Assembly (NCBI GenBank): GCA_042564455.1
Contig: JBHPLC010000005.1
Span: 481-64,480 of the forward strand
Source: Candidatus Zhuqueibacterota bacterium
GTDB taxonomy: Bacteria; SM23-31
Direction: 5' to 3'
DNA: 64,000 nucleotides
In this document: positions 1 to 64,000 of the stretch, piece by piece
How positions within the stretch are numbered: position 1 is the stretch's first letter
Layout of the letters: each line of letters begins with the position of its first letter
The notes under the pieces: model-generated
Told to the model about the DNA's origin: nothing
Database searches by the model: none
Seen by the model: the letters and a program-made list of their open reading frames with translations, nothing else
Translations under genes and position numbers: made by a program

Positions 1-764
1 TCATTGTAGGTCACCTCATAACCTGCTGCACGAAGATCAGGAACAATGCTCAATCTGCTGTAAATCACAGGCAGTATATTATCCAAAGTACCGTGTGAGA
101 TATAAATTTTAGGTTTGCCTACAAAAGCATTAGTCTGCAGATAAAATCCTGGAGAGTATGCAACAATATGACTGAACAGGTCTCCATTTATAAGCCCGAG
201 TGATAACGCGTACGAAGCACCGTCCGAAAAACCTCCTAACACCAGCCGCGTAGGATCAATACGACAGCGTTCAAACGTGTGCTGCAGTGCCCGATCCAAA
301 AAATTGACATCCGGTCCGTAACTGCCAAGAACAAGATCCCAAGTGTATGAACGCGACTCCGGAACCAGAAGGATCATACCTCTTGCTTCCATACGAGCGT
401 GATAACTCTCCCAGTCGCTGCTTGATCCACCGGCACCGTGGAGAGCCACAAAGAGTGGTGCAGCAGTATCCGGAGAGTAACTCTCCGGTACGTAAAGGAT
501 CCCGTCCCGACTATTCTCAAGACCGAGCCGGCTGAGCCCGATTGTGGGTGATAAGCTCGGTAATTCCGGTCTTGCGGTAAGTTTTGGGCTGTAGACTGGT
601 GCGGTTGTTGGTGTGGAATCATTACAGCTCATTAAAATCGGTGCAGCTAACGCACCCATGCTGCACTTTAGGAAGCTGCGTCTGTTGATATCTGACAGGC
701 GTTGGATGTGCGTCCATCGACCAACACCTTTATTCAAAATGATTGTATTTTTTCGATTTGCCAT
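1..764 (-). CDS. alpha/beta-hydrolase esterase (phospholipase/carboxylesterase or PHB-depolymerase type) with Tat signal; 3' end lies outside the window
   Basis: Absent from the ORF track because no stop falls inside the window. Reading the minus strand from ATG at 764-762 stays open to position 1: MANRKNTIILNKGVGRWTHIQRLSDINRRSFLKCSMGALAAPILMSC...PLFVALHGAGGSS...RLVLGGFSDGASYAL. It has a twin-arginine RRSFLK motif and a G-F-S-D-G nucleophile elbow. Confidence 0.6.
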   Translation of the reverse strand, partial: MANRKNTIILNKGVGRWTHIQRLSDINRRSFLKCSMGALAAPILMSCNDSTPTTAPVYSPKLTARPELPSLSPTIGLSRLGLENSRDGILYVPESYSPDTAAPLFVALHGAGGSSSDWESYHARMEARGMILLVPESRSYTWDLVLGSYGPDVNFLDRALQHTFERCRIDPTRLVLGGFSDGASYALSLGLINGDLFSHIVAYSPGFYLQTNAFVGKPKIYISHGTLDNILPVIYSRLSIVPDLRAAGYEVTYN

Positions 765-1031
765 GATTTATTTTGATTAATAGATTCTCTGGTTCAGAAT
801 CTCCGTTTCATCATTCAGATGGCAAAAAATCAGCATATTATTCTAAATATACTCAAATACAATTTCTAATAAGTTCAACTTTTTAATTACTTCAGAATCA
901 GAGTCCTGACGAAATTCAAATACCAACCTCTCTCTTATGGAATTATCTTAAACAAACTGCCTAATAACTTTTGGGAGTTAATTATCCTAATTGCTCTGAA
1001 CCGCCACAAATACAGGAAAGCACTTCACTCG

Positions 1032-2297
1032 CTATTTTACAACCACACACTTCATCTGTTTCTGGTCTCGAATCAGAAGCTTTCCATCTGACAGCGCCAG
1101 CGGTGCCCAGCATACATCGGTATCGAGCAGTTTGGCTTTTGCCAATTGTTTGAATCCTTCAGGATCCGGCTCGATAAGATACAGGAAACCTTCGTTGCCG
1201 TCGACAGCAAGAAAAAGTCCATCAACAAGTATAAAACCACCCTTATCAAACAGGGGCAAACGCTTTGTTTTCCACTTCACATTGCCATCAAGATCCATGC
1301 AAACCATTCCTTCCCTGGTTTCATTAGTGCTGGTGTTACCATATAGATGTCCATCGTAAAGAATGGCGGGATGAACATGTGTACCGAAATCTCTATAACC
1401 AACTTTGTAGAGTTCATTAACGACAAAGGCACCACCCTCTTTTTCCACTCTTATCATTACCGAACCGGCTCTATAGCCTCCGGTTATAAAGATTCTTCCA
1501 TCACCAATTTCTGTTACATTCGGAATAGGAATACTGCAATCCCAGCCATTATAGGACCAAAGGATTTTTCCGGTTCCAATCTCCATTCCCACGACCGGGC
1601 CATTAGCTGTAACCATGGCAAGCTGGTCATCACCTTCGATATTTATAAGTTTTGGAGAAACATAACCTACTTCACCCGGAAGTGCCGGCGAAGTCCAACG
1701 GATATCGCCTGTAATTTTGTCATATGCTACAACTCCTGCTTCATTTGTTTGCGATGCCAATATCAGCATATCCTCATAAATCAACGGATTCTGGGTAATT
1801 GCCCACCTCGGTATTTCCCCTCCGCCGAAATCTGTCCATACATTTTTTTCCCAAACAACTTTGTGGGTATTTTTATCAATACAGTGAACATGACCAAAAG
1901 CGCCACAGGTATAGATATAGTCTCCTTCAATAGTAGGTACAGACCGGGAACCGTTACGGTCAAATTCTCCTGGTGCATCATAAGCAAATGTCCATAACTC
2001 ATCCCCTGTAATTAAGTCGATGCAGCGAAGTACGTCCTGTTCACTGCTCACTCTATCAAGAACATATACCTTACCATCGCTCACTGCCGCTCCGCCAAAA
2101 CCCTCGCCAAGCGGAAAAGTCCATAATACTTCAGGTCCATCATCGGGCCATGAACGTTTTATTCCCGTTTCCGTTGAAATTCCGTTCCGGTTTGGTCCAA
2201 GATATTGCGGCCAATCGGCAGCCAGACTAACGCAGCACACCATCAAAACGAGTATTATTACCAGTGCTCGATTTTTTTTCAACATTATTACCTCCAA
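1032..2297 (-). CDS. PQQ-like beta-propeller repeat protein, secreted
   Basis: 421 aa with an N-terminal signal peptide, then DWPQYLGPNRNG...VLWTFPLGEGFGGAAVSDGKVYVLDR and repeated propeller blades. Paralogue of 40584..41885. Confidence 0.8.
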   Translation of the reverse strand: MEVIMLKKNRALVIILVLMVCCVSLAADWPQYLGPNRNGISTETGIKRSWPDDGPEVLWTFPLGEGFGGAAVSDGKVYVLDRVSSEQDVLRCIDLITGDELWTFAYDAPGEFDRNGSRSVPTIEGDYIYTCGAFGHVHCIDKNTHKVVWEKNVWTDFGGGEIPRWAITQNPLIYEDMLILASQTNEAGVVAYDKITGDIRWTSPALPGEVGYVSPKLINIEGDDQLAMVTANGPVVGMEIGTGKILWSYNGWDCSIPIPNVTEIGDGRIFITGGYRAGSVMIRVEKEGGAFVVNELYKVGYRDFGTHVHPAILYDGHLYGNTSTNETREGMVCMDLDGNVKWKTKRLPLFDKGGFILVDGLFLAVDGNEGFLYLIEPDPEGFKQLAKAKLLDTDVCWAPLALSDGKLLIRDQKQMKCVVVK

Positions 2298-2620
2298 TGT
2301 AAATACATAAATTGATTAATGTAATGTAATATTAAACATTGTAAAAATCAAATTACTATTTATTTATTGATTCACTGACTTTGGTTAATCACGAATTATT
2401 TAAAAGACGAACAAACTTGAATAAAGATATCTTATTCTTTCAAAGATTTAATAATCTGAAGATATAGCTAAATTTAGTTTCAATTTGTTAAATGTCAATA
2501 AAAAAGCGAAATCACATTTGTTGTAAATTCGCTTCTCCATTAGGTTTATGTCTTGTGGGCTCTGTCCCGCATCTTGCGGGACAACCCGCAGATCTGTCCC
2601 CAAAATGTAAAAACGGGAAC

Positions 2621-2657
2621 TCACACTGAAACATGTAGTTCCCATTCGCTTTACTCG
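2621..2657 (-). pseudogene. orphan 3' stub of a kinase/cyclase-TPR family gene (RVK..WE.. tail), frameshifted
   Basis: The minus strand reads cga gta aag cga a tgg gaa cta cat gtt tca gtg tga. This resembles the RVKYEWENFEV-stop end of the intact gene at 42701 but needs a 1-nt frameshift. Confidence 0.35.
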
Positions 2658-2700
2658 TGGGCCCTGGAGGACTCGAACCTCCGACCCACTGATTATGAGT
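2658..2700 (-). pseudogene. tRNA 3' half fragment (CAU anticodon loop, T-arm, acceptor 3' strand); no 5' half
   Basis: The minus strand reads ctcataa-tcagt-gggtc-ggagg-ttcgagt-cctcc-agggccc-a. It has a canonical T-arm and a CUCAUAA loop, but the upstream sequence cannot form the anticodon-stem 5' strand, the D-arm or the acceptor 5' strand. Confidence 0.6.
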
Positions 2701-2832
2701 TGGTAGGTTTTTGTAGTAATATTGTGATTCTAAATAACTGATATCATTAAACTTACAGCATGGTCGTCGTAATTATTTAGAACTGTTTTCCTTTACACCA
2801 TTGAGCACGAATTCACACCGTTTCACACCAAA

Positions 2833-2917
2833 ATTGGCGAGAATTGGCAAGGTGGTGGTTTTTTTTACAACATAAAGGAATGCCTTTAAAAACAAATAAA
2901 ATAATCTTGCCAATTTG
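2833..2917. repeat. hairpin-forming repeat, copy 1 (attggcgagaattggcaagg ... aaaaacaaataaaataatcttgccaa)
   Basis: Direct repeat of 4667-4725. The internal inverted repeat is ttggcaag / cttgccaa. The two copies flank the aminotransferase gene. Confidence 0.7.
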
Positions 2918-3259
2918 GCCTTAGAAGTATTTTATAATACATTTATGAGCCGCTAATATATATAAATTTTGTTAATCTCCGTCAATTTATATCAATGGAT
3001 TAATTCAGATTTAAAAAAACATTTACTAACTGTCTCTTAACTTTTGAGTAGTTATTTGTCCGAATTGATCTGAACTGCTGCAAGAGGCACCAGAATCCGG
3101 GAAAGATGGAAAGAAAAAAAGACTTGATTAATCTATATATATCTCTTAATTTCTTATTCAATCACTTCAACTTATAATTTTAAAATAAACTCATTTTGTC
3201 TTAATTTATCAATAAATTATCTGAGATTTAATTATTCCATTTAATTTAGAGGAAAGATA

Positions 3260-4579
3260 ATGAAAAGGAGAGAGTTTTTCGGGAAAGCAGGGTGTGGCCT
3301 TGCCGGTGTCTTTGCAACCGATCTGAGTTTAATGCCATCCGATAAAAGTGAAATGGCCAAACCTGAACACCAGAATATCCTTACAAGGAAGAATTCAGAT
3401 ACTGAAGAAGTATCCTTTGGAAAACCAATTGATATTGAATCGGTCAGAAAAGATTTTCCGCCACTTCAGAAATTCGGTGCCTATCTGGATACTGCCTTTG
3501 TGGGTCTCATGCCCCGTCAGATCAAGGAAGCTCATACAGCATTCCTTGAAGAGCGGCTGGAGTTTGGTCCCTTCCCAACTGATCGGTCTATCCTTGGCCA
3601 CTGGATGAGCAGAACAGAGGAAGTTAGAGTAAAACTATCAGATTTTCTCGGTGCTCAGCCGAATGAAATAGCATTTACCTACTGCACAGGCTGCGGATCT
3701 AATATCGCATTAAACGGAATAGACTGGAAGAAAGGGGATAATGCTGTCATAGACGATCTCCAGTATCCGACTGATTTTCATGTGCTGAACGCTCTCAAGA
3801 AAAAGGGTGTAGAGATAAGGATCGCCCGGAACACAGGTGGTGCTGTTCCTCTGGAAAAATTTGAAGCCCTGACCGACAGCCGAACACGAGTATTTGTTGT
3901 AAGCCATGTCAGTTACTTAAACGGTTACAGACACGATCTTAAGAAACTTGCCGAAATCATCCATGCCCGAAAAGGTTATCTTATAGTCGACAGTGCTCAG
4001 GCCATTGGTGGATTCAGGATCAATGTAAAGGAAGAAGATGTTGATTTCATGTCCGGTATTCCGTATAAATGGCTAAATGGACCCAATGGTGTCGGATTCC
4101 TATATGTTAATGGGAAACATATTCCAGAATTCATGCCTGACAGGCTGGGCTGGGCAAGTACAAATGATTTCAAATCTCTGAATACGATGGAGAGCAATCC
4201 ACTTCCGGAGAATGCACGGCGGTATGAATACGGCACTCTCAGCTTCGAGGGAATATATGCGCTGGATGCGGCGCTTGATTATATCAACAGGATCGGTATT
4301 GAGACGGTAGAACAACAAAACCTTAAGTTGATACGCCTGCTTCGTGAAGAACTTCGTAAAATGAAAGTTGACTTTTTTACGCCGGAGAATAACGAAGCAC
4401 CTATATTATCATTCTTTATTGAAGACTATAGAAAAATTGGTAGAGAACTAAAAGAGAAAGGTGTCTATATTACGGCTCGACGCTGGGGCAAAGCGCAGGC
4501 GCGAGTATCCCCGCATTTTTATAACAATGAGGATGATATCCATCTGTTTATTGACACTCTCTCTGAAGTCATGAAATAA
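3260..4579 (+). CDS. class V aminotransferase-fold PLP enzyme (cysteine desulfurase / selenocysteine lyase-like) with Tat signal
   Basis: 439 aa. N-terminus is MKRREFFGKAGCGLAGVFA (twin-arginine). The body matches the class V fold pattern (LDTAFVG..., VVSHVSYLNGYRHDL, DSAQAIG, ...YKWLNGPNGVGFLYV). An RBS ggagga lies upstream. Confidence 0.8.
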   Translation: MKRREFFGKAGCGLAGVFATDLSLMPSDKSEMAKPEHQNILTRKNSDTEEVSFGKPIDIESVRKDFPPLQKFGAYLDTAFVGLMPRQIKEAHTAFLEERLEFGPFPTDRSILGHWMSRTEEVRVKLSDFLGAQPNEIAFTYCTGCGSNIALNGIDWKKGDNAVIDDLQYPTDFHVLNALKKKGVEIRIARNTGGAVPLEKFEALTDSRTRVFVVSHVSYLNGYRHDLKKLAEIIHARKGYLIVDSAQAIGGFRINVKEEDVDFMSGIPYKWLNGPNGVGFLYVNGKHIPEFMPDRLGWASTNDFKSLNTMESNPLPENARRYEYGTLSFEGIYALDAALDYINRIGIETVEQQNLKLIRLLREELRKMKVDFFTPENNEAPILSFFIEDYRKIGRELKEKGVYITARRWGKAQARVSPHFYNNEDDIHLFIDTLSEVMK

Positions 4580-4666
4580 ATGCAGACATTCTGATCTAAC
4601 AAATTTTGTATAGTTTTGATTGTTTCTTTCCGAAAAGCAGTAAACTACAGCTCATTCTGAGCACAG

Positions 4667-4725
4667 ATTGGCGAGAATTGGCAAGGTAACAAAATTAAAA
4701 ACAAATAAAATAATCTTGCCAAATT
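4667..4725. repeat. hairpin-forming repeat, copy 2
   Basis: attggcgagaattggcaaggtaacaaaattaaaaacaaataaaataatcttgccaa. Same ends as 2833-2917 but with a shorter loop. Confidence 0.7.
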
Positions 4726-4744
4726 GTAGCGGTTCAGAATAATG

Positions 4745-5188
4745 CTAACCCATAGCTACCATTTTCCAGCTGCCGTCAGCCTGTTTCTTCCAGACTTCAA
4801 CAAATCCACCTCTAGAATGAACCTCTGTCTGTTCTTCATTAATCCTGACATTGTCAAATTTGCCGAAAGTATATGCAAGATCTCCGGAGCCTGATACTTC
4901 TACTTTTTCGACCTTCCAGTCCCATTTCCGCTCTTGTTCGAACCATGTTTCACAGAGCTCTCTCATTCTCTCTTTATCTCTTAGGCCTGTTGTACCGGAT
5001 ACAGCCTGTTTGAAATCATCTGAAAAAAAGGACATAACGAGTTCAATATCCTTATCATTACACGCTTTTAAATACGCGGTATCAGCCGCAAGAACCGCTG
5101 CTTTCTCAGCTTCAATGTCAACACTCTGACCGCAGCCGGTGATCAAAAAAGTTGCGATGATCATCAGTAATACAATTGTTTTTCTCAT
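4745..5188 (-). CDS. SnoaL-like / DUF4440-type lipoprotein
   Basis: 147 aa with lipobox LITGC after a signal peptide. The NTF2-like pattern ends in GGFVEVWKKQADGSWKMVA. Paralogue of 42181..42663. Confidence 0.6.
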   Translation of the reverse strand: MRKTIVLLMIIATFLITGCGQSVDIEAEKAAVLAADTAYLKACNDKDIELVMSFFSDDFKQAVSGTTGLRDKERMRELCETWFEQERKWDWKVEKVEVSGSGDLAYTFGKFDNVRINEEQTEVHSRGGFVEVWKKQADGSWKMVAMG

Positions 5189-5225
5189 GTTACTTTCCTC
5201 AATTTATGAAAAATTTACGCTGTTC

Positions 5226-5267
5226 TCACTCCTCAAAGTTCTCCCACTCGTGTTTAACGCTACCAGG
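5226..5267 (-). pseudogene. orphan 3' stub of a kinase-TPR family gene
   Basis: The minus strand reads PGSVKHEWENFEE-stop. The nucleotides align to 42701-42745, the end of the intact kinase, in the same position upstream of the SnoaL-like paralogue. Confidence 0.6.
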
Positions 5268-5279
5268 CGTTGCTACTTT

Positions 5280-6200
5280 TTATTTTTCTATCAATGTATA
5301 GATTGCCTCTGCGAACTTGCTGCCAAGATCGATATATCCCTCTGTGTCATAATGGTATGTATCAGAATATTCGTAATTATCGGTTGATGTGACTAGAACC
5401 GCATTACCGTCTTGCCGCACGAATTCTGCCTGTGCCTCCCTGATAATATCTCCGAAATCCCAGACTTTTCCATCCTCAACGTTACCTGAATCCGTAATCC
5501 TTCCTATTGCTACGGGAAGGTCATCTGTTTCGAATGCTTTCCTGACCTGTTCCATCAGCCGGTTCAGGTTATCATCATACCTCTGCGCTATCTCACTTGA
5601 ATAGGCCCCATCACACTCACCTTGCATCCACAGAATGCCGGCTGATACAAGCTTATCGGTTTTCCCGTCGCCGTCAATATCCTTAAAGGAAAGGGCGTTT
5701 TTCACCGTAGCAAGAAAATGATCGAACTGATTTATACTGTTCCCGGACGTATAATCAGGTTCCCAACAACCAAATCTTCCGGCAGCGGCAGAATCGATCG
5801 AAGTGCCTCCCCGGGAATACTTTATAATAGCGATCTTCGAATCCGGATCCATATCAAGCATGCTGTGTGCAAAGGTCAATTCAAGCCCGAACCTTCCGGA
5901 ATAATTGTTTGTAACACCGTCCGACGTAAAACCGACACCGTGCCCCGGCTGAAGTTTTGCCCAGATGCCCCTGCCGTCAACATCAACAGTATCGGGAGAG
6001 GTATTGCCATGAAAAATCATAGCTCCGTCCACTTTATTATTTAGCTCAACAGGCAGCTCATTTACATAACCATAACCGTCCATATTAGACTGGCCGCCCA
6101 GGAAATAAAGGCGATATACTGTACCCTCAGGTTCCTTTTGACAATGAAACAGGGAAACAGCAAGTATAAGTAAAATAGAAATTACAGGTTTTAGTTTCAT
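5280..6200 (-). CDS. SASA/DUF303-type carbohydrate esterase (sialate O-acetylesterase-like)
   Basis: 306 aa with a signal peptide. It has the YRLYFLGGQSNMDGYGY motif typical of this esterase family, then ILWMQGECD. Confidence 0.7.
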   Translation of the reverse strand: MKLKPVISILLILAVSLFHCQKEPEGTVYRLYFLGGQSNMDGYGYVNELPVELNNKVDGAMIFHGNTSPDTVDVDGRGIWAKLQPGHGVGFTSDGVTNNYSGRFGLELTFAHSMLDMDPDSKIAIIKYSRGGTSIDSAAAGRFGCWEPDYTSGNSINQFDHFLATVKNALSFKDIDGDGKTDKLVSAGILWMQGECDGAYSSEIAQRYDDNLNRLMEQVRKAFETDDLPVAIGRITDSGNVEDGKVWDFGDIIREAQAEFVRQDGNAVLVTSTDNYEYSDTYHYDTEGYIDLGSKFAEAIYTLIEK

Positions 6201-6264
6201 AGGTAATTCCTCAGGTATTATTTAATACATTTTAGTGCTACTTAACACGGTTAAACTGTAAAAT

Positions 6265-6330
6265 TATCTCATTCGTGCTTTACTCTCTCCATGATCCCGC
6301 AGAGCGGGATTGAACCGCTCCTCACCACAA
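6265..6330 (-). pseudogene. orphan 3' stub of a kinase-TPR family gene (frameshifted)
   Basis: The minus strand reads ..GEERFNPALRDHGE.. in one frame and ..RVKHE-stop in another. gaaccgctcctcaccac aligns to aaaccgctcctcgccgc at 42763-42779. Confidence 0.5.
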
Positions 6331-6350
6331 ATTTTTTGTTTTCACTTAAT

Positions 6351-6965
6351 TTATGATACATTCTCTTTCAATAATCTTTCCACTTCATCCTTTTGAGTCG
6401 GACGTACAGGAAAAGACACGGTCTGAAATATAGGTAAACGTCTTTTTAATTTTAACGACAGAATATTTTCCTTTTTGCCTTCCCATTTGTATGATTTGAT
6501 CTTTTCAAAAAGCACAAAAAAACCTGCGCTTGTGATTCCTTTTTTACTGATTTTTGAACCCTTTAATCCAATAATCAGAAAGCATACTCCAAAAGATAGA
6601 ACACAAATAAATCCAATTATCCCGTCAAAATCAGGTTTATTCATTATGGTGTTATCAATTAGGTCAATCGTACCGCTAATTATAAATAATATTCCTATAA
6701 ATATGTTTAATTTGTCATATCTTAATTTTCCGAGGTTCAGTAGCACATCACCTGCCCGCCTTTTACGCCGATATCTCAAAATATAGATAACCCATATAAA
6801 GATCGTACAAAGAAAAAACCAAACCGTAACTGGCCGCAATCCCCAGAATTCAGGAAGAATTTTCTTAAACCCAAAATATATAAGCCCGATTGTCCCTAAA
6901 CAAATTACTATGCCTATCAAGCCTATTAAAGCTCTCTTAACATAAAACCAAGTATAATTACTCAA
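6351..6965 (-). CDS. membrane protein, unknown function
   Basis: 204 aa with several hydrophobic helices and a soluble C-terminal tail. I recognise no family. Confidence 0.5.
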   Translation of the reverse strand: MSNYTWFYVKRALIGLIGIVICLGTIGLIYFGFKKILPEFWGLRPVTVWFFLCTIFIWVIYILRYRRKRRAGDVLLNLGKLRYDKLNIFIGILFIISGTIDLIDNTIMNKPDFDGIIGFICVLSFGVCFLIIGLKGSKISKKGITSAGFFVLFEKIKSYKWEGKKENILSLKLKRRLPIFQTVSFPVRPTQKDEVERLLKENVS

Positions 6966-6983
6966 ATTCTTCTCCTGTAATGT

Positions 6984-7358
6984 TTAATCTAACTGCCCCC
7001 AAGCTGCTCTTTCCTTGCCAATATGAAGAACACCATATAATATGGCAAGAAGTATCAATTCAATAATTATCACAAATATTTCATATCCTATTATTATTTC
7101 AACAATAATATCAAAAACTATAACAAAACATAATCCGTAGAAACCCCACTTTTGCCATCTGAATAATGCAATCGCACAGATAAAATTAATATAACCCAAT
7201 ATTGCATGAAGAGGGAAAAACCAAGCAGGCGTATATTCTGGATATGTGCTTTTTATGGCATCAGAAGGATACAGATAAAATAGAGTTCGACCTGATCCTT
7301 CGAAAATTATTAGAACCAACAATACAGTAAGACACCAATGTCTTTGTTTTTCTTCCAA
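6984..7358 (-). CDS. small membrane protein, unknown function (TTG start)
   Basis: 124 aa with about four hydrophobic helices. A ggag sits 8 nt upstream of the TTG start. Confidence 0.5.
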   Translation of the reverse strand: MEEKQRHWCLTVLLVLIIFEGSGRTLFYLYPSDAIKSTYPEYTPAWFFPLHAILGYINFICAIALFRWQKWGFYGLCFVIVFDIIVEIIIGYEIFVIIIELILLAILYGVLHIGKERAAWGQLD

Positions 7359-7408
7359 AGTGTATACTCCAGTATTTATGAATAACGAATCATTTCAATA
7401 TTACTAAT

Positions 7409-7789
7409 TCAACTCAATTTTGTCTTTTTCTTCGCCTTGAAGTCCATCCAAATGGCAATAATAAATATTAGTATAGGCGAATAAAACAATACCAAATAAA
7501 ATCCTCTGAATATACCAGTGAGTGTGTCAAAATAATTATTCAGATTTATAATTGATACTAATCCCATAGTAAACGCATAGAATCCCAGGAATAATATAGA
7601 ACGCATTCTGAATATCCGCTGTTCTCTTTTGCATTTATGGTACTCAAAAAAAGCAATAAGAATCATTTGTATGCTGATAAAAATCATTGCTATGTCAAAA
7701 AAAATGTCTTCGTTGTACCGATAAAACAGCACAATACAGATAAATACTATAAATGCTACCAATATTTGCAATACCTTTTCTACACTCAT
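7409..7789 (-). CDS. small membrane protein, unknown function
   Basis: 126 aa with about four hydrophobic helices. Confidence 0.5.
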   Translation of the reverse strand: MSVEKVLQILVAFIVFICIVLFYRYNEDIFFDIAMIFISIQMILIAFFEYHKCKREQRIFRMRSILFLGFYAFTMGLVSIINLNNYFDTLTGIFRGFYLVLFYSPILIFIIAIWMDFKAKKKTKLS

Positions 7790-7805
7790 TAAATACTCCT
7801 AAAGA

Positions 7806-8102
7806 TTATTCCGTTTTACTTGAAACCTGCTTCTCCAGAGCCTGCAGCCGTTCTACTAATTCAAGATTTAATTTCCGTTGGTTCGCAAGGTGAAAACCAC
7901 TATAATAAGAACCGCCAATATAAAAACAAAACACCATAGTCATCGCCAAAATTAGTTCATTAGAATCTACTATCATTGTGATTGTAAATAAAATTAAGCC
8001 AACTATCATAAACAATATAGTTCCTATAATGTAAATATCTGGTCTTGACTTCAGTATTTTGTCTCTCTGCTCTAATATTTCATCGAATATATCACTCATC
8101 AC
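7806..8102 (-). CDS. small membrane protein with C-terminal coiled coil, unknown function
   Basis: 98 aa with two hydrophobic helices, then LNLELVERLQALEKQ. Confidence 0.45.
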   Translation of the reverse strand: MMSDIFDEILEQRDKILKSRPDIYIIGTILFMIVGLILFTITMIVDSNELILAMTMVFCFYIGGSYYSGFHLANQRKLNLELVERLQALEKQVSSKTE

Positions 8103-8162
8103 TATTCTCCTGTATAAAAGCTATGGTTATGCTTGAGTTTGATATGAACAACGAATCATTTC

Positions 8163-8990
8163 TTACTTCCTCATTTCCCGAACACAGCGGAATCCGATAT
8201 TGAAGTTCACACTGCTTGGGTCATGGCCGCCATACCGGTACGTGCTCCGAAGTTCTGAACTGTAGTCAGCCCAGCCCCCACCACGTGGGAAACGACTTGA
8301 ACCGTCATTAGGTCCTAAAGGATTTGTGACCGTACCTTGATCGTAGCACTCCTGGTAATAATACCTACCATACCAGTCCGAACACCACTCATAGACGTTA
8401 CCATGCATGTCGTACAGCCCCCAATCGTTTGGGAGTTTCTGACCAACCGGGTGCGTTTTCTTCCCGGAATTATCTAGATACCAAGCGTAATCTCCCAAGC
8501 GTGAATCATCATCCCCGTAACAGTACTCGGTCGTGCTCCCAGCACGGCAAGCATACTCCCACTCAGCTTCGGTCGGTAAACGGTAGGTATTTCCAGTTAA
8601 TTCTGAAAGCTTTTCTAGATATTCCTGAACATCATTCCATGAAACACTTTCTACGGGATGATCATCGTAACCAAGAAAACCGAGTAATGACACAAAGCTC
8701 TTAAAATTCGAGGGATTATTCCCCATCACAGACTTCCACTCCATCTGAGTAACTTCGTATTTGCCAATGTAAAACGAGTCGAGCTGAACCTTATGAGCAG
8801 TGTACTCAAAATTCTTTCCATTATCTTCACCCATCATGAAATCCCCTGCAGGAATTAAGACCATTTCTGGGATTATGGCTTCGATTGATGATTCACCGCA
8901 CTGCAGAAACATCATAACACAGATAAGTGCGACTGATACAATTCTAATACTCATCTCTATATCCCATAATTTATATAAACAACGAATCAC
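8163..8990 (-). CDS. formylglycine-generating-enzyme (FGE-sulfatase/SUMF1) domain protein
   Basis: MVLIPAGDFMMG...YIGKYEVTQMEWKSVMG...HPVESVSWNDVQEYL...RLPTEAEWEYACRAGS...GLYDMHGNVYEWCSDWY. The likely true start is the MSIRIVS methionine at 8954. Confidence 0.8.
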   Translation of the reverse strand: MIRCLYKLWDIEMSIRIVSVALICVMMFLQCGESSIEAIIPEMVLIPAGDFMMGEDNGKNFEYTAHKVQLDSFYIGKYEVTQMEWKSVMGNNPSNFKSFVSLLGFLGYDDHPVESVSWNDVQEYLEKLSELTGNTYRLPTEAEWEYACRAGSTTEYCYGDDDSRLGDYAWYLDNSGKKTHPVGQKLPNDWGLYDMHGNVYEWCSDWYGRYYYQECYDQGTVTNPLGPNDGSSRFPRGGGWADYSSELRSTYRYGGHDPSSVNFNIGFRCVREMRK

Positions 8991-9062
8991 TTTATACCAT
9001 TTAGAAATCTCTCACCATAAAGTTTCAAGATCCAGCAGCTGGAGATCAAACAGTCAAATAGT

Positions 9063-9857
9063 CTATTTATCCCTGACGCAGCGAACAGAAAACCCGTTCT
9101 TCTTATACATGCTGCTCCGGGAGATGCCTGCGCTGCTAGAGATCAGGCGACGGCCCCACGCACCGTCGCTACTGGACTCCGATGAGGACCAGAAGTCGGC
9201 GCATTGACCCATATTGCCGAAACTGCCATTGGTGGCGTCCCGACTCCCGCCGTGCAACGCGGAAAAGCCGCTTTTGTTTGTAGTTCCAGTATTAGGAGTG
9301 AGCCAGTGAGCCGTTCCGGTCTCTTTTAGTTTGCCACCTTCATTAGTACCGCGCCCACCAGTATCATCCGCCTCTGACTGACTCATTCCCAGATACATCT
9401 CCAACTCCTTCCAGTCATCGTCTGTCGGTACATGCCAGCCCTCAGGAGCTAAATCCCTGCTGTCGACTACCGCAAACCAGTTGTAAAGAAAACCGTACGT
9501 GTCCGCATTACTCTCAGTATTCTCGTATACGCAATAGGCACCGCTTGAAAGGCTTGTCCAAGCAGAAACCTCCCTTACATTCGGGATCGCATCCCCGTTG
9601 CGGTATTTGGTCACTTTCAGGTTAGTGACCATCCACTCCTGATTACCGATTATTATTGTTTCATATACATTACCATCTATATCGGTTACTGTTCCGGTTG
9701 TTTGTTCCTCTGTGGTTTCCTTAGATTCATTATCTATCTTCTTTTCATCGTATACATATCTCTGACTGCAAGTAGTTAGCAATAAAAAGACTATTATGAA
9801 TAGAGAAAAAAGGTATAAACGTCTATGCAGAAATACTGAATATTTGAGTTTCTTCAT
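9063..9857 (-). CDS. FISUMP (Fibrobacter succinogenes major paralogous) domain protein
   Basis: GTVTDIDGNVYETIIIGNQEWMVTNLKVTKYRNGDAIP...LYNWFAV...GWHVPTDDDWKELE...FSVRCVRDK. I place the start at MKKLKYS (9857). The 14 codons upstream in the track belong to a kinase stub. Confidence 0.8.
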   Translation of the reverse strand: MKKLKYSVFLHRRLYLFSLFIIVFLLLTTCSQRYVYDEKKIDNESKETTEEQTTGTVTDIDGNVYETIIIGNQEWMVTNLKVTKYRNGDAIPNVREVSAWTSLSSGAYCVYENTESNADTYGFLYNWFAVVDSRDLAPEGWHVPTDDDWKELEMYLGMSQSEADDTGGRGTNEGGKLKETGTAHWLTPNTGTTNKSGFSALHGGSRDATNGSFGNMGQCADFWSSSESSSDGAWGRRLISSSAGISRSSMYKKNGFSVRCVRDK

Positions 9858-9940
9858 TTTTTCCACTTTTGTATACTCCGCTTTGTACACCGCGCCCATA
9901 CTACCTTCACCAAGCTTCTCTTTAATCTTATAATGAGATT
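9858..9940 (-). pseudogene. orphan 5' stub of a Ser/Thr kinase gene
   Basis: The minus strand reads atcggtgaa..tct cat tat aag att aaa gag aag ctt ggt gaa ggt agt atg ggc gcg gtg tac aaa gcg = SHYKIKEKLGEGSMGAVYKA. This is the glycine-rich loop seen in the intact kinases at 28629 and 44923. In-frame stops lie just upstream. Confidence 0.65.
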
Positions 9941-10045
9941 ATTTTCACCGATCTTTAGAAACCTCTTGAAAGGAAAGTTTTTCATGAAAAATGTCACAAA
10001 AGAGATTATAAAACCATCATTAAGGGGGATGCCCGGGATCTTATT

Positions 10046-10123
10046 TCAACTCAATGGGGCTGAAAAGTTCTCCCATTCGTGCTTGACACGTTCCTTAAGC
10101 ATCCAATTTATTATCGCTGCTGC
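10046..10123 (-). pseudogene. orphan 3' stub of a kinase/TPR family gene
   Basis: The minus strand reads IAAAIINWMLKERVKHEWENFSAPLS-stop. Compare NWFDEMKEEF at 25969 and RVKYEWENFEV at 42701. Confidence 0.55.
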
Positions 10124-10171
10124 TATTTATCAGATCCTCTATAACCGGGGATCCTTCCATCGGCCGGATAT

Positions 10172-10939
10172 TTAGAACGTGAACATTAAACCCATCTGAA
10201 AAAGCAATAAATCTGTATGTGACTTAATGTAATTAAAAGTTATTTCTTCGGTAGTTTGGTTTATCGAAGTATCTTTTACATATTCAGCTTTACCGCCCCA
10301 TAAATATCGTACATGTAGTTCAATATAAACAGGATTCCCTTTTCCTTTTTTAACAATATTTATTCTGGTACCGCATCCGATCCCGTGACCAAAAGTACTA
10401 TCAGAAAAATCTTCTACTGATGTGGATGATATTCTATCATATTCTACAGGACTCGTAATACCATATAAGACTGATGAAGTACTTCTTGATAATTTGATCA
10501 CTCCAATTAAACCCTCAGCAAACGGCTGGAATATTCCTGTTCTTTTCTGTGTCCTGACAACAAAATGAAACATTTTAATAGAGTTCTTCTTATTTGTTTC
10601 AGTTACATAGGGGGGATAATGTTCTCTTGATTCTTCAAGATTATTTGATATTAATCCTCCCTCAACACCAAAAAAAAGATAGGAATTCCCCGGACAATAT
10701 CCGCCAAAAACTGAAAAACCAAATCCTGTGTCATTAAAATTTCTACGATATTCTCCTTGAGGTGTACCGAGTGTAAATTTAATTGCTGCATTAAATTTCG
10801 ATTGTGCATATGATGCAGTATCATTTATCGATATAAGTATTAATACTAAGAGAACAATTCCCCATACAGAGGGATAAGCTGACCTTGAATTCATACTGTT
10901 CTCCTTATTAGATAATAATTTAATCAATATTCTGCTCAA
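10172..10939 (-). CDS. outer-membrane beta-barrel protein, unknown function
   Basis: 255 aa with a signal peptide, alternating beta-strand pattern and a C-terminal aromatic residue (..MGLMFTF). Confidence 0.5.
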   Translation of the reverse strand: MSRILIKLLSNKENSMNSRSAYPSVWGIVLLVLILISINDTASYAQSKFNAAIKFTLGTPQGEYRRNFNDTGFGFSVFGGYCPGNSYLFFGVEGGLISNNLEESREHYPPYVTETNKKNSIKMFHFVVRTQKRTGIFQPFAEGLIGVIKLSRSTSSVLYGITSPVEYDRISSTSVEDFSDSTFGHGIGCGTRINIVKKGKGNPVYIELHVRYLWGGKAEYVKDTSINQTTEEITFNYIKSHTDLLLFQMGLMFTF

Positions 10940-11113
10940 TCCATTTTCTCTAAAGAAGCTCTATATTTCTACTCTTTGAATATGAACTGCTAATCAATTC
11001 TTACCTTTAATAAAGACATTCAAACCGCCGCTTTTGCCAAACCATATATTACCGACCGGATCAACAGAAATTTATATATTTAAATTCAGATTTTTTCCTG
11101 CTATTTTAAAAGA

Positions 11114-11449
11114 TTATAGTATCCATTTTATAATCGAATCAATCACAGTTATCAAGAACGCGGCAATAAATGTTGTCCTAAGGCTTTCAATTTCAAAATC
11201 CTCTATAAGCTTATCTGTAATCCAGAGCATAAACGCATTGATTACAAACTTGAACAATCCAAATGTTATGAACATAAACGGGAAAGTCAGCAACATTAAC
11301 AACCAGCCAAAAACGAAGTTTATTACACTGTAAACAAGCGCAACGATAATAGCTGTGAGATAATTTTTCAGCCGAATACCCGGTAGAAATTTTGCTACGA
11401 TAAAGATTACGATACTAAGTATACCAACATTCCAGACAAATGACATCAT
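11114..11449 (-). CDS. phage holin family (superfamily IV, YvlD-like) membrane protein
   Basis: 111 aa with four TM helices. The ..LLTFPFMFITFGLFKFVINAFMLWITDKL.. pattern is typical of this family. Confidence 0.65.
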   Translation of the reverse strand: MMSFVWNVGILSIVIFIVAKFLPGIRLKNYLTAIIVALVYSVINFVFGWLLMLLTFPFMFITFGLFKFVINAFMLWITDKLIEDFEIESLRTTFIAAFLITVIDSIIKWIL

Positions 11450-11760
11450 AATACTCTCCGAATTAATTTTTATAAAGTGATTATAATCTGTTTTACAGGT
11501 AATATTAAATACAGAATCATATCTGTATTGACTGATTCACTTTACCAATTCTTACAAAAAATGGCATGAAATTACAGGGATTATGAAATGGTTAAAATAG
11601 TGAGAAAAATGGCAGTAGCCATGCGTAAGATGCTAAATAACAATAGTTGGAGCAATCCTGTTTTTCAGGGACTATCCATTAACCCCTATTCATGATTGAA
11701 AATTTGGTGCCGAGAAGTGCTTTTGTATGACTATTGGGCAAATATTACCATTCTTTATAA

Positions 11761-12525
11761 TTAATAGCTGCATGATAAAGTAATTCCGAATACAAAATGA
11801 TCCGCATCAATGGCGATTATGTCTTTTACGTAGTTGCGTAAATCACTACAGACCATCGAATAAAACTTAGCCTCCGGTTTGAGAGTAACATTGTTCCCGA
11901 CAGCAATAGGAGTACTTATACCGACAGAGAAATCGCCCATAGTACTCTTAGTATAACCCCAGTAATATAAATCGCTATGTTTTTTTGTTCCCCATCCAAG
12001 AGCGCTTGAAATATCAATACTTGTAGTGCCCGCCGGGATACTGGCTTCATATCCGGCAGAGACGTATAATCCTTTATAATCACCGACTCCCTGGAAAAGA
12101 CCAAGCGAAGCACCGCCAGTATAATCTGATACCAGAATAACGTACAATTCGTTATAGTCGTCAAATTGTGTGTGAGGAAATGTAAACCTTGAATAGCCCG
12201 CTGTACATGAATATCCTGAGAGAGCAGTTGTGTAATCTATAAAAAAATCAACTTCATTAAATTCATTCTTGAGACCATTCACATCATCCAAGTCCATATT
12301 ACTCCAAACTGCAGCGCTCAGATTTCCGGTAGCTACTATAAGAGTCGGTTGTATTACAGGGCCATCCGTCAAAGGCATTCCCCTCAATATGTATTTATTC
12401 AGGACAGGCACATCAAAGGAAACACTCAAACCAGGTGGGCCGGATTCCTGCGCTGATGCAAAATTTACCGTACAAATCATAATTAAAACCAAAAGCATTC
12501 CTGTACTGATTACGTATTTACTCAT
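11761..12525 (-). CDS. TorF-like putative porin (outer-membrane beta-barrel)
   Basis: 254 aa with a signal peptide. NKYILRGMPLTDGPVIQPTLIVATGNLSAAVWSNMDL resembles the TorF/Gcw_chp family signature. Confidence 0.55.
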   Translation of the reverse strand: MSKYVISTGMLLVLIMICTVNFASAQESGPPGLSVSFDVPVLNKYILRGMPLTDGPVIQPTLIVATGNLSAAVWSNMDLDDVNGLKNEFNEVDFFIDYTTALSGYSCTAGYSRFTFPHTQFDDYNELYVILVSDYTGGASLGLFQGVGDYKGLYVSAGYEASIPAGTTSIDISSALGWGTKKHSDLYYWGYTKSTMGDFSVGISTPIAVGNNVTLKPEAKFYSMVCSDLRNYVKDIIAIDADHFVFGITLSCSY

Positions 12526-12580
12526 AATACCTCCAAAATTAAATTGAACATCATCACATTTTTTAAATCCTATAGAAAAT

Positions 12581-12946
12581 TCAGGATTTTTTAATTAAAA
12601 CGGGTGATATCAGTATTCTGAAAAAGGATATTCTCTCTTCTGCTTTTTTCAAAAGCAATTCATCCAATTCACCCGCATCAAAATAAATACCTTTACAATT
12701 ACTGCACTTATCAACTTCAATCTTCTCAATTATTTTTATTTCCATATCATGGCCGCACTTTGGGCATTTCATCCAATGCAATTCTATTAATTTGCTTTTA
12801 CCTTCCTTTTCTTGTCTTAAGCGTTCTTGTTCCTTTTTTTGATTTGCTCGATCCATTGCAGTGCGAATTAATTGACTTTCGTTTTTATTGAACCATGCAT
12901 CGATGTTTTTTCCGATTACTTGACTAACCTCTTTATCTTGTGCCAT
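12581..12946 (-). CDS. zinc-ribbon (zf-TFIIB-like) domain protein
   Basis: MKCPKCGHDMEI...VDKCSNCKGIYFDAGELDELL, preceded by a charged coiled coil. Confidence 0.6.
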   Translation of the reverse strand: MAQDKEVSQVIGKNIDAWFNKNESQLIRTAMDRANQKKEQERLRQEKEGKSKLIELHWMKCPKCGHDMEIKIIEKIEVDKCSNCKGIYFDAGELDELLLKKAEERISFFRILISPVLIKKS

Positions 12947-13114
12947 AGATTTTACCTCACAGTTTTAGTGATATTGAAAACAACTATAAAAACTTCAATA
13001 ATACTCAGTTCGATATTAATTTAAGCAATCTGTATGACTATAATCGATGGAATATCTGGATAATTCACATTCATTGTGTTGAATTTTCATTGATTTTATT
13101 TATCAGACTCCGTT

Positions 13115-14071
13115 TTATACATCATTTTTTATTGACAATCTGTGTCTAAGATTGAATTCACTCACATGCTGTAAATTAGTCGGGTCAAGACCTTCTAATC
13201 TGATCCTGGCTAATAACTCATTAAATTCGGGGGTATGTTTAAATGTTAACGGCCTCGGGCTTGCGCCAACAATTGAAGTATCAAAAAGTATCTTTGCTCC
13301 CTCACCTATTCCCCGGTCGGTAGTATAATATTGTGAAAGAACAATAATCCTTGTACCAAGATATAATGCTTCTTCAAGATCGTGTGTAACAAAGAATACT
13401 GTCATATCGGAATTGTCCCATATTTCAAGTATAAACGCCTGCATAGTAGACCTCGTTCCTTCATCAAGAGCTCCAAACGGTTCATCCATGAACAGTACGG
13501 AAGGATTCATTATCAACGCCTGTGCAATAGCAGCTCTCTGCTGCATACCGCCGGAAAGTTCATAAGGATATTTTCGCGCTGAATCGGCAAGTCCGACCCG
13601 CTCCAGAAAGTGCATTGCTTTTTCCCTGAATTTTTTCTTCTTCTTCCGAACACTGAAAGGATTAATAAATCGGCCTATTAATTGGAAATCTTCAAGTTCG
13701 GGACCAAATGCAACGTTATCTACTACGCTTAGGTGTGGAAACAAGGAATATTTTTGGAACACTACGCCTCTATCCCTATCAGGGCCGGTAACCTTCTTAC
13801 CATGAACCCACAGCTCTCCGCTTGTCGGTTCTTCAGAACCTAAAAGCAACCGAAAGAGGGTTGTTTTACCGCATCCCGTTGGACCGACAATTGTCAAGAA
13901 AGTTGATTCACTAACTTGCAAATCAATTCCATTGAGAACAGTTCTTTCTTTTCCGGTAATTCTTGACGGATAGCTTTTATAAACATTTTTAACATCGATT
14001 ATGACGGGCTTACCCGGTTCCTTTTTTACTTTTTCAGTATTATTTTTTCCGGAGTCTTTGCTGTTGTTCAT
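13115..14071 (-). CDS. ABC transporter ATP-binding protein (NitT/TauT family)
   Basis: Walker A GPTGCGKTT, signature LSGGMQQRAAIA, Walker B VLFMDEPFGALD. Confidence 0.9.
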   Translation of the reverse strand: MNNSKDSGKNNTEKVKKEPGKPVIIDVKNVYKSYPSRITGKERTVLNGIDLQVSESTFLTIVGPTGCGKTTLFRLLLGSEEPTSGELWVHGKKVTGPDRDRGVVFQKYSLFPHLSVVDNVAFGPELEDFQLIGRFINPFSVRKKKKKFREKAMHFLERVGLADSARKYPYELSGGMQQRAAIAQALIMNPSVLFMDEPFGALDEGTRSTMQAFILEIWDNSDMTVFFVTHDLEEALYLGTRIIVLSQYYTTDRGIGEGAKILFDTSIVGASPRPLTFKHTPEFNELLARIRLEGLDPTNLQHVSEFNLRHRLSIKNDV

Positions 14072-14088
14072 TAAAAGAATCCTCCTCT

Positions 14089-14916
14089 TTAATTGTTTAT
14101 TGACCAGCTATACCGTTTTCTTATCCACAATCTGAAAAGAAAATCCAGAGTATACGCTAAAACTGAGATCCAGATCACATAAGGAATAATTACATCAAAT
14201 GCCGTAAATTTTCGTACAAGAAATATTCTGTAACCTAAACCAGCATTAGCTCCAAGCATTTCACTTGCTAAAAGTAGTAATATCATGGATTTAAAATTTA
14301 GCCGTATCGTGTCCAGCACCTGTGGAAAAATCTGGGGGAGCACTATCCTGTATGTAACTTCAAGGTCAGTAGCAGCAAGCGTTTTACCCTTGATGATCTG
14401 TTCGCTATGCACGGCTTTTGCTCTCAGATAAGTATCAAGGCATATAACCGGAAAAACAGCTATAACTATCAAAGCGACCTTGCTTGCATCACCTAAACCA
14501 AAAACGATAAATAATATCGGCACAAGAGCAATTGGTGAAATTTTATCAAAGAAGGTGATAAATCTTAAAAAAACTGATTCAATGTATGGTTGGATCCCCA
14601 TATGCAGTCCAAGAATAACGGCAAGAAATAGGATTGCGAGACTGATCAAAAAGCGACGGGCACTGGCTATTGTATCCACGAGCAGTTCATATTCTCCGGT
14701 TCTTTTATCCTTTTCAAATGCCTGTCGATTAAAACCATCAATCATCTGGCTTATGGTTGGCGTTAACGATTCCGAAGGATTATTCTGGTGCCTGACACGA
14801 GCAACTTCAATGTACAATCCAATCGAAATTATAAAAAGCAGAGCAGAAAGCAAATGTGCCGTTTTTCTGCTCAGATTTGCATTAATCTTGAAAATGTTCA
14901 ATTGAATTCCCTCCAA
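14089..14916 (-). CDS. ABC transporter permease (NitT/TauT family)
   Basis: 275 aa polytopic protein, 17 nt upstream of the ATPase gene. Confidence 0.8.
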   Translation of the reverse strand: MEGIQLNIFKINANLSRKTAHLLSALLFIISIGLYIEVARVRHQNNPSESLTPTISQMIDGFNRQAFEKDKRTGEYELLVDTIASARRFLISLAILFLAVILGLHMGIQPYIESVFLRFITFFDKISPIALVPILFIVFGLGDASKVALIVIAVFPVICLDTYLRAKAVHSEQIIKGKTLAATDLEVTYRIVLPQIFPQVLDTIRLNFKSMILLLLASEMLGANAGLGYRIFLVRKFTAFDVIIPYVIWISVLAYTLDFLFRLWIRKRYSWSINN

Positions 14917-15186
14917 TATACATAATAATATAATTATGCTTTTTGTATTATGTCAATCCGAAATATTAAGAAATCTAATTCAAAATTGTGATCCTGAGAT
15001 TACGCAGAATCATTAAATAAATATAAGAATTCTGTAATCCTAAAAGGTCAGGCAAATTAACGAATGATCAAAAAATACCGGATACTTGCTTTAAATAGAC
15101 GACAACTCTAAGCAGATAAAGACTAAGGGATATCCAAAAACAGGATTATTTCTTTAGAGATATCCTGGCTGCTGTTAATCATCGGG

Positions 15187-16314
15187 TTACTTCTTGATCT
15201 TGCCGTCAGCGTGTTCCTGCATAAATTTTGCATCGAAAGTGAACTGTACATTCCTGGAATTTCCCTGAATTGTACCGTCCGGATACTTAATTCCCACTAT
15301 ATCAACGGAAGGGGCATTTTCACCCAACAGCCCGTGATCAAAACAAAAGTTCCTCACGTAATCCATTTTTTCTTTAATTTCCTTACTCTTAGCGTAATCA
15401 GCGGCAGATTGGCTCGTCCAAAACATCATTGTTGTTTTTAACTGGTTTTTATATTCTACCAAAGATGCTTCCGCTTCAGCACCCATGTACTCTAAAGCCT
15501 CATCAGTTGCCGATCCCCTTTTTGACATTATATCCATTACTTCATACCAGGCGCCTACGAGTGCTCTCCCAATATCCGGATTTTTTTCAAGGAGGTCTGT
15601 ACTGATAACCATTAGATCCAGGATCTCACCGGGAGTTTTTGAGCTGTTATATACATTTGTAACACCAGGTGTTTTCATGATCTCCATAACCATGGGATTC
15701 CATGTTACCACAACTTTAATATCTTTATTTCCTATGAATATCGGAGCAATGTCGCTATCACTGGTATTCATAAGTTTTACATCTCGTTCACTCAAACCTT
15801 TAGATTTCAGGTAACGATCTAAGAGATAATGGCTGACACTTAATTCAGCCAGATATACTTCATGACCCTTGATGTTATCAATGTTAATATTATCCCGGGT
15901 CAAGACAGCATCATTACCGTTACTATAATCCCCTATAATGAGTGCAGTAGAAGTGATTCCAGAGGCGGCAGGCATATCCAGCGCTTCCATATTTGTCATG
16001 ACACAGGCATCCACCTGCTTCGCGACATAAGCTTCTATAGATGCAATATAATCCATCCTCGGAAGCAATTCAATCTCCACGCCGTAACGGTCGCCCCAGG
16101 ATTTCAAGATACCCTGAGCATCGGCATAATCCCACGGCATCCAGCCAACATAAATAGACCATGCTATACGCACCTTTGGTTTTTGAGCATAAATATCATC
16201 AGTACTCAGGTTAATAATAATTACTAAAGCAAGCATGATAAGAATGAATGTTCTGACTAATCTTGACATAAAAACCTCCTTACAGGTTAAGATTAGATAC
16301 AGGTTTATTGACAA
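15187..16314 (-). CDS. ABC transporter substrate-binding protein (NMT1-like; resembles the urea-carboxylase-associated SBP family)
   Basis: KVRIAWSIYVGWMPWDYADAQGILKSWGDRYGVEIEL...ACVMTNMEALDMPAASGITSTALIIGDYSNGNDAVL. The likely true start is MSRLVRT at 16269. Confidence 0.7.
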   Translation of the reverse strand: MSINLYLILTCKEVFMSRLVRTFILIMLALVIIINLSTDDIYAQKPKVRIAWSIYVGWMPWDYADAQGILKSWGDRYGVEIELLPRMDYIASIEAYVAKQVDACVMTNMEALDMPAASGITSTALIIGDYSNGNDAVLTRDNINIDNIKGHEVYLAELSVSHYLLDRYLKSKGLSERDVKLMNTSDSDIAPIFIGNKDIKVVVTWNPMVMEIMKTPGVTNVYNSSKTPGEILDLMVISTDLLEKNPDIGRALVGAWYEVMDIMSKRGSATDEALEYMGAEAEASLVEYKNQLKTTMMFWTSQSAADYAKSKEIKEKMDYVRNFCFDHGLLGENAPSVDIVGIKYPDGTIQGNSRNVQFTFDAKFMQEHADGKIKK

Positions 16315-16347
16315 TTTGATATATATTGACAGAAATACCGGCAGGAA

Positions 16348-17580
16348 TTAACCGGTTGATTCCTCGAAATCCATATCGAAAATCAGCGACGCCTCTTGTG
16401 CAGCATCACCTTTTTCCATGTCCTGTATTTCCTTTTCGGCTTCGCTTGCCAGGCTATCCATAGCAATAATAGCATTAGCCATTTCCGGCAGTGCTTTCGT
16501 TCGAAACTCGGAAAGTTCTTTAACAGCGCCTTTTAAAGTGCTAAAATTCTGTGTTAATTTTTCCATATTAAGCATTGTTGTGGATGCCTGTTTCTGAATG
16601 TCGACTCCCTGAGTTGCAAGCATATCAGTAGTACGCTGCAGCAGGTTATCCGTTGTCACATTGAGAGCACTTATCTTATCGAGAACGATCTTCTGATGAT
16701 TAAGTGCAAATGCAACGGTAACAGCTACCGTAAGAGCAGTGATGGTAACATCCTTTGCCCGTTCGACGCCCCTGATCAATTCACGATTGTTGCGTATTAT
16801 GATTTCAATAGCAATGAACCCTTGCTGGTTAACAAGTAATTTCTGATAAAGGTCCTGAACTTTTTGCCTGAGAGGGAAGAGAAGTTCTGTTTCAATAAAT
16901 TTTGCTTCATTCTCATCCATATCTCCGGCATCTAATTTAGCGGACAGCAACTCGTCCATTTTCTGTCCCATAGCAATAATCTTATGCATATGGTGTGTTA
17001 TATCACGCATCCTTGTCTGGTCACCCGATAATATTTTATTATCCGTGAGAAGTTGCGTTTTCCCAACATCCAGACTGGTCATTATCCTGTCAATCACTAC
17101 CTGGGCACTTTCATATTTCATAAAATACCTTTTCATTGGTTTACCAACACCGGGTATTAATCCCATGAGACGACTGAAAGCACCAACCTTGGTAATTTGG
17201 ATTGGATCCAATTCTTCCACTTTCACAGTTAGATCAACTAAGGTTTTGGCAATTGGTCCTCCTTCACCTGCGGCACTCTGTTGAAGCTTCTTTATCGGTT
17301 CCCTCAACATCGCACTGTAATGACGCGTTTTTTCAGAAGTACGTGAACCGAGATTATCTACCGCTTCTCTTTTCTTTCCCGGATCAAGTGACGTACTGAG
17401 AAGCTGCTCAACAAATTGCTGCGCCTTGGCATCTATCTCCGGATCAGAAGATACTTCCGGGGAAACAGCTATCTTGCTGTCCTGGGCCGGCGGCGTTACT
17501 TCAGCGGTAAGCTTGTCCTTTGAGGCCAGTTCAAGAGGCTTGACTTCGGCTGGACTTTCTTTTGTTTTATCTTTCGCCAT
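16348..17580 (-). CDS. telA: TelA-family toxic anion resistance protein
   Basis: 410 aa, all-helical. The size and the QFVEQLL...REAVDNLG...HYSAMLREPIKKL N-terminal pattern fit the TelA/KlaA family. Confidence 0.7.
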   Translation of the reverse strand: MAKDKTKESPAEVKPLELASKDKLTAEVTPPAQDSKIAVSPEVSSDPEIDAKAQQFVEQLLSTSLDPGKKREAVDNLGSRTSEKTRHYSAMLREPIKKLQQSAAGEGGPIAKTLVDLTVKVEELDPIQITKVGAFSRLMGLIPGVGKPMKRYFMKYESAQVVIDRIMTSLDVGKTQLLTDNKILSGDQTRMRDITHHMHKIIAMGQKMDELLSAKLDAGDMDENEAKFIETELLFPLRQKVQDLYQKLLVNQQGFIAIEIIIRNNRELIRGVERAKDVTITALTVAVTVAFALNHQKIVLDKISALNVTTDNLLQRTTDMLATQGVDIQKQASTTMLNMEKLTQNFSTLKGAVKELSEFRTKALPEMANAIIAMDSLASEAEKEIQDMEKGDAAQEASLIFDMDFEESTG

Positions 17581-17673
17581 AAAACTCTCCTGTTATTTAA
17601 TAGTAAGCATTTGTATTGCATTGTTATAACTTACCCGTTAATTATCGATGTATATTATTTAATTATAAAAAAG

Positions 17674-18552
17674 CTATTCCGGTTTAAAATCCTTGAATTG
17701 TTTTGCAAGGTGTACGAGCTCTCCCATAGCACCTTCCATGTCGACCGAGGCACGTCCTTTCTCAATCTGCATTGTTGATATATCCATCGCTGTCTGATCT
17801 AACCGGGTCATAGCAAGGATATTTTTGCGCAGAAGATTGTCAACTTCGGCCAGACGCTCCTCCCTCTTTTCAAGAGTATCGTTAAGAGCTTCAATTTCTA
17901 TCTCGACAGATTTGTTCTCTTTTAATGTTGTCTGAAGTTCTCCAATTTTACTTTTAATATTATCCGGATTTACCGCACTGATGCTGTCCAGACATGCGAC
18001 AACCTGCTGCAGGTTATCAAGAGCATTTTTGTATACCTGTTCAGCCATACCAAGAAACCGACCGTAGGCAAGCCCTCCTGATTGAAGCTTTTTTTCGAGT
18101 ACACTTACAAGACTTTCATATTTCTCTTTTAGTTTATCAATCTGAGCCACACCCTCCGAGCAATTGAATTCCTTGAGATCCTTTTTCAGCCTGCCAATGG
18201 CCATTTCAGTCTGCTCACGCAAAGCTGCACGCAGTCTTTCAACATGTTTGATCTCAAAGTGCTCTTCTCTGAAATACCTGTTTAATAAAAAAGATCCTGA
18301 ACTTACACCAAAAGAACCGAGAAAAACAATAAACATAAACGGATTTACACTCAAAAGAGACATCCACAAACCAGAAATGAGAGCACCGGCTCCTGAATAC
18401 AATGTAACAGGATGCTGGTTGATTTCATTTTTGACAGCCTGCTGGATACTCATTGAAGAGAAATCTACAATCGCAGGTACCGTTTTTTTGGTTTCAGCTT
18501 CTGATTTATCCCCTCGAGGAATAATATTTTTTAAAAATTTCATTATCTCCAC
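17674..18552 (-). CDS. membrane protein with two TM helices and a long coiled coil (possible XpaC-like TelA partner)
   Basis: 292 aa with a hydrophobic hairpin at residues 50-90, then heptad-rich sequence. The XpaC analogy rests only on architecture and the TelA adjacency. Confidence 0.4.
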   Translation of the reverse strand: MEIMKFLKNIIPRGDKSEAETKKTVPAIVDFSSMSIQQAVKNEINQHPVTLYSGAGALISGLWMSLLSVNPFMFIVFLGSFGVSSGSFLLNRYFREEHFEIKHVERLRAALREQTEMAIGRLKKDLKEFNCSEGVAQIDKLKEKYESLVSVLEKKLQSGGLAYGRFLGMAEQVYKNALDNLQQVVACLDSISAVNPDNIKSKIGELQTTLKENKSVEIEIEALNDTLEKREERLAEVDNLLRKNILAMTRLDQTAMDISTMQIEKGRASVDMEGAMGELVHLAKQFKDFKPE

Positions 18553-18635
18553 TCAGTAAGTTAGTAAAATACCCAGTACCAGTATTAACATTGACGTCAA
18601 ATTTTCCACTCCTGAATACGCTATTAATCAATTAA

Positions 18636-20192
18636 TCAGAATGGATTCTCCTTAATAAGTATAAACTCAACCCTTGAGGATCTATACATCCGTTGTCTTG
18701 GCGTCTCACCATACTTCGGCTCCGGCGGTTCACTGCCGCCAACACCTTCAGCTCTGATCCGGTTAGGATCAATTAAATATACCCCGGTCAAACGCGCCAT
18801 GACGTTCTGTGCGCGCTCTAATGATAGTTTTTCATTTAAACTTTCGTCGCCTCCGGTTGGTGTATGTCCCCTAACTATTACACGATACGAAGGATAATTA
18901 GTGGTTAGTAGAGAGGCAATTTTGTCAACCGTTTCCTCTCCTTCAACATTCAATATGTCCGGAAAGCTTGAAGAAAAGGTAATATCCTGCTCTTTTAATT
19001 TTCCGACCTCATGAAGTTTTGCCCACTGCTCTTTAGTCAGAGGTTCAAAGGTGATTGCCTGTGTTCCGGGTTCATCGAGAGATGTTGTTGTTTTACTTAA
19101 CTCCCGCAGGATATCACTATTGACGATTTCATATGGATTTCCCTTGAGCGGATCTGTTGAGAATATACCTGCATTAATCATTACATAAGTACAGTTAATA
19201 ATACAGTTTATAATTGCTTCATCAGCATAACCACCTGCGCCAATATTGATTCCAAACATATCTGAACAATTCTCATATAAATCATACCATTCAACCTTTT
19301 CCAGCAGCTTTTCAAGCTCTTCATCTTCCAATCTCTTCAAGTCAGGACTTTTTTTCATCTCATTATACATGTTGTCTATATTATTGGCATAGAGACCCAT
19401 AACCTGATAGTATGTCTGGAAAAACCTGACGACTTCATCTCTATGTTTTTCAATAAAATCCCTGTCAAAGACAAATACGTCAATTATATACCCCCGAAAA
19501 TCGTTACTTCCGAAGGAATAATTCATGCCGTCCAGTTCCGCTATTTTAGTCAGGGTGGGTTCCCAGGTGACATAAATATCTCCCTGTCCATTTTTGGCAG
19601 CCTCGTAGATTTCATCCGGGCTTCCTACTGTCATGCGCCACGCATCGGAATTCTTCAGTTTGTCCAGATCAAAATCATGAATCAGCAAGTCTAAAAGGAA
19701 AGAACTGGGGGAATCAGGGATGTAGACAAACGAGCGTCCGGCATCATTCAAGCTGTTAAAGTCCGGCAATGTAATATCATGCACGACCATACCATCAGCT
19801 CCCCTCGACTCAGATATCGCGGCAACGATAACGCCCGGATAACCCACTTTCTCACCATGCTGTAAATAACTGTTTACCGGAAGTACAATACAGTCATATT
19901 CACCATTCTTAAACTTATCCAACCGTTCTTCATAGAGAGCGCCGTCATCAGTGAACTGAATGATTAAACCTTTCCGTGCAGCCATTTTCGTCATTTCCTG
20001 CGAATTGGTAAAAAAGTAGCCGATATAGTTATCGCCTCCTATGCGAATGGTTGTAGAAGAGCCGACAGCATCAGAAGTGGCGCGTTGTTTTCTCTCAAAT
20101 AGAATAGGTTTCAGAAAAAAATAGGAAACCACTATAATTATGCCCAGCAATACCAATAAACCTGCACCTTTGGTAGATTTTTCAACCATCAT
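18636..20192 (-). CDS. membrane-anchored periplasmic-binding-like domain fused to an OmpA C-terminal domain
   Basis: 518 aa with an N-terminal TM helix. The C-terminus is VIVRGHTPTGGDESLNEKLSLERAQNVMARL...RSSRVEFIL, an OmpA/MotB peptidoglycan-binding pattern. Confidence 0.65.
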   Translation of the reverse strand: MMVEKSTKGAGLLVLLGIIIVVSYFFLKPILFERKQRATSDAVGSSTTIRIGGDNYIGYFFTNSQEMTKMAARKGLIIQFTDDGALYEERLDKFKNGEYDCIVLPVNSYLQHGEKVGYPGVIVAAISESRGADGMVVHDITLPDFNSLNDAGRSFVYIPDSPSSFLLDLLIHDFDLDKLKNSDAWRMTVGSPDEIYEAAKNGQGDIYVTWEPTLTKIAELDGMNYSFGSNDFRGYIIDVFVFDRDFIEKHRDEVVRFFQTYYQVMGLYANNIDNMYNEMKKSPDLKRLEDEELEKLLEKVEWYDLYENCSDMFGINIGAGGYADEAIINCIINCTYVMINAGIFSTDPLKGNPYEIVNSDILRELSKTTTSLDEPGTQAITFEPLTKEQWAKLHEVGKLKEQDITFSSSFPDILNVEGEETVDKIASLLTTNYPSYRVIVRGHTPTGGDESLNEKLSLERAQNVMARLTGVYLIDPNRIRAEGVGGSEPPEPKYGETPRQRMYRSSRVEFILIKENPF

Positions 20193-20336
20193 ACCTCTAT
20201 CTCCTTTTAGTACAGTTCTGAAGAATAATTTATATCAGGAAGGCTGAGTGATAAATTCTCCTCAGCCACCCGTTACGATAGAAAGTCCCGAGCACTCGGG
20301 AAGCCAAATCATTCTTTAAATCATTACAAGAAATGG

Positions 20337-21113
20337 TTACTTCTTTTTGAATACAGTTGGATCGAAAAACTCGCTCTCCGCAACAGCATCAACAAGGGCG
20401 TCTGTGAGTTGCTTGAAATCATCCGCTGCAGTATAAGACACTACGTATCGAGAGTCATTAAGGTCATGATTGTTCCCAACACCCAGACCGATCGCGTGAA
20501 TGGTAATTTGCCTCTGTACAGTATATTCTAAGGAAGATTTCATTTTATTCATATCAGACGCAGCACCATCGGTGACGACAATGAGGCCGTATTCTCCATA
20601 CCCTAACTGCTTTCGCCGCTGCTCCCTTAACCGGTCAGCACCAAACTTAATAGCTACTCCCAATGGTGTATTACCGCCGGCAATGATGGATTCAACCATT
20701 TGCTGAAACGTTTCATGATTATCAGGTCCTAAAGTAACAATTTCACCGCTCCTGTTTCTGGAAAAAACATACAGGCCGAGATTGACATCTTTTGGCACCT
20801 GTTCCAGAAACGTTTTTACTGCGCGTTTTGCGCCTTCGATCTTTCTCGTCCTATTAAGAAGATCATCCATACTACCGCTGCCATCAAAAATAACGTAATA
20901 ATTCCTGGTTAGAGACGGTTCGCCATTCGGATCAAACTCTTCCTGCATTAGCTCCGGAATACTTACAGGAGTTTGACCAGGTCTGCCTGTTGAAGTACCT
21001 GGAGTTCTTTCAACTTTACATGACACAGTCAGGGAAAAGAATAAACCGAAAATCAGCAATAGAAGAAACAAAGAGAACCGTACCCGTTTAGAGCACCATA
21101 CTGACTTTTTCAT
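20337..21113 (-). CDS. vWA-domain lipoprotein
   Basis: Signal peptide with a Cys. MIDAS motif YYVIFDGSGSM, later GNTPLG and VVTDGA. Confidence 0.8.
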   Translation of the reverse strand: MKKSVWCSKRVRFSLFLLLLIFGLFFSLTVSCKVERTPGTSTGRPGQTPVSIPELMQEEFDPNGEPSLTRNYYVIFDGSGSMDDLLNRTRKIEGAKRAVKTFLEQVPKDVNLGLYVFSRNRSGEIVTLGPDNHETFQQMVESIIAGGNTPLGVAIKFGADRLREQRRKQLGYGEYGLIVVTDGAASDMNKMKSSLEYTVQRQITIHAIGLGVGNNHDLNDSRYVVSYTAADDFKQLTDALVDAVAESEFFDPTVFKKK

Positions 21114-21136
21114 TGTGGTACTCTCCTTTCAAATTA

Positions 21137-22864
21137 TTATTTTTTAATTGGTTTAAATTCTGTCAATTCAGCTTCGACCTGCATTATCCTGAATACAACG
21201 CGCCGGTTAGCAGCCCATTTTGCCTCAGTATCTATTACCTTGTATTTTGGATTTGAAATTCCAAATCCAGCGGCATAGAACTGACTCTCATCTATATTTA
21301 TCCCCTGAGCCTTGCAATAACTGATAAATGCAGTCTTAACAGCATTTGAACGATCGAGGCTCAGATTTTTCGCCCGAGATATCATTCTGTTGATGACTGG
21401 TTGAGATTGACCTTCCGCTATTGCCCCTTGAATTCCAAGAGGATCACTGTGGCCTTCAACAGTAATAAGCGCACCGCTGTAGGTTTGTGATAGACTCATT
21501 GCTTCCTCAAAAGATGAGGCATACATACTTTCAGAGAACTCATTTTGGTTAGGTGCAAAGTTCACCTCAATACTGAATAGAGTGCCTTTTTCACCAAAAC
21601 TTTCAGCTTCTACATTGATCTTCTTTTCCATGGCAGCTGCAACTTTCTTTGTATCAAATTTAGGCGTGACCACAGCAGGTGCAGCAACATTAGCATATTT
21701 CAATCCGCTTGCCATACCCGAGTAATTCCATTCTGCCTGATATAAAGGTACCCGTTTTGTCATTATACCCATTTCAATAAATGATGCCTGGATCTCATCT
21801 GTCAATGTCTTAAAGTTCCTGGTTGTCCCTTTACCTGTGAAGAAGGTCACGTTGCCATTGTATCCTACATATGTACAATCACCAAGAAGCGCTTCTATTT
21901 CAGAACCTCCTGCAGAAGTACCCCATAAAATTGCGGCGGCCTCGCTTAACAATCCGCGATAATCTGCCTGCCTTGTATCTTTGTTCTTAAGAAGGTCCCG
22001 TAAGTCTTCCTCTGCCCTGAAGAGTGCGTGAGTCAATTTTTGTGCATGCCCTTTATTAGCATCAAACCAATCTTTTCTTACAGCAATTACATCGCTGATA
22101 ATAGTGCCTGCTGTTAAAGTGGAGAGGAGAATCTCTGCACCTTTTACTGTACCGGCAGAACCATCCCCTACATTCCCGCCGCTTGTTAAAGCAAGTGCAT
22201 CTGGAATAATACACATAGTTGCATCCAGACCTGTATCAGCTGGAAAAGCCGACACTGGGTCCAGCACTTTCTGCCCTGCTTCCGGATAATCAACAGTCAG
22301 CTCACGCAGCCATTTAAATGAGATGTCTTTCAGATTCCGTTTTTTATCTTTAAAAAGCTTAGCAACATAATCCATATGCGGACCGTACTGCTGTATAGCA
22401 ACGGATTTGATGTTTGCCAAATTCTTGCCCGGTCTCACAACCATCGCATCTCCACCTGTACTCCAGGTCTTCTGATAAATCACCACAAGTTCAAGATTAT
22501 TACGTTGAAATATTTCAGCCGCAGAATTTATCATACCCATCGTACCTCTTAGATAAGGTGTCTCTCCGGATAAACATCCCTCAACCTGTTTGAGAAAATT
22601 ATTCTCCAGAAAGAGCTCGATGTCGAGACCTTCATCTGTGAATATCCCATATTTACCTGCATAGACGTCGGCAACGTCTCCGCCCCATGTGATAAGGGGA
22701 ACTTTAACCTTTCCGGTGGCTCTGACGCTGACGGCTTTTGCCGTAACAGATGTCATTTGAAACATTGGTTTCATAGTCAGATATTCTGGTTTTTGAGCCA
22801 AAGCATCATGGGAAATAAAAATAGAGAAAACCACACATAATACAATTGTCAGTTTGGATTTCAT
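21137..22864 (-). CDS. periplasmic-binding-like domain fused to an OmpA C-terminal domain
   Basis: 575 aa with a signal peptide. The C-terminus is ITVEGHSDPLG...SLDRSNAVKTAF...ANRRVVFRI. Confidence 0.65.
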   Translation of the reverse strand: MKSKLTIVLCVVFSIFISHDALAQKPEYLTMKPMFQMTSVTAKAVSVRATGKVKVPLITWGGDVADVYAGKYGIFTDEGLDIELFLENNFLKQVEGCLSGETPYLRGTMGMINSAAEIFQRNNLELVVIYQKTWSTGGDAMVVRPGKNLANIKSVAIQQYGPHMDYVAKLFKDKKRNLKDISFKWLRELTVDYPEAGQKVLDPVSAFPADTGLDATMCIIPDALALTSGGNVGDGSAGTVKGAEILLSTLTAGTIISDVIAVRKDWFDANKGHAQKLTHALFRAEEDLRDLLKNKDTRQADYRGLLSEAAAILWGTSAGGSEIEALLGDCTYVGYNGNVTFFTGKGTTRNFKTLTDEIQASFIEMGIMTKRVPLYQAEWNYSGMASGLKYANVAAPAVVTPKFDTKKVAAAMEKKINVEAESFGEKGTLFSIEVNFAPNQNEFSESMYASSFEEAMSLSQTYSGALITVEGHSDPLGIQGAIAEGQSQPVINRMISRAKNLSLDRSNAVKTAFISYCKAQGINIDESQFYAAGFGISNPKYKVIDTEAKWAANRRVVFRIMQVEAELTEFKPIKK

Positions 22865-22963
22865 AAAACCCTCCTGCTTTTTTATATTAGACTTTTATTG
22901 TATATACGAAACTATCAGACATTCGGATAACATTATTTTTATTAATGATTGTTTTTCCCCTTG

Positions 22964-24298
22964 TCAGACCTGTAGTTTATCTGACTTATTGTAACTTCGA
23001 TCTTTAATCTTAAGACTAATATTATTGATGACGTCGTTTGTTAATGTAAGAAATATTCTAAAACTTTCATCCGCTGACAGTTTTTCAGCTATTAACTGCT
23101 CAATGGCATGTACTCGCAACTCTTTGACTTTCCTAATGACTTCCTGAAATTCTTCAATACTCACAATATTATCTGTTTGTTTTTCAACTGAAATAACTTC
23201 CATATAATATCTATCAATTTTGTCTTTTTTCCGTCTTTTGCCTCTTTCATAAAGTGCAAACACACCTCCGCATAAAGCAATTACCCCCGTAAGAAAAACC
23301 CCGGTTAATTCCGCATATCGTTCGATAAATGAAGGTTCGTTGCGTTCAAGATACATTTTTGCCCCTTCATGAAGCGGAAACGTTAAATTATAGTAATTAA
23401 ATTGTTCAGTTAACGCACCGAACAATGGATCCTTGCTCGTTAAAAAGTGCTTGTTTTCAAGGATGGTTTTTATAATTTCATAAATCCGGTCATTATCCAT
23501 ATCTTTTCGAGTTATTAAAACCGCATCAACCGCAAGAGTTAACACCGGAGTTTCAGGCTCGCTTCCATACATCCTTTTAGAAATGATAAATGGTTTCGCT
23601 GCTGGATATTTCATGCAAAAACCGTCTACTATTGAACCTCTGCCGGCAAGTTCAGAATCACCAAGGCTAAATAATTTTCCACCTTCTACCAACATTTTTT
23701 CAATACGTTTGTTGTCAAAACCTGTAACACGACAGCAAACATCTATAGTGTCACTTAGTACATTATTATAAAAGTCCGTGTAGATTGGAGTATAATCACT
23801 CGATGCAATACCAAAATGGGAAAATATTTCTCTCATTAAGCGTGCCGTTCCGCTGTCGCTCGGTCCCATTCCTATTCTTCTTCCTGTGATTAAATCTTTA
23901 AGTGATTTGGGATTAGTTCCTTTCTTATAAATGATATAAGTTATTTCCGGGTATAACGGTAAAACAGAGTAGATTTCACTTATTGGAAATGAACCACTGT
24001 CCGGAAATGCAAGATCGACACGAGTATCATTTTGAATAATGGCAAGATCTGCGGAGTCTGAAGCTAACAGCCTGCAATTTGTAATTGATCCAAGCTCAAT
24101 GCCAGTCAATTCTTCAAGGTCAATATCATTAACGTCCCTCAAGAGATCCGATATATATTTGCCAGTATTATAATAAGTACTGCCCTCTGCAGCAGATACG
24201 ATACGATATTTCTGTGAATCATTTGAACAACCGAATAAAACCGGCAAGAAACACACGAAATAAAATACCGGTAAAAACTTTATGATTTCTTTCTTCAT
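22964..24298 (-). CDS. TAXI-family solute-receptor domain with C-terminal TM helix and cytoplasmic coiled coil
   Basis: Lipobox LFGC. TAXI-like features are GSTYYNTGKYISDLL, ADLAIIQND and GMGPSDSGTARLM. Then a TM helix (LTGVFLTGVIALCGGVFALY) and a charged helical tail. Confidence 0.6.
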   Translation of the reverse strand: MKKEIIKFLPVFYFVCFLPVLFGCSNDSQKYRIVSAAEGSTYYNTGKYISDLLRDVNDIDLEELTGIELGSITNCRLLASDSADLAIIQNDTRVDLAFPDSGSFPISEIYSVLPLYPEITYIIYKKGTNPKSLKDLITGRRIGMGPSDSGTARLMREIFSHFGIASSDYTPIYTDFYNNVLSDTIDVCCRVTGFDNKRIEKMLVEGGKLFSLGDSELAGRGSIVDGFCMKYPAAKPFIISKRMYGSEPETPVLTLAVDAVLITRKDMDNDRIYEIIKTILENKHFLTSKDPLFGALTEQFNYYNLTFPLHEGAKMYLERNEPSFIERYAELTGVFLTGVIALCGGVFALYERGKRRKKDKIDRYYMEVISVEKQTDNIVSIEEFQEVIRKVKELRVHAIEQLIAEKLSADESFRIFLTLTNDVINNISLKIKDRSYNKSDKLQV

Positions 24299-24567
24299 GA
24301 TATAATATTAAAATAATATAATTAGACTAATAAAATCTATCGTTGTTAATATGATTGCTAAATGAGATGCAATTTAGGCAATCACAATTATCTCAAGAAA
24401 ATAAGGATGTTAATATTAACTTTTCTTTTAAGTTATTTAGATAAGTAGATCATAAAAGTTAAGTAATTATGTCATCACATACAAATCTATTTTATTTTTC
24501 TTCAATCCTTTCCATATACGTCCTGTACTGCTCTTTGCCTTTGAAGTAAAGTTTAGTCAGATTAAAG

Positions 24568-25905
24568 TTATTTGCCTTCAATAGATTTCTCAATAATTGC
24601 AGCCCCCACTGTATCGCCAAAAGCGTTTACGGCTGTTCTGAAGCGGTCAAGAAGCCAGTCTACAGAGAGTATAAGCCCGATATATTCTACCGGCAGATTA
24701 ACAGCATTGAGAACAATGATCATTGTAACAAGACCCGCCTCGGGGATACTGGCGGCACCTATGGCCGCTAATGTTGCTGTAACTGCAACAATTGATTGCT
24801 CCAGCAGACTTAATTCAATTCCAAGTGCCTGCGCTATAAAAATAGCAGCGGCGGCTTCATAAAGAGCAGTTCCATCCATGTTTATAGTGGCACCTAAAGG
24901 CAGAACAAATTCAGATGACCGTTTTGAAACCTTGGCTTTATTGACAATGCAGTCCATCGTTACTGGAAGAGTCGCCGCAGTACTTGCAGTTGAGAAGGCA
25001 GTAAGCAACGCCTGAGACATTTGATACATAAATCGATAGGGATTCTTTTTAGTAAAAATCCAGAATATCAAAGGTAAAGTAGTAAATGCATGAATCCCAA
25101 GCCCAATAAGTACAGTTATGAAATACAATCCTGTTTGGTTGAGAACTTCCAGTAATTTCCCATCCGCCTGAGCCTCGCCAAATCTTGCTGCAACAAGACA
25201 GAAAATACCCAGAGGGGCTATTTTCATCAGTAGTAAAATGAAATACATCATCGCATCATAAATCTGTTCAATCATCGTGGTGAGGTTACTAACTCTCGAT
25301 CCCATTGTTGTCAACATACCTGCGAAAATAATGCTGAAAACAATTAATGGGAGTAGGTTCGTTTCGGCGGCAGAGTTTATTAAATTATCGGTAAACAACA
25401 TCAAGAAAAGGTTGGTTAAAATTGTACTGACTGTAGGAGGCTCATGTTCGCCACTCGGCAACTCATTAAATACACTGCTAATCTCATTTTTTGTCAAACC
25501 TGTTGCGTCAACAAGAGAATCCATAATTTTCGACTTTGCAGATGTCACTTCACTACTATCTCTTATTTCTGTGAGTGTAGCATCATCAACTGTATCCACA
25601 CCAGGTTTTATAATATTCACAACCGTAAGACCTATAATAACAGCAATCACCGTTGTACAAAGATAATAAATTATTGTATAACTTCCGGGGCGTCCGAGTT
25701 TGCGTACGTCACCAAGCCCAATTATGCCGCTCATTACACTTGTTACTACAAGAGGTACTACCATCATTTTGAGCAACCGTAAAAATACTTCACCGCCTAC
25801 ATGCAGCTTCATTGCAAAGTGAGGAGCAAATAAAGCGACAATTACAGCGGCAACAATAGAACCAAAAATCCATAGCGTTAAATAGCTTTTACGTTTTTGA
25901 TTCAT
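24568..25905 (-). CDS. dicarboxylate/amino acid:cation symporter (DAACS family)
   Basis: 445 aa polytopic protein with ..FSTASTAATLPVTM.. and ..LGATINMDGTALYEA.. motifs. Confidence 0.9.
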   Translation of the reverse strand: MNQKRKSYLTLWIFGSIVAAVIVALFAPHFAMKLHVGGEVFLRLLKMMVVPLVVTSVMSGIIGLGDVRKLGRPGSYTIIYYLCTTVIAVIIGLTVVNIIKPGVDTVDDATLTEIRDSSEVTSAKSKIMDSLVDATGLTKNEISSVFNELPSGEHEPPTVSTILTNLFLMLFTDNLINSAAETNLLPLIVFSIIFAGMLTTMGSRVSNLTTMIEQIYDAMMYFILLLMKIAPLGIFCLVAARFGEAQADGKLLEVLNQTGLYFITVLIGLGIHAFTTLPLIFWIFTKKNPYRFMYQMSQALLTAFSTASTAATLPVTMDCIVNKAKVSKRSSEFVLPLGATINMDGTALYEAAAAIFIAQALGIELSLLEQSIVAVTATLAAIGAASIPEAGLVTMIIVLNAVNLPVEYIGLILSVDWLLDRFRTAVNAFGDTVGAAIIEKSIEGK

Positions 25906-25968
25906 TTAATCCCTCTTTCAGAACAAATCGGATATCTAATAGTAATTTTCTCATACTTACTTTCCATA

Positions 25969-28629
25969 TTATTTCTTCCTATCACTGAACTCTTCCTTCA
26001 TTTCATCGAACCAATTTAGTACTATAATAATACAATTTTTTATAGATTCATTCTCAACTTTTACCATTAAAAAACGATTACCATCCGGATGAACGTCATA
26101 TGTCGGTACATAAGGATATGAATAATATTTTCCCTCAAACAATTTTTTCGGTGCATCTGCTTTAAACGTAGATCTTGCTTCCACAGATGCAGCCATCATT
26201 TTGTTTCCTTCCCGATAAAACAACTCCAGACCATTTCTTGACCATACAGGTTCCCTGCCGCCATTATTTGAAATCTTGTGTTTCCCGCCTGGCCCCGGAA
26301 ATGGCTGCACATAAACTTCTTCTCTGCCTGACTCATTGGATACATATGCAATCCATTTGCCATTGGGTGAAAACATTGGTGAATATTCATTATGAGTTTG
26401 GCCGAGAAACTGCCTTGTTGTACTGTCTTCAAAAGAATAAATGGATATATTTCTCTGCGCAAACTGGTCTAATTCATAGAACGCAAGATGTTTGCCGTCA
26501 GGTGAAAATGAAACAGGAAATTGTTGAATCTCATTTTCCAATAATAATACTGCTTCCTCGCTCCCATCCACCGGTTTCGCATATATGTTATAGATTCCCT
26601 CTCTGTCAGATGCAAAAACCAACCTCTTGCCACCGGTATCCATCACTGGATCTATTGCTTCCTCAAGTGTTCTTCTGTGAAGTGTGCTTTCTGATTCAAA
26701 ATCAAGAATCCAGATATCTCTCATTTTCTCCTGTTCAATACATAAAGCCGCTTGATTACCATTATTTGAGAGTCTTAGCATCCAGTATGCTCTTTTTTCA
26801 TTAGTGACCTGTGTTTCATCACCATCCCGGTTTACCCAAACTAAGGTTCTTTCAATCGCTTCCTTTTCTTCAGGTACATAAATTAGTGTTCCATCATTTG
26901 ACAAACTGTAATCAGCACCTCCTCGAAAATTTATATTTACATTATAATTTAAGGATTTCGAGGGACCCGTAATCTCAAGGTTTTCTAAGTCGAATGGAGC
27001 TATCTTAAGTAATCCTGCAAGTGCATAAACGATATGACCAGTTGATGAATAATGAGCATCAGTACCTCCTTCTTCAAGTAAAATTTGCCAGGTTTCTGTA
27101 TCTAAGGATAGTTTTGCCATTCTCCAATTCATAAATTTGCCACTTTTCCTAATTGTAAAAAGTACTGTATTCCCATCTGGTAGGAATTCTGGCCAGTAAT
27201 GACCGATTTCACCTCGTTCAGGATCAGGCACTGTCAGTTCTTGTGTATTACCCCCGAAGGCAGATACGCCTATAAGTCCCCAACCACCGCCTCGTGAGAA
27301 TATTATCATATCATCAGGTCCCCAAGTTGCTCCTTCATTATTTGGTCCAACTTGACATATGGTAAAGGATTCGCCGCTTGACAGATTGATTCTTTTAAGC
27401 TTACCGTTTGCAAAGTATCCAATTGACTGCCCATCATGTGAGAAAAAGGGATTATATGCATCTTCAGTACCTGGAAGTACATTGCTATTAATGCGTTCTA
27501 AAGACCTCAAATATAGCTGCCTGGTTATTCCATCAGTTGCGACATATACGAGAAATTTACCATCTGGTGAGATATCGAGATCGCGACCATAGTGGGCTCC
27601 ACCGAGCAGATGATTTGTATCTGAATACGTTGTGTAAAAACGCATTATGTTCTGTTCCGCTGGCGAGTATTTACTTATTAAAAACCAGATTGAAAAAGTG
27701 CAGAATATTAATATTACCAGAGAGAATAATTGCCATACTACCGTTTTTTGCCAGAATACAGGTTGTTTTACATAGTGTTCCTGATTCGACTTCATTGAAA
27801 CTTGTTTAGTATTTTTTGATTTCAAATCAATGGCATTAATATCAACTGGAAGTTCTATTACATTCTGGTAGCGGTTACCTGGATCTTTGGCGAGGAGTTT
27901 GTTGACAATTCGCTCTAATTCCATAGGGATACCTGTGCGGACTGCGGTGAGCGGTTCGGGATCGACGTTAATGATTGAATACACCATCGCTGTCTCGTAT
28001 TCCCCTTTGAAGGGAAGCTGTCCGGTGATCATTTCATACAGGATCACCCCAAGAGAGAAGATATCCGAACGATGGTCAACTGATTCGCTGCGTGCCTGTT
28101 CAGGGGACATATAGGCGATCGTTCCGAGTGTCGTGCCGGGTCTCGTGACCATGCTGCCGGCTTCGATCTTTGCCAAACCAAAATCCATGATCTTGGCCTG
28201 GTTCTTCCCGGTTAACATGATGTTGTTGCTCTTGACATCCCGGTGTACGATGCCTTTTTCATGCGCAGCGGCAAGCCCCTCTGCGATCTGTTGGATTATT
28301 TTGATGGTATCCTTGAGCTTCAGGGGGCCTTCTTTTATCTTATCCCTAAGTGTCTGTCCCTCGATGTACTCCATCACAATAAACATGTCATCGTCATGTT
28401 CGTCTATGCCGAATACAGTTGCAATGTTCGTATGACCCAGTGATGCAGCTGCTTGGGCCTCCTGAACAAAACGCTGCTTATCATCCTCTGAGGCAATAGT
28501 GTGAGATGGCAGGAATTTTAAGGCTACTTCACGTTCGAGCTTCGTATCCTTCGCCTTATACACTACACCCATTCCGCCCTCGCCGAGCTTTTCGAGGATC
28601 TCATAATGGGAAACTGTTTGTCCGATCAT
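25969..28629 (-). CDS. Ser/Thr protein kinase with TM helix and TolB-like (PD40) beta-propeller
   Basis: GEGGMGVVYKA, VALK, HRDVKSNNIML, DFGLA, SPEQ. The extracytoplasmic part has repeated PD40-like SPDG blades. The tail is LNWFDEMKEEF. Confidence 0.9.
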   Translation of the reverse strand: MIGQTVSHYEILEKLGEGGMGVVYKAKDTKLEREVALKFLPSHTIASEDDKQRFVQEAQAAASLGHTNIATVFGIDEHDDDMFIVMEYIEGQTLRDKIKEGPLKLKDTIKIIQQIAEGLAAAHEKGIVHRDVKSNNIMLTGKNQAKIMDFGLAKIEAGSMVTRPGTTLGTIAYMSPEQARSESVDHRSDIFSLGVILYEMITGQLPFKGEYETAMVYSIINVDPEPLTAVRTGIPMELERIVNKLLAKDPGNRYQNVIELPVDINAIDLKSKNTKQVSMKSNQEHYVKQPVFWQKTVVWQLFSLVILIFCTFSIWFLISKYSPAEQNIMRFYTTYSDTNHLLGGAHYGRDLDISPDGKFLVYVATDGITRQLYLRSLERINSNVLPGTEDAYNPFFSHDGQSIGYFANGKLKRINLSSGESFTICQVGPNNEGATWGPDDMIIFSRGGGWGLIGVSAFGGNTQELTVPDPERGEIGHYWPEFLPDGNTVLFTIRKSGKFMNWRMAKLSLDTETWQILLEEGGTDAHYSSTGHIVYALAGLLKIAPFDLENLEITGPSKSLNYNVNINFRGGADYSLSNDGTLIYVPEEKEAIERTLVWVNRDGDETQVTNEKRAYWMLRLSNNGNQAALCIEQEKMRDIWILDFESESTLHRRTLEEAIDPVMDTGGKRLVFASDREGIYNIYAKPVDGSEEAVLLLENEIQQFPVSFSPDGKHLAFYELDQFAQRNISIYSFEDSTTRQFLGQTHNEYSPMFSPNGKWIAYVSNESGREEVYVQPFPGPGGKHKISNNGGREPVWSRNGLELFYREGNKMMAASVEARSTFKADAPKKLFEGKYYSYPYVPTYDVHPDGNRFLMVKVENESIKNCIIIVLNWFDEMKEEFSDRKK

Positions 28630-28869
28630 TGGAAACCTCTTAGATGGGTGCTTTGTGAAATATTTTACAATGTATAGTCAGAAGTATAAGCGAAGGGATA
28701 GCCCTTATTTCATTCCATTACTGTTGGGCTTGACGCATGTGTCCGGGTAACGTGTGGATGTTCGTGAGTTTAATTTGCTGCAATTAATGCTGGTAATAAA
28801 AAATCTAATTTACCGATATAGATTAAATTTGCAAAATAAATGAGAAAGAAAAGAATAAAACTATTATAG

Positions 28870-28898
28870 AATGTATGCAAAATTGATAGGAAAGTCAA
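28870..28898 (-). promoter_or_regulatory. candidate sigma70-type promoter of the kinase gene (TTGACT-17-TACATT)
   Basis: Minus strand: TTGACT (28898-28893), a 17-nt spacer, TACATT (28875-28870). The same arrangement is conserved in the paralogous leader at 32018-32046. Confidence 0.35.
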
Positions 28899-29096
28899 AT
28901 AAAAAATAATTATAAAAACGTGGGAGAAATACTATTCATTTGTAAGTTTCTAATAAAAAATGTGAATTCTGATATGTTGATATCCTGTACCTGTATTTTT
29001 GTGTTGTAAACCAACAATTTCATACGAAATTCCTGGGCGATTTATAGATTTTATAAGGTGAATGGAGGATTTTATCATAAAATACTAGTATAAATC

Positions 29097-29171
29097 TCAC
29101 ACCTGAAAGTTCTGCCATTCGACTTTGACTCATTCCATGAGCTGTTTGAAGCGGTCTTCGATCCCAAGAAA
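29097..29171 (-). pseudogene. orphan 3' stub of a kinase-TPR family gene with an internal stop
   Basis: The minus strand reads FLGIEDRFKQLME-stop-VKVEWQNFQV-stop. Compare FLENIRGEERFKKLMVRVKYEWENFEV at 42701. Confidence 0.6.
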
Positions 29172-29216
29172 CTCTGAATCGTTTTCTTTACAGTCTTGTT
29201 TAAACTGGATAATTCA

Positions 29217-31613
29217 TTAGCTTGCTTTAATAATTCCTATAAGGAAGCTGTACTGCGATTCGGTCAATTCTCCATTTTCAACGCACACCCATATCCTTTT
29301 TTTAAGGGAGGAGTATCGCTCGAGTTTTGCCGCTTCGTCCTCATTTCTTTCCTGATTAATGGTGCGTATTTCCACCAGGAGCGCTCTCGTTAAATTTTCT
29401 CTCGCTCCGTTTATCATTTGGTCGCTCAAATTTTCCAATTCCTGCCATTGTGACTCGTTCAATTCTTCAGATTGCCACCACTTCATTTTTACACGCTCCT
29501 CGATCTCTTCTTTAATCTTTAGAAGCTTCATGACCGAATCCGGCTCACTTGCACTAATAGACACCTCATGGATCATTCTTGCCATCAATTTACTGGCCCC
29601 GCTGCGCTTCACCGTAATAATCCCCTTATATCCAGCAAGAATTATGACAATTGTAGCAAGGGACTTCCACAATATGTTAACTAATATGGTAATAGAAGCT
29701 GCCCAATCCCTTGATGCAATTAATTTCTTATCCTTGTAGAAATCTTCTGCGTCCGGGTGTAGGAGGATTGAACTTAATTCTTCAAAAAAGATTCCAACAT
29801 CTTCAGGAGGAATTTTAGCCAACTTGTGTGCGGCCTCTGTGATTTTTTTGACATCGAAATCTAAGTCCTCCCTAGTCATCAGCAATGCTCTTGTTTTTAT
29901 TGTATTAATTGATTCCTCGTCCTCCTTCTTGTCCTCCTTCATAGAATCATACGTTCCTGGTGGTATCGTGCGACTTTTTAAAACTCCAGAGCTCATCAAG
30001 TCTTGGATTTTTCCACGACCGATTGAAAGAAGCCTGATTTTGTCGCTGTTGAGGAGATTTCCGAGAGCTTGGCCCGGTTCATAGCTGAAGAAGAATCCAA
30101 CATCGAGTTCATCTTTGAAAAATCTTTTCTCCATGTCCGGAATCGAAAATGTAGAATACGAATTTGTTTCTATTTCGTAAAGATCGAATAGGGCTTGTGC
30201 AAAAATCCGTGTTCCACTTTTCTCCGGACCAAGGGCAACTCGAAGATCACCTATGGCCATGAGGTCTTCGATTGTTTTTACTTCAATCCAGGGCTCTTTT
30301 CTACTCATGATGATATGAAATGTTTCTTCGTGAAGCGGTGCAATCAGCCTCATTTTTTTCACTTTTAAAGAATCAAATAAGTCTGTGATCTCAATTGAGA
30401 GTTCATTTACTCCATAAATGAACTCGGGATCTCCGAGTGAAGCACGAGCAACCTCATATTGCATGATGGCAATAATATTTTTTCTATCTCTTAGCAGTTC
30501 CAGGTTTTCCACTGATCCGTCAGTATGAATCACCCTTGAAGAAATACCATATAACTCATTGAGCTGCTTTTGAATTAGTTTACCGAAAATCCAGTATTTT
30601 CCATTGATCGCTCCCGTTGCGATGAGAAGCTTGTCCTCCTCTTTCTCCTTGAATTTTCGAGCGCCGGGATGGAGTAGACTATCCTGCTTTTCTTCAAAGT
30701 CAAGTGCCCTGTCTATCCTTATGTCCTGCGCTTTAGCATGCTCCCAAAGGAGTTTCTTAGTATTGTCGCTGTCGAACAAGGCGTCCAGGATCAAAAAAAC
30801 CAGGTCGTTGTCGAGGTTTTTTCTACCCGCCAGAAGCGCCCACGTGCCCACTGTATTTACAGGTGTCGACTGATTACTTTTATAGTAATTAGCCGGAATA
30901 TTCTCTTCAGTGAAGCAGTCAATCCTTGTTATGAGGCTATCGGTAATATCCAGGAGTTCGCAATCAGCGGAATCGAGGGCAATCTCCACAGCTTCAGTTG
31001 GAATGCCTGCGACGAAAAAAGCCGCATCGATCTCATCATCAATAAGCTTTTGAGCTGCTTCCGTAAAACCACCATCCGTTACCGTGTCGGAAAGTGAGAT
31101 ATTAAGAGTTTTTAGTATTTTATCGGCGACGAATTTTGTGCCGCTATTTTCCTTGCCTACATATGCCCTCTTATCTTTTAAATCATTAAGATTACCAATA
31201 CTCGCATCTTTTCGCACAACGACTTGGACAAGATCCTTATACAAGCGTGCAAGAACACTAATGTCTTCGAGTGTATCGGGCAGTGCCTCGCTTAACACTG
31301 GTTCCATAACGAAGGCAATATCTGAGGAATCGTTAAAGAGTCGAAGGATATTATCCTTCGATCCGTCCGTAATATAAGCCGTTGCTTTTATTGGTTCTCC
31401 CGGGAGATTTCCAAGAATTTGTGCTAATTCCTGACCCAGTATTAAATATGTGCCACCCGTAGTAGCGGTTGCTATTCTAACTTCTTCCCTTTGATGTTCC
31501 CCGGGAAGATTCCAAAGTATAATCACACAAAAAACGAGGGTAATACCAATAATCATCACTGCAATGATGATGTTTCGCATTGATTTAGAAAGTATCATGT
31601 TTTTCCTTGGCAT
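29217..31613 (-). CDS. tandem TAXI-domain protein with TM helices and C-terminal coiled coil
   Basis: 798 aa with an N-terminal TM helix. TAXI-like domain 1 has TATTGGTYLILGQELAQILG...VGKENSGTKFVADKIL...IDAAFFVAGIPTEAVE. TAXI-like domain 2 has ATGAINGKYWIFG...GPEKSGTRIFAQAL. These are followed by a TM helix and a helical tail. Confidence 0.6.
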   Translation of the reverse strand: MPRKNMILSKSMRNIIIAVMIIGITLVFCVIILWNLPGEHQREEVRIATATTGGTYLILGQELAQILGNLPGEPIKATAYITDGSKDNILRLFNDSSDIAFVMEPVLSEALPDTLEDISVLARLYKDLVQVVVRKDASIGNLNDLKDKRAYVGKENSGTKFVADKILKTLNISLSDTVTDGGFTEAAQKLIDDEIDAAFFVAGIPTEAVEIALDSADCELLDITDSLITRIDCFTEENIPANYYKSNQSTPVNTVGTWALLAGRKNLDNDLVFLILDALFDSDNTKKLLWEHAKAQDIRIDRALDFEEKQDSLLHPGARKFKEKEEDKLLIATGAINGKYWIFGKLIQKQLNELYGISSRVIHTDGSVENLELLRDRKNIIAIMQYEVARASLGDPEFIYGVNELSIEITDLFDSLKVKKMRLIAPLHEETFHIIMSRKEPWIEVKTIEDLMAIGDLRVALGPEKSGTRIFAQALFDLYEIETNSYSTFSIPDMEKRFFKDELDVGFFFSYEPGQALGNLLNSDKIRLLSIGRGKIQDLMSSGVLKSRTIPPGTYDSMKEDKKEDEESINTIKTRALLMTREDLDFDVKKITEAAHKLAKIPPEDVGIFFEELSSILLHPDAEDFYKDKKLIASRDWAASITILVNILWKSLATIVIILAGYKGIITVKRSGASKLMARMIHEVSISASEPDSVMKLLKIKEEIEERVKMKWWQSEELNESQWQELENLSDQMINGARENLTRALLVEIRTINQERNEDEAAKLERYSSLKKRIWVCVENGELTESQYSFLIGIIKAS

Positions 31614-31638
31614 TGAGTAAAGATTTTTTGTAAGTCAT

Positions 31639-31758
31639 CTATATTTGATAACAGTTTTTTTCTTCTACAAAACGCATGCCGCCTTCACCGAGCTTATCGA
31701 AAATCTTGTAATGTGATATGGTTTCATCGGTCTGTCCACCGTCTTTTTGGAGGATCAC
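31639..31758 (-). pseudogene. orphan 5' stub of a Ser/Thr kinase gene
   Basis: The minus strand reads VILQKDGGQTDETISHYKIFDKLGEGGMRFVEEKNCYQI-stop. It matches the kinase N-terminus (..SHYEILEKLGEGGMG..) as far as the glycine loop, then diverges. Confidence 0.7.
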
Positions 31759-32017
31759 AGGAAACCCTTGGATAATTATTTACACGAAATAATATGGTTA
31801 GTATGGTCAGAAGTAATCGTATTCGCAGGAATAGCCCTTATTTTTCAGTTCATTACTGAGGGGCTTAACGTAGTTGTTCGGTGATTTTTCAGAAGTTCTT
31901 GAGATTCATTTATCGTACTGAATACTTATATAGAATAAATCTATTTATCTAAAAACATTTTTTTGATTGCAAAAGGTGATATTGAGGAAAGCAAAGAAAA
32001 GAACAAAATAATGATGA

Positions 32018-32046
32018 AATATATGTAATTTTACATGGAAAGTCAA
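32018..32046 (-). promoter_or_regulatory. candidate sigma70-type promoter (TTGACT-17-TATATT), paralogue of 28870-28898
   Basis: Minus strand: TTGACT (32046-32041), a 17-nt spacer, TATATT (32023-32018). Confidence 0.35.
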
Positions 32047-32190
32047 ATATATATATATTTGAAATTTGTGGAAAGGTGTCACTGAATTGTATGTTTTAAG
32101 TCAGAAAACATGAATTTTGATATGTTGATATCCCGTGCCTGTATTTTTGTGTTGGGGATAGAGTTGGGATCAGATACATTCACAACAACA

Positions 32191-32214
32191 AAAAAAGGGC
32201 TTTATTAAAGCCCT
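32191..32214 (-). terminator. intrinsic terminator candidate
   Basis: The minus strand reads agggctttaataaagccct followed by tttttttgttgtt. Confidence 0.55.
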
Positions 32215-32230
32215 AAGTTATTTTTATTTA

Positions 32231-32282
32231 TGTAGTTGCGCATAGGGGAATCGAACTCCTGCTATCCCGCAGAATGCGGGAC
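32231..32282 (-). pseudogene. degenerate tRNA-like 3' fragment (T-arm plus acceptor strand, non-canonical anticodon hairpin)
   Basis: The minus strand reads gtcccgcattctgcgggat-agc-aggag-ttcgatt-cccct-atgcgca. It shares about 30 nt with 32573-32618, but the T stem has an A-C mismatch and the anticodon loop is not canonical. Confidence 0.4.
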
Positions 32283-32285
32283 GTC

Positions 32286-32534
32286 CTAACATGAAGAATT
32301 GAATAGCTTCCTGAAGGCTTCGCCTCCCTTGTAGGATTTAATCTGTTTTTCACGATGCATTGATTCATTTCTTGTACTGAATTCTTCATAAAAAACCAAT
32401 TCCCAGGGACGCTTTAATTTGGTTGATTTTACCCTGCCCTCGTTATGCCGTTTAATTCGATCAGCTATATTTGATGTTTGGCCGATATAATATGATCGAT
32501 CCTTTTGACTTTGTAAGATATAAACGCTGTACAT
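32286..32534 (-). CDS. GIY-YIG nuclease family protein (small, URI-domain only)
   Basis: MYSVYILQSQKDRSYYIGQTSNIADRIKRHNEG...: GIY-YIG signature (YILQS...YYIGQT), R..HN, and E in the expected order. 82 aa. Confidence 0.8.
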   Translation of the reverse strand: MYSVYILQSQKDRSYYIGQTSNIADRIKRHNEGRVKSTKLKRPWELVFYEEFSTRNESMHREKQIKSYKGGEAFRKLFNSSC

Positions 32535-32572
32535 AATAAAAAACGGTCCATTGCTGAACCGTATCTAGTTTG

Positions 32573-32618
32573 TAGCGCATAGGGGAATCGAACCCCTGCT
32601 ACCGGCGTGAGAGGCCGG
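32573..32618 (-). pseudogene. tRNA-Glu(CUC) 3' half fragment (anticodon arm to discriminator); 5' half missing
   Basis: The minus strand reads ccggc-ctctcac-gccgg-tagc-agggg-ttcgatt-cccct-atgcgct-a. This is a perfect anticodon arm and T-arm. The upstream 26 nt cannot form an acceptor 5' strand (agcgcat is absent) or a D-arm. Confidence 0.6.
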
Positions 32619-32758
32619 TTTTGTATTATTTTACCGCATAGTATTTAATGATACTTCTATCACCATAACTTCTTATTCTATTACATGTTATAGAATTCTA
32701 TCTCAGGAATAAATTACCTTGACTTTCTTCCAAAATACCTATATACTATACAAAAAGG

Positions 32759-33892
32759 TTGGATATACGGTTGGAAAATATGTCAAGACGAATAAAAACA
32801 CCCCACGTTGGTATCTACTATAGAAACACTAAAAGGATCGGTGGTAGCGGAATTGAGAAGGTTTATTATATTGTCTTTAAGAAAGATGATAAGACAATTG
32901 AAGAAAAAGTAGGAAGACAATATGTTGATAATATGACATCTGCAAAAGCTGCCAGAATACGGGCTGAAAGAATCGAAAACAAGAGACTTTCAAAAAAACA
33001 ACGTTTAGCAATAGAATTAGAGAAAAAGCAATGGACAATTGCAATATTATGGAAAGAATATAGTTCCTTCAGAGAGGATAATAAGGGCCTTGCAGTAGAT
33101 CGAAATCGATATGAGAAATATATATTACCTGAATTTGGCAGCAAAGTGCCCAGTAACATTTCTCCATTAGAGGTGGATAGCTTTAAACAACGATTGTTAA
33201 AAGAACTATCACCTCAAACTGTTCGACATATATTGAATCTTCTTACCTGGATTATAAATTTTGGATTCAAAAAGAACCTTTGCCCTCCCCTTTCATTTCA
33301 GATTGTTAAACCTCAAGTCAACAATATAATAACAGAGGATCTCACTGCAACTCAATTAATAAACCTAATAAATGCCATTGAAGAGGATCAAAATAAAACT
33401 GCTGGAAATATAATGAAGATGGCTTTATTTACTGGAATGCGTAGAGGAGAAATATTTAAGTTAAAGTGGAAAGATATAAATTTTGAGCGTAAATTTATCC
33501 TAATTCAGGGACCGAAAGGTGGAATTGACCAAAAAATACCATTAAACAGAAAAGCAGAGATATTGTTAACTAATATAGATGAAAAAGATAGTCTCTATGT
33601 GTTTCCGGGGAAAGCTGGGAAACAAATTATCAACATATATCCCGCTTTAAGGCGAATAAGAAAACGAGCAGGCATTCCTGCTAGTTTTAGACCCTTGCAC
33701 GGCCTTCGTCACTATTACGCGAGTGCTATTGCATCAAGTGGTCAAGTAGACATGTATACTCTTCAAAAGCTACTTACTCATAAAGATCCCAGAATGACCC
33801 AAAGATACGCCCATCTAAGAGACGAGACTTTGAAACAGGCAGCAGATTTAGCCGGCAACATAATTGATGATGTTTTTAACTCAAATAAATAA
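32759..33892 (+). CDS. tyrosine-type site-specific integrase
   Basis: The catalytic pattern is TGMRRGEI...HGLRHYYAS...LLTHKDPRMTQRYAH, with an N-terminal arm-binding-like region. The likely true start is ATG at 32780 (MSRRIK). Confidence 0.85.
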   Translation: MDIRLENMSRRIKTPHVGIYYRNTKRIGGSGIEKVYYIVFKKDDKTIEEKVGRQYVDNMTSAKAARIRAERIENKRLSKKQRLAIELEKKQWTIAILWKEYSSFREDNKGLAVDRNRYEKYILPEFGSKVPSNISPLEVDSFKQRLLKELSPQTVRHILNLLTWIINFGFKKNLCPPLSFQIVKPQVNNIITEDLTATQLINLINAIEEDQNKTAGNIMKMALFTGMRRGEIFKLKWKDINFERKFILIQGPKGGIDQKIPLNRKAEILLTNIDEKDSLYVFPGKAGKQIINIYPALRRIRKRAGIPASFRPLHGLRHYYASAIASSGQVDMYTLQKLLTHKDPRMTQRYAHLRDETLKQAADLAGNIIDDVFNSNK

Positions 33893-34274
33893 AATAATCG
33901 AGTAAAATATTTGACTTTACTACTAAAATATGTTATATTAAAGTATGAGCAATTATGTAAATCTAAATTGCTCTCCTCTTAGAAAACTTCACGACAAGAC
34001 TACAGAAAATAAATACAACAGATGTAAAAATCGCTTGACTTCAGATGGAATATATCTTATAATCTGAAGTAGATACCTCAGAAAACCTATCGAAAACTGC
34101 CACCTGGCTACTGACCACTTTACGACTTGAAAAACATTCGATTCCAAAGTTAGAATTGAAAAAATGTAAATGAAGATTAAGTAATCTGCACTCAGAACTT
34201 ACCGTTCAACCTTCAGTTTTACCTAATCTCTACAAAAAACATCATTCATTAATAAACCGTAAGGAGCATAAATT

Positions 34275-34493
34275 ATGTTCAAAACTAGAGATCTATTCTT
34301 GGCGAGTACGCTTGTTTTAAAAGGACATTCTGTACAAAACCACGAAAGAGAAGGCAACATCTGCTATTTTTACTTTAAAGATACAGAGGACCTAAAGAAT
34401 CTTGTACAAGGATACCTGTACGATAAAATTACCGTGTCGCCGGTTAAGTTTCAATCGGCGATTAAATCTGTTAAAACTATTGTTTACTCATAA
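34275..34493 (+). CDS. small element-encoded protein (DUF5659-like from memory)
   Basis: 72 aa with RBS aaggag 7 nt upstream. The family assignment is from recollection only. Confidence 0.4.
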   Translation: MFKTRDLFLASTLVLKGHSVQNHEREGNICYFYFKDTEDLKNLVQGYLYDKITVSPVKFQSAIKSVKTIVYS

Positions 34494-34508
34494 CCAAATA
34501 ATATAATT

Positions 34509-36731
34509 ATGAATATGAAGAATAAGGAGAATCATGATTTAAAGAAAAGAACATTCAAAGTAAGTATTTGCTCAAATTATAATTCAAAGCAAACGAAAGA
34601 ATATAATAACAATAAAGTTGCCAATGGATGGCAGTTGGTTGAGCGGGATTGGACCGAAGAATCTGTTAAAAGCTTATCTTTGAATGAAGGCATTTCCGGA
34701 AACGAGTGGAATTCTGGTCATAGGACAAAAGTAAACTGGATAGCTACACATTGTATTATGCTGGATTTTGATGAAGGGGAGCTAACTTTAGAAAAACTTC
34801 TTGAAGACCAAAAGAAGTGGAAATTTGACTCATATATATTCAGTAGTCAGAACCATCAAAGGAAAAAAGTTACAAGCAGTGGTAAAGTGAAGGAGCCCTG
34901 TGATCGATTACGTGTCTTCATACCTTTGGAAGAACCCATAATAAACAACTTTGACAGAAAGCTAGTACAAAACATCTTTATAGATAAATACAATGGAACC
35001 CTTGACAAAACATTTATGGACCGGGATCGATATTTCGCGCATGGAACGGATGAAGTTTCAAGTTTTATCTCAACAAATGGTTTTCTAAACTGGAGAGAAC
35101 TTATAAAGGAGAATCCTATAGTCCATGAGGTAAATACATCTGGCCGCAAGAACAAGAAAGCTCCTACAGTGCATTTGTTTCACCTTAACGATGAAATACT
35201 CGATGAACAAGGAAATACGAAGATAATTCGAAATTTAAAAACTGACGAGCGAATCTTCTGCCCTGTTTGTGGTGAAGAAGAATACCGTACCAACACGACC
35301 CACAATGCAGTTTTTAAGATTAATCCTAAGGGATTACCTTTTATTTTCTGTTCATCATGTAAGGCTAGAGGAATGGGCACTGGCGGAAAAGGAGTTTATA
35401 ACATCCACCCTGATGACGGATTTAAATTTAAATCTGAACAAAACAATGCAACTGTGTTTATAGATGTGATAAACAGTAGGTTTTATGGCGGAAGAGTAGA
35501 AAAAGGTACAAACAGATTTATGGTTAGACAGTTAACAACTGAGAAGATCGTTAATAATTTTATTTTAAGTAATGATTTGCCGATACCAAGAACCTTTCCT
35601 ATGGCGCGATATGAATTGAATTTCTCAAGTAACAAGATCATAGACTTTGAGAACGAGTGTGTTAACAAATATATTGCTCCACATGTTCTTGTTGAACCCA
35701 TTCCTGAAGGATTAAAAGCTAAGTTCCATAAATACACTGAGAAAGTAATTAGTCATGTGTTTAATTATGACAAAGAGATAATTGATCATTTTATCAACGA
35801 TATGGCGTTTTTAGTTCAGAATCGCAAGAAGATGATAACATCTTATTTGCTTCAAGGAACTGAAGGTACCGGCAAAGGCCTAATGTTTACTAACATTTTT
35901 CAAAAGATATTTGGAGAGCAGTACTGCACTACGACAGATCAAGATGCCTTTGGTAACCAGTTTAATAGCTTTCTGACAGATAATGTTTTCGTGCTCGTAG
36001 ACGAAGTGCAAGCAGATTTTGGCCAAAAAGGCAATAAGAATGTAAGTGTTATTGACAAGATGAAAAAAGCGATTACAGACGAATTTATACAAATTGAAGG
36101 AAAAGGCAAAGACAGGTATAACGGGAATAACAACTGTTCATTTCTATTTGCAACGAATACACATCATGGAGTAGTTATAAGCAAAGACGACAGACGCTTT
36201 AATGTTGCATCGAGGCAAGAAACTAAAATGCACAATGCTACTTGGTGGCCTGGTTATAATGATTTAAAGCAGCAGCTTGAGAATGAACTTCAGGAATTTG
36301 TCTGGTATTTAAAACAGTTCTCTGTTGATATGAAGAAAATTGGATTAGTTCTTGATAATGAACCAAAGAAACTTCTTCAAGCGCTTAGCACATCAAATGC
36401 AGATGAGTTCTTTATAGCGTTTAAAAACGGTGATATAAGTTGGCTTAAGAACAATTTCGTTCTTAGAAACAATACCGACCAACTTAGGGATGAATTTGCT
36501 AGTCTACAACAATTAATATGGAATTTTACTGACAAAAATGGAATGAAATGGACAGATGTAAGAAGGTTATATAACTATATTAACTTTAAAAACCTATCAG
36601 CTCCGTCTTTCAATAAAATCGCAAAGACATGGTTGCCTGAACCGACAACACATAAAGATGAATACAACGTGTCTTACCATGGAATCGTAGTGAACTGGCA
36701 AGAAAACAAGACAATATCTGAAATCGGTTAG
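34509..36731 (+). CDS. primase-helicase (AEP/VirE-N-like primase region, zinc ribbon, SF3/D5-type NTPase)
   Basis: 740 aa. It has CIMLDFDEGE (acidic primase-like motif), CPVCGEE...CSSCKARG, Walker A GTEGTGKG, Walker B VFVLVDEV and ATN sensor FLFATN. Confidence 0.7.
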   Translation: MNMKNKENHDLKKRTFKVSICSNYNSKQTKEYNNNKVANGWQLVERDWTEESVKSLSLNEGISGNEWNSGHRTKVNWIATHCIMLDFDEGELTLEKLLEDQKKWKFDSYIFSSQNHQRKKVTSSGKVKEPCDRLRVFIPLEEPIINNFDRKLVQNIFIDKYNGTLDKTFMDRDRYFAHGTDEVSSFISTNGFLNWRELIKENPIVHEVNTSGRKNKKAPTVHLFHLNDEILDEQGNTKIIRNLKTDERIFCPVCGEEEYRTNTTHNAVFKINPKGLPFIFCSSCKARGMGTGGKGVYNIHPDDGFKFKSEQNNATVFIDVINSRFYGGRVEKGTNRFMVRQLTTEKIVNNFILSNDLPIPRTFPMARYELNFSSNKIIDFENECVNKYIAPHVLVEPIPEGLKAKFHKYTEKVISHVFNYDKEIIDHFINDMAFLVQNRKKMITSYLLQGTEGTGKGLMFTNIFQKIFGEQYCTTTDQDAFGNQFNSFLTDNVFVLVDEVQADFGQKGNKNVSVIDKMKKAITDEFIQIEGKGKDRYNGNNNCSFLFATNTHHGVVISKDDRRFNVASRQETKMHNATWWPGYNDLKQQLENELQEFVWYLKQFSVDMKKIGLVLDNEPKKLLQALSTSNADEFFIAFKNGDISWLKNNFVLRNNTDQLRDEFASLQQLIWNFTDKNGMKWTDVRRLYNYINFKNLSAPSFNKIAKTWLPEPTTHKDEYNVSYHGIVVNWQENKTISEIG

Positions 36732-36931
36732 AAAGTGGTTAGAAACTTTTGTGCTTAGGTTAGAAAAAGTTAGAAACTCTAAAACGCTATAACTTATTAA
36801 CTGACAACGTCTTATATGAATTGGTTAGAAAGTTAGAAAGATTTATATATCAGTATTATATTTAGTGCATACATAATATGGTATATTTTAACATAAGAAA
36901 ATACGAATAAAAAGTTTCTAACTTTCTAACC
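36726..36931. repeat. iteron cluster (GTTAGAAA x7, last two inverted) around an AT-rich core; probable element origin
   Basis: The copies are ggttagaaagtggttagaaac, ggttagaaaaagttagaaac, ggttagaaagttagaaag, an AT-rich spacer, then the inverted gtttctaactttctaacc. The cluster begins at the stop codon of the primase-helicase gene. Confidence 0.65.
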
Positions 36932-36964
36932 TCAACTCAGTATCACATAACCAGGAACTAAAAT

Positions 36965-37339
36965 ATGTTCACGAAACATAACAGAATGAGAATTAATAAA
37001 ACAGGTGTTATACCTAGAAAAGGATGTTATAGTAAACCTCTATGGTGTGATAGGTTAGATGAAGAATCTGACAGAAAGATTGCTCAAGCTAAAGACTTTA
37101 TAAAAGAAACTATGGTGAAGACAGACAAAGTATGTGAAGATTCATTATCATTCTATGCTATAAGTCAGGATTATACTGAATTGCATAATGGTGAATTCAT
37201 ATTGGCTTTAGCGCGATTCGGATATAAATTAGAGCTTTCAAATGATTCTAGCACAAGTTGTTTAGTAAATGTTGACTATGATGACTTTAGAAAGCGTTAT
37301 GAAAAATATTGTAAGAGAAACAAACTGCCCTGTTATTAA
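36965..37339 (+). CDS. hypothetical protein (element-encoded)
   Basis: 124-aa ORF with no recognisable motif. Confidence 0.4.
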   Translation: MFTKHNRMRINKTGVIPRKGCYSKPLWCDRLDEESDRKIAQAKDFIKETMVKTDKVCEDSLSFYAISQDYTELHNGEFILALARFGYKLELSNDSSTSCLVNVDYDDFRKRYEKYCKRNKLPCY

Positions 37340-37898
37340 TATGGCTAGTCGGGGACTCAGATATCAACTCAGGGTCCCCGCTCATAGGCATTAAAATTAA
37401 TTTGATAATTTATAGGCGTTTCGTAAAGAGCGAAAATATTGGGGATCCAGGTGATTATACCATGCCTGGGTCCCCGCAAAGACACCAAAACAAAAATTTG
37501 ATATGTTATACTATAACAGCTCAGAAGAGATACAAAATAATCTTTTAAATCACTACTATACAACACTTTAAACAAGGTACAATTAATATGCATGAAACAT
37601 ACAAAAAACCGCGAGGAAAGTTCTTTAATCCTCCTCCAGAACCTCAAGATACGGATAGCTTAAAAATTAGCCTTGATTCACTTGCTGAGCGTATGAATAG
37701 TGGTATAGGCAAACTGGAGAAGAAGATTATTAAGAAGTATTTCAGCCCGCCTAATGAAAGCAAGAAGCGCCAGGTTAATATTTAACTCACATGAAAAAGG
37801 AGGCCCATATGAGTCGCCTTGTTTGAATTGAACTACATATTTGATATAACCATGCACCTACGCTTTGACGGGAATACCGCCAATCGGAACTAAATAGT

Positions 37899-39749
37899 CT
37901 ATTTATCCCTGACACAGCGCACAGAACACCCTTCTCTCTTGTCGTGGCTGTTACGCATTACATCTGCATTTTTATAATACAGCCTGCGGAACCACGCACT
38001 GCTACTACTTGCCTCTGTAGACGACCAAAAGTAAGCGTAGCGATCTGGAAAGCCGAAATAACCATTGACGTAGGAACGAAAACCACCGGGTAATGCGGTA
38101 AAGCCGCTTCCGTTGGAAGCTCCTGTGTTGGGATTGCTCCAGTGTGATGTCCCAGTTTCTTTTAACTTTCCTCCTTCGTCTGTACCGCGGTATCCTCCAC
38201 CGTCAGCATCGGTCTGACTCATGCCGAGAAACATCTCCAGTTCTTTCCAGTCATCGTCCGTAGGAACATGCCAGCCCGCGGGAGCTAATCCGCGGCTGTC
38301 ATCAACCGCATACCAGTTGTATAGATGACCGTATTCTGGATGGGCTAAAATACTATAGTTTTTGCAGTATGCGTCTGTTGATAGCCTCGTCCACGATGAA
38401 TAACCGGTTGCGCTTACTTTGGGTATCGCATCCCCGTTGCGGTATTTGGTCACTTTCAGGTTAGTGACCATCCACTCCTGATTACCGATTATTATTGTTT
38501 CATATACATTACCATCTATATCCGTCACTGTGCCGGTTGGTGGAGGGATCTCCTGCACCTGCGTGATGAGTTGTCGGTAATCTATTACTTTTGGTTTATA
38601 GTAATTCACTATTTCCTTTCCAAGTATATCGACTTCAATTCCTACACCTACTTCAGCTCCTCCATACAACTCCCACCAGGGACTTTGATCAACGTCAGCA
38701 TCGAATTCCAGATAACCATTCAGATCGACGTATGGTCCAGCAACTCCGTATAGCATTAGGTTAAATTGTGGGCCAGTATAAGCTTTTATATTGCAATCAC
38801 CAGAGATAGAAGGAGTAACGTAAGTAAATTCCTTTGAAAAATCGCTGATTGCATCCCAACTGCCATTTGAATAGTCTAAACCGGATTTTAGAGTCGCGTT
38901 CTGTGTAACTCCCGCAGTTAACTGTGCCGATGTAGAACCTTCTATACCTACGGTTAAAGCCAATTTAGGAACAATTACAATCGGTACCCATCCAATCCAT
39001 ATAACATATGGATCAAACCATAAAGTTGCGACATCATATTCTTTTTGTATACTTGTAAATTGATCCCCCAAATAAATTTTAAGTTCAGCTGTTTCAACAA
39101 CCGTATTGACAAAAGATAACTCTTGCAGTTTATTGTCATCGATTTCGATATCAAATTCAAAACTGGGATCAATTGTCAACCCGCCGGAGGCTCTTATCTG
39201 ATCATTAGTTGTAGTTACCAAATCTCCATCAACGTCATAAAGAACAATGTTATCTATCGCTATATATATTCCGTCTACACTGGATTTATTTAGATCTATA
39301 GATACTCCTTTCTGAAGACTATTCATACTTTCTGTGCTTATATCAGCGACCGTTAGCCTTTTTTCAGCATTAATTGAAGCCTTTTCAAATACTTCTTCCA
39401 TATTTGCCTTAGTTGTTGTAATGGTTATCTGATCACCCTGTGTGGTTTTACTAGCAACTTTTCTGAGCAATCCATTTGGAAGCTTATCTGCAATATTGGC
39501 AACGAGCACATCATTGATAGCGAGATTCTGCACGGTTGGATCGTTAGCTGGAAAGATCATCGTCGTTCCATCTTCCGACACAGAGACGATATTCTCTGCA
39601 GTTGAGCTTTCAAGAATCTTAGTCACCTCGGCTATTTCATACGTCTCTACTTGCTCCTCCGGCCCTGTAGGACCATTATCGCACATGACAAACAAAAACA
39701 GTGTCAAAACGATTATGAACCGTTTCATGTTCTTCTCCTTTTTGCACAT
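37899..39749 (-). CDS. lipoprotein with C-terminal FISUMP domain
   Basis: 616 aa. Signal with Cys (LFLFVMCDNG); the likely start is MKRF at 39728. The C-terminal 210 aa are paralogous to 9063..9857 and include a 98-nt identical block. Confidence 0.8.
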   Translation of the reverse strand: MCKKEKNMKRFIIVLTLFLFVMCDNGPTGPEEQVETYEIAEVTKILESSTAENIVSVSEDGTTMIFPANDPTVQNLAINDVLVANIADKLPNGLLRKVASKTTQGDQITITTTKANMEEVFEKASINAEKRLTVADISTESMNSLQKGVSIDLNKSSVDGIYIAIDNIVLYDVDGDLVTTTNDQIRASGGLTIDPSFEFDIEIDDNKLQELSFVNTVVETAELKIYLGDQFTSIQKEYDVATLWFDPYVIWIGWVPIVIVPKLALTVGIEGSTSAQLTAGVTQNATLKSGLDYSNGSWDAISDFSKEFTYVTPSISGDCNIKAYTGPQFNLMLYGVAGPYVDLNGYLEFDADVDQSPWWELYGGAEVGVGIEVDILGKEIVNYYKPKVIDYRQLITQVQEIPPPTGTVTDIDGNVYETIIIGNQEWMVTNLKVTKYRNGDAIPKVSATGYSSWTRLSTDAYCKNYSILAHPEYGHLYNWYAVDDSRGLAPAGWHVPTDDDWKELEMFLGMSQTDADGGGYRGTDEGGKLKETGTSHWSNPNTGASNGSGFTALPGGFRSYVNGYFGFPDRYAYFWSSTEASSSSAWFRRLYYKNADVMRNSHDKREGCSVRCVRDK

Positions 39750-40022
39750 AACATTGACAAATTTTAAATTCTCTTTATTAGCTCTCTTTAAGAGATCGAA
39801 AAACAGTTGGAAAGGGAATGCCAGATATCTTATTTAAACACAAAGCGGTTTAACGTGAGGATCAACTCAGGTCTAAGTTTGTATGCATAATTGAAGTATT
39901 TATATAGTAAAATAGTACCGGAAGATATGTAATAAATAGTAATATGTCAAGGTGTTATTGTTTTTTTTTAAACGAGAGCAAAAGAAAGTGTCAGTCCACA
40001 GAAATATTTCGAGTTTAAAGGC

Positions 40023-40447
40023 AAGGTAAGTAATATAAAAAGTCGCGCACAATGCATTTAAAGCCACCCTAAGCGCTTATTTTAGTAAATAGGTGCTGGT
40101 CAACCACTGCCTGTACTCAGTCCCAAAAAAGCTAAAAATAGTTAAAAACATACTTGTATCCTTAGAAAATATATTAGATATTAGTAGACTTAATGAATAT
40201 ACCTCCAATATTAAAAAGGATTTGACTGTGCAATTCACAAAACTCAGAAAGCTTCGTTTAATGAATGAACTCTCGCTCGACGATGTTGCTTTGGAAACCG
40301 GATTGTCCATTGGTTTTATTAACAGGATTGAGAGAGGTTATGTCGCTGACATTAAAAATCCAGCGAAGAGGAAAAGGCTGGAAAACTATATTAAGCAACT
40401 TGAAAAAAAGACTAAAGAGAATTTTAGACTATAACCGCACTTTTGCT
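40023..40447 (+). repeat. direct repeat copy 1 (conserved upstream block plus HTH gene)
   Basis: It aligns block-wise with 47561-48062. Block 1 is aaggtaagtaatataaaaag.cgcg.acaa.gcat.taa.gccaccctaagc. Block 2 runs from aaaaac.t.cttg through the whole HTH ORF to cgcacttttgct. Confidence 0.75.
40228..40434 (+). CDS. XRE-family helix-turn-helix protein (short)
   Basis: VQFTKLRKLRLMNELSLDDVALETGLSIGFINRIERGYV... I prefer the GTG start 7 nt after aaagga. The track's 40093 start is not conserved in the paralogue. Confidence 0.65.
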   Translation: MQFTKLRKLRLMNELSLDDVALETGLSIGFINRIERGYVADIKNPAKRKRLENYIKQLEKKTKENFRL

Positions 40448-40583
40448 GGCCTCAGAATAAATTGAAATTATTCATGTACCTCGTCAAAGCATTTCGGACT
40501 GATTTGCATATAAATTAAGAGATACTTTTGACATATCCAAATAATTATTCCCTTTGTTTTTGTACAGGTTTTGAGATTCCTAA

Positions 40584-41885
40584 TTACCGAGCGATGCAAT
40601 ATAGGAATTGATACCCCCTCAGAAATATCTCGTCCCCGGCAATCGCCGGTGAAGAGTCAAATTTATCATCGAGCGTGTTTGTTGCCAGAACATCGTATTC
40701 ACTGCCATTATTCAGTACAAGTGTAACTCCATCCCTGCCTAAAACATACACCCGGTCATTCACACCCACGGGAGAGGAATATACACCACTGATGCCGTCA
40801 AGCCGCTGGTTTGAGTAATGCGGCTGCCCAGTAGCAGTATTGAGACAGGTCAGAAATCCATTGTTGCTTTTCAGAAAGTACAAATTACCTCCGAGAAGCA
40901 ACGGTGACGGCGTGTATGGCGTAAACTGATTATATGCCCAGAGTATAGCCGGAGATCCGCTGATATCTCCTTTGGCTTCTTCAAGGCGAATAGCGCGAAG
41001 CGCGAAACCTCCAAATCCGCTTAAAACATAAACTACCCCATCAGCAGCTACAGGTGAAGGAATGACGTTCCTGGTTAGACCGTCATCTTCCCAGACCAAC
41101 TCCCCGGTAGCCAAGTCGTAGCTTCGAATTTTACTCGTGGCAGTGGTGATAACCTGTGGCTTACCCGCTACCTCCACGATCAGCGGTGTCATCCATGTCG
41201 TACCTTCATCCCTGTTCTTCCGCCAGATCTCATCACCGGTAACAGCGTCGAGTACCACTATAAAGGACTGGCCTTCATGATCCCAGTTTACAATAAGCCG
41301 GTTTTTATACAGTACTGGGGAACTGCCCTCGCCGAACTGCATCACTTTGCTCATGTCGCCGAAATCCTTCTCCCACAACAGATCTCCCCCAACAGTGAAG
41401 CAGTACAGACCTTGGGATCCGAAGTAGAAATAAACACGTTCTCCGTCCGTTACCGGGGAATTTGTAGCAAATGTGGAGGACGGGTGTTGTCCTTCATGAG
41501 GAACTTCTTCCCTGACCATATGTTCCCATTTGATCTCGCCGGTCGTTCGGTCTATACACATCACCACGAACTTTACTGGCTGAGTATACCTGACGCTCAT
41601 ACCACGGCCACGGGATCCAGAGCTGCCGGTCTCAGATGATATACCCGCAGTCAGAAATATATCATTTCCCCAGATCGCCGGTGTTGCATAACCATTTCCG
41701 GGAAGGGGGATTTTCCATCGAATATTCTTTTGTTCGCTCCATTCAACAGGTGGATTCCCTTCCGGAGCAGCACCTGTCATCAATGGACCGCGCCACTGGG
41801 GCCAATTCTGAGCAGAAACAAAACTCACGTTAACCAGAATTACTAAACATGAAATCATAATAATCCATCGGACTAATTTTTTCAT
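40584..41885 (-). CDS. PQQ-like beta-propeller repeat protein, secreted
   Basis: NWPQWRGPLMTGAAPEGNPPVEWSEQKNIRWKIPLPGNGYATPAIWGNDIFL plus repeated blades. Confidence 0.8.
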   Translation of the reverse strand: MKKLVRWIIMISCLVILVNVSFVSAQNWPQWRGPLMTGAAPEGNPPVEWSEQKNIRWKIPLPGNGYATPAIWGNDIFLTAGISSETGSSGSRGRGMSVRYTQPVKFVVMCIDRTTGEIKWEHMVREEVPHEGQHPSSTFATNSPVTDGERVYFYFGSQGLYCFTVGGDLLWEKDFGDMSKVMQFGEGSSPVLYKNRLIVNWDHEGQSFIVVLDAVTGDEIWRKNRDEGTTWMTPLIVEVAGKPQVITTATSKIRSYDLATGELVWEDDGLTRNVIPSPVAADGVVYVLSGFGGFALRAIRLEEAKGDISGSPAILWAYNQFTPYTPSPLLLGGNLYFLKSNNGFLTCLNTATGQPHYSNQRLDGISGVYSSPVGVNDRVYVLGRDGVTLVLNNGSEYDVLATNTLDDKFDSSPAIAGDEIFLRGYQFLYCIAR

Positions 41886-42180
41886 TTTAATTCCTCTTCT
41901 ATTTGTTATGGTAAATTATATTACAATAAATATACAATTCAGGCCGAATTTTTAAAATTTAACAGATAATTACAAATATGCAAGAGTTTTATATTTGCCT
42001 CCTTTTTCAGATTATTTTCATATATAACTCATCACTTCTACACTTCTGCAGCGAATAATCCAAGAAATGCGGTGAATACATGCTCAAAACCACTGGAAAT
42101 GCTATGAATAATCTTAAGAATCTTTAAGGTAGAACAGAGTGGTAGTTCCACCCTTATTCTTCAAGCTTATCCTACTTCCC

Positions 42181-42663
42181 CTACTTACCTTCCATACTAG
42201 GAAGAGGATCGTTGCTATTAAAAATAGACAAAGAGAGTTTCCATGTGTCGTCAGGTTGCCTTCTGTAGATATGAAGATACTTATTATTGATAGGTATCGG
42301 ATCTTCACCTGATTTCGGAGTTATCAAGCCTGTACATTGGCCTGGTACAATTGCCTGATCACCAACTATATCTATCTTATCCGGAACATGTTTGCTTTCA
42401 AAGGTGAATTGATCAAAAGAAGTCTTCATATAAGCTCGAATTGCTTCTTTACCTGTTAATGTAGGACCATTTGGTTGCATTAATACTACATTATTTGTGT
42501 ACGCTGCTATATTTCCTTCAAGGTCACCCACTGCTGCAGTTCTATCATATCCATCCTCCATTTGCATTATAGCTGCAACATCTGCCTCTATATCAACACC
42601 CTGGCCACAGCCGGTGATCAAAAAAACTGCGAAAATCATTAGTAATACAAATGCTTTTCTCAT
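42181..42663 (-). CDS. SnoaL-like / DUF4440-type lipoprotein
   Basis: I place the start at MRKAFVLLMIFAVFLITGC (42663). The NTF2-like body ends in ..YRRQPDDTWKLSLSIFN. Confidence 0.6.
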   Translation of the reverse strand: MRKAFVLLMIFAVFLITGCGQGVDIEADVAAIMQMEDGYDRTAAVGDLEGNIAAYTNNVVLMQPNGPTLTGKEAIRAYMKTSFDQFTFESKHVPDKIDIVGDQAIVPGQCTGLITPKSGEDPIPINNKYLHIYRRQPDDTWKLSLSIFNSNDPLPSMEGK

Positions 42664-42700
42664 GGTACTTTCCTCCATGTATGAAAAGTTTACGTTGTTC

Positions 42701-44935
42701 TCAAACCTCAAAGTTCTCCCACTCATACTTGACTCTCACCATAAGCTTCTTAAACCGCTCCTCGCCGCGGATGTTTTCGAGGAAGGGATCGTAGTCATTG
42801 AGGTGCGGGTAGTTTATCCAGCCCTTTCCAACTGCGTTTTCAAGCCAATCCAAAGCCTCCTCTTTTTTGTCTATCAATGAATAACGTTCTGCCATCCACC
42901 ACGAATACCATGTATCTCGCCTTGCCCATATTTCAAGTTCCCTGCTAATAGAATTCAGCATCCCTGATTTTTCTCCCTGCAAAGCATACTTCAGCAGAAC
43001 ATTCATTTGGGTAATAAAGTTGTCAGGCGAAGTTTGGGCACATTTATCTATAAGAGAATACGCCTCTTCGTATCGTTTGAGCCATGAAAGGCAAATTACT
43101 CGCCAATATTCAATCATAGGATTCTCAGGTGAAAGTTGACCTGCTTTTTCGTATAATTTAAGTGCTTGATCATATTGCCCTTTAAACAAATATGGACCTC
43201 CTAACATCAAAGGACCAAGATAATTGAGCGGATCGACTCGTGCAATTTTCTCAGCGAGCTGAAGAACCGTAGACATTTTCCCAACCGCTGCATATGCAGC
43301 CGCAAGCCAGAACATTGTATCAGGATCGTTTGGATCCACGTCAAGAGCGCGACTCAGGTGTTGAATACTCTGTTTTTGATCTCCACGAAACGCTAAATAT
43401 ATGATTCCAAGAACGAGGTGTCCTTGAGGTGACTCCGGATCCAGTACAAACGCTTTCTGTACATATTCCTCTGCTTTATCGATGTGATCCTCACCCCCTA
43501 ATCCAATATTGGTATATTGAAAATACGCGTACCCTATACCAGCATACAACACTGGATTATCCCCTATTATGTTTAGGGCATTCTGTAAACCATGTAACGC
43601 GCGATCAAGCCCCTCTTTTGACCACTGGTTGATGTCATACTTTGCTCTAAGATAACACTCATAAGCCTGTACATTGTCGATAGGCCGCTCGGCGATTTGT
43701 TTATTCTCTTTTTGTGTCAATTTCACTTTGAGAGCATCAACAATCGACCTTGATACTTTCTCCTGAATGTCAAATATATCGTCCAGAGTCCCATCGTATT
43801 TCTCCGCCCACACATGATCGTCTATCGGTGCATTGATAAGCTGTGCCATTATTCGGAGGTTGTTTCCGGCCTTGCGGACTGAGCCTTCAAGGACGTACTG
43901 TACATTCAGTTCTTTAGCGATTATCCTTATTTCTTTCTTAGTATCTTTAAGCATCATAGCTGACGTACGCGATATCACCCTGAGGTCATGTATATGCGAC
44001 AGGTCAGTGATTATCTCTTCCGTAAGTCCGTCACTGAAGTATTCCTGTTCAGGATCGGAACTCATATTCTCGAATGGCAGGACAACGATCGATCTTTCAG
44101 TTTCTATTACTGTAACTGGAGAAGGGAGTTTTATCTCCCCTGATAATTCCTGCATACTCTGGTATCTGACTGCGGGATCTTTTTTAAGGCATTTATTAAT
44201 GATCGCGTCAAAGTAATTCGGTATATTTTTGCGCAGAGCAGTTGTACTCTCCGGATCGGTATTTACCACCGAGTACATCACAGCCGCTTCATATTCGCCT
44301 TTGAAAGGGATTTTTCTAGTCAGCATTTCGAATAACACTACACCGAAAGACCAAATGTCCGTACGATGGTCTATATCTTCAGCTTTATACTGCTCCGGAG
44401 ACATATATTTGGCAGTACCGACAGTAGAAGATTCCATTGTAAGTTTAGTGACACCTTTCATCTGCGCCAGGCCAAAGTCGAGGAGTTTTACTCTACCAGA
44501 GTTATCAATAAGGATATTCTCGGGCTTTATGTCGCGGTGGGTGATACCCGCCTTGTGTGCTTCCTGCAATCCTTCACACATCTGTGTGGCAATGTCTATT
44601 ACGCGGTCGAGTGGTATTTCGCCTTCCTGTATCACATCCCGGAGAGACTTCCCGTCAACATACTCCATGGCTATGTAGGTATCACCATCATGCTCACCTA
44701 TCTCAAAAATCGTCACTATATTAGGATGGTTCAATTTCGCCGCAGACTTTGCTTCACGCTTGAACCGTTCGACTGCCTTTTCGTCGGAAGTAAAATGTGC
44801 CGGCAGGAACTTCAACGCTACTTTCCGTTCCAGCTTGGTATCCTCCGCAAGATATACCTCTCCCATGCCGCCTTCACCGAGTTTTTCGAGGATCTTATAG
44901 TGTGCTATTGTTTCACCGATCATATTTATATCCAC
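42701..44935 (-). CDS. Ser/Thr protein kinase with C-terminal TPR region
   Basis: GEGGMGEVYLA, VALK, HRDIKPENILI, DFGLA, SPEQ, then TPR-like repeats. The tail is RFKKLMVRVKYEWENFEV. The likely true start is MIGETIAHY at 44923. Confidence 0.9.
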   Translation of the reverse strand: MDINMIGETIAHYKILEKLGEGGMGEVYLAEDTKLERKVALKFLPAHFTSDEKAVERFKREAKSAAKLNHPNIVTIFEIGEHDGDTYIAMEYVDGKSLRDVIQEGEIPLDRVIDIATQMCEGLQEAHKAGITHRDIKPENILIDNSGRVKLLDFGLAQMKGVTKLTMESSTVGTAKYMSPEQYKAEDIDHRTDIWSFGVVLFEMLTRKIPFKGEYEAAVMYSVVNTDPESTTALRKNIPNYFDAIINKCLKKDPAVRYQSMQELSGEIKLPSPVTVIETERSIVVLPFENMSSDPEQEYFSDGLTEEIITDLSHIHDLRVISRTSAMMLKDTKKEIRIIAKELNVQYVLEGSVRKAGNNLRIMAQLINAPIDDHVWAEKYDGTLDDIFDIQEKVSRSIVDALKVKLTQKENKQIAERPIDNVQAYECYLRAKYDINQWSKEGLDRALHGLQNALNIIGDNPVLYAGIGYAYFQYTNIGLGGEDHIDKAEEYVQKAFVLDPESPQGHLVLGIIYLAFRGDQKQSIQHLSRALDVDPNDPDTMFWLAAAYAAVGKMSTVLQLAEKIARVDPLNYLGPLMLGGPYLFKGQYDQALKLYEKAGQLSPENPMIEYWRVICLSWLKRYEEAYSLIDKCAQTSPDNFITQMNVLLKYALQGEKSGMLNSISRELEIWARRDTWYSWWMAERYSLIDKKEEALDWLENAVGKGWINYPHLNDYDPFLENIRGEERFKKLMVRVKYEWENFEV

Positions 44936-44937
44936 CC

Positions 44938-45018
44938 TTATTTATTCTCGTCTTTGAACAATTCCTTCAGCTCCTCGAACCAGTTGACGACGACGTTGAT
45001 CTGGATTAATTCTTTCAT
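44938..45018 (-). pseudogene. orphan 3' stub of a TolB-type kinase gene
   Basis: The minus strand reads MKELIQINVVVNWFEELKELFKDENK-stop. Compare IIIVLNWFDEMKEEFSDRKK-stop at 25969. Confidence 0.55.
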
Positions 45019-45081
45019 ATCCAAAATCCTTTACCATCAGGAAATTGTATTTATTCGAAAATCACAACATTAATATCAATA

Positions 45082-47340
45082 TTATCCCTTCGGTTTCAGC
45101 AGGTCTATAAAAGGCTTGTAATCGAGCAACGATTCAAATTCGATATATCTATGAAAACCACCATAATAAGAAAACCTGCGTGAAAATAGTTCTTTAAGGA
45201 TATCTACAGCCTGTTCTTTTTTGCCAAGCTGGGCAGTAATTCGTGCCTTCCAAAGTAAACTGCCCGATCCTAATGGATCTTGATTATTTATCAAATTAAT
45301 TATTTCCTCTGCTTTTTCAGAGTTTCCGAGACAAGCTGAGATACATCCAATAAAGAATTGATATGTTATATTATCAGGATTTTCTTCGATCAGCTTTTCA
45401 CAGATTTCTTGTGCCACATTAAGACTATCCGAATAATAGTAAGTTAATCCTAACCTATGGTGATCATCTGGTGAAGACGGCGGATGGATTCTGAACCACT
45501 CAAATGCCCGATCGAGCATTTTACGGGAAGCATCATTGTATCCGTGGGCACGAAGTTCTAAAGCTGCATTAAGCATTAAGAAGGTTGGATTCCCTTCACT
45601 CGTTTCAATTCTCTCATCGATAACCTTATGTATATCGTCAATCCTGTTCATCGCAGCAAGGGGCCAAATTTGCAGATTCCAATATTCTGTCCAGTCCGGA
45701 TAGTTCTGCTGTCCCCTTTGCGCTGCTTCATATGCCAATTGATAATCACCCAACATATAATGAGAGCGCGATAAACACAACCAATATCCGCTCCATCCTC
45801 TCATTGGACCTCGCTCAGGATCAAGCGTTAAAAGTGCGGTGACAGCCTCCTGCGGCCTATTCCAGCGCAACGATTCCGCTGCATAATTGTAGACCGCTTT
45901 TGATCCGGGTGCCAATTCTGCAGCTTTGCGAGTCGCACTATATGCCTCTTCTATATTTTGTTTACTTGCTGCCTGAAGCCAGTCCAGCATGAAGCAGTAA
46001 TATTCCGAGAGTTGATCTCTTTTTTTATCGAGCACAGGTAACAAACTGCGAACTCTATCCATATTGCCATTACTTGAACTTACTGCAGAATAAAAAAGAG
46101 CAACCACAAATGTTGAATCTTCTGCATATGCTTCACTAAAATGCTGATCTGCGTCACTATATCTTCCATTAAAATAATCTTCTAAGCCTAAATTAAACTC
46201 CTTGTACGCTTCAATATTTGGAGGATCATACCCTATTAATGCCGAAGTTGCCAGCCGCTCATCCAGCACCACAGCTAAATAGCCGAGCACTTTTTCACAT
46301 AATTGGTTGATCGCCCCGGTTGGCGCACTGAGCTGCCCCCGCACCGGATCTAACGCTCCGCGCTGTTCGTCATTATATACATCCTTTACTTGTGTTCGAA
46401 TTAAGAGTTCTTCACCCTCACGATAATATTGTCCTGAAACAACCACACCTGCTCTGGTTTCCTCTGCCAGCGCCCGGAATGGATCGGTAATCCGTCGGGA
46501 TTCCGCTACCGTGCTTAAGTACAGTGAAGCCTTAAGCGCCGTCGGCCACTCGATCACTTCGATTATGCCGGTATTCTGAAGGCCCTGCGTGATACAGTCG
46601 CCCATCAGTTTGCCGTATTGATCGAGCTCCGGATCACCAGTTTCATTCTCGAAAACCGCGACAACGATACGATTCTCTACAAGATTCGAGTCTTCCGTGC
46701 GAGTCGACCAGAAGAAAACTGAAGCAGCAATAAGAATAATTGCCGCGGCGGACATCAAAACAGGAAACTTTAGGTGTTTTTGGACGGTTTTTTCTACTTT
46801 TGCGTCACCTGTAACATGCTTATCTATCACAGGCGCCGGAAGCCCTTCACTGGTGAGTGCGTAAATCTTTAACGGACGACCAACGTTCTTCAACTCTCTT
46901 TCACCAATAAGCACCGTGACGATCTCAGACTTATTACGGACGTCATCGTACACTTTTTCGGATATGCAAATACCCCCAGGCGCGGCCAATGGTTCTATAC
47001 GGGACGCTATATTAACGCCATCACCGAATATGTCTCCTTTTTGAATTACGACATCACCAATGTGAATCCCGATGCGTATTTTGAAATCTGGCTCATCCTT
47101 CAAACTACGCTGCACTTCTATCGCACAGGTAACCGCTTCCACAGCGCTGTGAAAACTCGACAGGGTGCCGTCGCCGATCTCTTTGAGGAACTCACCATTG
47201 TACTGTGCAATAAGCGGTTTTAAGGTATCCCGTTTCCTCTGAAGCACCTCCAGGGCTTTATGTTCATCCTTCGACATCAGGGCGGTATACCCCACAATGT
47301 CAGTGAACATTATTGCTGCGAGTTTACGTTTTTCACTCAT
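45082..47340 (-). CDS. class III adenylate/guanylate cyclase with TM helix and TPR region
   Basis: LAAIMFTDIVGYTALMSKDE...FLKEIGDGTLSSF...IRIGIHIGDVV...GDGVNIASRIE, then a TM helix and TPR-like repeats. Confidence 0.85.
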   Translation of the reverse strand: MSEKRKLAAIMFTDIVGYTALMSKDEHKALEVLQRKRDTLKPLIAQYNGEFLKEIGDGTLSSFHSAVEAVTCAIEVQRSLKDEPDFKIRIGIHIGDVVIQKGDIFGDGVNIASRIEPLAAPGGICISEKVYDDVRNKSEIVTVLIGERELKNVGRPLKIYALTSEGLPAPVIDKHVTGDAKVEKTVQKHLKFPVLMSAAAIILIAASVFFWSTRTEDSNLVENRIVVAVFENETGDPELDQYGKLMGDCITQGLQNTGIIEVIEWPTALKASLYLSTVAESRRITDPFRALAEETRAGVVVSGQYYREGEELLIRTQVKDVYNDEQRGALDPVRGQLSAPTGAINQLCEKVLGYLAVVLDERLATSALIGYDPPNIEAYKEFNLGLEDYFNGRYSDADQHFSEAYAEDSTFVVALFYSAVSSSNGNMDRVRSLLPVLDKKRDQLSEYYCFMLDWLQAASKQNIEEAYSATRKAAELAPGSKAVYNYAAESLRWNRPQEAVTALLTLDPERGPMRGWSGYWLCLSRSHYMLGDYQLAYEAAQRGQQNYPDWTEYWNLQIWPLAAMNRIDDIHKVIDERIETSEGNPTFLMLNAALELRAHGYNDASRKMLDRAFEWFRIHPPSSPDDHHRLGLTYYYSDSLNVAQEICEKLIEENPDNITYQFFIGCISACLGNSEKAEEIINLINNQDPLGSGSLLWKARITAQLGKKEQAVDILKELFSRRFSYYGGFHRYIEFESLLDYKPFIDLLKPKG

Positions 47341-47560
47341 TAGAAACCTCTTGAAAAGAAAATTTCGTAAAAAATGTCACAATAGAGATTGTAAAAACTG
47401 TAAGATCAGGGATGCCCGTAAAGTCAGCTCAATTCAATTGGGCTTAATACGAGTTCTGGATCAGATTTTAGAATGTATGTTTGTGATGAGTAATTTGCAG
47501 ATTAATATAACCTTAAAAGGTATATAAAAAAAAAGGAATTGTCAATATTTTATTGAAGAT

Positions 47561-48062
47561 AAGGTAAGTAATATAAAAAGCCGCGTACAACGCATATAAC
47601 GCCACCCTAAGCTCATGTTTTAGTTAAAGAGTGTCATAGGATAGGTGTTTAAGCAGGGCTTAAAACTTCACTAAAATGCTATTGGGCAGATAATGTCATC
47701 TTCCTGCCGTGTATAAATGTAATCTTCCCAATAAGCCATAAAAAAACTAAATAAAGTCAAAAACCTGCTTGCATGCTTAAAATATATATTAGATATTAGT
47801 AGACTTAAAGAATAAACCTCCAATATTAAAAAGGACTTGACTGTGCAATTCACAAAACTCAGAAAACTTCGCTTAATGAATGATATCACACTTGATGAAA
47901 TTGCTATGGAAACCGAATTGTCAATTGGTTTGATTAGCCGGCTTGAGAGAGGTTATGTCACTGAGATCAAAAACCCGGCGAAGAGGAAAAGGATGGAGAA
48001 CTATATAAAACATCTTGAGAAAAAGACTAAAAACGAGTTTAAACTTTAATCGCACTTTTGCT
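47561..48062 (+). repeat. direct repeat copy 2 (conserved upstream block plus HTH gene)
   Basis: See 40023-40447. This copy carries roughly 80-90 extra nt between the two conserved blocks. Confidence 0.75.
47843..48049 (+). CDS. XRE-family helix-turn-helix protein (short), paralogue of 40228..40434
   Basis: VQFTKLRKLRLMNDITLDEIAMETELSIGLISRLERGYV... Confidence 0.65.
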   Translation: MQFTKLRKLRLMNDITLDEIAMETELSIGLISRLERGYVTEIKNPAKRKRMENYIKHLEKKTKNEFKL

Positions 48063-48101
48063 TCAATTTATTTAGATAATTGTCATGAACCTTAATATTT
48101 A

Positions 48102-48434
48102 TCACCCTCTAAGTAACTTCTGTGCGATCTGATTTTCATTTAACCTCAATGCCCCTCTCCATGTATACTGGAATTCACTCTTAGCATCAATTCTTGGCAG
48201 TAAATGATAAAAATTGTTGGCAATATCTGTCGGCAGTAATATACTTCCGTCTTTCTCGATCACTGCAACATGTTTCAGGTTTTCCGGATGGTAGACATCC
48301 ATTGAACCTTTTGGATTCTTCTTTACCTTGAATCCCCAGCTATTCAGTACATCTAATAGTTGATCGTTATCCATTAGAACGTAATCACTCTCCGTATACT
48401 TTTGGGTTGATGCGGTTTTTTTGAATATAGGCAA
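48102..48434 (-). CDS. hypothetical protein
   Basis: 110-aa ORF with a TTG start and no recognisable motif. Confidence 0.35.
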   Translation of the reverse strand: MPIFKKTASTQKYTESDYVLMDNDQLLDVLNSWGFKVKKNPKGSMDVYHPENLKHVAVIEKDGSILLPTDIANNFYHLLPRIDAKSEFQYTWRGALRLNENQIAQKLLRG

Positions 48435-48543
48435 ATTATACTACGAATAAAAAATTTAAGAAACAATAGGAATTTTGGGGCAGTTTTACAACATGTTTTG
48501 TGGTTATATATAGCAGATTAAACAGTATGTTTTGTACAATCCA

Positions 48544-48972
48544 TCAATTTCTATGGTGTTTATCTGCATACTTCTCAATTACTGTTTTGGCAGCATGTTC
48601 AGTACTGCAACCTGATTTTATCAAGGTGTAAAATTCCTTCAGCATTTCTATTTCTTCTTTGAAAACATCTTTAACATGAGCTATGCGATCTCCTTGATAC
48701 TGATGAGTTACTGGGTGTTTTGGGTACTTGTGTTTTATCTTTTCAAGGAACGCCTGTTTCTCTGCCTCGTTCTTGAAATCCATCTTTTTCCGAATCTCCA
48801 ACTCTCTCCCTTTAGCAATTTGCTCGGCAACCAAGTACGATACAGTCGCCTGCATTCGCTCTTCTCCTTCTCCAAATTCTTCAACGTCTTTCTTCCGGTG
48901 TTCTTCTGAGTAACTCAATACTTTGGACCAGTATGTCGTCATATTGTTTATAATAAATTCTTCTAACGTCAT
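48544..48972 (-). CDS. hypothetical protein
   Basis: 142-aa ORF, helical and charged, with no recognisable motif. Confidence 0.4.
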   Translation of the reverse strand: MTLEEFIINNMTTYWSKVLSYSEEHRKKDVEEFGEGEERMQATVSYLVAEQIAKGRELEIRKKMDFKNEAEKQAFLEKIKHKYPKHPVTHQYQGDRIAHVKDVFKEEIEMLKEFYTLIKSGCSTEHAAKTVIEKYADKHHRN

Positions 48973-49098
48973 CTTATAAATCCTGTAAATTTGCGTTTTG
49001 AAAATGTTGGAGTGATTGGATTAAAAGTTAAGAAATACATTTAGTCTATGCAAGATTTTTTGTTCGCTTCCCGAGCACAAAGTCTATATTTCGTATAT

Positions 49099-49223
49099 AA
49101 TGTAGCCAGTTTAGCAAACACCACCACCCACACTGTAGTGAAATGTATCCAAAAATATTAAAACCTGTCGGAAATGTAGCCAGTTACCTAAATTATCTCA
49201 CTTTGGAGAAATGTATCCAGTTA
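49099..49223 (+). repeat. four direct copies of GAAATGTA(G/T)CCAGTT-like iteron
   Basis: The copies are aatgtagccagtt (49099), gaaatgtatccaaaa (49140), gaaatgtagccagtta (49171) and gaaatgtatccagtta (49208). Confidence 0.6.
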
Positions 49224-49365
49224 AATGTAAAGGTTGGGGGGGTAGTAGTGGGAAAAGCATCCCTTCGGGACAAAACAGCGCGTTTAGAGGCGATCTGCGG
49301 GAGTTTTTTTAAAAAAGGGGTGGTTGAGTAGGGGATTTTAAGGGATTTTAGTGGTATAATAAAAG

Positions 49366-50232
49366 TCAATCATACTCTCGAAAAAACTCATAATCGATTT
49401 CATATGCTTTTTTAGGTTTTAAACCTAGTTCGAGGCGCTCGAACATTTCAACCAACTTTTCTCCATCGACTAATTCAATTGGCTCTACACCATCTCTTCT
49501 CGCTTCCTTCTTTGCTTCCAAAGTAAAAGATCCTGTTGTTATTATAATTCCTTTATCAGCTCTCCCCTGAATTGCACCTCGAAAATCTCTTAGTTGGGAA
49601 GAAGAAACTGAACCTCTATATCGTTTGCTTTGAAACAGGACTCGAAAACTCACCAATGGATTTATTTTTAGAATTCCAATTCCGTCTATACCTCCATCAC
49701 CAGATTTACCCGTAACGGAGACTTGTTCAAAACCGGATTCGCGTAAAAGTCTTTGACAAATTTTTTCAAAACTATTTGGAGACATATTCTGAAGGATATT
49801 TAGCAATTTGCCCTTGGTGTCAATATATTCAGGAACAATATGGCTATCTATGTCTTCAGGTTTTTTATCTTTACTTTCCAAATCGCTTTTGTCACTTTTT
49901 ACATAACTATCCTGGATTATCTTGAAATGTTTTTTTACATCATTATCCGATAATTTTACTTTCCAACCCATATCAGTAAGATTCCATACTCCTCTTTGAG
50001 ATGAATCTAAAAAACCAGATTTCACACAGTATGACCTTGCCCAAGCAATTTGGTTTCTTACTCGTGACACTCCACTTTTTAAAGTCTCTTCTTGCTCAAT
50101 TTCCGTTATTTTGAGTTTGTCAATAACAAAATCAGAAACCTCAGATGGTGTACCTGATCCACCAAGTTCCTTTAAAGCATCTATAACAGGAATAAAATAT
50201 TTCAGAAATTGCGGTCCTTGAACATTAGCCAT
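49366..50232 (-). CDS. mrr: Mrr-family restriction endonuclease (Mrr_N winged helix plus Mrr_cat)
   Basis: The N-terminus is FLKYFIPVIDALKELGGSGTPSEV...RNQIAWARSY. The C-terminus is FEKICQRLLRESGFEQVSVTGKSGDGGIDGIG...FQSKRY...GIIITTGSFT. Confidence 0.85.
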   Translation of the reverse strand: MANVQGPQFLKYFIPVIDALKELGGSGTPSEVSDFVIDKLKITEIEQEETLKSGVSRVRNQIAWARSYCVKSGFLDSSQRGVWNLTDMGWKVKLSDNDVKKHFKIIQDSYVKSDKSDLESKDKKPEDIDSHIVPEYIDTKGKLLNILQNMSPNSFEKICQRLLRESGFEQVSVTGKSGDGGIDGIGILKINPLVSFRVLFQSKRYRGSVSSSQLRDFRGAIQGRADKGIIITTGSFTLEAKKEARRDGVEPIELVDGEKLVEMFERLELGLKPKKAYEIDYEFFREYD

Positions 50233-50470
50233 TTATTAATTCCTTTTGGGTTTAGTAGCTGACTATATTTAATTTCTATATCTCTTATCCGCTCTCAAAG
50301 TTATAACTAATTTTAAAAATAGCAAATCTTTCTTTAATATCGGTATAAGAATTGTATAATTATACATTTCTATCAAAGGATATTTAATGTCCCCTTCATT
50401 GCTTACACCCTTATGTAAGCAGGCCGAAATAATTGCAAAAGGAGATCAATATCTATCTCAGAATCTCACT

Positions 50471-50611
50471 CCAATGAGCGACCTTTCCAACCACAGTAAA
50501 GACTCAGTACAGCGTCAATGAGTCATTAATAAACCTTCAATGAGGACATAGTGAGCCATCAGTGAAGGTATAGTACACACTTAATGAACTACCAATGACG
50601 TCTTAATGAAC
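50471..50611 (+). repeat. array of eight or nine YYA(A/G)TGA motifs
   Basis: The motifs are ccaatgag, tcaatgag, tcaatgag, atagtgag, tcagtgaa, ttaatgaa, ccaatgac and ttaatgaa, at 10-35-nt spacing between the mrr start and the recombinase stop. Confidence 0.55.
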
Positions 50612-50706
50612 ACTTAATACCCATATAATACAGACATAGTGCAGTTTTAAGCTCAGAAATCCCTTCCTAAGCTCAATTTAACTTAAAGAATAGAACCTAG
50701 TCGGCT

Positions 50707-51309
50707 CTATTCCTCTTCAAACCGGTTAAACGCCTCTTCTGCATCTTCATCCATTATATTTGCGTATACTATAGTCGTATTTACTGAAGCGTGCCCAAGC
50801 TGTTGCTGAACCAAACGAAGGTTGTTATTTGATATTTTATATAGATGGCAAGCATGATAATGCCTCATGCTGTGAAAGGAATGATGAGAGGGCAAATTTG
50901 CCCTCCTTGCCCATTTCTTAAAAATTTTCTGGAGTGCTGAGCGAGTGAGTTTTTCCCCTCTCGATGAGTGAAACAGATATGTGGACGACTGTTCCCGCTT
51001 TTCAAGATACTTCTTAAGGTGAGTCTTCGTTTTAGGGCCAAACCTGACAACACGCCGTTTCCCTCCTTTTCCACTTTCCACTACAAGTGATGATTCGTTA
51101 TAATTAAGAAACAGGTTAGATACTTTGAGATCTGAGACTTCCTGAACACGCAGGCCTGTATTTAACGTCAGATCTATAATCATCCAATCTCTTACAGCAA
51201 TCCAATATCCTCTTCGTTCCGCAAGATCAGCAGCATCCGAGCAAACTTTAATAAGGCGCTTTTCTTCTTCTTCATTAAGATACTTATCTGGTGTTAGTGT
51301 CCATTGCAT
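50707..51309 (-). CDS. short tyrosine recombinase (catalytic domain only)
   Basis: 200 aa with TGLRVQEV (Arg), HSMRHYHA (HxxR) and LGHASVNTTIVYA (His, Tyr). There is no separate N-terminal core-binding domain. Confidence 0.75.
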   Translation of the reverse strand: MQWTLTPDKYLNEEEEKRLIKVCSDAADLAERRGYWIAVRDWMIIDLTLNTGLRVQEVSDLKVSNLFLNYNESSLVVESGKGGKRRVVRFGPKTKTHLKKYLEKREQSSTYLFHSSRGEKLTRSALQKIFKKWARRANLPSHHSFHSMRHYHACHLYKISNNNLRLVQQQLGHASVNTTIVYANIMDEDAEEAFNRFEEE

Positions 51310-51712
51310 AATTACCTCTCATTATGAAAGTCAAAAAATTTCCTTGTGGGTCCCATCGAAGACACTCTACTCCCCCGACTGTTGCCCTGGAGAGATCCAC
51401 AGTCTTAAGCAAAGTTCAAAATTGTCTATAGAAATACAGGTACCTATCTTGAGGAGTTTTCGGAATCTGTTATTTTTTGGGATTTTTTTTTCACTGACTA
51501 TTAAAGAGGCAAGGTTATTATATTTCTTATACCAATTTTGAAGGATGTTGAATGGAAAGACACTTTAGGAAAGTGTCCAGTTTCTACAAAGAAAATTCGT
51601 GTCAGACGATGAAAAGCATCCCTCCGCTCAGAAACACCAAATTTATTTGATCAACGACCAATGTTTGAAAAAATTAAAAACAAGAAAGTTTTAGAGAAAA
51701 GAGAAAATTGAA

Positions 51713-51745
51713 ACCACCCTCTGGTGACGTGCCTTAAGGGGTGGC
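51713..51745 (-). terminator. intrinsic terminator candidate downstream of the Fic/Doc gene
   Basis: The minus strand reads ccacccct-loop-agggtggt followed by ttcaattttctcttttctc. Confidence 0.35.
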
Positions 51746-51781
51746 TTATAGTGTAGATTTCGAAAGTTTTGGGAATGGAGA

Positions 51782-52996
51782 TTATAGCTTTGACAAGCGT
51801 CTTAACGTTTTACGGTATAGTGTTATGAAGTGATCTGGTGTATGCGCCTGAGGCCCATAGAAAGCACGGGCATCTATACCATTTAAGTTATCTAGATGTA
51901 AATCATGCCTTATCTTTCCTAAGGTGTTTTTGTCTGCCTCTCTGCCATTGGTCGAATAAAAAACTTGAGTACGTAATGTACGTGTTTTTTTACGACCAAA
52001 TAATCCTTTCTCAGGTACATTTCGCGATATATTTATCCTGTTGCCCACTCCCGTTGCGATACTAAAATAACAATTATAGTCTATCAGTATTTTTTTAAGT
52101 TTCCGCCATTGAACTCTACGGTCTCCGCGCTCGACAAGACGTGAGTTACTATTTATCCATCTCGCAATTTCTAAGGCCTCTCTATCAGCTAAATCTGAAA
52201 CATTTGTTTCACCAACTAACCTATGTTGTGCTACTTTGATAACCAATCTAAATAAATCATTTTCTTTACATGTTAGAAGGAGCCCGTTTTCATCTAAAAA
52301 CACTAGTAATGAGACCAAAGCCGTACGCTTATTACCGTTATGAAAAGGATGGTTTAGAACGATTGAATGCATAAGGGCCGCACCCGCCATCTCAGTTGTA
52401 GGGTATTTAATCTCATTTTCTAATGAAGTACTAGGTCTGTATAGCGCAGATGCTAAAAGATCTTCACTCTTAATACCGGCAGGACTAATCGGATCATCTG
52501 CTTCTTGAAAATCCACGACAAGAGCATTATGTATAGCTGAGACTTCCTCTAACTTAAGCATACGGAGCTCCCGTTGATGCCCTATTATTTCCCATTTTAG
52601 AGGTTTAGGTATTTGTACTGCATCAGGGGTAACTTCTTTTTCGCTAACATCAGCAATGTTTCCACGACGCCGTGACTCTGCTTTCAGCTTAGCAATTGAA
52701 CCCTTCGGCATTCGTCTCACACTTGGTCGCATCACTATATTAAGTGAAGTCAGAATCTCTCGCAGACCATTTGTATCTGTTTGAAATATTTTCTGCCAGT
52801 ATTCTGGAGAAGTAAAATCTTTCTTTGTTGCGATTCCAAGTGCACGACGAGCCAGATTGACTTTTTTTTTGGGGATTGTATCAGTAGGTGATTCAACTTG
52901 ATCTATGCCCTCGTCCCAAAGTAATACTAATGCCTCATCAAGGTCAAGTTTTGCCTCTAAAGCGAGATTCGATACAGTGTGTTTTACCCTAGCCAC
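51782..52996 (-). CDS. Doc-type Fic domain protein with N- and C-terminal extensions (GTG start)
   Basis: The central region is SAIHNALV...LLASALYRP...YPTTEMAGAALMHSIVLNHPFHNGNKRTALVSLLVFLDENG, with the Doc-like HxFxxGNKR motif. About 150 aa lie upstream and about 130 aa downstream of it. Confidence 0.75.
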   Translation of the reverse strand: MARVKHTVSNLALEAKLDLDEALVLLWDEGIDQVESPTDTIPKKKVNLARRALGIATKKDFTSPEYWQKIFQTDTNGLREILTSLNIVMRPSVRRMPKGSIAKLKAESRRRGNIADVSEKEVTPDAVQIPKPLKWEIIGHQRELRMLKLEEVSAIHNALVVDFQEADDPISPAGIKSEDLLASALYRPSTSLENEIKYPTTEMAGAALMHSIVLNHPFHNGNKRTALVSLLVFLDENGLLLTCKENDLFRLVIKVAQHRLVGETNVSDLADREALEIARWINSNSRLVERGDRRVQWRKLKKILIDYNCYFSIATGVGNRINISRNVPEKGLFGRKKTRTLRTQVFYSTNGREADKNTLGKIRHDLHLDNLNGIDARAFYGPQAHTPDHFITLYRKTLRRLSKL

Positions 52997-53393
52997 GGAT
53001 TTTCTCTGTTATTATTGAATAATCCAAAAAAGCAAAATATACGAAGAATGTAATTGTTTGTAAAGTGAAATTTTTAATTGAGGAAAAAATAAAACTAGTT
53101 TAAATTAGCCTAAGCTGGATAAAATAACATTAAGTAAATAATTTACCCACATAATCCATTTAAAGCCGCTCTAAACGCGCTTATTATTAAAAGAGTGTGG
53201 GTTTTGTGGGACCACTATTTAAAATCGGTTTACATTTAGTTTAAAACAGGGAGTAGTTGAAAATTAAATCTGATGGATTTCTTGTAGTTTTTCAGCAGAT
53301 CATTGCTTCCCACTGTGTAAATAGTTGCTGTTTTACTATCAAACCATTAATTATAATTATACTTCTACACATATAACTTTACATTCTCCAAAT

Positions 53394-55163
53394 TTAAAGA
53401 ATTCCGATCCCATCGTTCCCTAAAAATCTACTTGGTTTATTGCGATAATCTTCCAGATCTGTAGCGTAAAGGAGATACTTTTTTGCCCTTGTAATTCCAA
53501 CGTAAAGGAGACGACGTCCCTCCTCAATTCTATCAATGTCATTATCACGTAATGCTCTAAAATCAGGTACTTTTCCGTCATGGAGATCAATTATTGCTAC
53601 GGCTTCAAACTCGCGACCTTTTGCTTTATGCATTGTAAGAAGTTTTATACTATTTGCAGTATCAGCAAATAATCCTAGGTCCTCTATTGTAAGGTTTGCA
53701 ATATCTACATTATTGCGCTTCATATCACCAATCATGTCATCAACTGACTGTCTGAGTATAGTAGCAGATTCAACAGAAATGAGATGACTTTGAGACAACT
53801 CCTGTCCCATTGCAGTTGCCGCCTCTGTTAACCACGCAACACCACTTTGTTGATCATCCATAATTTGTCTACCAATCCGTAGAATTTTTAGTGCTAATAG
53901 CCGACCTTCAAAAGAATACAGAGTAAATGGGCGCTGGCCAGAAAGGGTGTTTAATGTTAAATAGAGTTCTTTTTCCAGTTGATGAAAAATTTTAGGACTA
54001 TTCATGACTAAGCAGGCACAAATCTGCTCTGCTATTGATGCGAATAGGTGAGTTCTTTTATATGGGCGAGCCCCAGGTCCAACCACTGGAATTCCATATT
54101 CTCTTAAAAATTTAGCAAGAGGAAATAGTTTAAACCACCAAGGCGATAGTATTGCGGCCTCACCGTATGGTATCTTCTGTTCTTCTAATGCTGGAAGAAA
54201 ATAATCTGTAATTGCATCAAAAGAATTATCCGTGTTCACATATTCAGGTTTCACTCCATAGTCTGCATTTACACCAACAGCTTCCATTGTAGGACTTCTT
54301 GGACAAAGTCGTTCCGCGTGTTCAACAATATAAGTGCTACATCTAAAATTACCTACTAATGAAAAATTGTCTCTTGCATTTATCTCTTCGGCAAACTCAT
54401 TAAGTAAAGCTGGAAAAGCCCCAGCAAATCCAAAAATTGACTGGTAAAGATCTCCAACAAGAAAGAATTTTGTTTTCTCATATTGTGCAATTATCCTAAA
54501 TATTTCTACCTGTAGTGCGCTTGTATCTTGAAACTCATCAACAAGTAACCATTTGTATTTGGATGCCAATGAATGCGCCACACTCGGATAATCGGTTAAT
54601 ATTTGGTAAGTGTAATAAACTATACTCGGAAAATCCATAAGTCCTTTTGATAGCAAAGTATCCCAAAAATGTATCACAACTTTATCGGCAACATCAGGAA
54701 TCTGACAAGGACTACCGTCAGGCTGTCGATTCAAATTTAATAATGAATCATATGTATTAGATCCAAGCTTAAAGTGATCAAGTGTTTGCATAACATTATC
54801 TTTATAGATTTCACAATCGGTAGGTATCACAGTAAAACCACTTTTATATTCTGGAATGAGTTCATAAAAGAAATTGAGTATATTTATTAGACAAAATGAA
54901 TGAATAGTTGAAATATCACAATAATCTTCATCACCAGATCGCCCATAACATCTTAATCGGTACTCAATTTCATGTACAGCTGCATTAGTATAAGTAAGGC
55001 AAGCAATCTTGTGTGGAGAGTTTCTTACATCTTGAATACAATTGAGCATTTTTGCAACAAGAGTTCGAGTTTTTCCGCTTCCAGGACATGCCACTATCAG
55101 ATTATTATCGGTGCATTTTATTGCATCTTGTTGTGTCGAAGTGAGAATCATAATTCCAACCAT
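53394..55163 (-). CDS. gajB: Gabija GajB (UvrD-like SF1 helicase)
   Basis: LTSTQQDAIK...VACPGSGKTRTL, LLVDEFQDTS, ...MHKAKGREFEAV, LLYVGITRAKK. The likely start is ATG at 55151, which overlaps the gajA stop as ATGA. Confidence 0.8.
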   Translation of the reverse strand: MVGIMILTSTQQDAIKCTDNNLIVACPGSGKTRTLVAKMLNCIQDVRNSPHKIACLTYTNAAVHEIEYRLRCYGRSGDEDYCDISTIHSFCLINILNFFYELIPEYKSGFTVIPTDCEIYKDNVMQTLDHFKLGSNTYDSLLNLNRQPDGSPCQIPDVADKVVIHFWDTLLSKGLMDFPSIVYYTYQILTDYPSVAHSLASKYKWLLVDEFQDTSALQVEIFRIIAQYEKTKFFLVGDLYQSIFGFAGAFPALLNEFAEEINARDNFSLVGNFRCSTYIVEHAERLCPRSPTMEAVGVNADYGVKPEYVNTDNSFDAITDYFLPALEEQKIPYGEAAILSPWWFKLFPLAKFLREYGIPVVGPGARPYKRTHLFASIAEQICACLVMNSPKIFHQLEKELYLTLNTLSGQRPFTLYSFEGRLLALKILRIGRQIMDDQQSGVAWLTEAATAMGQELSQSHLISVESATILRQSVDDMIGDMKRNNVDIANLTIEDLGLFADTANSIKLLTMHKAKGREFEAVAIIDLHDGKVPDFRALRDNDIDRIEEGRRLLYVGITRAKKYLLYATDLEDYRNKPSRFLGNDGIGIL

Positions 55164-56971
55164 TCAATTGCATCACGAATATATTTTGGTACAATTTCAG
55201 CCTTATTAACGTATTTAGATGTTACTTGAGCAAATCTTGCTTTACCAAATCTCTTTGCAGTATTGAGTACACTGTCTCTAAGAGGTTTCAAAATCTTTTT
55301 TTTCTGTATAGACTTAATACCTTTACTAGATAATTCAGTAAAACCGTCTTTGAGTTTTTTAGTAACACGAGTTGCACCAAGTTCCTCAGTTGCGCTTGCC
55401 AACATTTTTAGGGTACCTTTTAGAGTGACTGCTCGTTCGAAAGTTGTACTACAACGAAAAACTTCAACGAATTCACTACAAAGTGGTTCCAATTCTGGTG
55501 GTTGCAAAGATTCTTCTTCATTTAATATGTTTGAATCGCTTGGTATAAGGTCACCATCTGCAACGATTGCACATTTTTTTGGCATTCCCATATTATTAAA
55601 AAGTTTTGCATAAACATCAAAATGGATGCCGTAAATGGGTACAACTGATACTCCATGTCTTTCTAAGTCAATATTAAGAACATGTTTTACCAGTGGTGGT
55701 ATTAGAAATAACTCTGCAGGACCTTCAACAAGAATGACTTTTCGAGTGTAAAGTATTGTTGAGCGTGTTGCATCAAGATATCTTTCTAAATCTGCAACTT
55801 CCGGGTCTTCGAGAATTCCGTTTCTATATGGAGTAGTTCCAATAGTAGCCGGATTACCTTGATTTGTAAGTACTACAACAGAGTCGAGGTTTGCCGCTGA
55901 GGTAATGTGTGTGCTGTGTGAAGAAAGGATTGTCTGAAATGGTTTGGATTTGAGACTCGAAAATAGCACTCTTTGAAGTTGTGGGTGAAGGTGTGCTTCT
56001 GGCTCTTCAACAAAAAGCAACTGTCCTGCACATTTTTTACTTCTAACGCGACGTTCGAAAGTTTCCATCAACATACTCACGTAAAGGATGTTATTTAAGC
56101 CAAGCCCATTTCTATAAGGTTCAAAATCTCGCAAAGCGTCATTACTAAGTAATATTGTAAGTGAGCGTGCAATTGAAGAAAAAGAAGGATCAGCCATACC
56201 TAGTCTTACATTCATTTGAAATGCTTCACCAGCAGTCTTTCTGAATTCACCGTCAATTGCATTACCAGCATCTGCGATTGTCGGTCTTTCAGATATAGCC
56301 TCGTTTGCTTCGCGTAGAATGTTTACTAAACTATCTTTCTCATCTTCTGGAATTGCGCTTGAATCCAATAAACGTCCTAATGGTGATGTACGACTTTGTC
56401 TAAGATCATGGCGAACATCTCTAAGCGCAGGTAGAAAAACTACTTGAAATTGTTGAAGGTCAGAAAAGCGTACTGAATGCCCTAAATGCTCATACCATTG
56501 AACTTCTGATGGATCGTTTTGACCACCACCAGTGAGTTCCCAATGATAGTCATCAAGGGTAAGGTTTGTTGGTATTGGTTCCTCTCTTTCTTTCAACTCT
56601 ATAAATTCTCGTTTGGGCCTGAACCGGTATGTCAATCTTGCTTTTCTATTTTCTTGATCGAACTCCCAACTACCAACTAAAGCCGTTGCAGGGTCACTAT
56701 CATAATAATCCGAGAACTCAATCGAAACAATGGCCTGGTTTGGATCAGTAATATCGGCTCCACAGTGGAAATCTTGTTCATCTAAAGATCGGTAATTTGA
56801 CGATAAACCGGCATCCAAAGCTAGCCTTATACCAAAAATGAGATTAGATTTTCCAGTGTTATTTTCTCCAACTAAACATGTGACTCCTGAGCTAATTGAA
56901 ACATCCAAGTGTTCGAAATTTCTAAAATTCCGAATTATTATTCTGGAAATATACATTAGAAATCCTCTCAA
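55148..56971 (-). CDS. gajA: Gabija GajA (OLD-family ABC-ATPase plus TOPRIM endonuclease)
   Basis: MYISRIIIRNFRNFEHLDV...LVGENNTGKSNL, LLFVEEPEAHLHPQLQ, SSHSTHI, TOPRIM KVILVEGPAELFLIP. The likely start is MYISR at 56956. Confidence 0.8.
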   Translation of the reverse strand: MRGFLMYISRIIIRNFRNFEHLDVSISSGVTCLVGENNTGKSNLIFGIRLALDAGLSSNYRSLDEQDFHCGADITDPNQAIVSIEFSDYYDSDPATALVGSWEFDQENRKARLTYRFRPKREFIELKEREEPIPTNLTLDDYHWELTGGGQNDPSEVQWYEHLGHSVRFSDLQQFQVVFLPALRDVRHDLRQSRTSPLGRLLDSSAIPEDEKDSLVNILREANEAISERPTIADAGNAIDGEFRKTAGEAFQMNVRLGMADPSFSSIARSLTILLSNDALRDFEPYRNGLGLNNILYVSMLMETFERRVRSKKCAGQLLFVEEPEAHLHPQLQRVLFSSLKSKPFQTILSSHSTHITSAANLDSVVVLTNQGNPATIGTTPYRNGILEDPEVADLERYLDATRSTILYTRKVILVEGPAELFLIPPLVKHVLNIDLERHGVSVVPIYGIHFDVYAKLFNNMGMPKKCAIVADGDLIPSDSNILNEEESLQPPELEPLCSEFVEVFRCSTTFERAVTLKGTLKMLASATEELGATRVTKKLKDGFTELSSKGIKSIQKKKILKPLRDSVLNTAKRFGKARFAQVTSKYVNKAEIVPKYIRDAIEWLEL

Positions 56972-57142
56972 TAATGTTAATGTGCTTAATGGAATAAAGG
57001 ATATATTAATACCAACGTGACAAAAAGAAGCAGGAATAAATAATAACCATCAAATGACAATTAGAAAACTACTATAACTAAACTCATTGATATCTGAAGG
57101 AATTGAAGCGATTTGAACTTACTGAATTCATGACATACTATT

Positions 57143-57598
57143 TTATTCGACCTGTATTAAATTAATTAAACGAGGTATTTCATTTACTTTGCTTCGTTTG
57201 AAATATCTTTCTATTGCTCTACGAATACCTGTTTTTTTCATTGCGAATTTTATATCATATTTTAATATATCATAGCATACATGTACCCACATATTATAAA
57301 GGTTGGGACATTTATCTTTCTTGATAGATCTTAATTGCATTAGTAAATCAGGGATAGCCTTTAATTTAAATTCTAAATTATGATGTTCTTTACGAAAAGC
57401 TTGCATTTCATTGAGAATATTTTCTTCTCTTATGATAGACTTTGGTATTGGATTCTGAATAAGATCCTCACCTATTAGAAAATATTTGTAATAAATATTA
57501 GCAATCGTATTTGCTAAATCATAAGGAATATCATCTAATTGACCTAATTGGCTGTTTATTGCTTCTCGGCAGTCTTTGATAATTTCTTCATTAACCAT
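57143..57598 (-). CDS. hypothetical protein upstream of gajA
   Basis: 151-aa ORF with no recognisable motif. Confidence 0.4.
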   Translation of the reverse strand: MVNEEIIKDCREAINSQLGQLDDIPYDLANTIANIYYKYFLIGEDLIQNPIPKSIIREENILNEMQAFRKEHHNLEFKLKAIPDLLMQLRSIKKDKCPNLYNMWVHVCYDILKYDIKFAMKKTGIRRAIERYFKRSKVNEIPRLINLIQVE

Positions 57599-57895
57599 GA
57601 TCTCATAATCCTATAATTATTAGCACATATCTTGTTATTCAAACATATTCTCTAAATTGCTCTGAACCGCTATAGCTAACATTAATGTTGGGAAAAACCA
57701 AACAAAGAAACAGAATCTTAGTCTTAGACCTACACTCAATAGTGCTCCCCACGATTCTGGATCAAAGTTGGATTTCCCACAACATTGTACATTCCTGAGC
57801 ATGCGCCATATAAACAAAATACTGACCAGAGGATTAATGGTATCTTTAAGAATTTACTTATTAATATTACTATGTAATTATTCAGATTTTCTAGG

Positions 57896-59005
57896 TTACT
57901 TAATAAATATCATCCGTTTTATATCACTAAAACTTCCAGCCTTTAATTGATATAAGTAAATCCCTGAGCTAACCTGCATGCCAATCTCATTTTTACCATT
58001 CCAAATATATTTATAATTTCCAGAAGACAAGTTATCAGATATTAATGATTTTACTAATGATCCGGCAGAATTGTATATTCTTAAAGTCACATAAGAACTT
58101 ATTGGTATTTGGATTTGAATAGTTGTTGTTGGATTAAAAGGATTAGGAAAATTCTGTTTGAGTGAAAACTGTTTTGGAATCATATTCTCAGAAAAATCAT
58201 CAATAATATTTGTTGTCAGATTAGTAAACGTAAAGCTATATTCGGTACCGTAATAATTGTCTGTAAAATAAAGTGTCGTAGCATCTATAGATACATTTCC
58301 AGAATATATATCATAGCGATTATAAAATTCTATCTGCAAAGTCGGTCCAGTAGGATTGTACGTTATGGAACCGTTAAATATCCCTGTTCCCACCGCAAAC
58401 CAAGTAACATCAGCTACAACAACAGTATCATTATATGAAGCATTTGAAATTGTATAAGTATCGTTCAAACGAGGAATTGCATTCTGATCTGTGTTGTCAG
58501 TCGATGTAACTTTCCAAGTACCATTCCATAAGGCAGGATCTGCTTCGGTCACTACTGGTATTTCAGTAAACGTAAAGCTATATTCGGTACCGTAATAATT
58601 GTCTGTAAAATAAAGTGTCGTAGCATCTATAGATACATTTCCAGAATATATATCATAGCGATTATAAAATTCTATCTGCAAAGTCGGTCCAGTAGGATTG
58701 TACGTTATGGAACCGTTAAATATCCCTGTTCCCACCGCAAACCAAGTAACATCAGCTACAACAACAGTATCATTATATGAAGCATTTGAAATTGTATAAG
58801 TATCGTTCAAACGAGGAATTGCATTCTGATCTGTGTTGTCAGTCGATGTAACTTTCCAAGTACCATTCCATAAGGCAGGATCAGTGCTCTGAGATAATAC
58901 AGATGAAGAAATAGAAAGTATGAGAAATATTATAACATATCTAATACTTTTCATGATCAAGACCTCTTTTAGTATTATCAAGAATACATCAACATAAATA
59001 AACAA
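57896..59005 (-). CDS. T9SS-sorted secreted protein with an internally duplicated 114-aa module
   Basis: The C-terminus is QNFPNPFNPTTTIQ...SGIYLYQLKAGSFSDIKRMIFIK (Por/T9SS CTD). The likely start is MKSIRY at 58954. Confidence 0.8.
   Translation of the reverse strand: MFIYVDVFLIILKEVLIMKSIRYVIIFLILSISSSVLSQSTDPALWNGTWKVTSTDNTDQNAIPRLNDTYTISNASYNDTVVVADVTWFAVGTGIFNGSITYNPTGPTLQIEFYNRYDIYSGNVSIDATTLYFTDNYYGTEYSFTFTEIPVVTEADPALWNGTWKVTSTDNTDQNAIPRLNDTYTISNASYNDTVVVADVTWFAVGTGIFNGSITYNPTGPTLQIEFYNRYDIYSGNVSIDATTLYFTDNYYGTEYSFTFTNLTTNIIDDFSENMIPKQFSLKQNFPNPFNPTTTIQIQIPISSYVTLRIYNSAGSLVKSLISDNLSSGNYKYIWNGKNEIGMQVSSGIYLYQLKAGSFSDIKRMIFIK
58224..58882. repeat. perfect in-frame tandem duplication (two 317-nt identical copies, 342-nt period)
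   Basis: 58224-58540 and 58566-58882 are identical base for base by eye. They encode DPALWNGTWKVTSTDN...GTEYSFTFT twice. Confidence 0.9.
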
Positions 59006-59037
59006 GATTTACATATCAAAACATGAACTAATCCTTA

Positions 59038-59643
59038 CTAAAAATAATCGAAGGGTTTTATACCAAAGCCTAAAAGAAAGGAGTTTCCTTGATAATCTTG
59101 TTTAAAATTGTCAAAATAATTGTAATTGTTTTTGTATTCTAGGAAAAATCCAAATTTATAAATATCAAAATATACTCCGAAATTTAGTGATAATTCTAAG
59201 ATATCTAATTCCTTTTGTTTACTATCGCTCCAAAGCTGATCATAACCAACACCCAAAGTTATAAAAGGAAATGCTCTATAGCTATTATCACTATAATTAT
59301 AAAGACAGCTTCCAAATTCTAATGCCACAGTTCCTGAATTATCAACCTTATATGGTTTTCTATCAACATTAGAAGATGAGGCCGTAAATGATAGAATAGA
59401 TCTTCCATCTTCATTCAAATAAATACCCTTTAGGAAAATACCATAGCTTGCAGGTGATAGACCGGTGTTAAAATCTATTTGATGTTTTTTAATGTTAAGA
59501 CCATGAACAATAAACAATGATTTCTGCTTTTTCCCAATACCTATATCAATATCATCTTGTATACTAATATTGACCTGATTTTGAGCAATTGAAATTGAGC
59601 AAAAAAATATTATAAGAATACATGCCAAGATAGTAGTTTTCAT
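59038..59643 (-). CDS. small outer-membrane beta-barrel-like protein
   Basis: 201 aa with a signal peptide, alternating pattern and a C-terminal ..GFGIKPFDYF. Confidence 0.5.
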   Translation of the reverse strand: MKTTILACILIIFFCSISIAQNQVNISIQDDIDIGIGKKQKSLFIVHGLNIKKHQIDFNTGLSPASYGIFLKGIYLNEDGRSILSFTASSSNVDRKPYKVDNSGTVALEFGSCLYNYSDNSYRAFPFITLGVGYDQLWSDSKQKELDILELSLNFGVYFDIYKFGFFLEYKNNYNYFDNFKQDYQGNSFLLGFGIKPFDYF

Positions 59644-59684
59644 TGCTTTTCCCTCAATTATTAATGTTCATTTATGACCAATAT

Positions 59685-60788
59685 CTACTTTACAAACATC
59701 ATTCTCTTTACCTCTTGGAAATCACTAGCTTTTAATTGATATAAGTATATCCCGGAACTAACCTGCATACCGGATTCATTAGTTCCATCCCATTTATAAT
59801 GGTGATCACCTTGACCTACATACCCACTGAATATCGTTTTAACCTTTACACCATTTGAATTATAAATTGTCAATTCCACATTCTCAGTTTTTGAAGCGTA
59901 AAACTTTAAAGTTGTTTCCGGATTAAATGGATTGGGATAATTCTGGTTTAAATAAAATTGTTCAGGAATAATTCCTTTCTCTTCTTCATCTCCAATAGCT
60001 GATGTTGGTCTTTGAGTAATAACATTTGGTTCATAACTTAATAAACTTGGAATTCCATTTTCAATTTTGAATTTTATGAATCTTTCAGAGACATAAGTGT
60101 AATTCCATATTTCATTAACTTTTTCTATCCATACTTCACTATTTAATTCTAAATTCCATGCTCCAATTTTTACTTCTTTGTCATTCTGAGGCTCTATAAA
60201 ATACCAATCATTCCAATTTAATGCATTATCTCCCATCAAAATTGCACTAGCAGCATGTCCTGGATGACGAATTCCAATAACATAAAAAGGAAGATTAAAT
60301 CTTGCATTATTTGTTGTGTCATATTTAGATGGAATTGTCCCATTAAAACCATTAATATTAATATATGTTTGAACAGAATATTCATTGCATGTCCAACTAT
60401 CTGTAGCAGTACTTGTATCTGTTTTATCAATTGCATACATTTTATCTACCCATGATTCTCGTTCTTGTCTTGTTGTTAATTTATTCCAGTCACTTGGAAG
60501 ATAAAGAGTTTGTCCTGATAAATAATTTTCTAAAACATCTAAGTCAGCTTGAGTTGAAGGTGTTCCGTCTCCGTCAATGTCAGACAAATCATTTGATACT
60601 CCTGATTGAATTAAATTATAATCTGTTTGGTCAACAGCTCCACTTGAGTCAACATCCCCACTTCCATAATAAATTGTTGTTTGTATTGGTTGGATAAAAG
60701 GATTTATTTCTTGGGCTTTTGAAAATTTTGGAAATAACAAAAGTAGGGCTGCCCCTGCAAAAACCAAACTATTTTTTAATTTGTTCAT
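59685..60788 (-). CDS. T9SS-sorted secreted protein with dockerin/EF-hand-like repeats
   Basis: GDVDSSGAVDQTDYNLI...SDIDGDGTPSTQADLDVLENYL. The C-terminus is QNYPNPFNPETTLKF...SGIYLYQLKASDFQEVKRMMFVK. Confidence 0.8.
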   Translation of the reverse strand: MNKLKNSLVFAGAALLLLFPKFSKAQEINPFIQPIQTTIYYGSGDVDSSGAVDQTDYNLIQSGVSNDLSDIDGDGTPSTQADLDVLENYLSGQTLYLPSDWNKLTTRQERESWVDKMYAIDKTDTSTATDSWTCNEYSVQTYININGFNGTIPSKYDTTNNARFNLPFYVIGIRHPGHAASAILMGDNALNWNDWYFIEPQNDKEVKIGAWNLELNSEVWIEKVNEIWNYTYVSERFIKFKIENGIPSLLSYEPNVITQRPTSAIGDEEEKGIIPEQFYLNQNYPNPFNPETTLKFYASKTENVELTIYNSNGVKVKTIFSGYVGQGDHHYKWDGTNESGMQVSSGIYLYQLKASDFQEVKRMMFVK

Positions 60789-61172
60789 ATACTTACCTTT
60801 AATAAAAAGTTTATTAAGTCTTTTTATCTAAGATTTAAAATGTTTTTATAATTGTACATCATTTAAACATTGCGGATTTATTCAGAAGTATTTTGTAAAA
60901 TTGAAAAGATAAATTCTATACAGATAAAATCAGCCTGGTCACCCCACACAGCCACCAGTAAAACTTATTAGAATCTGAGGAATTTAGATTGATGTAAAAT
61001 AAAATATGAAGTAATGTAAATACAAAAAAAGAAGAATTCAACAGATATTTGGACTATTCTTACAGAAATATAATACTTTTGCATGATCAACTATAATTAA
61101 CTCTATTAGCAACCTATGTTTCTTAACTTTTAGGGGTAATTTGTCCGAAATGCTCTGAACCGCTATAATCTA

Positions 61173-62300
61173 TCATTTAGTCCAACCTAGTGCTTTGTGA
61201 ACATCCTTAAAATCTGTAAAAAGATGTTTGAAAATACTTTTTGCAAGGTTATTTATTCTTTTAGGCTTCGAAACAGTGTAATTAGTTTCATATATGAGTT
61301 TATTGAAATATCCTCTTCTAAATAGTTCTTTTACAATACATTCAATTAAGATTAAATCTGCCACTTCAAGATGTGAAATGTTATTCTTATATTTTAGTGA
61401 ATCTGGGATTAATTTATCTCCATGGACAATTTTATTACGTAACCTATTAAATCTTAAAGTCCATCTCCCTGCAGTGGTAATTTCAGACTTATTTGGTTTT
61501 ATACCGGGAACTTTTCTAAAGCTTTTTGATGCAATATTATTTTCAATATATTTAATAAAGTAAGCCTCTTTTGTAACTCTCTTTTTGGTTTTCTTCCCTT
61601 TTTTTTTGTGTTGTAAACCTGGAAATTTCAGAAAAACTTCAAAAGCTGAATGCATCATTACAAGTTTTGCATATGGGGAGAAACCGAAATCTTCTAAATG
61701 TGCAATTCTAAACCATTCCAGGCTTTGAAATAACCTATCTGTAAATCGATTCTTTTGAACTAAACACTGGCCAAATCCTTCAGTTAGAGTGGGAAAATAA
61801 CTTCGAATACCTAAACGAACTGTTGATGGTTTATAACACCTAAATTCACCCTTACTTAGAGATGAAAAAGTACTGCTTGTTTCAAAGTCAAGTACGTGGA
61901 CTATTCTATCTTTTCCGGAATTATGAATGTTTATCATCTCAAACAAATTTGTGTTAGGAAAATTATCATATGTTCCTGTATAGCAGACTTTACTTCTAAT
62001 ATTGAAACAAATATAATTGAGAATGAGTATGTCAACAGCTCTACGGATATCCAACACTTCTAAACTTGTTAATTTTCTAAAATTCAATTCCCCATGTGTG
62101 CAAATCGTAATATTGTTTAGAAGAAACATTCTATCTGAACGAGCTGAAAGGAAGCTTTGAGACAGAAGACTCATAATATCTTCAGAAGATTTTAAGTCAT
62201 CTTGAACATTGGAGAATGGAGAGAAATGTATTGAACCAATCACAATGGATTCTTCTAGCTCGAGCCATGGGAGTATAAATATTTCTCTCCAGTTATTCAT
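61173..62300 (-). CDS. uncharacterised protein with a C-terminal HEPN-like domain (Rx4H)
   Basis: 375 aa. The C-terminal part is LFQSLEWFRIAH...AKLVMMHSAFEVFL...WTLRFNRLRNKIVHGD...HLEVADLILIECIVKELF. RNKIVH fits the HEPN Rx4-6H motif between predicted helices. Confidence 0.55.
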   Translation of the reverse strand: MNNWREIFILPWLELEESIVIGSIHFSPFSNVQDDLKSSEDIMSLLSQSFLSARSDRMFLLNNITICTHGELNFRKLTSLEVLDIRRAVDILILNYICFNIRSKVCYTGTYDNFPNTNLFEMINIHNSGKDRIVHVLDFETSSTFSSLSKGEFRCYKPSTVRLGIRSYFPTLTEGFGQCLVQKNRFTDRLFQSLEWFRIAHLEDFGFSPYAKLVMMHSAFEVFLKFPGLQHKKKGKKTKKRVTKEAYFIKYIENNIASKSFRKVPGIKPNKSEITTAGRWTLRFNRLRNKIVHGDKLIPDSLKYKNNISHLEVADLILIECIVKELFRRGYFNKLIYETNYTVSKPKRINNLAKSIFKHLFTDFKDVHKALGWTK

Positions 62301-62304
62301 TATA

Positions 62305-63192
62305 CTACCTAATACGTCCGGTGCATTTCAACAGCATTGCAATTAAAGAAAATAAGCGATGGAACAAATAATCTATGTACTCAGAGCGTTCTAATGGGAT
62401 TGTATCAGTTTCTGTGTGCCTGATTTGGAATTTATTACCATATTCGGTCAATATAATAGCTTCAGCATCAATGAATTCTCTAATATTTTCTTCTGGGATA
62501 GCATTTTTGAGTAAAGTTTCAATTTTTTCACGCTTATTTTTACCCTTTTCAAGAGTTTTTAGCCTCTCAAAAGCATCCCATAACTTATCAACTGCTTCTT
62601 TTCGAACAGCCACTTCAGGTTTCCTGATCTTTTCTTTCGCATTTTCTAATAATTTGTTAAGTTCTTCATCTTCTGTATTTGCATATGTCGACTCGACTAT
62701 TCTTTGAAGAGGTTCTGATAAAAGTCTTCTAATCTTTCCAATGTCATCAAATTCAAATGCAAGATTATTTCTGCTAAAAAGCGTATTGACTATATCGCGA
62801 TATTCTCTTCTACCTTGATCAGTATTAAAAGTAATATAGTGGTTATGCTTAAAGAAATCATGATATTCTGTTCTTCTAGGTTTTGAAATCTTATCATGAA
62901 AAAATTCAATTAGATCAAAGCAATAGTAGTTAGGTGGGATCTCATTGGATCTTAGGGGCCAGGTAATAGTTGGATTACTGCCACCTACCGCTAATCCTAA
63001 GTTTTGAGAATTGCATCCAATGATTACCGGACTGTCCTCACATCTTTCTGGATACATTTCTGCTAAATAACCGTTATTCTTATAACTTTCTACGAGACTG
63101 ACAATTCCACCCCAGAAAGATTCTGTTATTTCTTCACTGGTTCTGGGTGTCTCTCCAGATTCTCTTTCAGTAAAATATCTGTGTTCGTTCAT
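62305..63192 (-). CDS. uncharacterised protein (AbiJ N-terminal-domain-like signature, from memory)
   Basis: 295 aa with FTERESGETPRTSEEITESFWGGIV..., DLIEFFHD..., KLWDAFERLKTLEKGKNKREK..., NKFQIRHTETD..., IDYLFHRLFSLIAMLL. Its stop lies 4 nt before the start of the HEPN gene. Confidence 0.4.
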   Translation of the reverse strand: MNEHRYFTERESGETPRTSEEITESFWGGIVSLVESYKNNGYLAEMYPERCEDSPVIIGCNSQNLGLAVGGSNPTITWPLRSNEIPPNYYCFDLIEFFHDKISKPRRTEYHDFFKHNHYITFNTDQGRREYRDIVNTLFSRNNLAFEFDDIGKIRRLLSEPLQRIVESTYANTEDEELNKLLENAKEKIRKPEVAVRKEAVDKLWDAFERLKTLEKGKNKREKIETLLKNAIPEENIREFIDAEAIILTEYGNKFQIRHTETDTIPLERSEYIDYLFHRLFSLIAMLLKCTGRIR

Positions 63193-63236
63193 ATGATGAG
63201 CCTAATTGTATTTTATAGAAAATAGATTGGATAAAA

Positions 63237-63824
63237 TTATATGTTTTCTATATATGGTGAAACTACATTTGGAAATTTTTCACGATCCCAACCCACAGGA
63301 AATGGAAGTGGAACTTTATTTAAGACTCTATCTTCCAAACCAGAACACTTTACATTGGAATAGATATGGTTAAAGATACCTTTCTTAATGATGATGATAT
63401 TCTCTGGATCTAATTGTTCTATTTCCATTTGCAGAATATCTATGCAGTTATTAAGAATCTGAGGTTTAAACTCTTTATTTGGGCCGTTTACAGGGCATTT
63501 GGCAGCATCAATTAAGAAATGTCCAAGTTCTTGAAATTTTTTTAGACTTTCAACTTTAGTACCTGAAATGGAAATTTTAAGGACTCCCATAATTTGTTTT
63601 ATTAGTATATCACGATACTCTATCAAACCAGGTCTGTAAAAATACCGAGGAGTTTTCCCTGGTTTTACATATGGAGGAGATTCGATAATCCAGAGCAATT
63701 TTATAAGATCTGGTTTGTATTTATTATAGGCATTGTCAAAGTTCTGCTCTTTTGCAGTATTATAATTCAATCCAAATTCTTTACATTTATTGCAGTTTAA
63801 AATTTTCTCACGTATTTTATCCAA
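63237..63824 (-). CDS. uracil-DNA-glycosylase-superfamily-like protein (TTG start)
   Basis: 195 aa with CNKC..., LLWIIESPP (position of UDG motif A), FLIDAAKCP, then NCIDILQMEIEQLDPENIIII and VPLPFPVGW (position of motif B). The motif order matches family 4/5 UDGs, but the motif residues are atypical. Confidence 0.45.
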   Translation of the reverse strand: MDKIREKILNCNKCKEFGLNYNTAKEQNFDNAYNKYKPDLIKLLWIIESPPYVKPGKTPRYFYRPGLIEYRDILIKQIMGVLKISISGTKVESLKKFQELGHFLIDAAKCPVNGPNKEFKPQILNNCIDILQMEIEQLDPENIIIIKKGIFNHIYSNVKCSGLEDRVLNKVPLPFPVGWDREKFPNVVSPYIENI

Positions 63825-63843
63825 ATTTATTTCTCACAAAGTA

Positions 63844-64000
63844 GATTAGATTTTTACATCATATTATATTTTTTGAAGTTCTCTGCCTGTTCAAAAATCT
63901 CTTTGTAAACTTCATCTCTGTCCACAGGCGGATAATCGTTTTCGGCCAAAAGGACGATCAAATCTGCTTTAAGTTCAGCCTTAATATCTTCACGATGGCT
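63844..64000 (-). CDS. hsdR: type I restriction enzyme R subunit, C-terminal end (5' part outside the window)
   Basis: My translation of the minus strand is SHREDIKAELKADLIVLLAENDYPPVDRDEVYKEIFEQAENFKKYNMM-stop. The ..YPP....V...I.EQAE.. tail is typical of HsdR C-termini. Confidence 0.55.

Follow-up and report, generated by a model that had tools for sequence, protein, structure and literature searches.

A tandem-TAXI gene between the decayed ends of a kinase-family gene in a Candidatus Zhuqueibacterota genome

Remnants and captured promoters in birth-and-death families of Hanks-type Ser/Thr kinases and cyclases are the closest counterparts of the locus described here: 5' and 3' gene fragments lie around an unrelated intact gene, decay marks are present (a lost start codon, an in-frame stop, an indel), and the upstream promoter region has been kept. 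Unlike the usual remnants of kinase families, this arrangement is seen three times or more within a single genome of 2.9 Mb, nothing but the outermost gene ends is left, and the ~400-nt promoter-leader module is itself multi-copy and mosaic. In polymorphic toxin genes of the rhs/cdiA type, the old 3' end is pushed aside by an incoming segment that brings a stop of its own, and persists as a short orphan just downstream. The exchanged part of our loci is likewise bordered by conserved family sequence, and the clearest likeness to an orphan tip is a cyclase gene (contig C159) that has a PD40-type end followed by a TPR-type terminal stub. Unlike rhs/cdiA systems, however, these loci follow no toxin/immunity logic, have received whole unrelated genes instead of alternative C-terminal domains, and have 5' stubs as well; exchange mediated by homologous recombination is here a candidate only. 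The module resembles Rfam cis-regulatory leaders and riboswitches in being a long conserved 5' untranslated region before several genes, but differs from them in lacking a family match and a stable or covarying structure and in being confined to one genome. As for the intact gene itself, TAXI solute-binding proteins without the TRAP DctQM permease are known, for example TAXI-GltS of Bordetella pertussis (PMC12344293).

We analysed a window of 64,000 nt (contig JBHPLC010000005.1 of assembly GCA_042564455.1, positions 481-64,480, forward strand) from a Candidatus Zhuqueibacterota bacterium, an uncultured sediment bacterium represented by a 231-contig MAG (2.9 Mb, 72% complete) with many paralogues. 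Read along the minus strand, the locus consists of a promoter-leader module (module B), a 5' stub, the tandem-TAXI gene, a 3' stub, a related module (module A) and a kinase-PD40 gene (gene A); a GIY-YIG gene and an integrase gene also lie in the surroundings, and a tRNA scan found no tRNA in the whole window. The signalling genes belong to a large paralogous family whose members have a Ser/Thr kinase or nucleotide cyclase at the N-terminus, a TM segment, and a sensor of the TPR or PD40 type. Gene A had been credited with TPRs in a preliminary description of this DNA, and we found a PD40 beta-propeller instead. The best named GyrB matches are to candidate division KSB1. The nearest genomes are of other genera and show no synteny to the locus; in family-level relatives aligned on an SDF symporter as anchor, orthologues were only 37-46% identical and the kinase upstream was absent, which made the comparison uninformative. 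The only sequencing run in which the locus sequence turned up was of sediment DNA, with very shallow coverage; no RNA run contained it.

Table 1 Positions of the stubs, modules and genes discussed (window positions, or contig:position elsewhere in the genome).
Feature	Position	Strand	Description
Intrinsic-terminator-like hairpin and T-run	32196..32214	-	Just upstream of module B
Upstream box, module B	32105..32154	-	50-mer including the 44-mer; 90% identical to 28957-29006
Promoter-like pair, module B	32018..32046	-	TTGACT-17-TATATT; 10/12 matches (promoter scan)
Putative transcribed leader, module B	31759..32010	-	~250 nt
5' stub ORF	31639..31758	-	39 codons, GTG start
Tandem-TAXI gene	29217..31613	-	Intact ORF, 798 aa
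3' stub	29096..29160	-	Last ~22 codons of a kinase/cyclase-TPR family gene
Upstream box, module A	28957..29006	-	50-mer repeat and 44-mer match
Promoter-like pair, module A	28870..28898	-	TTGACT-17-TACATT; 9/12 matches (promoter scan)
Putative leader, module A	28630..28862	-	~230 nt
Intact Ser/Thr kinase (gene A)	25969..28629	-	886 aa; TM segment, PD40 beta-propeller
Second 5' kinase stub in window	9840..9938	-	~4.6 kb of cargo behind
3' stub closing second set	5235..5258	-	Then SnoaL-like gene
Module copy	C100:2743-2363		Then 12-codon kinase stub
Module copy	C159:4549-4311		Directly before cyclase gene
Module copy	C1:72100-72236		Promoter part only; convergent intergenic region, no gene downstream
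Module copy	C124:9945-9995		Box only
Module copy	C112:94276-94422		Diverged; before intact kinase

Both stubs are recognizable as ends of the kinase family. Positions 31732-31675 of the 5' stub match the beginning of a kinase-TPR gene elsewhere in the window (44935-42701; 48/58 nt, 83%), and its peptide ETISHYKIFDKLGEGGM corresponds to ETIAHYKILEKLGEGGM of that ORF, glycine loop included. This homology stops right past the GEGGM codons, and the stub has lost its original ATG and gained an insertion of 23 nt after the RBS. The 3' stub, which keeps the strand and order expected of one gene, is homologous to the family terminal codons, EERFKKLMERVKVEWENFEV and stop, with 52/65 nt (80%) identical to the C159 copy; it reads EDRFKQLME, an in-frame stop, then VKVEWQNFQV and a stop. 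Its motif, ERVKxEW(E/Q)NF, is the C-terminus of intact kinase-TPR genes in the window (42701-44935, motif at 42733) and on contig C112 (C112:98924). The 5' stub reported behind the second leader was thus borne out; a 3' stub had also been reported, and it exists, although its homology spans 29160-29096 and not the proposed 29097-29171. The short ORFs 31758-31639 and 29171-29097 are to be regarded as remnants and not as genes.

By the stub alignment, the replaced segment is 31674-29161, in which no kinase or TPR homology was found. Because both stubs are real and the 2.5 kb between them holds one intact tandem-TAXI gene only, we conclude, with good though not full confidence, that the body of a kinase-TPR gene at this locus was replaced by the TAXI gene while its promoter-leader module and stubs were left behind. 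This agrees with the earlier proposal that an unrelated gene took the place of a kinase-TPR paralogue body.

Stub formation is recurrent in this genome. Orphans make up 7/9 of the family 3' ends and 4/11 of the kinase 5' ends (10 of these 11 were matched by the motif; the other is the C100 stub, to which the motif is blind). Complete sets of 5' stub, cargo and 3' stub number three: the TAXI locus, window 9938-5235, and C124:33934-27003. Upstream of the second 5' stub in the window lie a further 3' stub (10087-10064) and a short leader, and the SnoaL-like gene that follows the closing 3' stub parallels an intact module at 40.6-44.9 kb. The stubs are always extreme gene ends and never middle pieces, a pattern that random deletion does not obviously explain.

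The regions upstream of the TAXI locus and of gene A (32154-31759 and 29006-28630, minus strand) are homologous, with 68% identity over 356 nt (E 1.7e-24; BLASTN against the 2.9-Mb genome with the low-complexity filter off), a similarity that exceeds mere AT-richness and that nhmmer also recovered. A direct repeat of 50 nt at their upstream ends (90% identity) includes the previously noted 44-nt element (28963-29006 and 32111-32154); its degenerate form matches exactly at two places in the window, where 100 shuffles give an expectation of 0.00. On these alignments the two regions are true paralogues. The blocks TTCTTTTCTTT, CGT[C/T]AAGCCC, AAATAAGGGCTAT and TACTTCTGAC stand in the same order in both, as had been described, and both have the TTGACT-17-TA[C/T]ATT pair. 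The upstream box of module B contains the inverted repeat GATAT-N4-ATATC and spans ~60 to ~110 nt upstream of the -35 hexamer. Both promoter-like pairs are of the sigma-70 type (-35/-10 hexamers at a spacing of 16-18), and the position of the pair is kept in copies A and C159 and nearly kept in C100 and C1. Promoter-like matches in the region (11) are not in excess of those in shuffles (12.4), so the promoter call rests on conservation among copies.

Modules A and B belong to a small dispersed family of 4 to 6 copies, found in this genome only. Identity within it is mosaic. The closest copy to module B is A for the upstream box and C1 for the stretch near -60, and its leader most resembles those of C159 (84%) and C100 (79%). 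We thus retain the homology claimed for the duplicated leader of about 400 nt, but not its description as a simple duplicate; the similarity reflects common descent and recombination among the members of a small module family and not a one-off duplication. Outside this genome, a DNA search with the leader in 40 relatives yielded nothing beyond one 45-nt match, and two metagenome pattern scans, with the upstream box as the pattern in one and the leader hairpin block in the other, yielded zero matches. A sequence-only covariance model, applied to the 12 phylum genomes searched, found the four copies used as its seed together with the diverged one ahead of the C112 kinase. It did not find the module in the 11 other genomes, where its weak matches fell within coding DNA or upstream of unrelated genes and were taken to be spurious.

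The conserved blocks may have a regulatory role, and one rival reading of the ~230-nt leader is a structured cis-regulatory RNA, either riboswitch-like or protein-binding, through which the family's signalling genes and now also the TAXI gene would be co-regulated. This reading draws on the ordered blocks kept in 4-5 copies before a kinase, kinase stubs and a cyclase, on a recurrent hairpin AGAATAAA..TTTATTCT (replaced in copy A by GGTAA..TTACC), on a recurrent GCCC-N20-26-GGGC hairpin followed by ATTCCT, and on double changes in 4 of 20 predicted pairs. The GCCC...GGGC hairpin lies at 31866-31831 in module B, which also has a AGATAAAT/ATTTATTCT hairpin or palindrome, and at 28731-28698 in module A. 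Nevertheless, no Rfam family was matched, whether over the whole window at gathering score or over 28500-32300 with the limit relaxed to E 5. RNAalifold gave a consensus of -5.83 kcal/mol with an unfavourable covariation term (+0.44, i.e., no gain, in an analysis of four leaders that has low power), and the MFE z-scores of the four leaders were +1.38, -0.37, -0.44 and -1.27. The element is also missing from the 11 other phylum genomes searched, and most intact kinase/cyclase family members lack it. The earlier suggestion of a regulatory RNA is thus unsupported by Rfam, consensus fold, covariation or z-scores, and we consider it unlikely; the ~400-nt module is a genome-specific repeat and not a new riboswitch.

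Transcription of the TAXI gene from the captured promoter and leader is plausible from the arrangement of the locus. Between position 32018 and the TAXI start, our scans found no other minus-strand promoter-like site reaching threshold, and no terminator-like site lies between the promoter pair and that start. The terminator-like hairpin at 32214-32196 would insulate module B from the GIY-YIG/tRNA-fragment region. Since only ~60-75 nt of its own upstream DNA are left to the TAXI gene, the captured promoter is the most likely source of its transcription; a weak promoter of its own within the retained 60-75 nt is the weaker alternative, the best candidate by eye matching 8/12.

The cargo gene is intact. 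Its ORF and two domains agree with the preliminary description, except that the start is more likely at 31598, giving 793 aa instead of 798 and matching the public gene call. The protein matches PF16868 in two stretches (254.6 bits against a cut-off of 27), corresponding to two NMT1_3 domains, and aligns over its full length with ~70 homologues of 775-880 aa, the best 48% identical. In three distant lineages the homologous gene is found by itself, and the 6 kb to its left and right contain no kinase-end motifs. Like TAXI-GltS (PMC12344293), the protein has TAXI (NMT1_3) domains and no adjoining TRAP membrane gene; neither DctQ/DctM nor a fused form was found beside it or at three homologue loci. 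Unlike TAXI-GltS, it has two tandem TAXI domains and, by eye, an N-terminal hydrophobic anchor, a second hydrophobic helix and a long, charged helical tail, and its gene lacks any adjoining transporter gene. A scan of genome contigs with the protein returned only an unrelated match (24%). We considered recent horizontal acquisition of the gene, which is missing from 11 relatives; however, those relatives are distant, and its codon usage (38th percentile) and GC are typical of the genome, which speaks against a very recent import.

We infer the following order of events. Locus B would first have held a kinase-TPR gene in tandem upstream of gene A, each with a related ~400-nt module (upstream box, TTGACT-17-TAYATT promoter and leader of ~230-250 nt). 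Illegitimate recombination may then have exchanged the gene body from just past the glycine-loop codons to ~22 codons before the stop, either by insertion with deletion or by an insertion after which the rest decayed through deletions. Nothing but the tandem-TAXI gene would have come in with these 2.5 kb, and the old gene would persist as its promoter-leader module and two decayed stubs, of which the 5' one may at most serve as a short upstream ORF. Transcription of the TAXI gene from the captured promoter could continue into gene A.

Other readings account for parts of this pattern. Instead of being the remnant of a resident gene, the module with its bit of kinase 5' end could be a mobile element that carries a promoter and was inserted ahead of the TAXI gene and at other sites. 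The copies are scattered over five contigs, the C1 copy sits between convergent genes and has no gene behind it, and the end of contig C100 falls within the element, a kind of break that repeats commonly produce. However, the module is not MITE-like, because the copies share no terminal inverted repeats; they overlap in different sub-segments instead of sharing common ends, no transposase gene is associated with them, and the 3' stub of the same family just behind the TAXI gene is explained by replacement and not by upstream insertion. We regard such an element as very unlikely. Chimeric assembly of the contig at kinase-family repeats appears less credible still: the MAG is fragmented into 231 contigs with many paralogues, and C100 does end inside a repeat, but the stub-cargo junctions join unique sequences and not repeat interiors, the stubs have diverged (80-83%) and show mutations of their own (the 23-nt insertion, the lost ATG, the in-frame stop), and the same architecture recurs on three separate contigs.

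Recurrence also raises the possibility of repeated cassette exchange, in which the conserved 5' (glycine-loop) and 3' (ERVKxEWENF) ends would serve as homology arms and cargo would be swapped by homologous recombination. In its favour are the three full sets with unrelated cargo, the restriction of the stubs to extreme gene ends, and the core TGGGAGAACTTTGAGG, which is nearly invariant at the DNA level in stubs and intact genes alike. On the other side, every cargo is unique in the genome, so that the same cargo was not seen at two family loci; the 5' junctions vary (12, 33, 40 and 57 codons, counted from the present stub start in B and from the family start elsewhere), as do the 3' junctions (~12-24 codons), and no common junction motif was seen. 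Furthermore, some 3' stubs are merely the upstream region of a co-duplicated SnoaL-like gene, and detection is biased, with only conserved ends recognizable as fragments. We consider this exchange improbable, and hold the same doubts about its broader form, that kinase/cyclase-TPR genes are recurrent docking sites whose ends and mosaic module allow cassette-like exchange and ready-made expression of cargo. Replacement of a kinase-TPR gene body remains our preferred reading, and the stub-TAXI-stub arrangement is then ordinary gene-family turnover, notable only through its recurrence in the genome.

As judged from its sequence, the locus offers a clean case, dated by decay, of a bacterial gene that came to occupy what was left of a signalling gene and probably took over its promoter. 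The notable part is that the genome, which is small and comes from a little-studied lineage, shows this footprint at three sites or more. If the recurrence reflects chance and detection bias, the locus is still useful as an annotation warning; if it reflects a mechanism instead, expanded sensor-kinase families would double as insertion platforms.

We found that the tandem-TAXI gene lies between the decayed ends of a gene from a family of paralogous signalling genes (N-terminal kinase or cyclase, transmembrane segment, TPR or PD40 sensor). The 5' stub matches the kinase-TPR gene at 44935-42701 over its opening codons (48/58 nt), and homology ends directly after the GEGGM glycine-loop codons; the family ATG is gone and a 23-nt insertion lies downstream of the ribosome-binding site. 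The 3' stub, which contains an in-frame stop, matches at 52 of 65 nt the sequence for EERFKKLMERVKVEWENFEV and its stop, the genuine C-terminus of the intact kinase-TPR genes found at 42701-44935 and on contig C112. Nothing but the TAXI gene, flanked by ~60-75 nt on its upstream side and 56 nt on its downstream side, occupies the 2514-bp replaced segment (31674-29161). These mapped stubs and junctions therefore support replacement of a kinase-TPR body, as the preliminary description proposed; this main interpretation stands, and the finding is real.

Features of the locus, stub sets and module copies (C1, C100, C112, C124 and C159 are other contigs of the genome; all other coordinates are in the window)
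Feature	Coordinates	Strand	Content or context
Low-GC block (0.31-0.36)	32573-37800		upstream of terminator hairpin
DUF5906 primase-type gene	34509-36731		in low-GC block
Promoter look-alike	33911-33939	+	TATTTGACTTTAC-N14-TATATT
Tyrosine integrase	32759-33892		in low-GC block
tRNA-3'-end-like repeats	32225-32264; 32562-32601		bracket GIY-YIG gene
GIY-YIG gene	32286-32534		82 aa
Intrinsic-terminator-like hairpin	32214-32196	-
Upstream module B	32154-31759	-	promoter-like TTGACT-17-TATATT, 32046-32018
39-codon ORF	31758-31639	-	protein-kinase-like beginning
Tandem-TAXI gene	31613-29217	-	intact, 798 aa, two TAXI (NMT1_3, PF16868) domains
Short piece	~29160-29096	-	family-gene-like ending
Upstream module A	29006-28630	-	promoter-like TTGACT-17-TACATT, 28898-28870
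Ser/Thr kinase-PD40 gene	28629-25969	-	intact, 886 aa, PD40 beta-propeller; then SDF-family symporter gene, then second, single-domain TAXI gene
Stub set 1	5' 31732-31675; 3' 29160-29096		TAXI gene, 2.5 kb
Stub set 2	5' 9938-9840; 3' 5258-5235		FISUMP, FGE-sulfatase-like, DUF5673, SASA esterase, small ORFs, 4.6 kb; SnoaL-like after 3' stub
Stub set 3	5' C124:33934-33765; 3' C124:27047-27003		six enzyme genes, 6.7 kb
Module copy	C100:2743-2363		nearly full length; then 12-codon kinase stub MVDETIAHYRTI, then unrelated 543-aa gene
Module copy	C159:4549-4311		promoter + leader; immediately upstream of cyclase gene
Module copy	C1:72100-72236		upstream box + promoter, ~20 nt leader; convergent intergenic region
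Module copy	C124:9945-9995		box only
Module copy	C112:94276-94422		diverged; upstream of intact kinase

Similar promoter-leader modules precede the 5' stub (module B) and the intact kinase-PD40 gene (module A). Every block listed in the preliminary description was found in both, in the same order, including the TTGACT promoter-like pair. The reported 44-nt element, searched as a degenerate 44-mer, occurs exactly twice where none was expected, and the 50-mers at 28957-29006 and 32105-32154 are 90% identical. Alignment by BLASTN with the low-complexity filter off (2.9-Mb genome) gave 68% identity over 356 nt (E 1.7e-24).

A search of the whole genome (a MAG of 231 contigs, 72% complete) revealed further copies whose similarity is mosaic: the upstream box of module B is closest to module A, the region around -60 to the C1 copy, and the transcribed part to the C159 (84%) and C100 (79%) copies. 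No terminal inverted repeats are common to the copies, and the module was not found in 40 relatives, in 11 other genomes of the phylum (profile model) or in two metagenome scans. The module thus resembles a paralogous regulatory region whose copies recombine with one another, rather than a discrete mobile element. The C1 copy has no downstream gene on its strand; it is a relic or else serves a short orphan transcript as promoter. The earlier suggestion that the leader could be regulatory RNA gained no support in the form of a structured RNA: Rfam yielded no family match with E values up to 5 allowed, folding the four leaders to a consensus gave -5.8 kcal/mol, the covariation term being unfavourable, and their single-sequence z-scores were +1.38, -0.37, -0.44 and -1.27. 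Two local hairpins are seen repeatedly, AGAATAAA/TTTATTCT and GCCC-N20-26-GGGC with ATTCCT after it, and the upstream box includes GATAT-N4-ATATC; judging from four or five sequences, all of them may be either sites for protein binding or small RNA hairpins.

Stubs recur in the genome. A motif search of the six-frame translation, supplemented by separate stub searches, found nine family-type 3' ends, just two of which close long ORFs, and ten glycine-loop 5' ends, three of them stubs (4/11 with the C100 stub, which the motif missed). Two of the 3' stubs owe their presence to a co-duplicated SnoaL-like gene: they form its conserved upstream region. In the window at 5235-10123, a 3' stub (10087-10064) and short leader stand ahead of the 5' kinase stub, and the set mirrors the intact kinase-TPR/SnoaL/PQQ module at 40.6-44.9 kb. 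The 57-codon 5' stub on C124 and its nearest paralogue, the window kinase-TPR gene, differ at 29/170 nt (83% identity) but at only 4/57 residues (93%); the changes are mostly synonymous, so the stub was under protein-level selection until recently and its truncation is recent. The C159 cyclase gene (4254-1870) has a PD40-family-type terminus, and directly past its stop lies a TPR-family terminal stub (SSEERFKKLMERVKVEWENFEV plus stop, C159:1803-1874) with the appearance of an old, displaced 3' end. Stub-cargo junctions vary in position and share no motif, a pattern that points to illegitimate recombination. It is possible but unlikely that gene cassettes use family genes as docking sites. The restriction to ends may partly be detection bias, since fragments of the poorly conserved middles would be hard to detect, although searches with whole proteins (tblastn) turned up no middle pieces of family genes away from contig ends.

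The tandem-TAXI protein (793 aa in the public gene call, which starts at 31598) is full length against ~70 homologues (775-880 aa) spanning many phyla, of which the closest is 48% identical. It comprises an anchor, two TAXI domains, a second helix and a ~130-aa charged tail. Its ~800-aa family is widespread and uncharacterised (KSB1, Fidelibacterota, Gemmatimonadota, Acidobacteriota and others), usually encoded by stand-alone genes with a long upstream spacer and sometimes an adjoining DUF481 gene. In three distant genomes the homologue is a stand-alone gene with differing neighbours and no kinase-end motifs within 6 kb on either side. By GyrB, the genome is nearest candidate division KSB1 (75-76% to named entries); the gene was not found in the 11 other phylum genomes, which represent other genera and lack synteny. 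Its GC content and codon usage are typical of the genome (38th percentile), and it may have come either from outside or by a move within the genome. In 22964-28629, the kinase-PD40 gene is followed by the SDF (sodium:dicarboxylate symporter family) gene and the gene for a TAXI protein of 444 aa that carries a hydrophobic helix at its C-terminus and a charged tail; the scanned adjoining genes included no TRAP permease gene. By analogy with TAXI-GltS, a proposed pairing of a binding protein with an elevator-type secondary transporter (PMC12344293), these two may form another such pair.

The repeats bracketing the GIY-YIG gene are direct and 85% identical, and the right-hand copy can be read as a tRNA anticodon arm (CUC, Glu), T arm and acceptor 3' strand; ARAGORN found no complete tRNA in the window. 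The low-GC block, close beside module B, is probably an integrated element abutting this tRNA-Glu fragment. The promoter look-alike, inverted and right after the integrase gene, is 76% complementary to 32018-32050; the extended TATTTGACTTT motif may be nothing more than the organism's own strong-promoter consensus.

In the most likely history, two family genes first stood in tandem, both under promoter-leader modules of their own, and the TAXI gene then took the place of the upstream gene's body. The nearest correctly oriented promoter-like site is the captured one, ~420 nt ahead of where the TAXI gene starts, with a terminator directly before it and none after. This arrangement suggests that the TAXI gene is probably transcribed from the captured promoter, through the old leader and decayed stub, and transcription might run on into the kinase-PD40 gene. 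Two points are mildly unusual: the promoter-leader module is multi-copy and mosaic, and stub-bracketed cargo recurs. Rather than a new regulatory RNA, the finding is an instance of gene-family turnover, in which promoter capture is probable.

Follow-up and report, generated by a model that had tools for sequence, protein, structure and literature searches.

Do three genes crowded behind the hsdR gene of a type I restriction-modification (R-M) operon make up one new defence system, or are they separate modules that share an address? Near one end of the window (the whole 64-kb stretch of DNA analysed here), the open reading frames g1 (195 aa, TTG start; 63237..63824), g2 (295 aa; 62305..63192) and g3 (375 aa; 61173..62300) lie on the minus strand exactly where the first-pass annotation had placed them, and homologue N-termini align with the called start in each, marking all three as genuine genes. 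The gene upstream of them had been called hsdR, and rightly so: its 3′ end (last 48 codons and TAA stop; 63854..64000, minus strand), identified from its translation, Pfam and PADLOC, matches the HsdR C-terminal domain above the Pfam cut-off (T1RH-like_C, PF11867; E=3.2e-12, 46.9 bits, cut-off 26.8) over profile positions 286–328 of 329, and also PADLOC's REase_I model (E=1e-7). The helicase and nuclease domains of this subunit, as well as hsdM and hsdS, lie beyond the window edge. Its stop, previously read at 63844–63846, is the TAA at 63854–63856, and the hsdR–g1 gap measures 29 nt rather than 19 nt; the gaps of 44 nt (g1–g2) and 4 nt (g2–g3) are as first given.

On the minus strand, sequence prediction found no terminator-like site within the cluster, and promoter-like sites there show no excess over shuffled sequence. 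Same-strand spacing this tight, with no predicted terminator, is what operons look like, and we count it against the genes being independent. The tight coupling to the R-M genes suggested earlier has the short gaps and the lack of an internal terminator-like site in its favour, and co-transcription of g1–g2–g3 with hsdR is, on these grounds, plausible. Elsewhere the window carries Gabija (GajA, 1e-245; GajB, 1e-220), a PD-T4-6-like kinase, a type IV REase-like gene and a Fic/Doc gene, and the roughly 20 kb around the trio are dense in recognised defence genes.

We then asked the family distributions whether the three genes travel together. A six-frame HMM search covered 113 loci with relatives (8 of g1, 80 of g2 and 25 of g3), with adequate flanks in 45 g2 loci downstream (at least 1100 nt), 56 g2 loci upstream (at least 600 nt), 17 g3 loci upstream (at least 900 nt) and 7 g1 loci downstream (at least 2 kb). 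No two of the three families stood together in any of the 113 loci; that the relatives sampled are all distant (25–50% identity) is a property of the sample that we weigh against independence.

Because the relatives never co-occur, we read the trio as three separate candidate modules rather than one new system. On balance, g1, g2 and g3 are probably independent, horizontally shuffled single-protein (candidate) defence modules that lie behind the hsdR gene of a type I R-M operon within a defence island, a reading that the varied defence settings of each family favour and to which we give somewhat better than even credence. The synteny result goes against the first-pass proposal of one integrated three-gene system—in which the uracil-DNA glycosylase (UDG)-fold protein g1 would sense or excise a base, the AbiJ-NTD4 protein g2 would relay the signal and the HEPN protein g3 would act as effector, all coupled to type I R-M. 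Such a system would suit the common strand, the short gaps and the uninterrupted cluster, and each of the three proteins is of a type that defence systems employ; moreover, since small products of DNA breakdown switch on the HEPN effector ApeA and Brig3 works with an accessory enzyme from its own operon, it is conceivable that a glycosylase product serves as a signal. Yet besides the absent co-occurrence, g1 homologues are instead paired with an unrelated 185–190-aa ORF or bear a fused C-terminal extension (neither of which is present in the window), g2 homologues show no enrichment of type I R-M genes beside them (no R-M family reached 2 of the 88 neighbours scanned), and g2 is already a stand-alone candidate. 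We consider the integrated system very improbable.

Taken singly, each protein has a profile of its own. For g1, the suggestion of a UDG-like protein was borne out by structure prediction. Common to all UDG families is an alpha/beta fold built on a central parallel sheet of four strands, and the fold of g1 is, by its AF2 model (pLDDT 81.7, pTM 0.85; beta-1 at residues 43–47), that of a UDG: all of the top 50 Foldseek matches in the PDB belong to the UDG superfamily (SMUG1, family 4, MUG/TDG and UNG), with TM scores of about 0.6, probabilities up to 1.00 and a best E of 2e-3. At the sequence level, g1 reaches 14.1 bits against Pfam UDG (PF03167; E=0.05), under the cut-off of 24.3, its family consensus reaches E=0.034, and the NCBIfam type-4 UDG score is far under the cut-off. 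A PADLOC scan gave no match, and a profile search of all PDB sequences returned nothing at E≤10.

The CxxC, IESPP, DAAKCP and PLPFP motifs picked out in g1 beforehand are all present, most of their key residues are invariant in an alignment of 11 family sequences (A2), and the residues at catalytic positions are indeed atypical, motif A lacking Gly and motif B lacking His. Family 4/5 UDGs hold a [4Fe-4S] cluster by four Cys (PMC5295032). In g1, C11-x-x-C14 (63783..63794), C110 (63495–63497) and C127 (63444–63446; these and all further g1 coordinates on the minus strand) are invariant in A2 and are putative ligands of such a cluster, the binding of which is probable from their pattern. Motif A is the water-activating loop that follows beta-1 and reads GQDPY in family 1. 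In family 4 it reads GEAP(G) (PMC10359453 and PMC5295032); at this position, right after beta-1, g1 has E48-S49-P50-P51 (63672..63683; invariant in A2), in which, compared with GEAPG of family 4, the E and P are retained and both Gly are missing. After beta-2 follows D106-A-A-K109-C110-P111 (63492..63509; D106, K109, C110 and P111 invariant), in which D106 would occupy the position of the base-reading Asn of uracil-specific UDGs, an equivalence taken from motif order rather than superposition. Brig1 has Glu at the site equivalent to Asn82 of S. tokodaii UDG (PMC11078745). At the motif B position, P174-F175-P176 (63297..63305; P174 and P176 invariant, F175 at least 90% conserved) lies in a conserved stretch that reads (I/L)-P-F-P-G in A2, the catalytic His being absent. 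An HPS-type motif B is found in family 1 UDGs. Family 4 has it as well, as HPS(S/A)(L/V)(L/V)R (PMC10359453).

The g1 family comprises about 10 homologues among 5.8 billion proteins (41–46% identity, E 1e-35 to 1e-47), and every one with visible context lies within a defence island, adjoining Dsr1/SIR2, BREX (PglX/PglZ), a DISARM-like helicase, AIPR, SLFN_AlbA_2 or McrBC. This distribution bears on whether the trio, or all of it, is immune in the first place: g1 might be a divergent family-4-type repair glycosylase or an inactive DNA-binding UDG fold, with g2 and g3 as toxin-like or selfish cargo. The four-Cys pattern and the E-x-P motif A are common to g1 and family 4 repair UDGs, non-catalytic UDG-fold proteins are known (UdgX-type binding proteins; PMC10359453 and PMC5295032), the defence role of all three families is a prediction, and only 4 of the 8 PDC/HEC candidates tested in one study gave protection (PMC12881386). 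A housekeeping enzyme, however, would have far more homologues than g1 has, and the island setting of those homologues, the loss of the motif B His, the Pfam UDG score under the cut-off and the wealth of recognised defence genes in the surrounding 20 kb all speak against a non-immune role, which we regard as improbable.

Among proven defences, the nearest counterparts of g1 are Brig1, Brig2 and Brig3, single-enzyme systems made of UDG-fold glycosylases (Brig1: PMC11078745). Compared by published descriptions, g1 resembles them in its fold, its small single-domain build and its defence-island setting, that of its homologues included; it shares with Brig1 an acidic residue (D106) at the inferred Asn position of uracil-specific enzymes, and a dedicated gene next door, comparable to BapA of Brig3, accompanies some of its relatives. 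It differs from the Brig proteins in its four invariant Cys, arranged as in the Fe-S families 4/5—the terms iron and iron-sulfur did not turn up in a search of the papers on Brig1 and Brig3—and from Brig1 in length (195 aa vs 261 aa). With the family 4/5 UDGs (T. thermophilus 1ui1, S. tokodaii 4zbx), g1 has in common the fold (TM about 0.58–0.60), a CxxC and two later Cys in the same order, and the E-x-P core of motif A after beta-1. Unlike them, it has I-E-S-P-P for GEAPG, P-F-P for the motif B His and Asp for Asn, and belongs to an extremely rare family whose known contexts are defence islands.

The view that the trio resembles no named defence system held for g1 and g3, neither of which matched a PADLOC model, but not for g2: by its profile match (PDLC04995; E=9.9e-58, residues 5–289 on profile positions 2–298 of 301), g2 is the PADLOC single-gene candidate PDC-S32. 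It fits the model end to end, adjoins a known system (type I R-M) and shows no feature that would set it apart. PDCs are predictions defined by their embedding in known defence systems (PMC12881386), and we found no mention of PDC-S32 by name in the literature searched. About 130 g2 homologues from many phyla (E down to 1e-88) adjoin AbiEii, SMODS/SLATT, GmrSD, TIR or nSTAND3 genes, or stand alone among housekeeping genes.

As had been suspected from its motifs, g2 has an AbiJ-type N-terminus: AbiJ_NTD4 (PF18863) covers residues 5–169 (62686..63180, minus strand) at E=1.1e-9 (39.4 bits, cut-off 34), and the family consensus matches at E=1.8e-17. KLWDAFERLKT, FQIRHTETD and IDYLFHRLFS, which had led to this suggestion, are all there, their key residues mostly family-invariant (alignment A3). 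The C-terminal domain (about 125 aa; 62308..62685, minus strand), helical on our reading of the sequence, contains the invariant sets W205-D206..E209-R210.K212-T213, G252-N253...I257-R258-H259 (R-H codons at 62416–62421, minus strand) and D274..F277.R279 in A3, and has an R258-H259 dyad in place of a canonical Rx4-6H, which is absent from A3. This domain matched no Pfam family even as a family consensus at E≤10; neither g2 nor the consensus matched Abi_C or another HEPN family in Pfam (E≤10), and Abi_C is absent from the Pfam annotation of all g2 homologues listed. Likewise, hhalign gave probabilities of 3.9% against the g3 HEPN region and 0.6% against an Abi_C protein, and the sole PDB match, a weak one, was a HEAT-like stretch of STU2 (E=0.56).

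AbiJ-type proteins consist of an N-terminal and a C-terminal domain (PMC3710099), and g2, with AbiJ_NTD4 followed by about 125 aa, follows the layout of Lactococcus AbiJ; it departs from AbiJ in that its C-terminus has no Abi_C/HEPN match and carries R258-H259 rather than Rx4-6H. Fusions of AbiJ-NTD4 to HEAT repeats are on record as well (PMC3710099), and a weak likeness to a HEAT/TOG repeat can be seen where the C-terminal domain of g2 starts.

In a minority of g2 homologues, translational coupling links the gene to a conflict protein encoded downstream, which varies from case to case; we count this against independence. Because of this coupling, the g2–g3 junction might be functional, and g2 and g3 might form a two-gene sensor–effector module, in which the PDC-S32 protein senses or regulates and signals to g3 or neutralises it, leaving g1 as a separate glycosylase module. 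Only 4 nt separate the g2 stop from the g3 start, and in several g2 subclades the gene overlaps a downstream same-strand gene by 4–11 nt, the partners coming from unrelated conflict families: a 440-aa AbiJ_NTD3 protein (loci L082, L086, L097 and L099), nSTAND3+HEAT (L065, L077 and L108), a 210-aa protein without an assigned family (L096, L100, L104, L109 and L110) and an Abi_C HEPN protein (L071). Such varied partners are the pattern expected of a conserved component with exchangeable effectors. On the other hand, no g2-like gene was found in the 17 g3-family loci whose upstream flank was long enough, and no g3-like gene in the 45 g2 loci with a sufficient downstream flank; most g2 homologues lack a tightly coupled same-strand partner, some being alone among housekeeping genes; the closest ones (48–50% identity) have no coupled downstream partner; and PADLOC handles PDC-S32 as a single gene. 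A g2–g3 pair is unlikely, though we take it seriously.

For g3, the claim of a HEPN Rx4-6H RNase stood as to the motif: R288-N-K-I-V-H293 (Rx4H; 61422..61439, minus strand), the putative RNase active site, has R288 and H293 invariant in 51 diverse family members, with the consensus LRNxIVHGD. In the AF2 model (pLDDT 86.9, pTM 0.89), an N-terminal alpha/beta domain (about residues 1–165; 61806–62300, minus strand) precedes an all-helical, HEPN-like C-terminal half (about residues 170–340; 61281–61793, minus strand). The fold as such was not borne out by structure search: Foldseek with the whole model found no significant match in PDB and BFVD, IRE1 KEN and Csm6 appearing as sub-threshold matches (E only ~1–4). 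Profile matches, too, stayed sub-threshold, with g3 itself at E=0.14 against Pfam HEPN_RiboL-PSP over the Rx4H stretch, and the consensus C-terminal domain at E=0.0054 against HEPN_Apea and E=0.018 against RiboL-PSP, both under the cut-offs; HEPN_Apea was matched by 4 of the 51 family members (best 3.2e-5). The family is unnamed and large (649 representatives at E≤1e-3 in an exhaustive search, homologues to E 1e-40), and its members adjoin HEPN_Swt1+DUF499, SNF2+NOV_C helicases, a reverse transcriptase or DUF4917.

ApeA is a proven single-protein HEPN defence, a tRNA anticodon nuclease activated by deoxydinucleotides, and ApeA-family genes occur in R-M operons too (PMC3710099). Like ApeA, g3 combines in one polypeptide chain an N-terminal region without known homology and a C-terminal HEPN-like domain, and HEPN_Apea is the nearest Pfam family for g3 and its relatives, although the g3 match is under the cut-off. 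ApeA is larger, with N-terminal, Mid and HEPN domains and the catalytic R502, whereas g3 has 375 aa and two domains; this two-domain architecture and the absence of a PADLOC match at E≤1 set g3 apart from ApeA. It appears to resemble ApeA in logic, not in family.

The precedent of PrrC, invoked for an effector within a type I locus, applies loosely. PrrC and RloC are HEPN anticodon nucleases that are kept silent by the R-M complex, and g3 likewise encodes a putative HEPN RNase close to type I hsd genes. HEPN genes beside R-M operons are a described theme, understood as multi-pronged defence together with R-M (PMC3710099). PrrC and RloC, however, have an N-terminal ABC-ATPase (PMC3710099), a domain that Pfam, NCBIfam and PADLOC scans did not find in g3, which moreover lies two genes beyond hsdR; no type I R-M was seen among the annotated neighbours of g3 relatives.

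From the genes, their folds and motifs, the family distributions and the absent co-occurrence, we infer the biochemical activities and defence phenotypes that follow. A lineage-specific circuit would have g1, as an Fe-S UDG-fold enzyme, excise a modified phage base and g2 and/or the novel N-terminal domain of g3 read the freed base or the damaged DNA, turning on the HEPN RNase much as DNA-breakdown dinucleotides turn on ApeA. If true, type I R-M would here have an attached abortive-infection system triggered by a glycosylase; we think it highly improbable.

In our preferred reading of three independent modules, these would have accreted behind hsdR, possibly riding on its transcript, without forming one obligate system. 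The candidate Brig-like DNA glycosylase g1, with its UDG fold and probable [4Fe-4S] cluster, may flip out and excise a non-canonical (phage-modified) base, leaving abasic sites that would block phage replication. That the Asp at the inferred base-reading site is invariant and that motif B has lost its His argue against plain uracil repair; the hint they give is of a base that carries an exocyclic amine, for example a modified cytosine. AbiJ_NTD4-type domains have been proposed as sensors of phage components (Anantharaman 2013), and g2 may use its own as a sensor and the C-terminal domain, with its invariant R-H dyad, as an effector. In g3, a putative single-chain RNase of the abortive-infection type, the novel N-terminal alpha/beta domain would restrain the HEPN domain until infection, and RNA of host or phage would be cut once the protein, presumably as a HEPN dimer, has been activated. 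Together with the R-M operon, the three modules would then give immunity in layers: the R-M enzyme would deal with unmodified DNA and the glycosylase with modified DNA, while RNases would serve as back-ups.

The rightmost 20 kb of the window form a defence island. Its minus strand carries a PD-T4-6-like Ser/Thr kinase gene (42701..44935; 1.5e-97), a gene resembling PDC-S02 and type IV methyl-directed restriction endonucleases (49366..50232; 4e-30), a Fic/Doc gene (51782..52996; Pfam Fic 5.6e-12, with a weak PDC-S23 match) and a complete minus-strand Gabija pair at 53394-56971, in which GajA (55148..56971; PADLOC 1.5e-245; AAA_15 plus an OLD-like TOPRIM domain) overlaps GajB (53394..55163; PADLOC 1.2e-220; a UvrD helicase). 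Beyond Gabija, two or three minus-strand genes for secreted proteins (57896-60788) interrupt the island, followed in order by the three genes of interest—g3, g2 and g1—and hsdR. Two of the secreted proteins end in an NYPNPFNP-type C-terminal tail, which we take to resemble a type IX secretion sorting domain and which hints that the host belongs to the FCB group or a related one. One of these minus-strand ORFs (57896..59005) also contains a 342-bp unit present 1.9 times at 100% identity (58223-58882), yielding two identical protein repeats of ~114 aa; either the unit was duplicated in tandem very recently or the repeat is an artefact of assembly.

ORF calling recovered the three minus-strand genes where the first-pass annotation had placed them: g1 (63237..63824; 195 aa, TTG start), g2 (62305..63192; 295 aa) and g3 (61173..62300; 375 aa). 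These are real genes, whose called starts align with the N-termini of their homologues. The gene upstream of g1 had been taken for a type I hsdR, and rightly so: its last 48 codons match the HsdR C-terminal domain (Pfam T1RH-like_C, E = 3.2e-12, above the cut-off; PADLOC REase_I, 1e-7). It leaves the window at the edge, with those 48 codons inside and hsdM and hsdS outside the sequence examined. The hsdR stop (TAA, 63854-63856) required a correction of ten bases, and the gap between hsdR and g1 is therefore 29 nt; the previously measured spacings of 44 nt (g1–g2) and 4 nt (g2–g3) were correct. Within the cluster, no terminator-like hairpin was found on the minus strand, and a scan for sigma-70-like promoters returned counts at the level of shuffled sequence and was uninformative. 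Co-transcription of the cluster is plausible.

This arrangement had been interpreted as one integrated and hitherto unnamed three-gene system. We collected 8 loci with g1 homologues, 80 metagenomic loci plus 5 more with g2 homologues, and 25 with g3 homologues (from Acidobacteriota, Atribacterota, Planctomycetota, Nitrospinota, CPR and one archaeon; search alignment of 14 sequences). Flanking sequence extended at least 2 kb downstream of g1 homologues in 7 loci, at least 1100 nt downstream of g2 homologues in 45 and at least 600 nt upstream in 56, and at least 900 nt upstream of g3 homologues in 17. When 113 of these loci (8 for g1, 80 for g2 and 25 for g3) were screened in all six frames with HMMs of the three families, none held two of them, and no g2-like or g3-like gene accompanied any g1 homologue; the neighbours of the relatives were heterogeneous conflict genes or housekeeping genes. 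Moreover, one member of the trio, g2, already bears a name (PDC-S32, a single-gene phage defence candidate in PADLOC). The integrated-system interpretation fails on both counts: the locus is not a new three-gene system and does not warrant a catalogue entry as such. Rather, the best-supported reading—and in our judgement a reasonably probable one—is that a type I R-M operon is followed by a stack of three independent modules, with activities that we infer: g1 would be a Brig-like Fe-S glycosylase candidate, g2 is PDC-S32, and g3 would be a candidate HEPN abortive-infection protein. Together with type I R-M, the three would provide layered defence, as has long been noted for HEPN genes beside R-M systems (PMC3710099).

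The g2 protein matches the PDC-S32 model end to end (E = 9.9e-58), and its residues 5-169 score above the Pfam threshold for AbiJ_NTD4, which bears out the AbiJ N-terminal domain suspected at first reading. About 130 homologues are spread over many phyla. The family alignment shows strong conservation over the last 125 residues (W-D-x-x-E-R-x-K-T, G-N-x-x-x-I-R258-H259 and D-x-x-F-x-R), which match nothing in Pfam, even as a family consensus. A HEPN assignment for this domain found no support (hhalign probabilities of 0.15-3.9% when compared with the HEPN region of g3, a Swt1-HEPN domain and an Abi_C protein). With no demonstrable relation to Abi_C or to the g3 HEPN region, g2 is therefore AbiJ-like in architecture but lacks the Abi_C/Rx4-6H feature that marks membership. 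Searching PDB sequences with the family profile gave a chance-level HEAT-like match and nothing else. PDCs are candidates predicted from their recurrent embedding in known systems, among them R-M, BREX and DISARM (PMC12881386); our literature search found no mention of PDC-S32. Elsewhere in the window, an ORF at 57143..57598 was considered as a second g2-like gene and discarded (weak Pfam AbiJ_NTD4, E = 0.069; hhalign probability 0.2%).

In some subclades, the g2 homologue overlaps a downstream gene on the same strand by 4-11 nt, and the partner families are mutually unrelated: a 440-aa AbiJ_NTD3 protein (loci L082, L086, L097, L099), an nSTAND3+HEAT NTPase (L065, L077, L108), a 210-aa protein of no known family (L096, L100, L104, L109, L110) and, once, an Abi_C HEPN protein (L071). 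At L116, the g2 homologue is immediately preceded by a CAP12-PCTIR TIR gene. Type I R-M is not generally found beside g2 homologues: among the 88 neighbours scanned, no R-M family occurred twice or more. Such coupling may reflect nothing more than the packing of defence genes, or it may mean that PDC-S32, which PADLOC treats as a single-gene candidate, in some cases acts together with interchangeable partners. These varied downstream partners keep alive the main rival reading, in which g2 and g3 form one module; set beside the absence of any collected locus that pairs the two families, we consider this rather unlikely and favour independent modules.

For g3, a word-index search returned two homologues, and an exhaustive profile search 649 cluster representatives at E<=1e-3 (403 of them at E<=1e-10). 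Across 51 diverse members, P11, W12, E221, W280, R288, H293 and W373 are invariant, and the consensus around R288 and H293 reads L-R-N-x-I-V-H-G-D; judged by this alignment, the Rx4H motif is a hallmark of the family. Profile support for a HEPN domain is consistent but sub-threshold: g3 itself scores E = 0.14 against Pfam RiboL-PSP-HEPN, the consensus C-terminal domain reaches 0.0054 for HEPN_Apea and 0.018 for RiboL-PSP (both sub-threshold), and 4 of the 51 relatives match HEPN_Apea (best 3.2e-5). A structural model (pLDDT 86.9, pTM 0.89) comprises an alpha/beta N-terminal domain and an all-helical C-terminal half. Foldseek retrieved no significant match to this model in the PDB or in BFVD, a viral library, so the HEPN fold is unconfirmed by structure; PDB sequence searches with the family were likewise empty. 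g3 is not ApeA, a single-protein HEPN defence with three domains that is far larger, and it has no PADLOC match; nor is it PrrC-like, because it has no ATPase domain. Some family members are fusions: P0153 (671 aa; locus L022, 2880-4895) carries ~296 extra N-terminal residues without a Pfam match, and P0201 (511 aa) has DUF3795 at its C-terminus.

Sequence profiles place g1 only marginally (Pfam UDG, E = 0.05; NCBIfam type-4 UDG, E = 0.077); it matched no PADLOC model, and a PDB sequence search with its family profile found nothing. Among 5.8 billion proteins, we recovered ten homologues (41-46% identity). An AlphaFold model built from the family alignment (pLDDT 81.7, pTM 0.85) confirms the predicted UDG fold: all 50 best PDB matches belong to the UDG superfamily (TM ~0.6, probability up to 1.00, best E = 2e-3), including SMUG1, family 4 UDGs from Thermus and Sulfolobus, MUG/TDG and UNG. 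The superfamily assignment made on first reading thus holds at the level of fold.

Invariant cysteines in the family (C11, C14, C110 and C127) follow the pattern of UDG families 4 and 5, in which four cysteines bind a [4Fe-4S] cluster (PMC5295032). Other invariant stretches are W-I-x-E48-S-P-P, P-R-Y-F-Y-R, F-L-I-D106-x-x-K-C-P and P174-F-P176. The catalytic residues had been called atypical, correctly: directly after strand beta-1, g1 has ESPP where family 4 UDGs have GEAPG, and at the motif-B position PFP rather than the HPS of family 4 (PMC10359453). From motif order, without superposition, we infer that D106 is the counterpart of the base-reading Asn. In Brig1, that position holds a functionally required Glu (PMC11078745). 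Defence by UDG-fold enzymes that cut modified bases out of phage DNA is established: Brig1 targets alpha-glucosyl-hmC, Brig2 modified thymidines, and Brig3 5hmC with its helper BapA. We consider that g1 is best read as a candidate new Fe-S-type branch of Brig-kind defence glycosylases.

Every g1 homologue with usable context lies within a defence island. In L004-L006, the homologue follows a SIR2 and a Dsr1-like gene; in L007, it sits in a BREX-type locus, downstream of SLFN_AlbA_2; in L008, from a KSB1 genome, it is flanked by an Eco57I-type methylase/SNF2-PLD pair on one side and McrBC on the other; and in L009-L011, it comes after DEAD/MZB helicase, UvrD, AIPR and SLFN_AlbA_2 genes. In three of four contexts, an upstream ORF of 185-190 aa overlaps the homologue by 17 nt (L004 9460-10017; L007 9460-10017; L009 9445-10017; L011 448-1005). 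This conserved ORF matched neither Pfam nor PADLOC and could serve the glycosylase-candidate family as a dedicated partner. Four homologues (P0002, P0003, P0006 and P0008; e.g., L008 10001-10966) carry a C-terminal extension of ~125 aa with a conserved SKDGKSRSG(I/V)LK motif, which BLAST found unrelated to the putative partner. Both partner and extension are absent from the window.

The value of the locus thus lies not in a new kind of system but in two uncharacterised families, g1 and g3, worth testing as single-gene defences. In addition, PDC-S32 receives a first description—an AbiJ_NTD4 domain joined to a conserved R-H domain and, in some clades, translational coupling to exchangeable partners. 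The g3 family is unnamed, two-domain and HEPN-like, and its N-terminal domain, which lacks a structural match, is a candidate new sensor domain. The g1 family is very rare (~11 members in 5.8 billion proteins) and seen only in defence islands; if g1 is indeed a modified-base glycosylase, the Brig class would come to include Fe-S enzymes, which might act on a new substrate.
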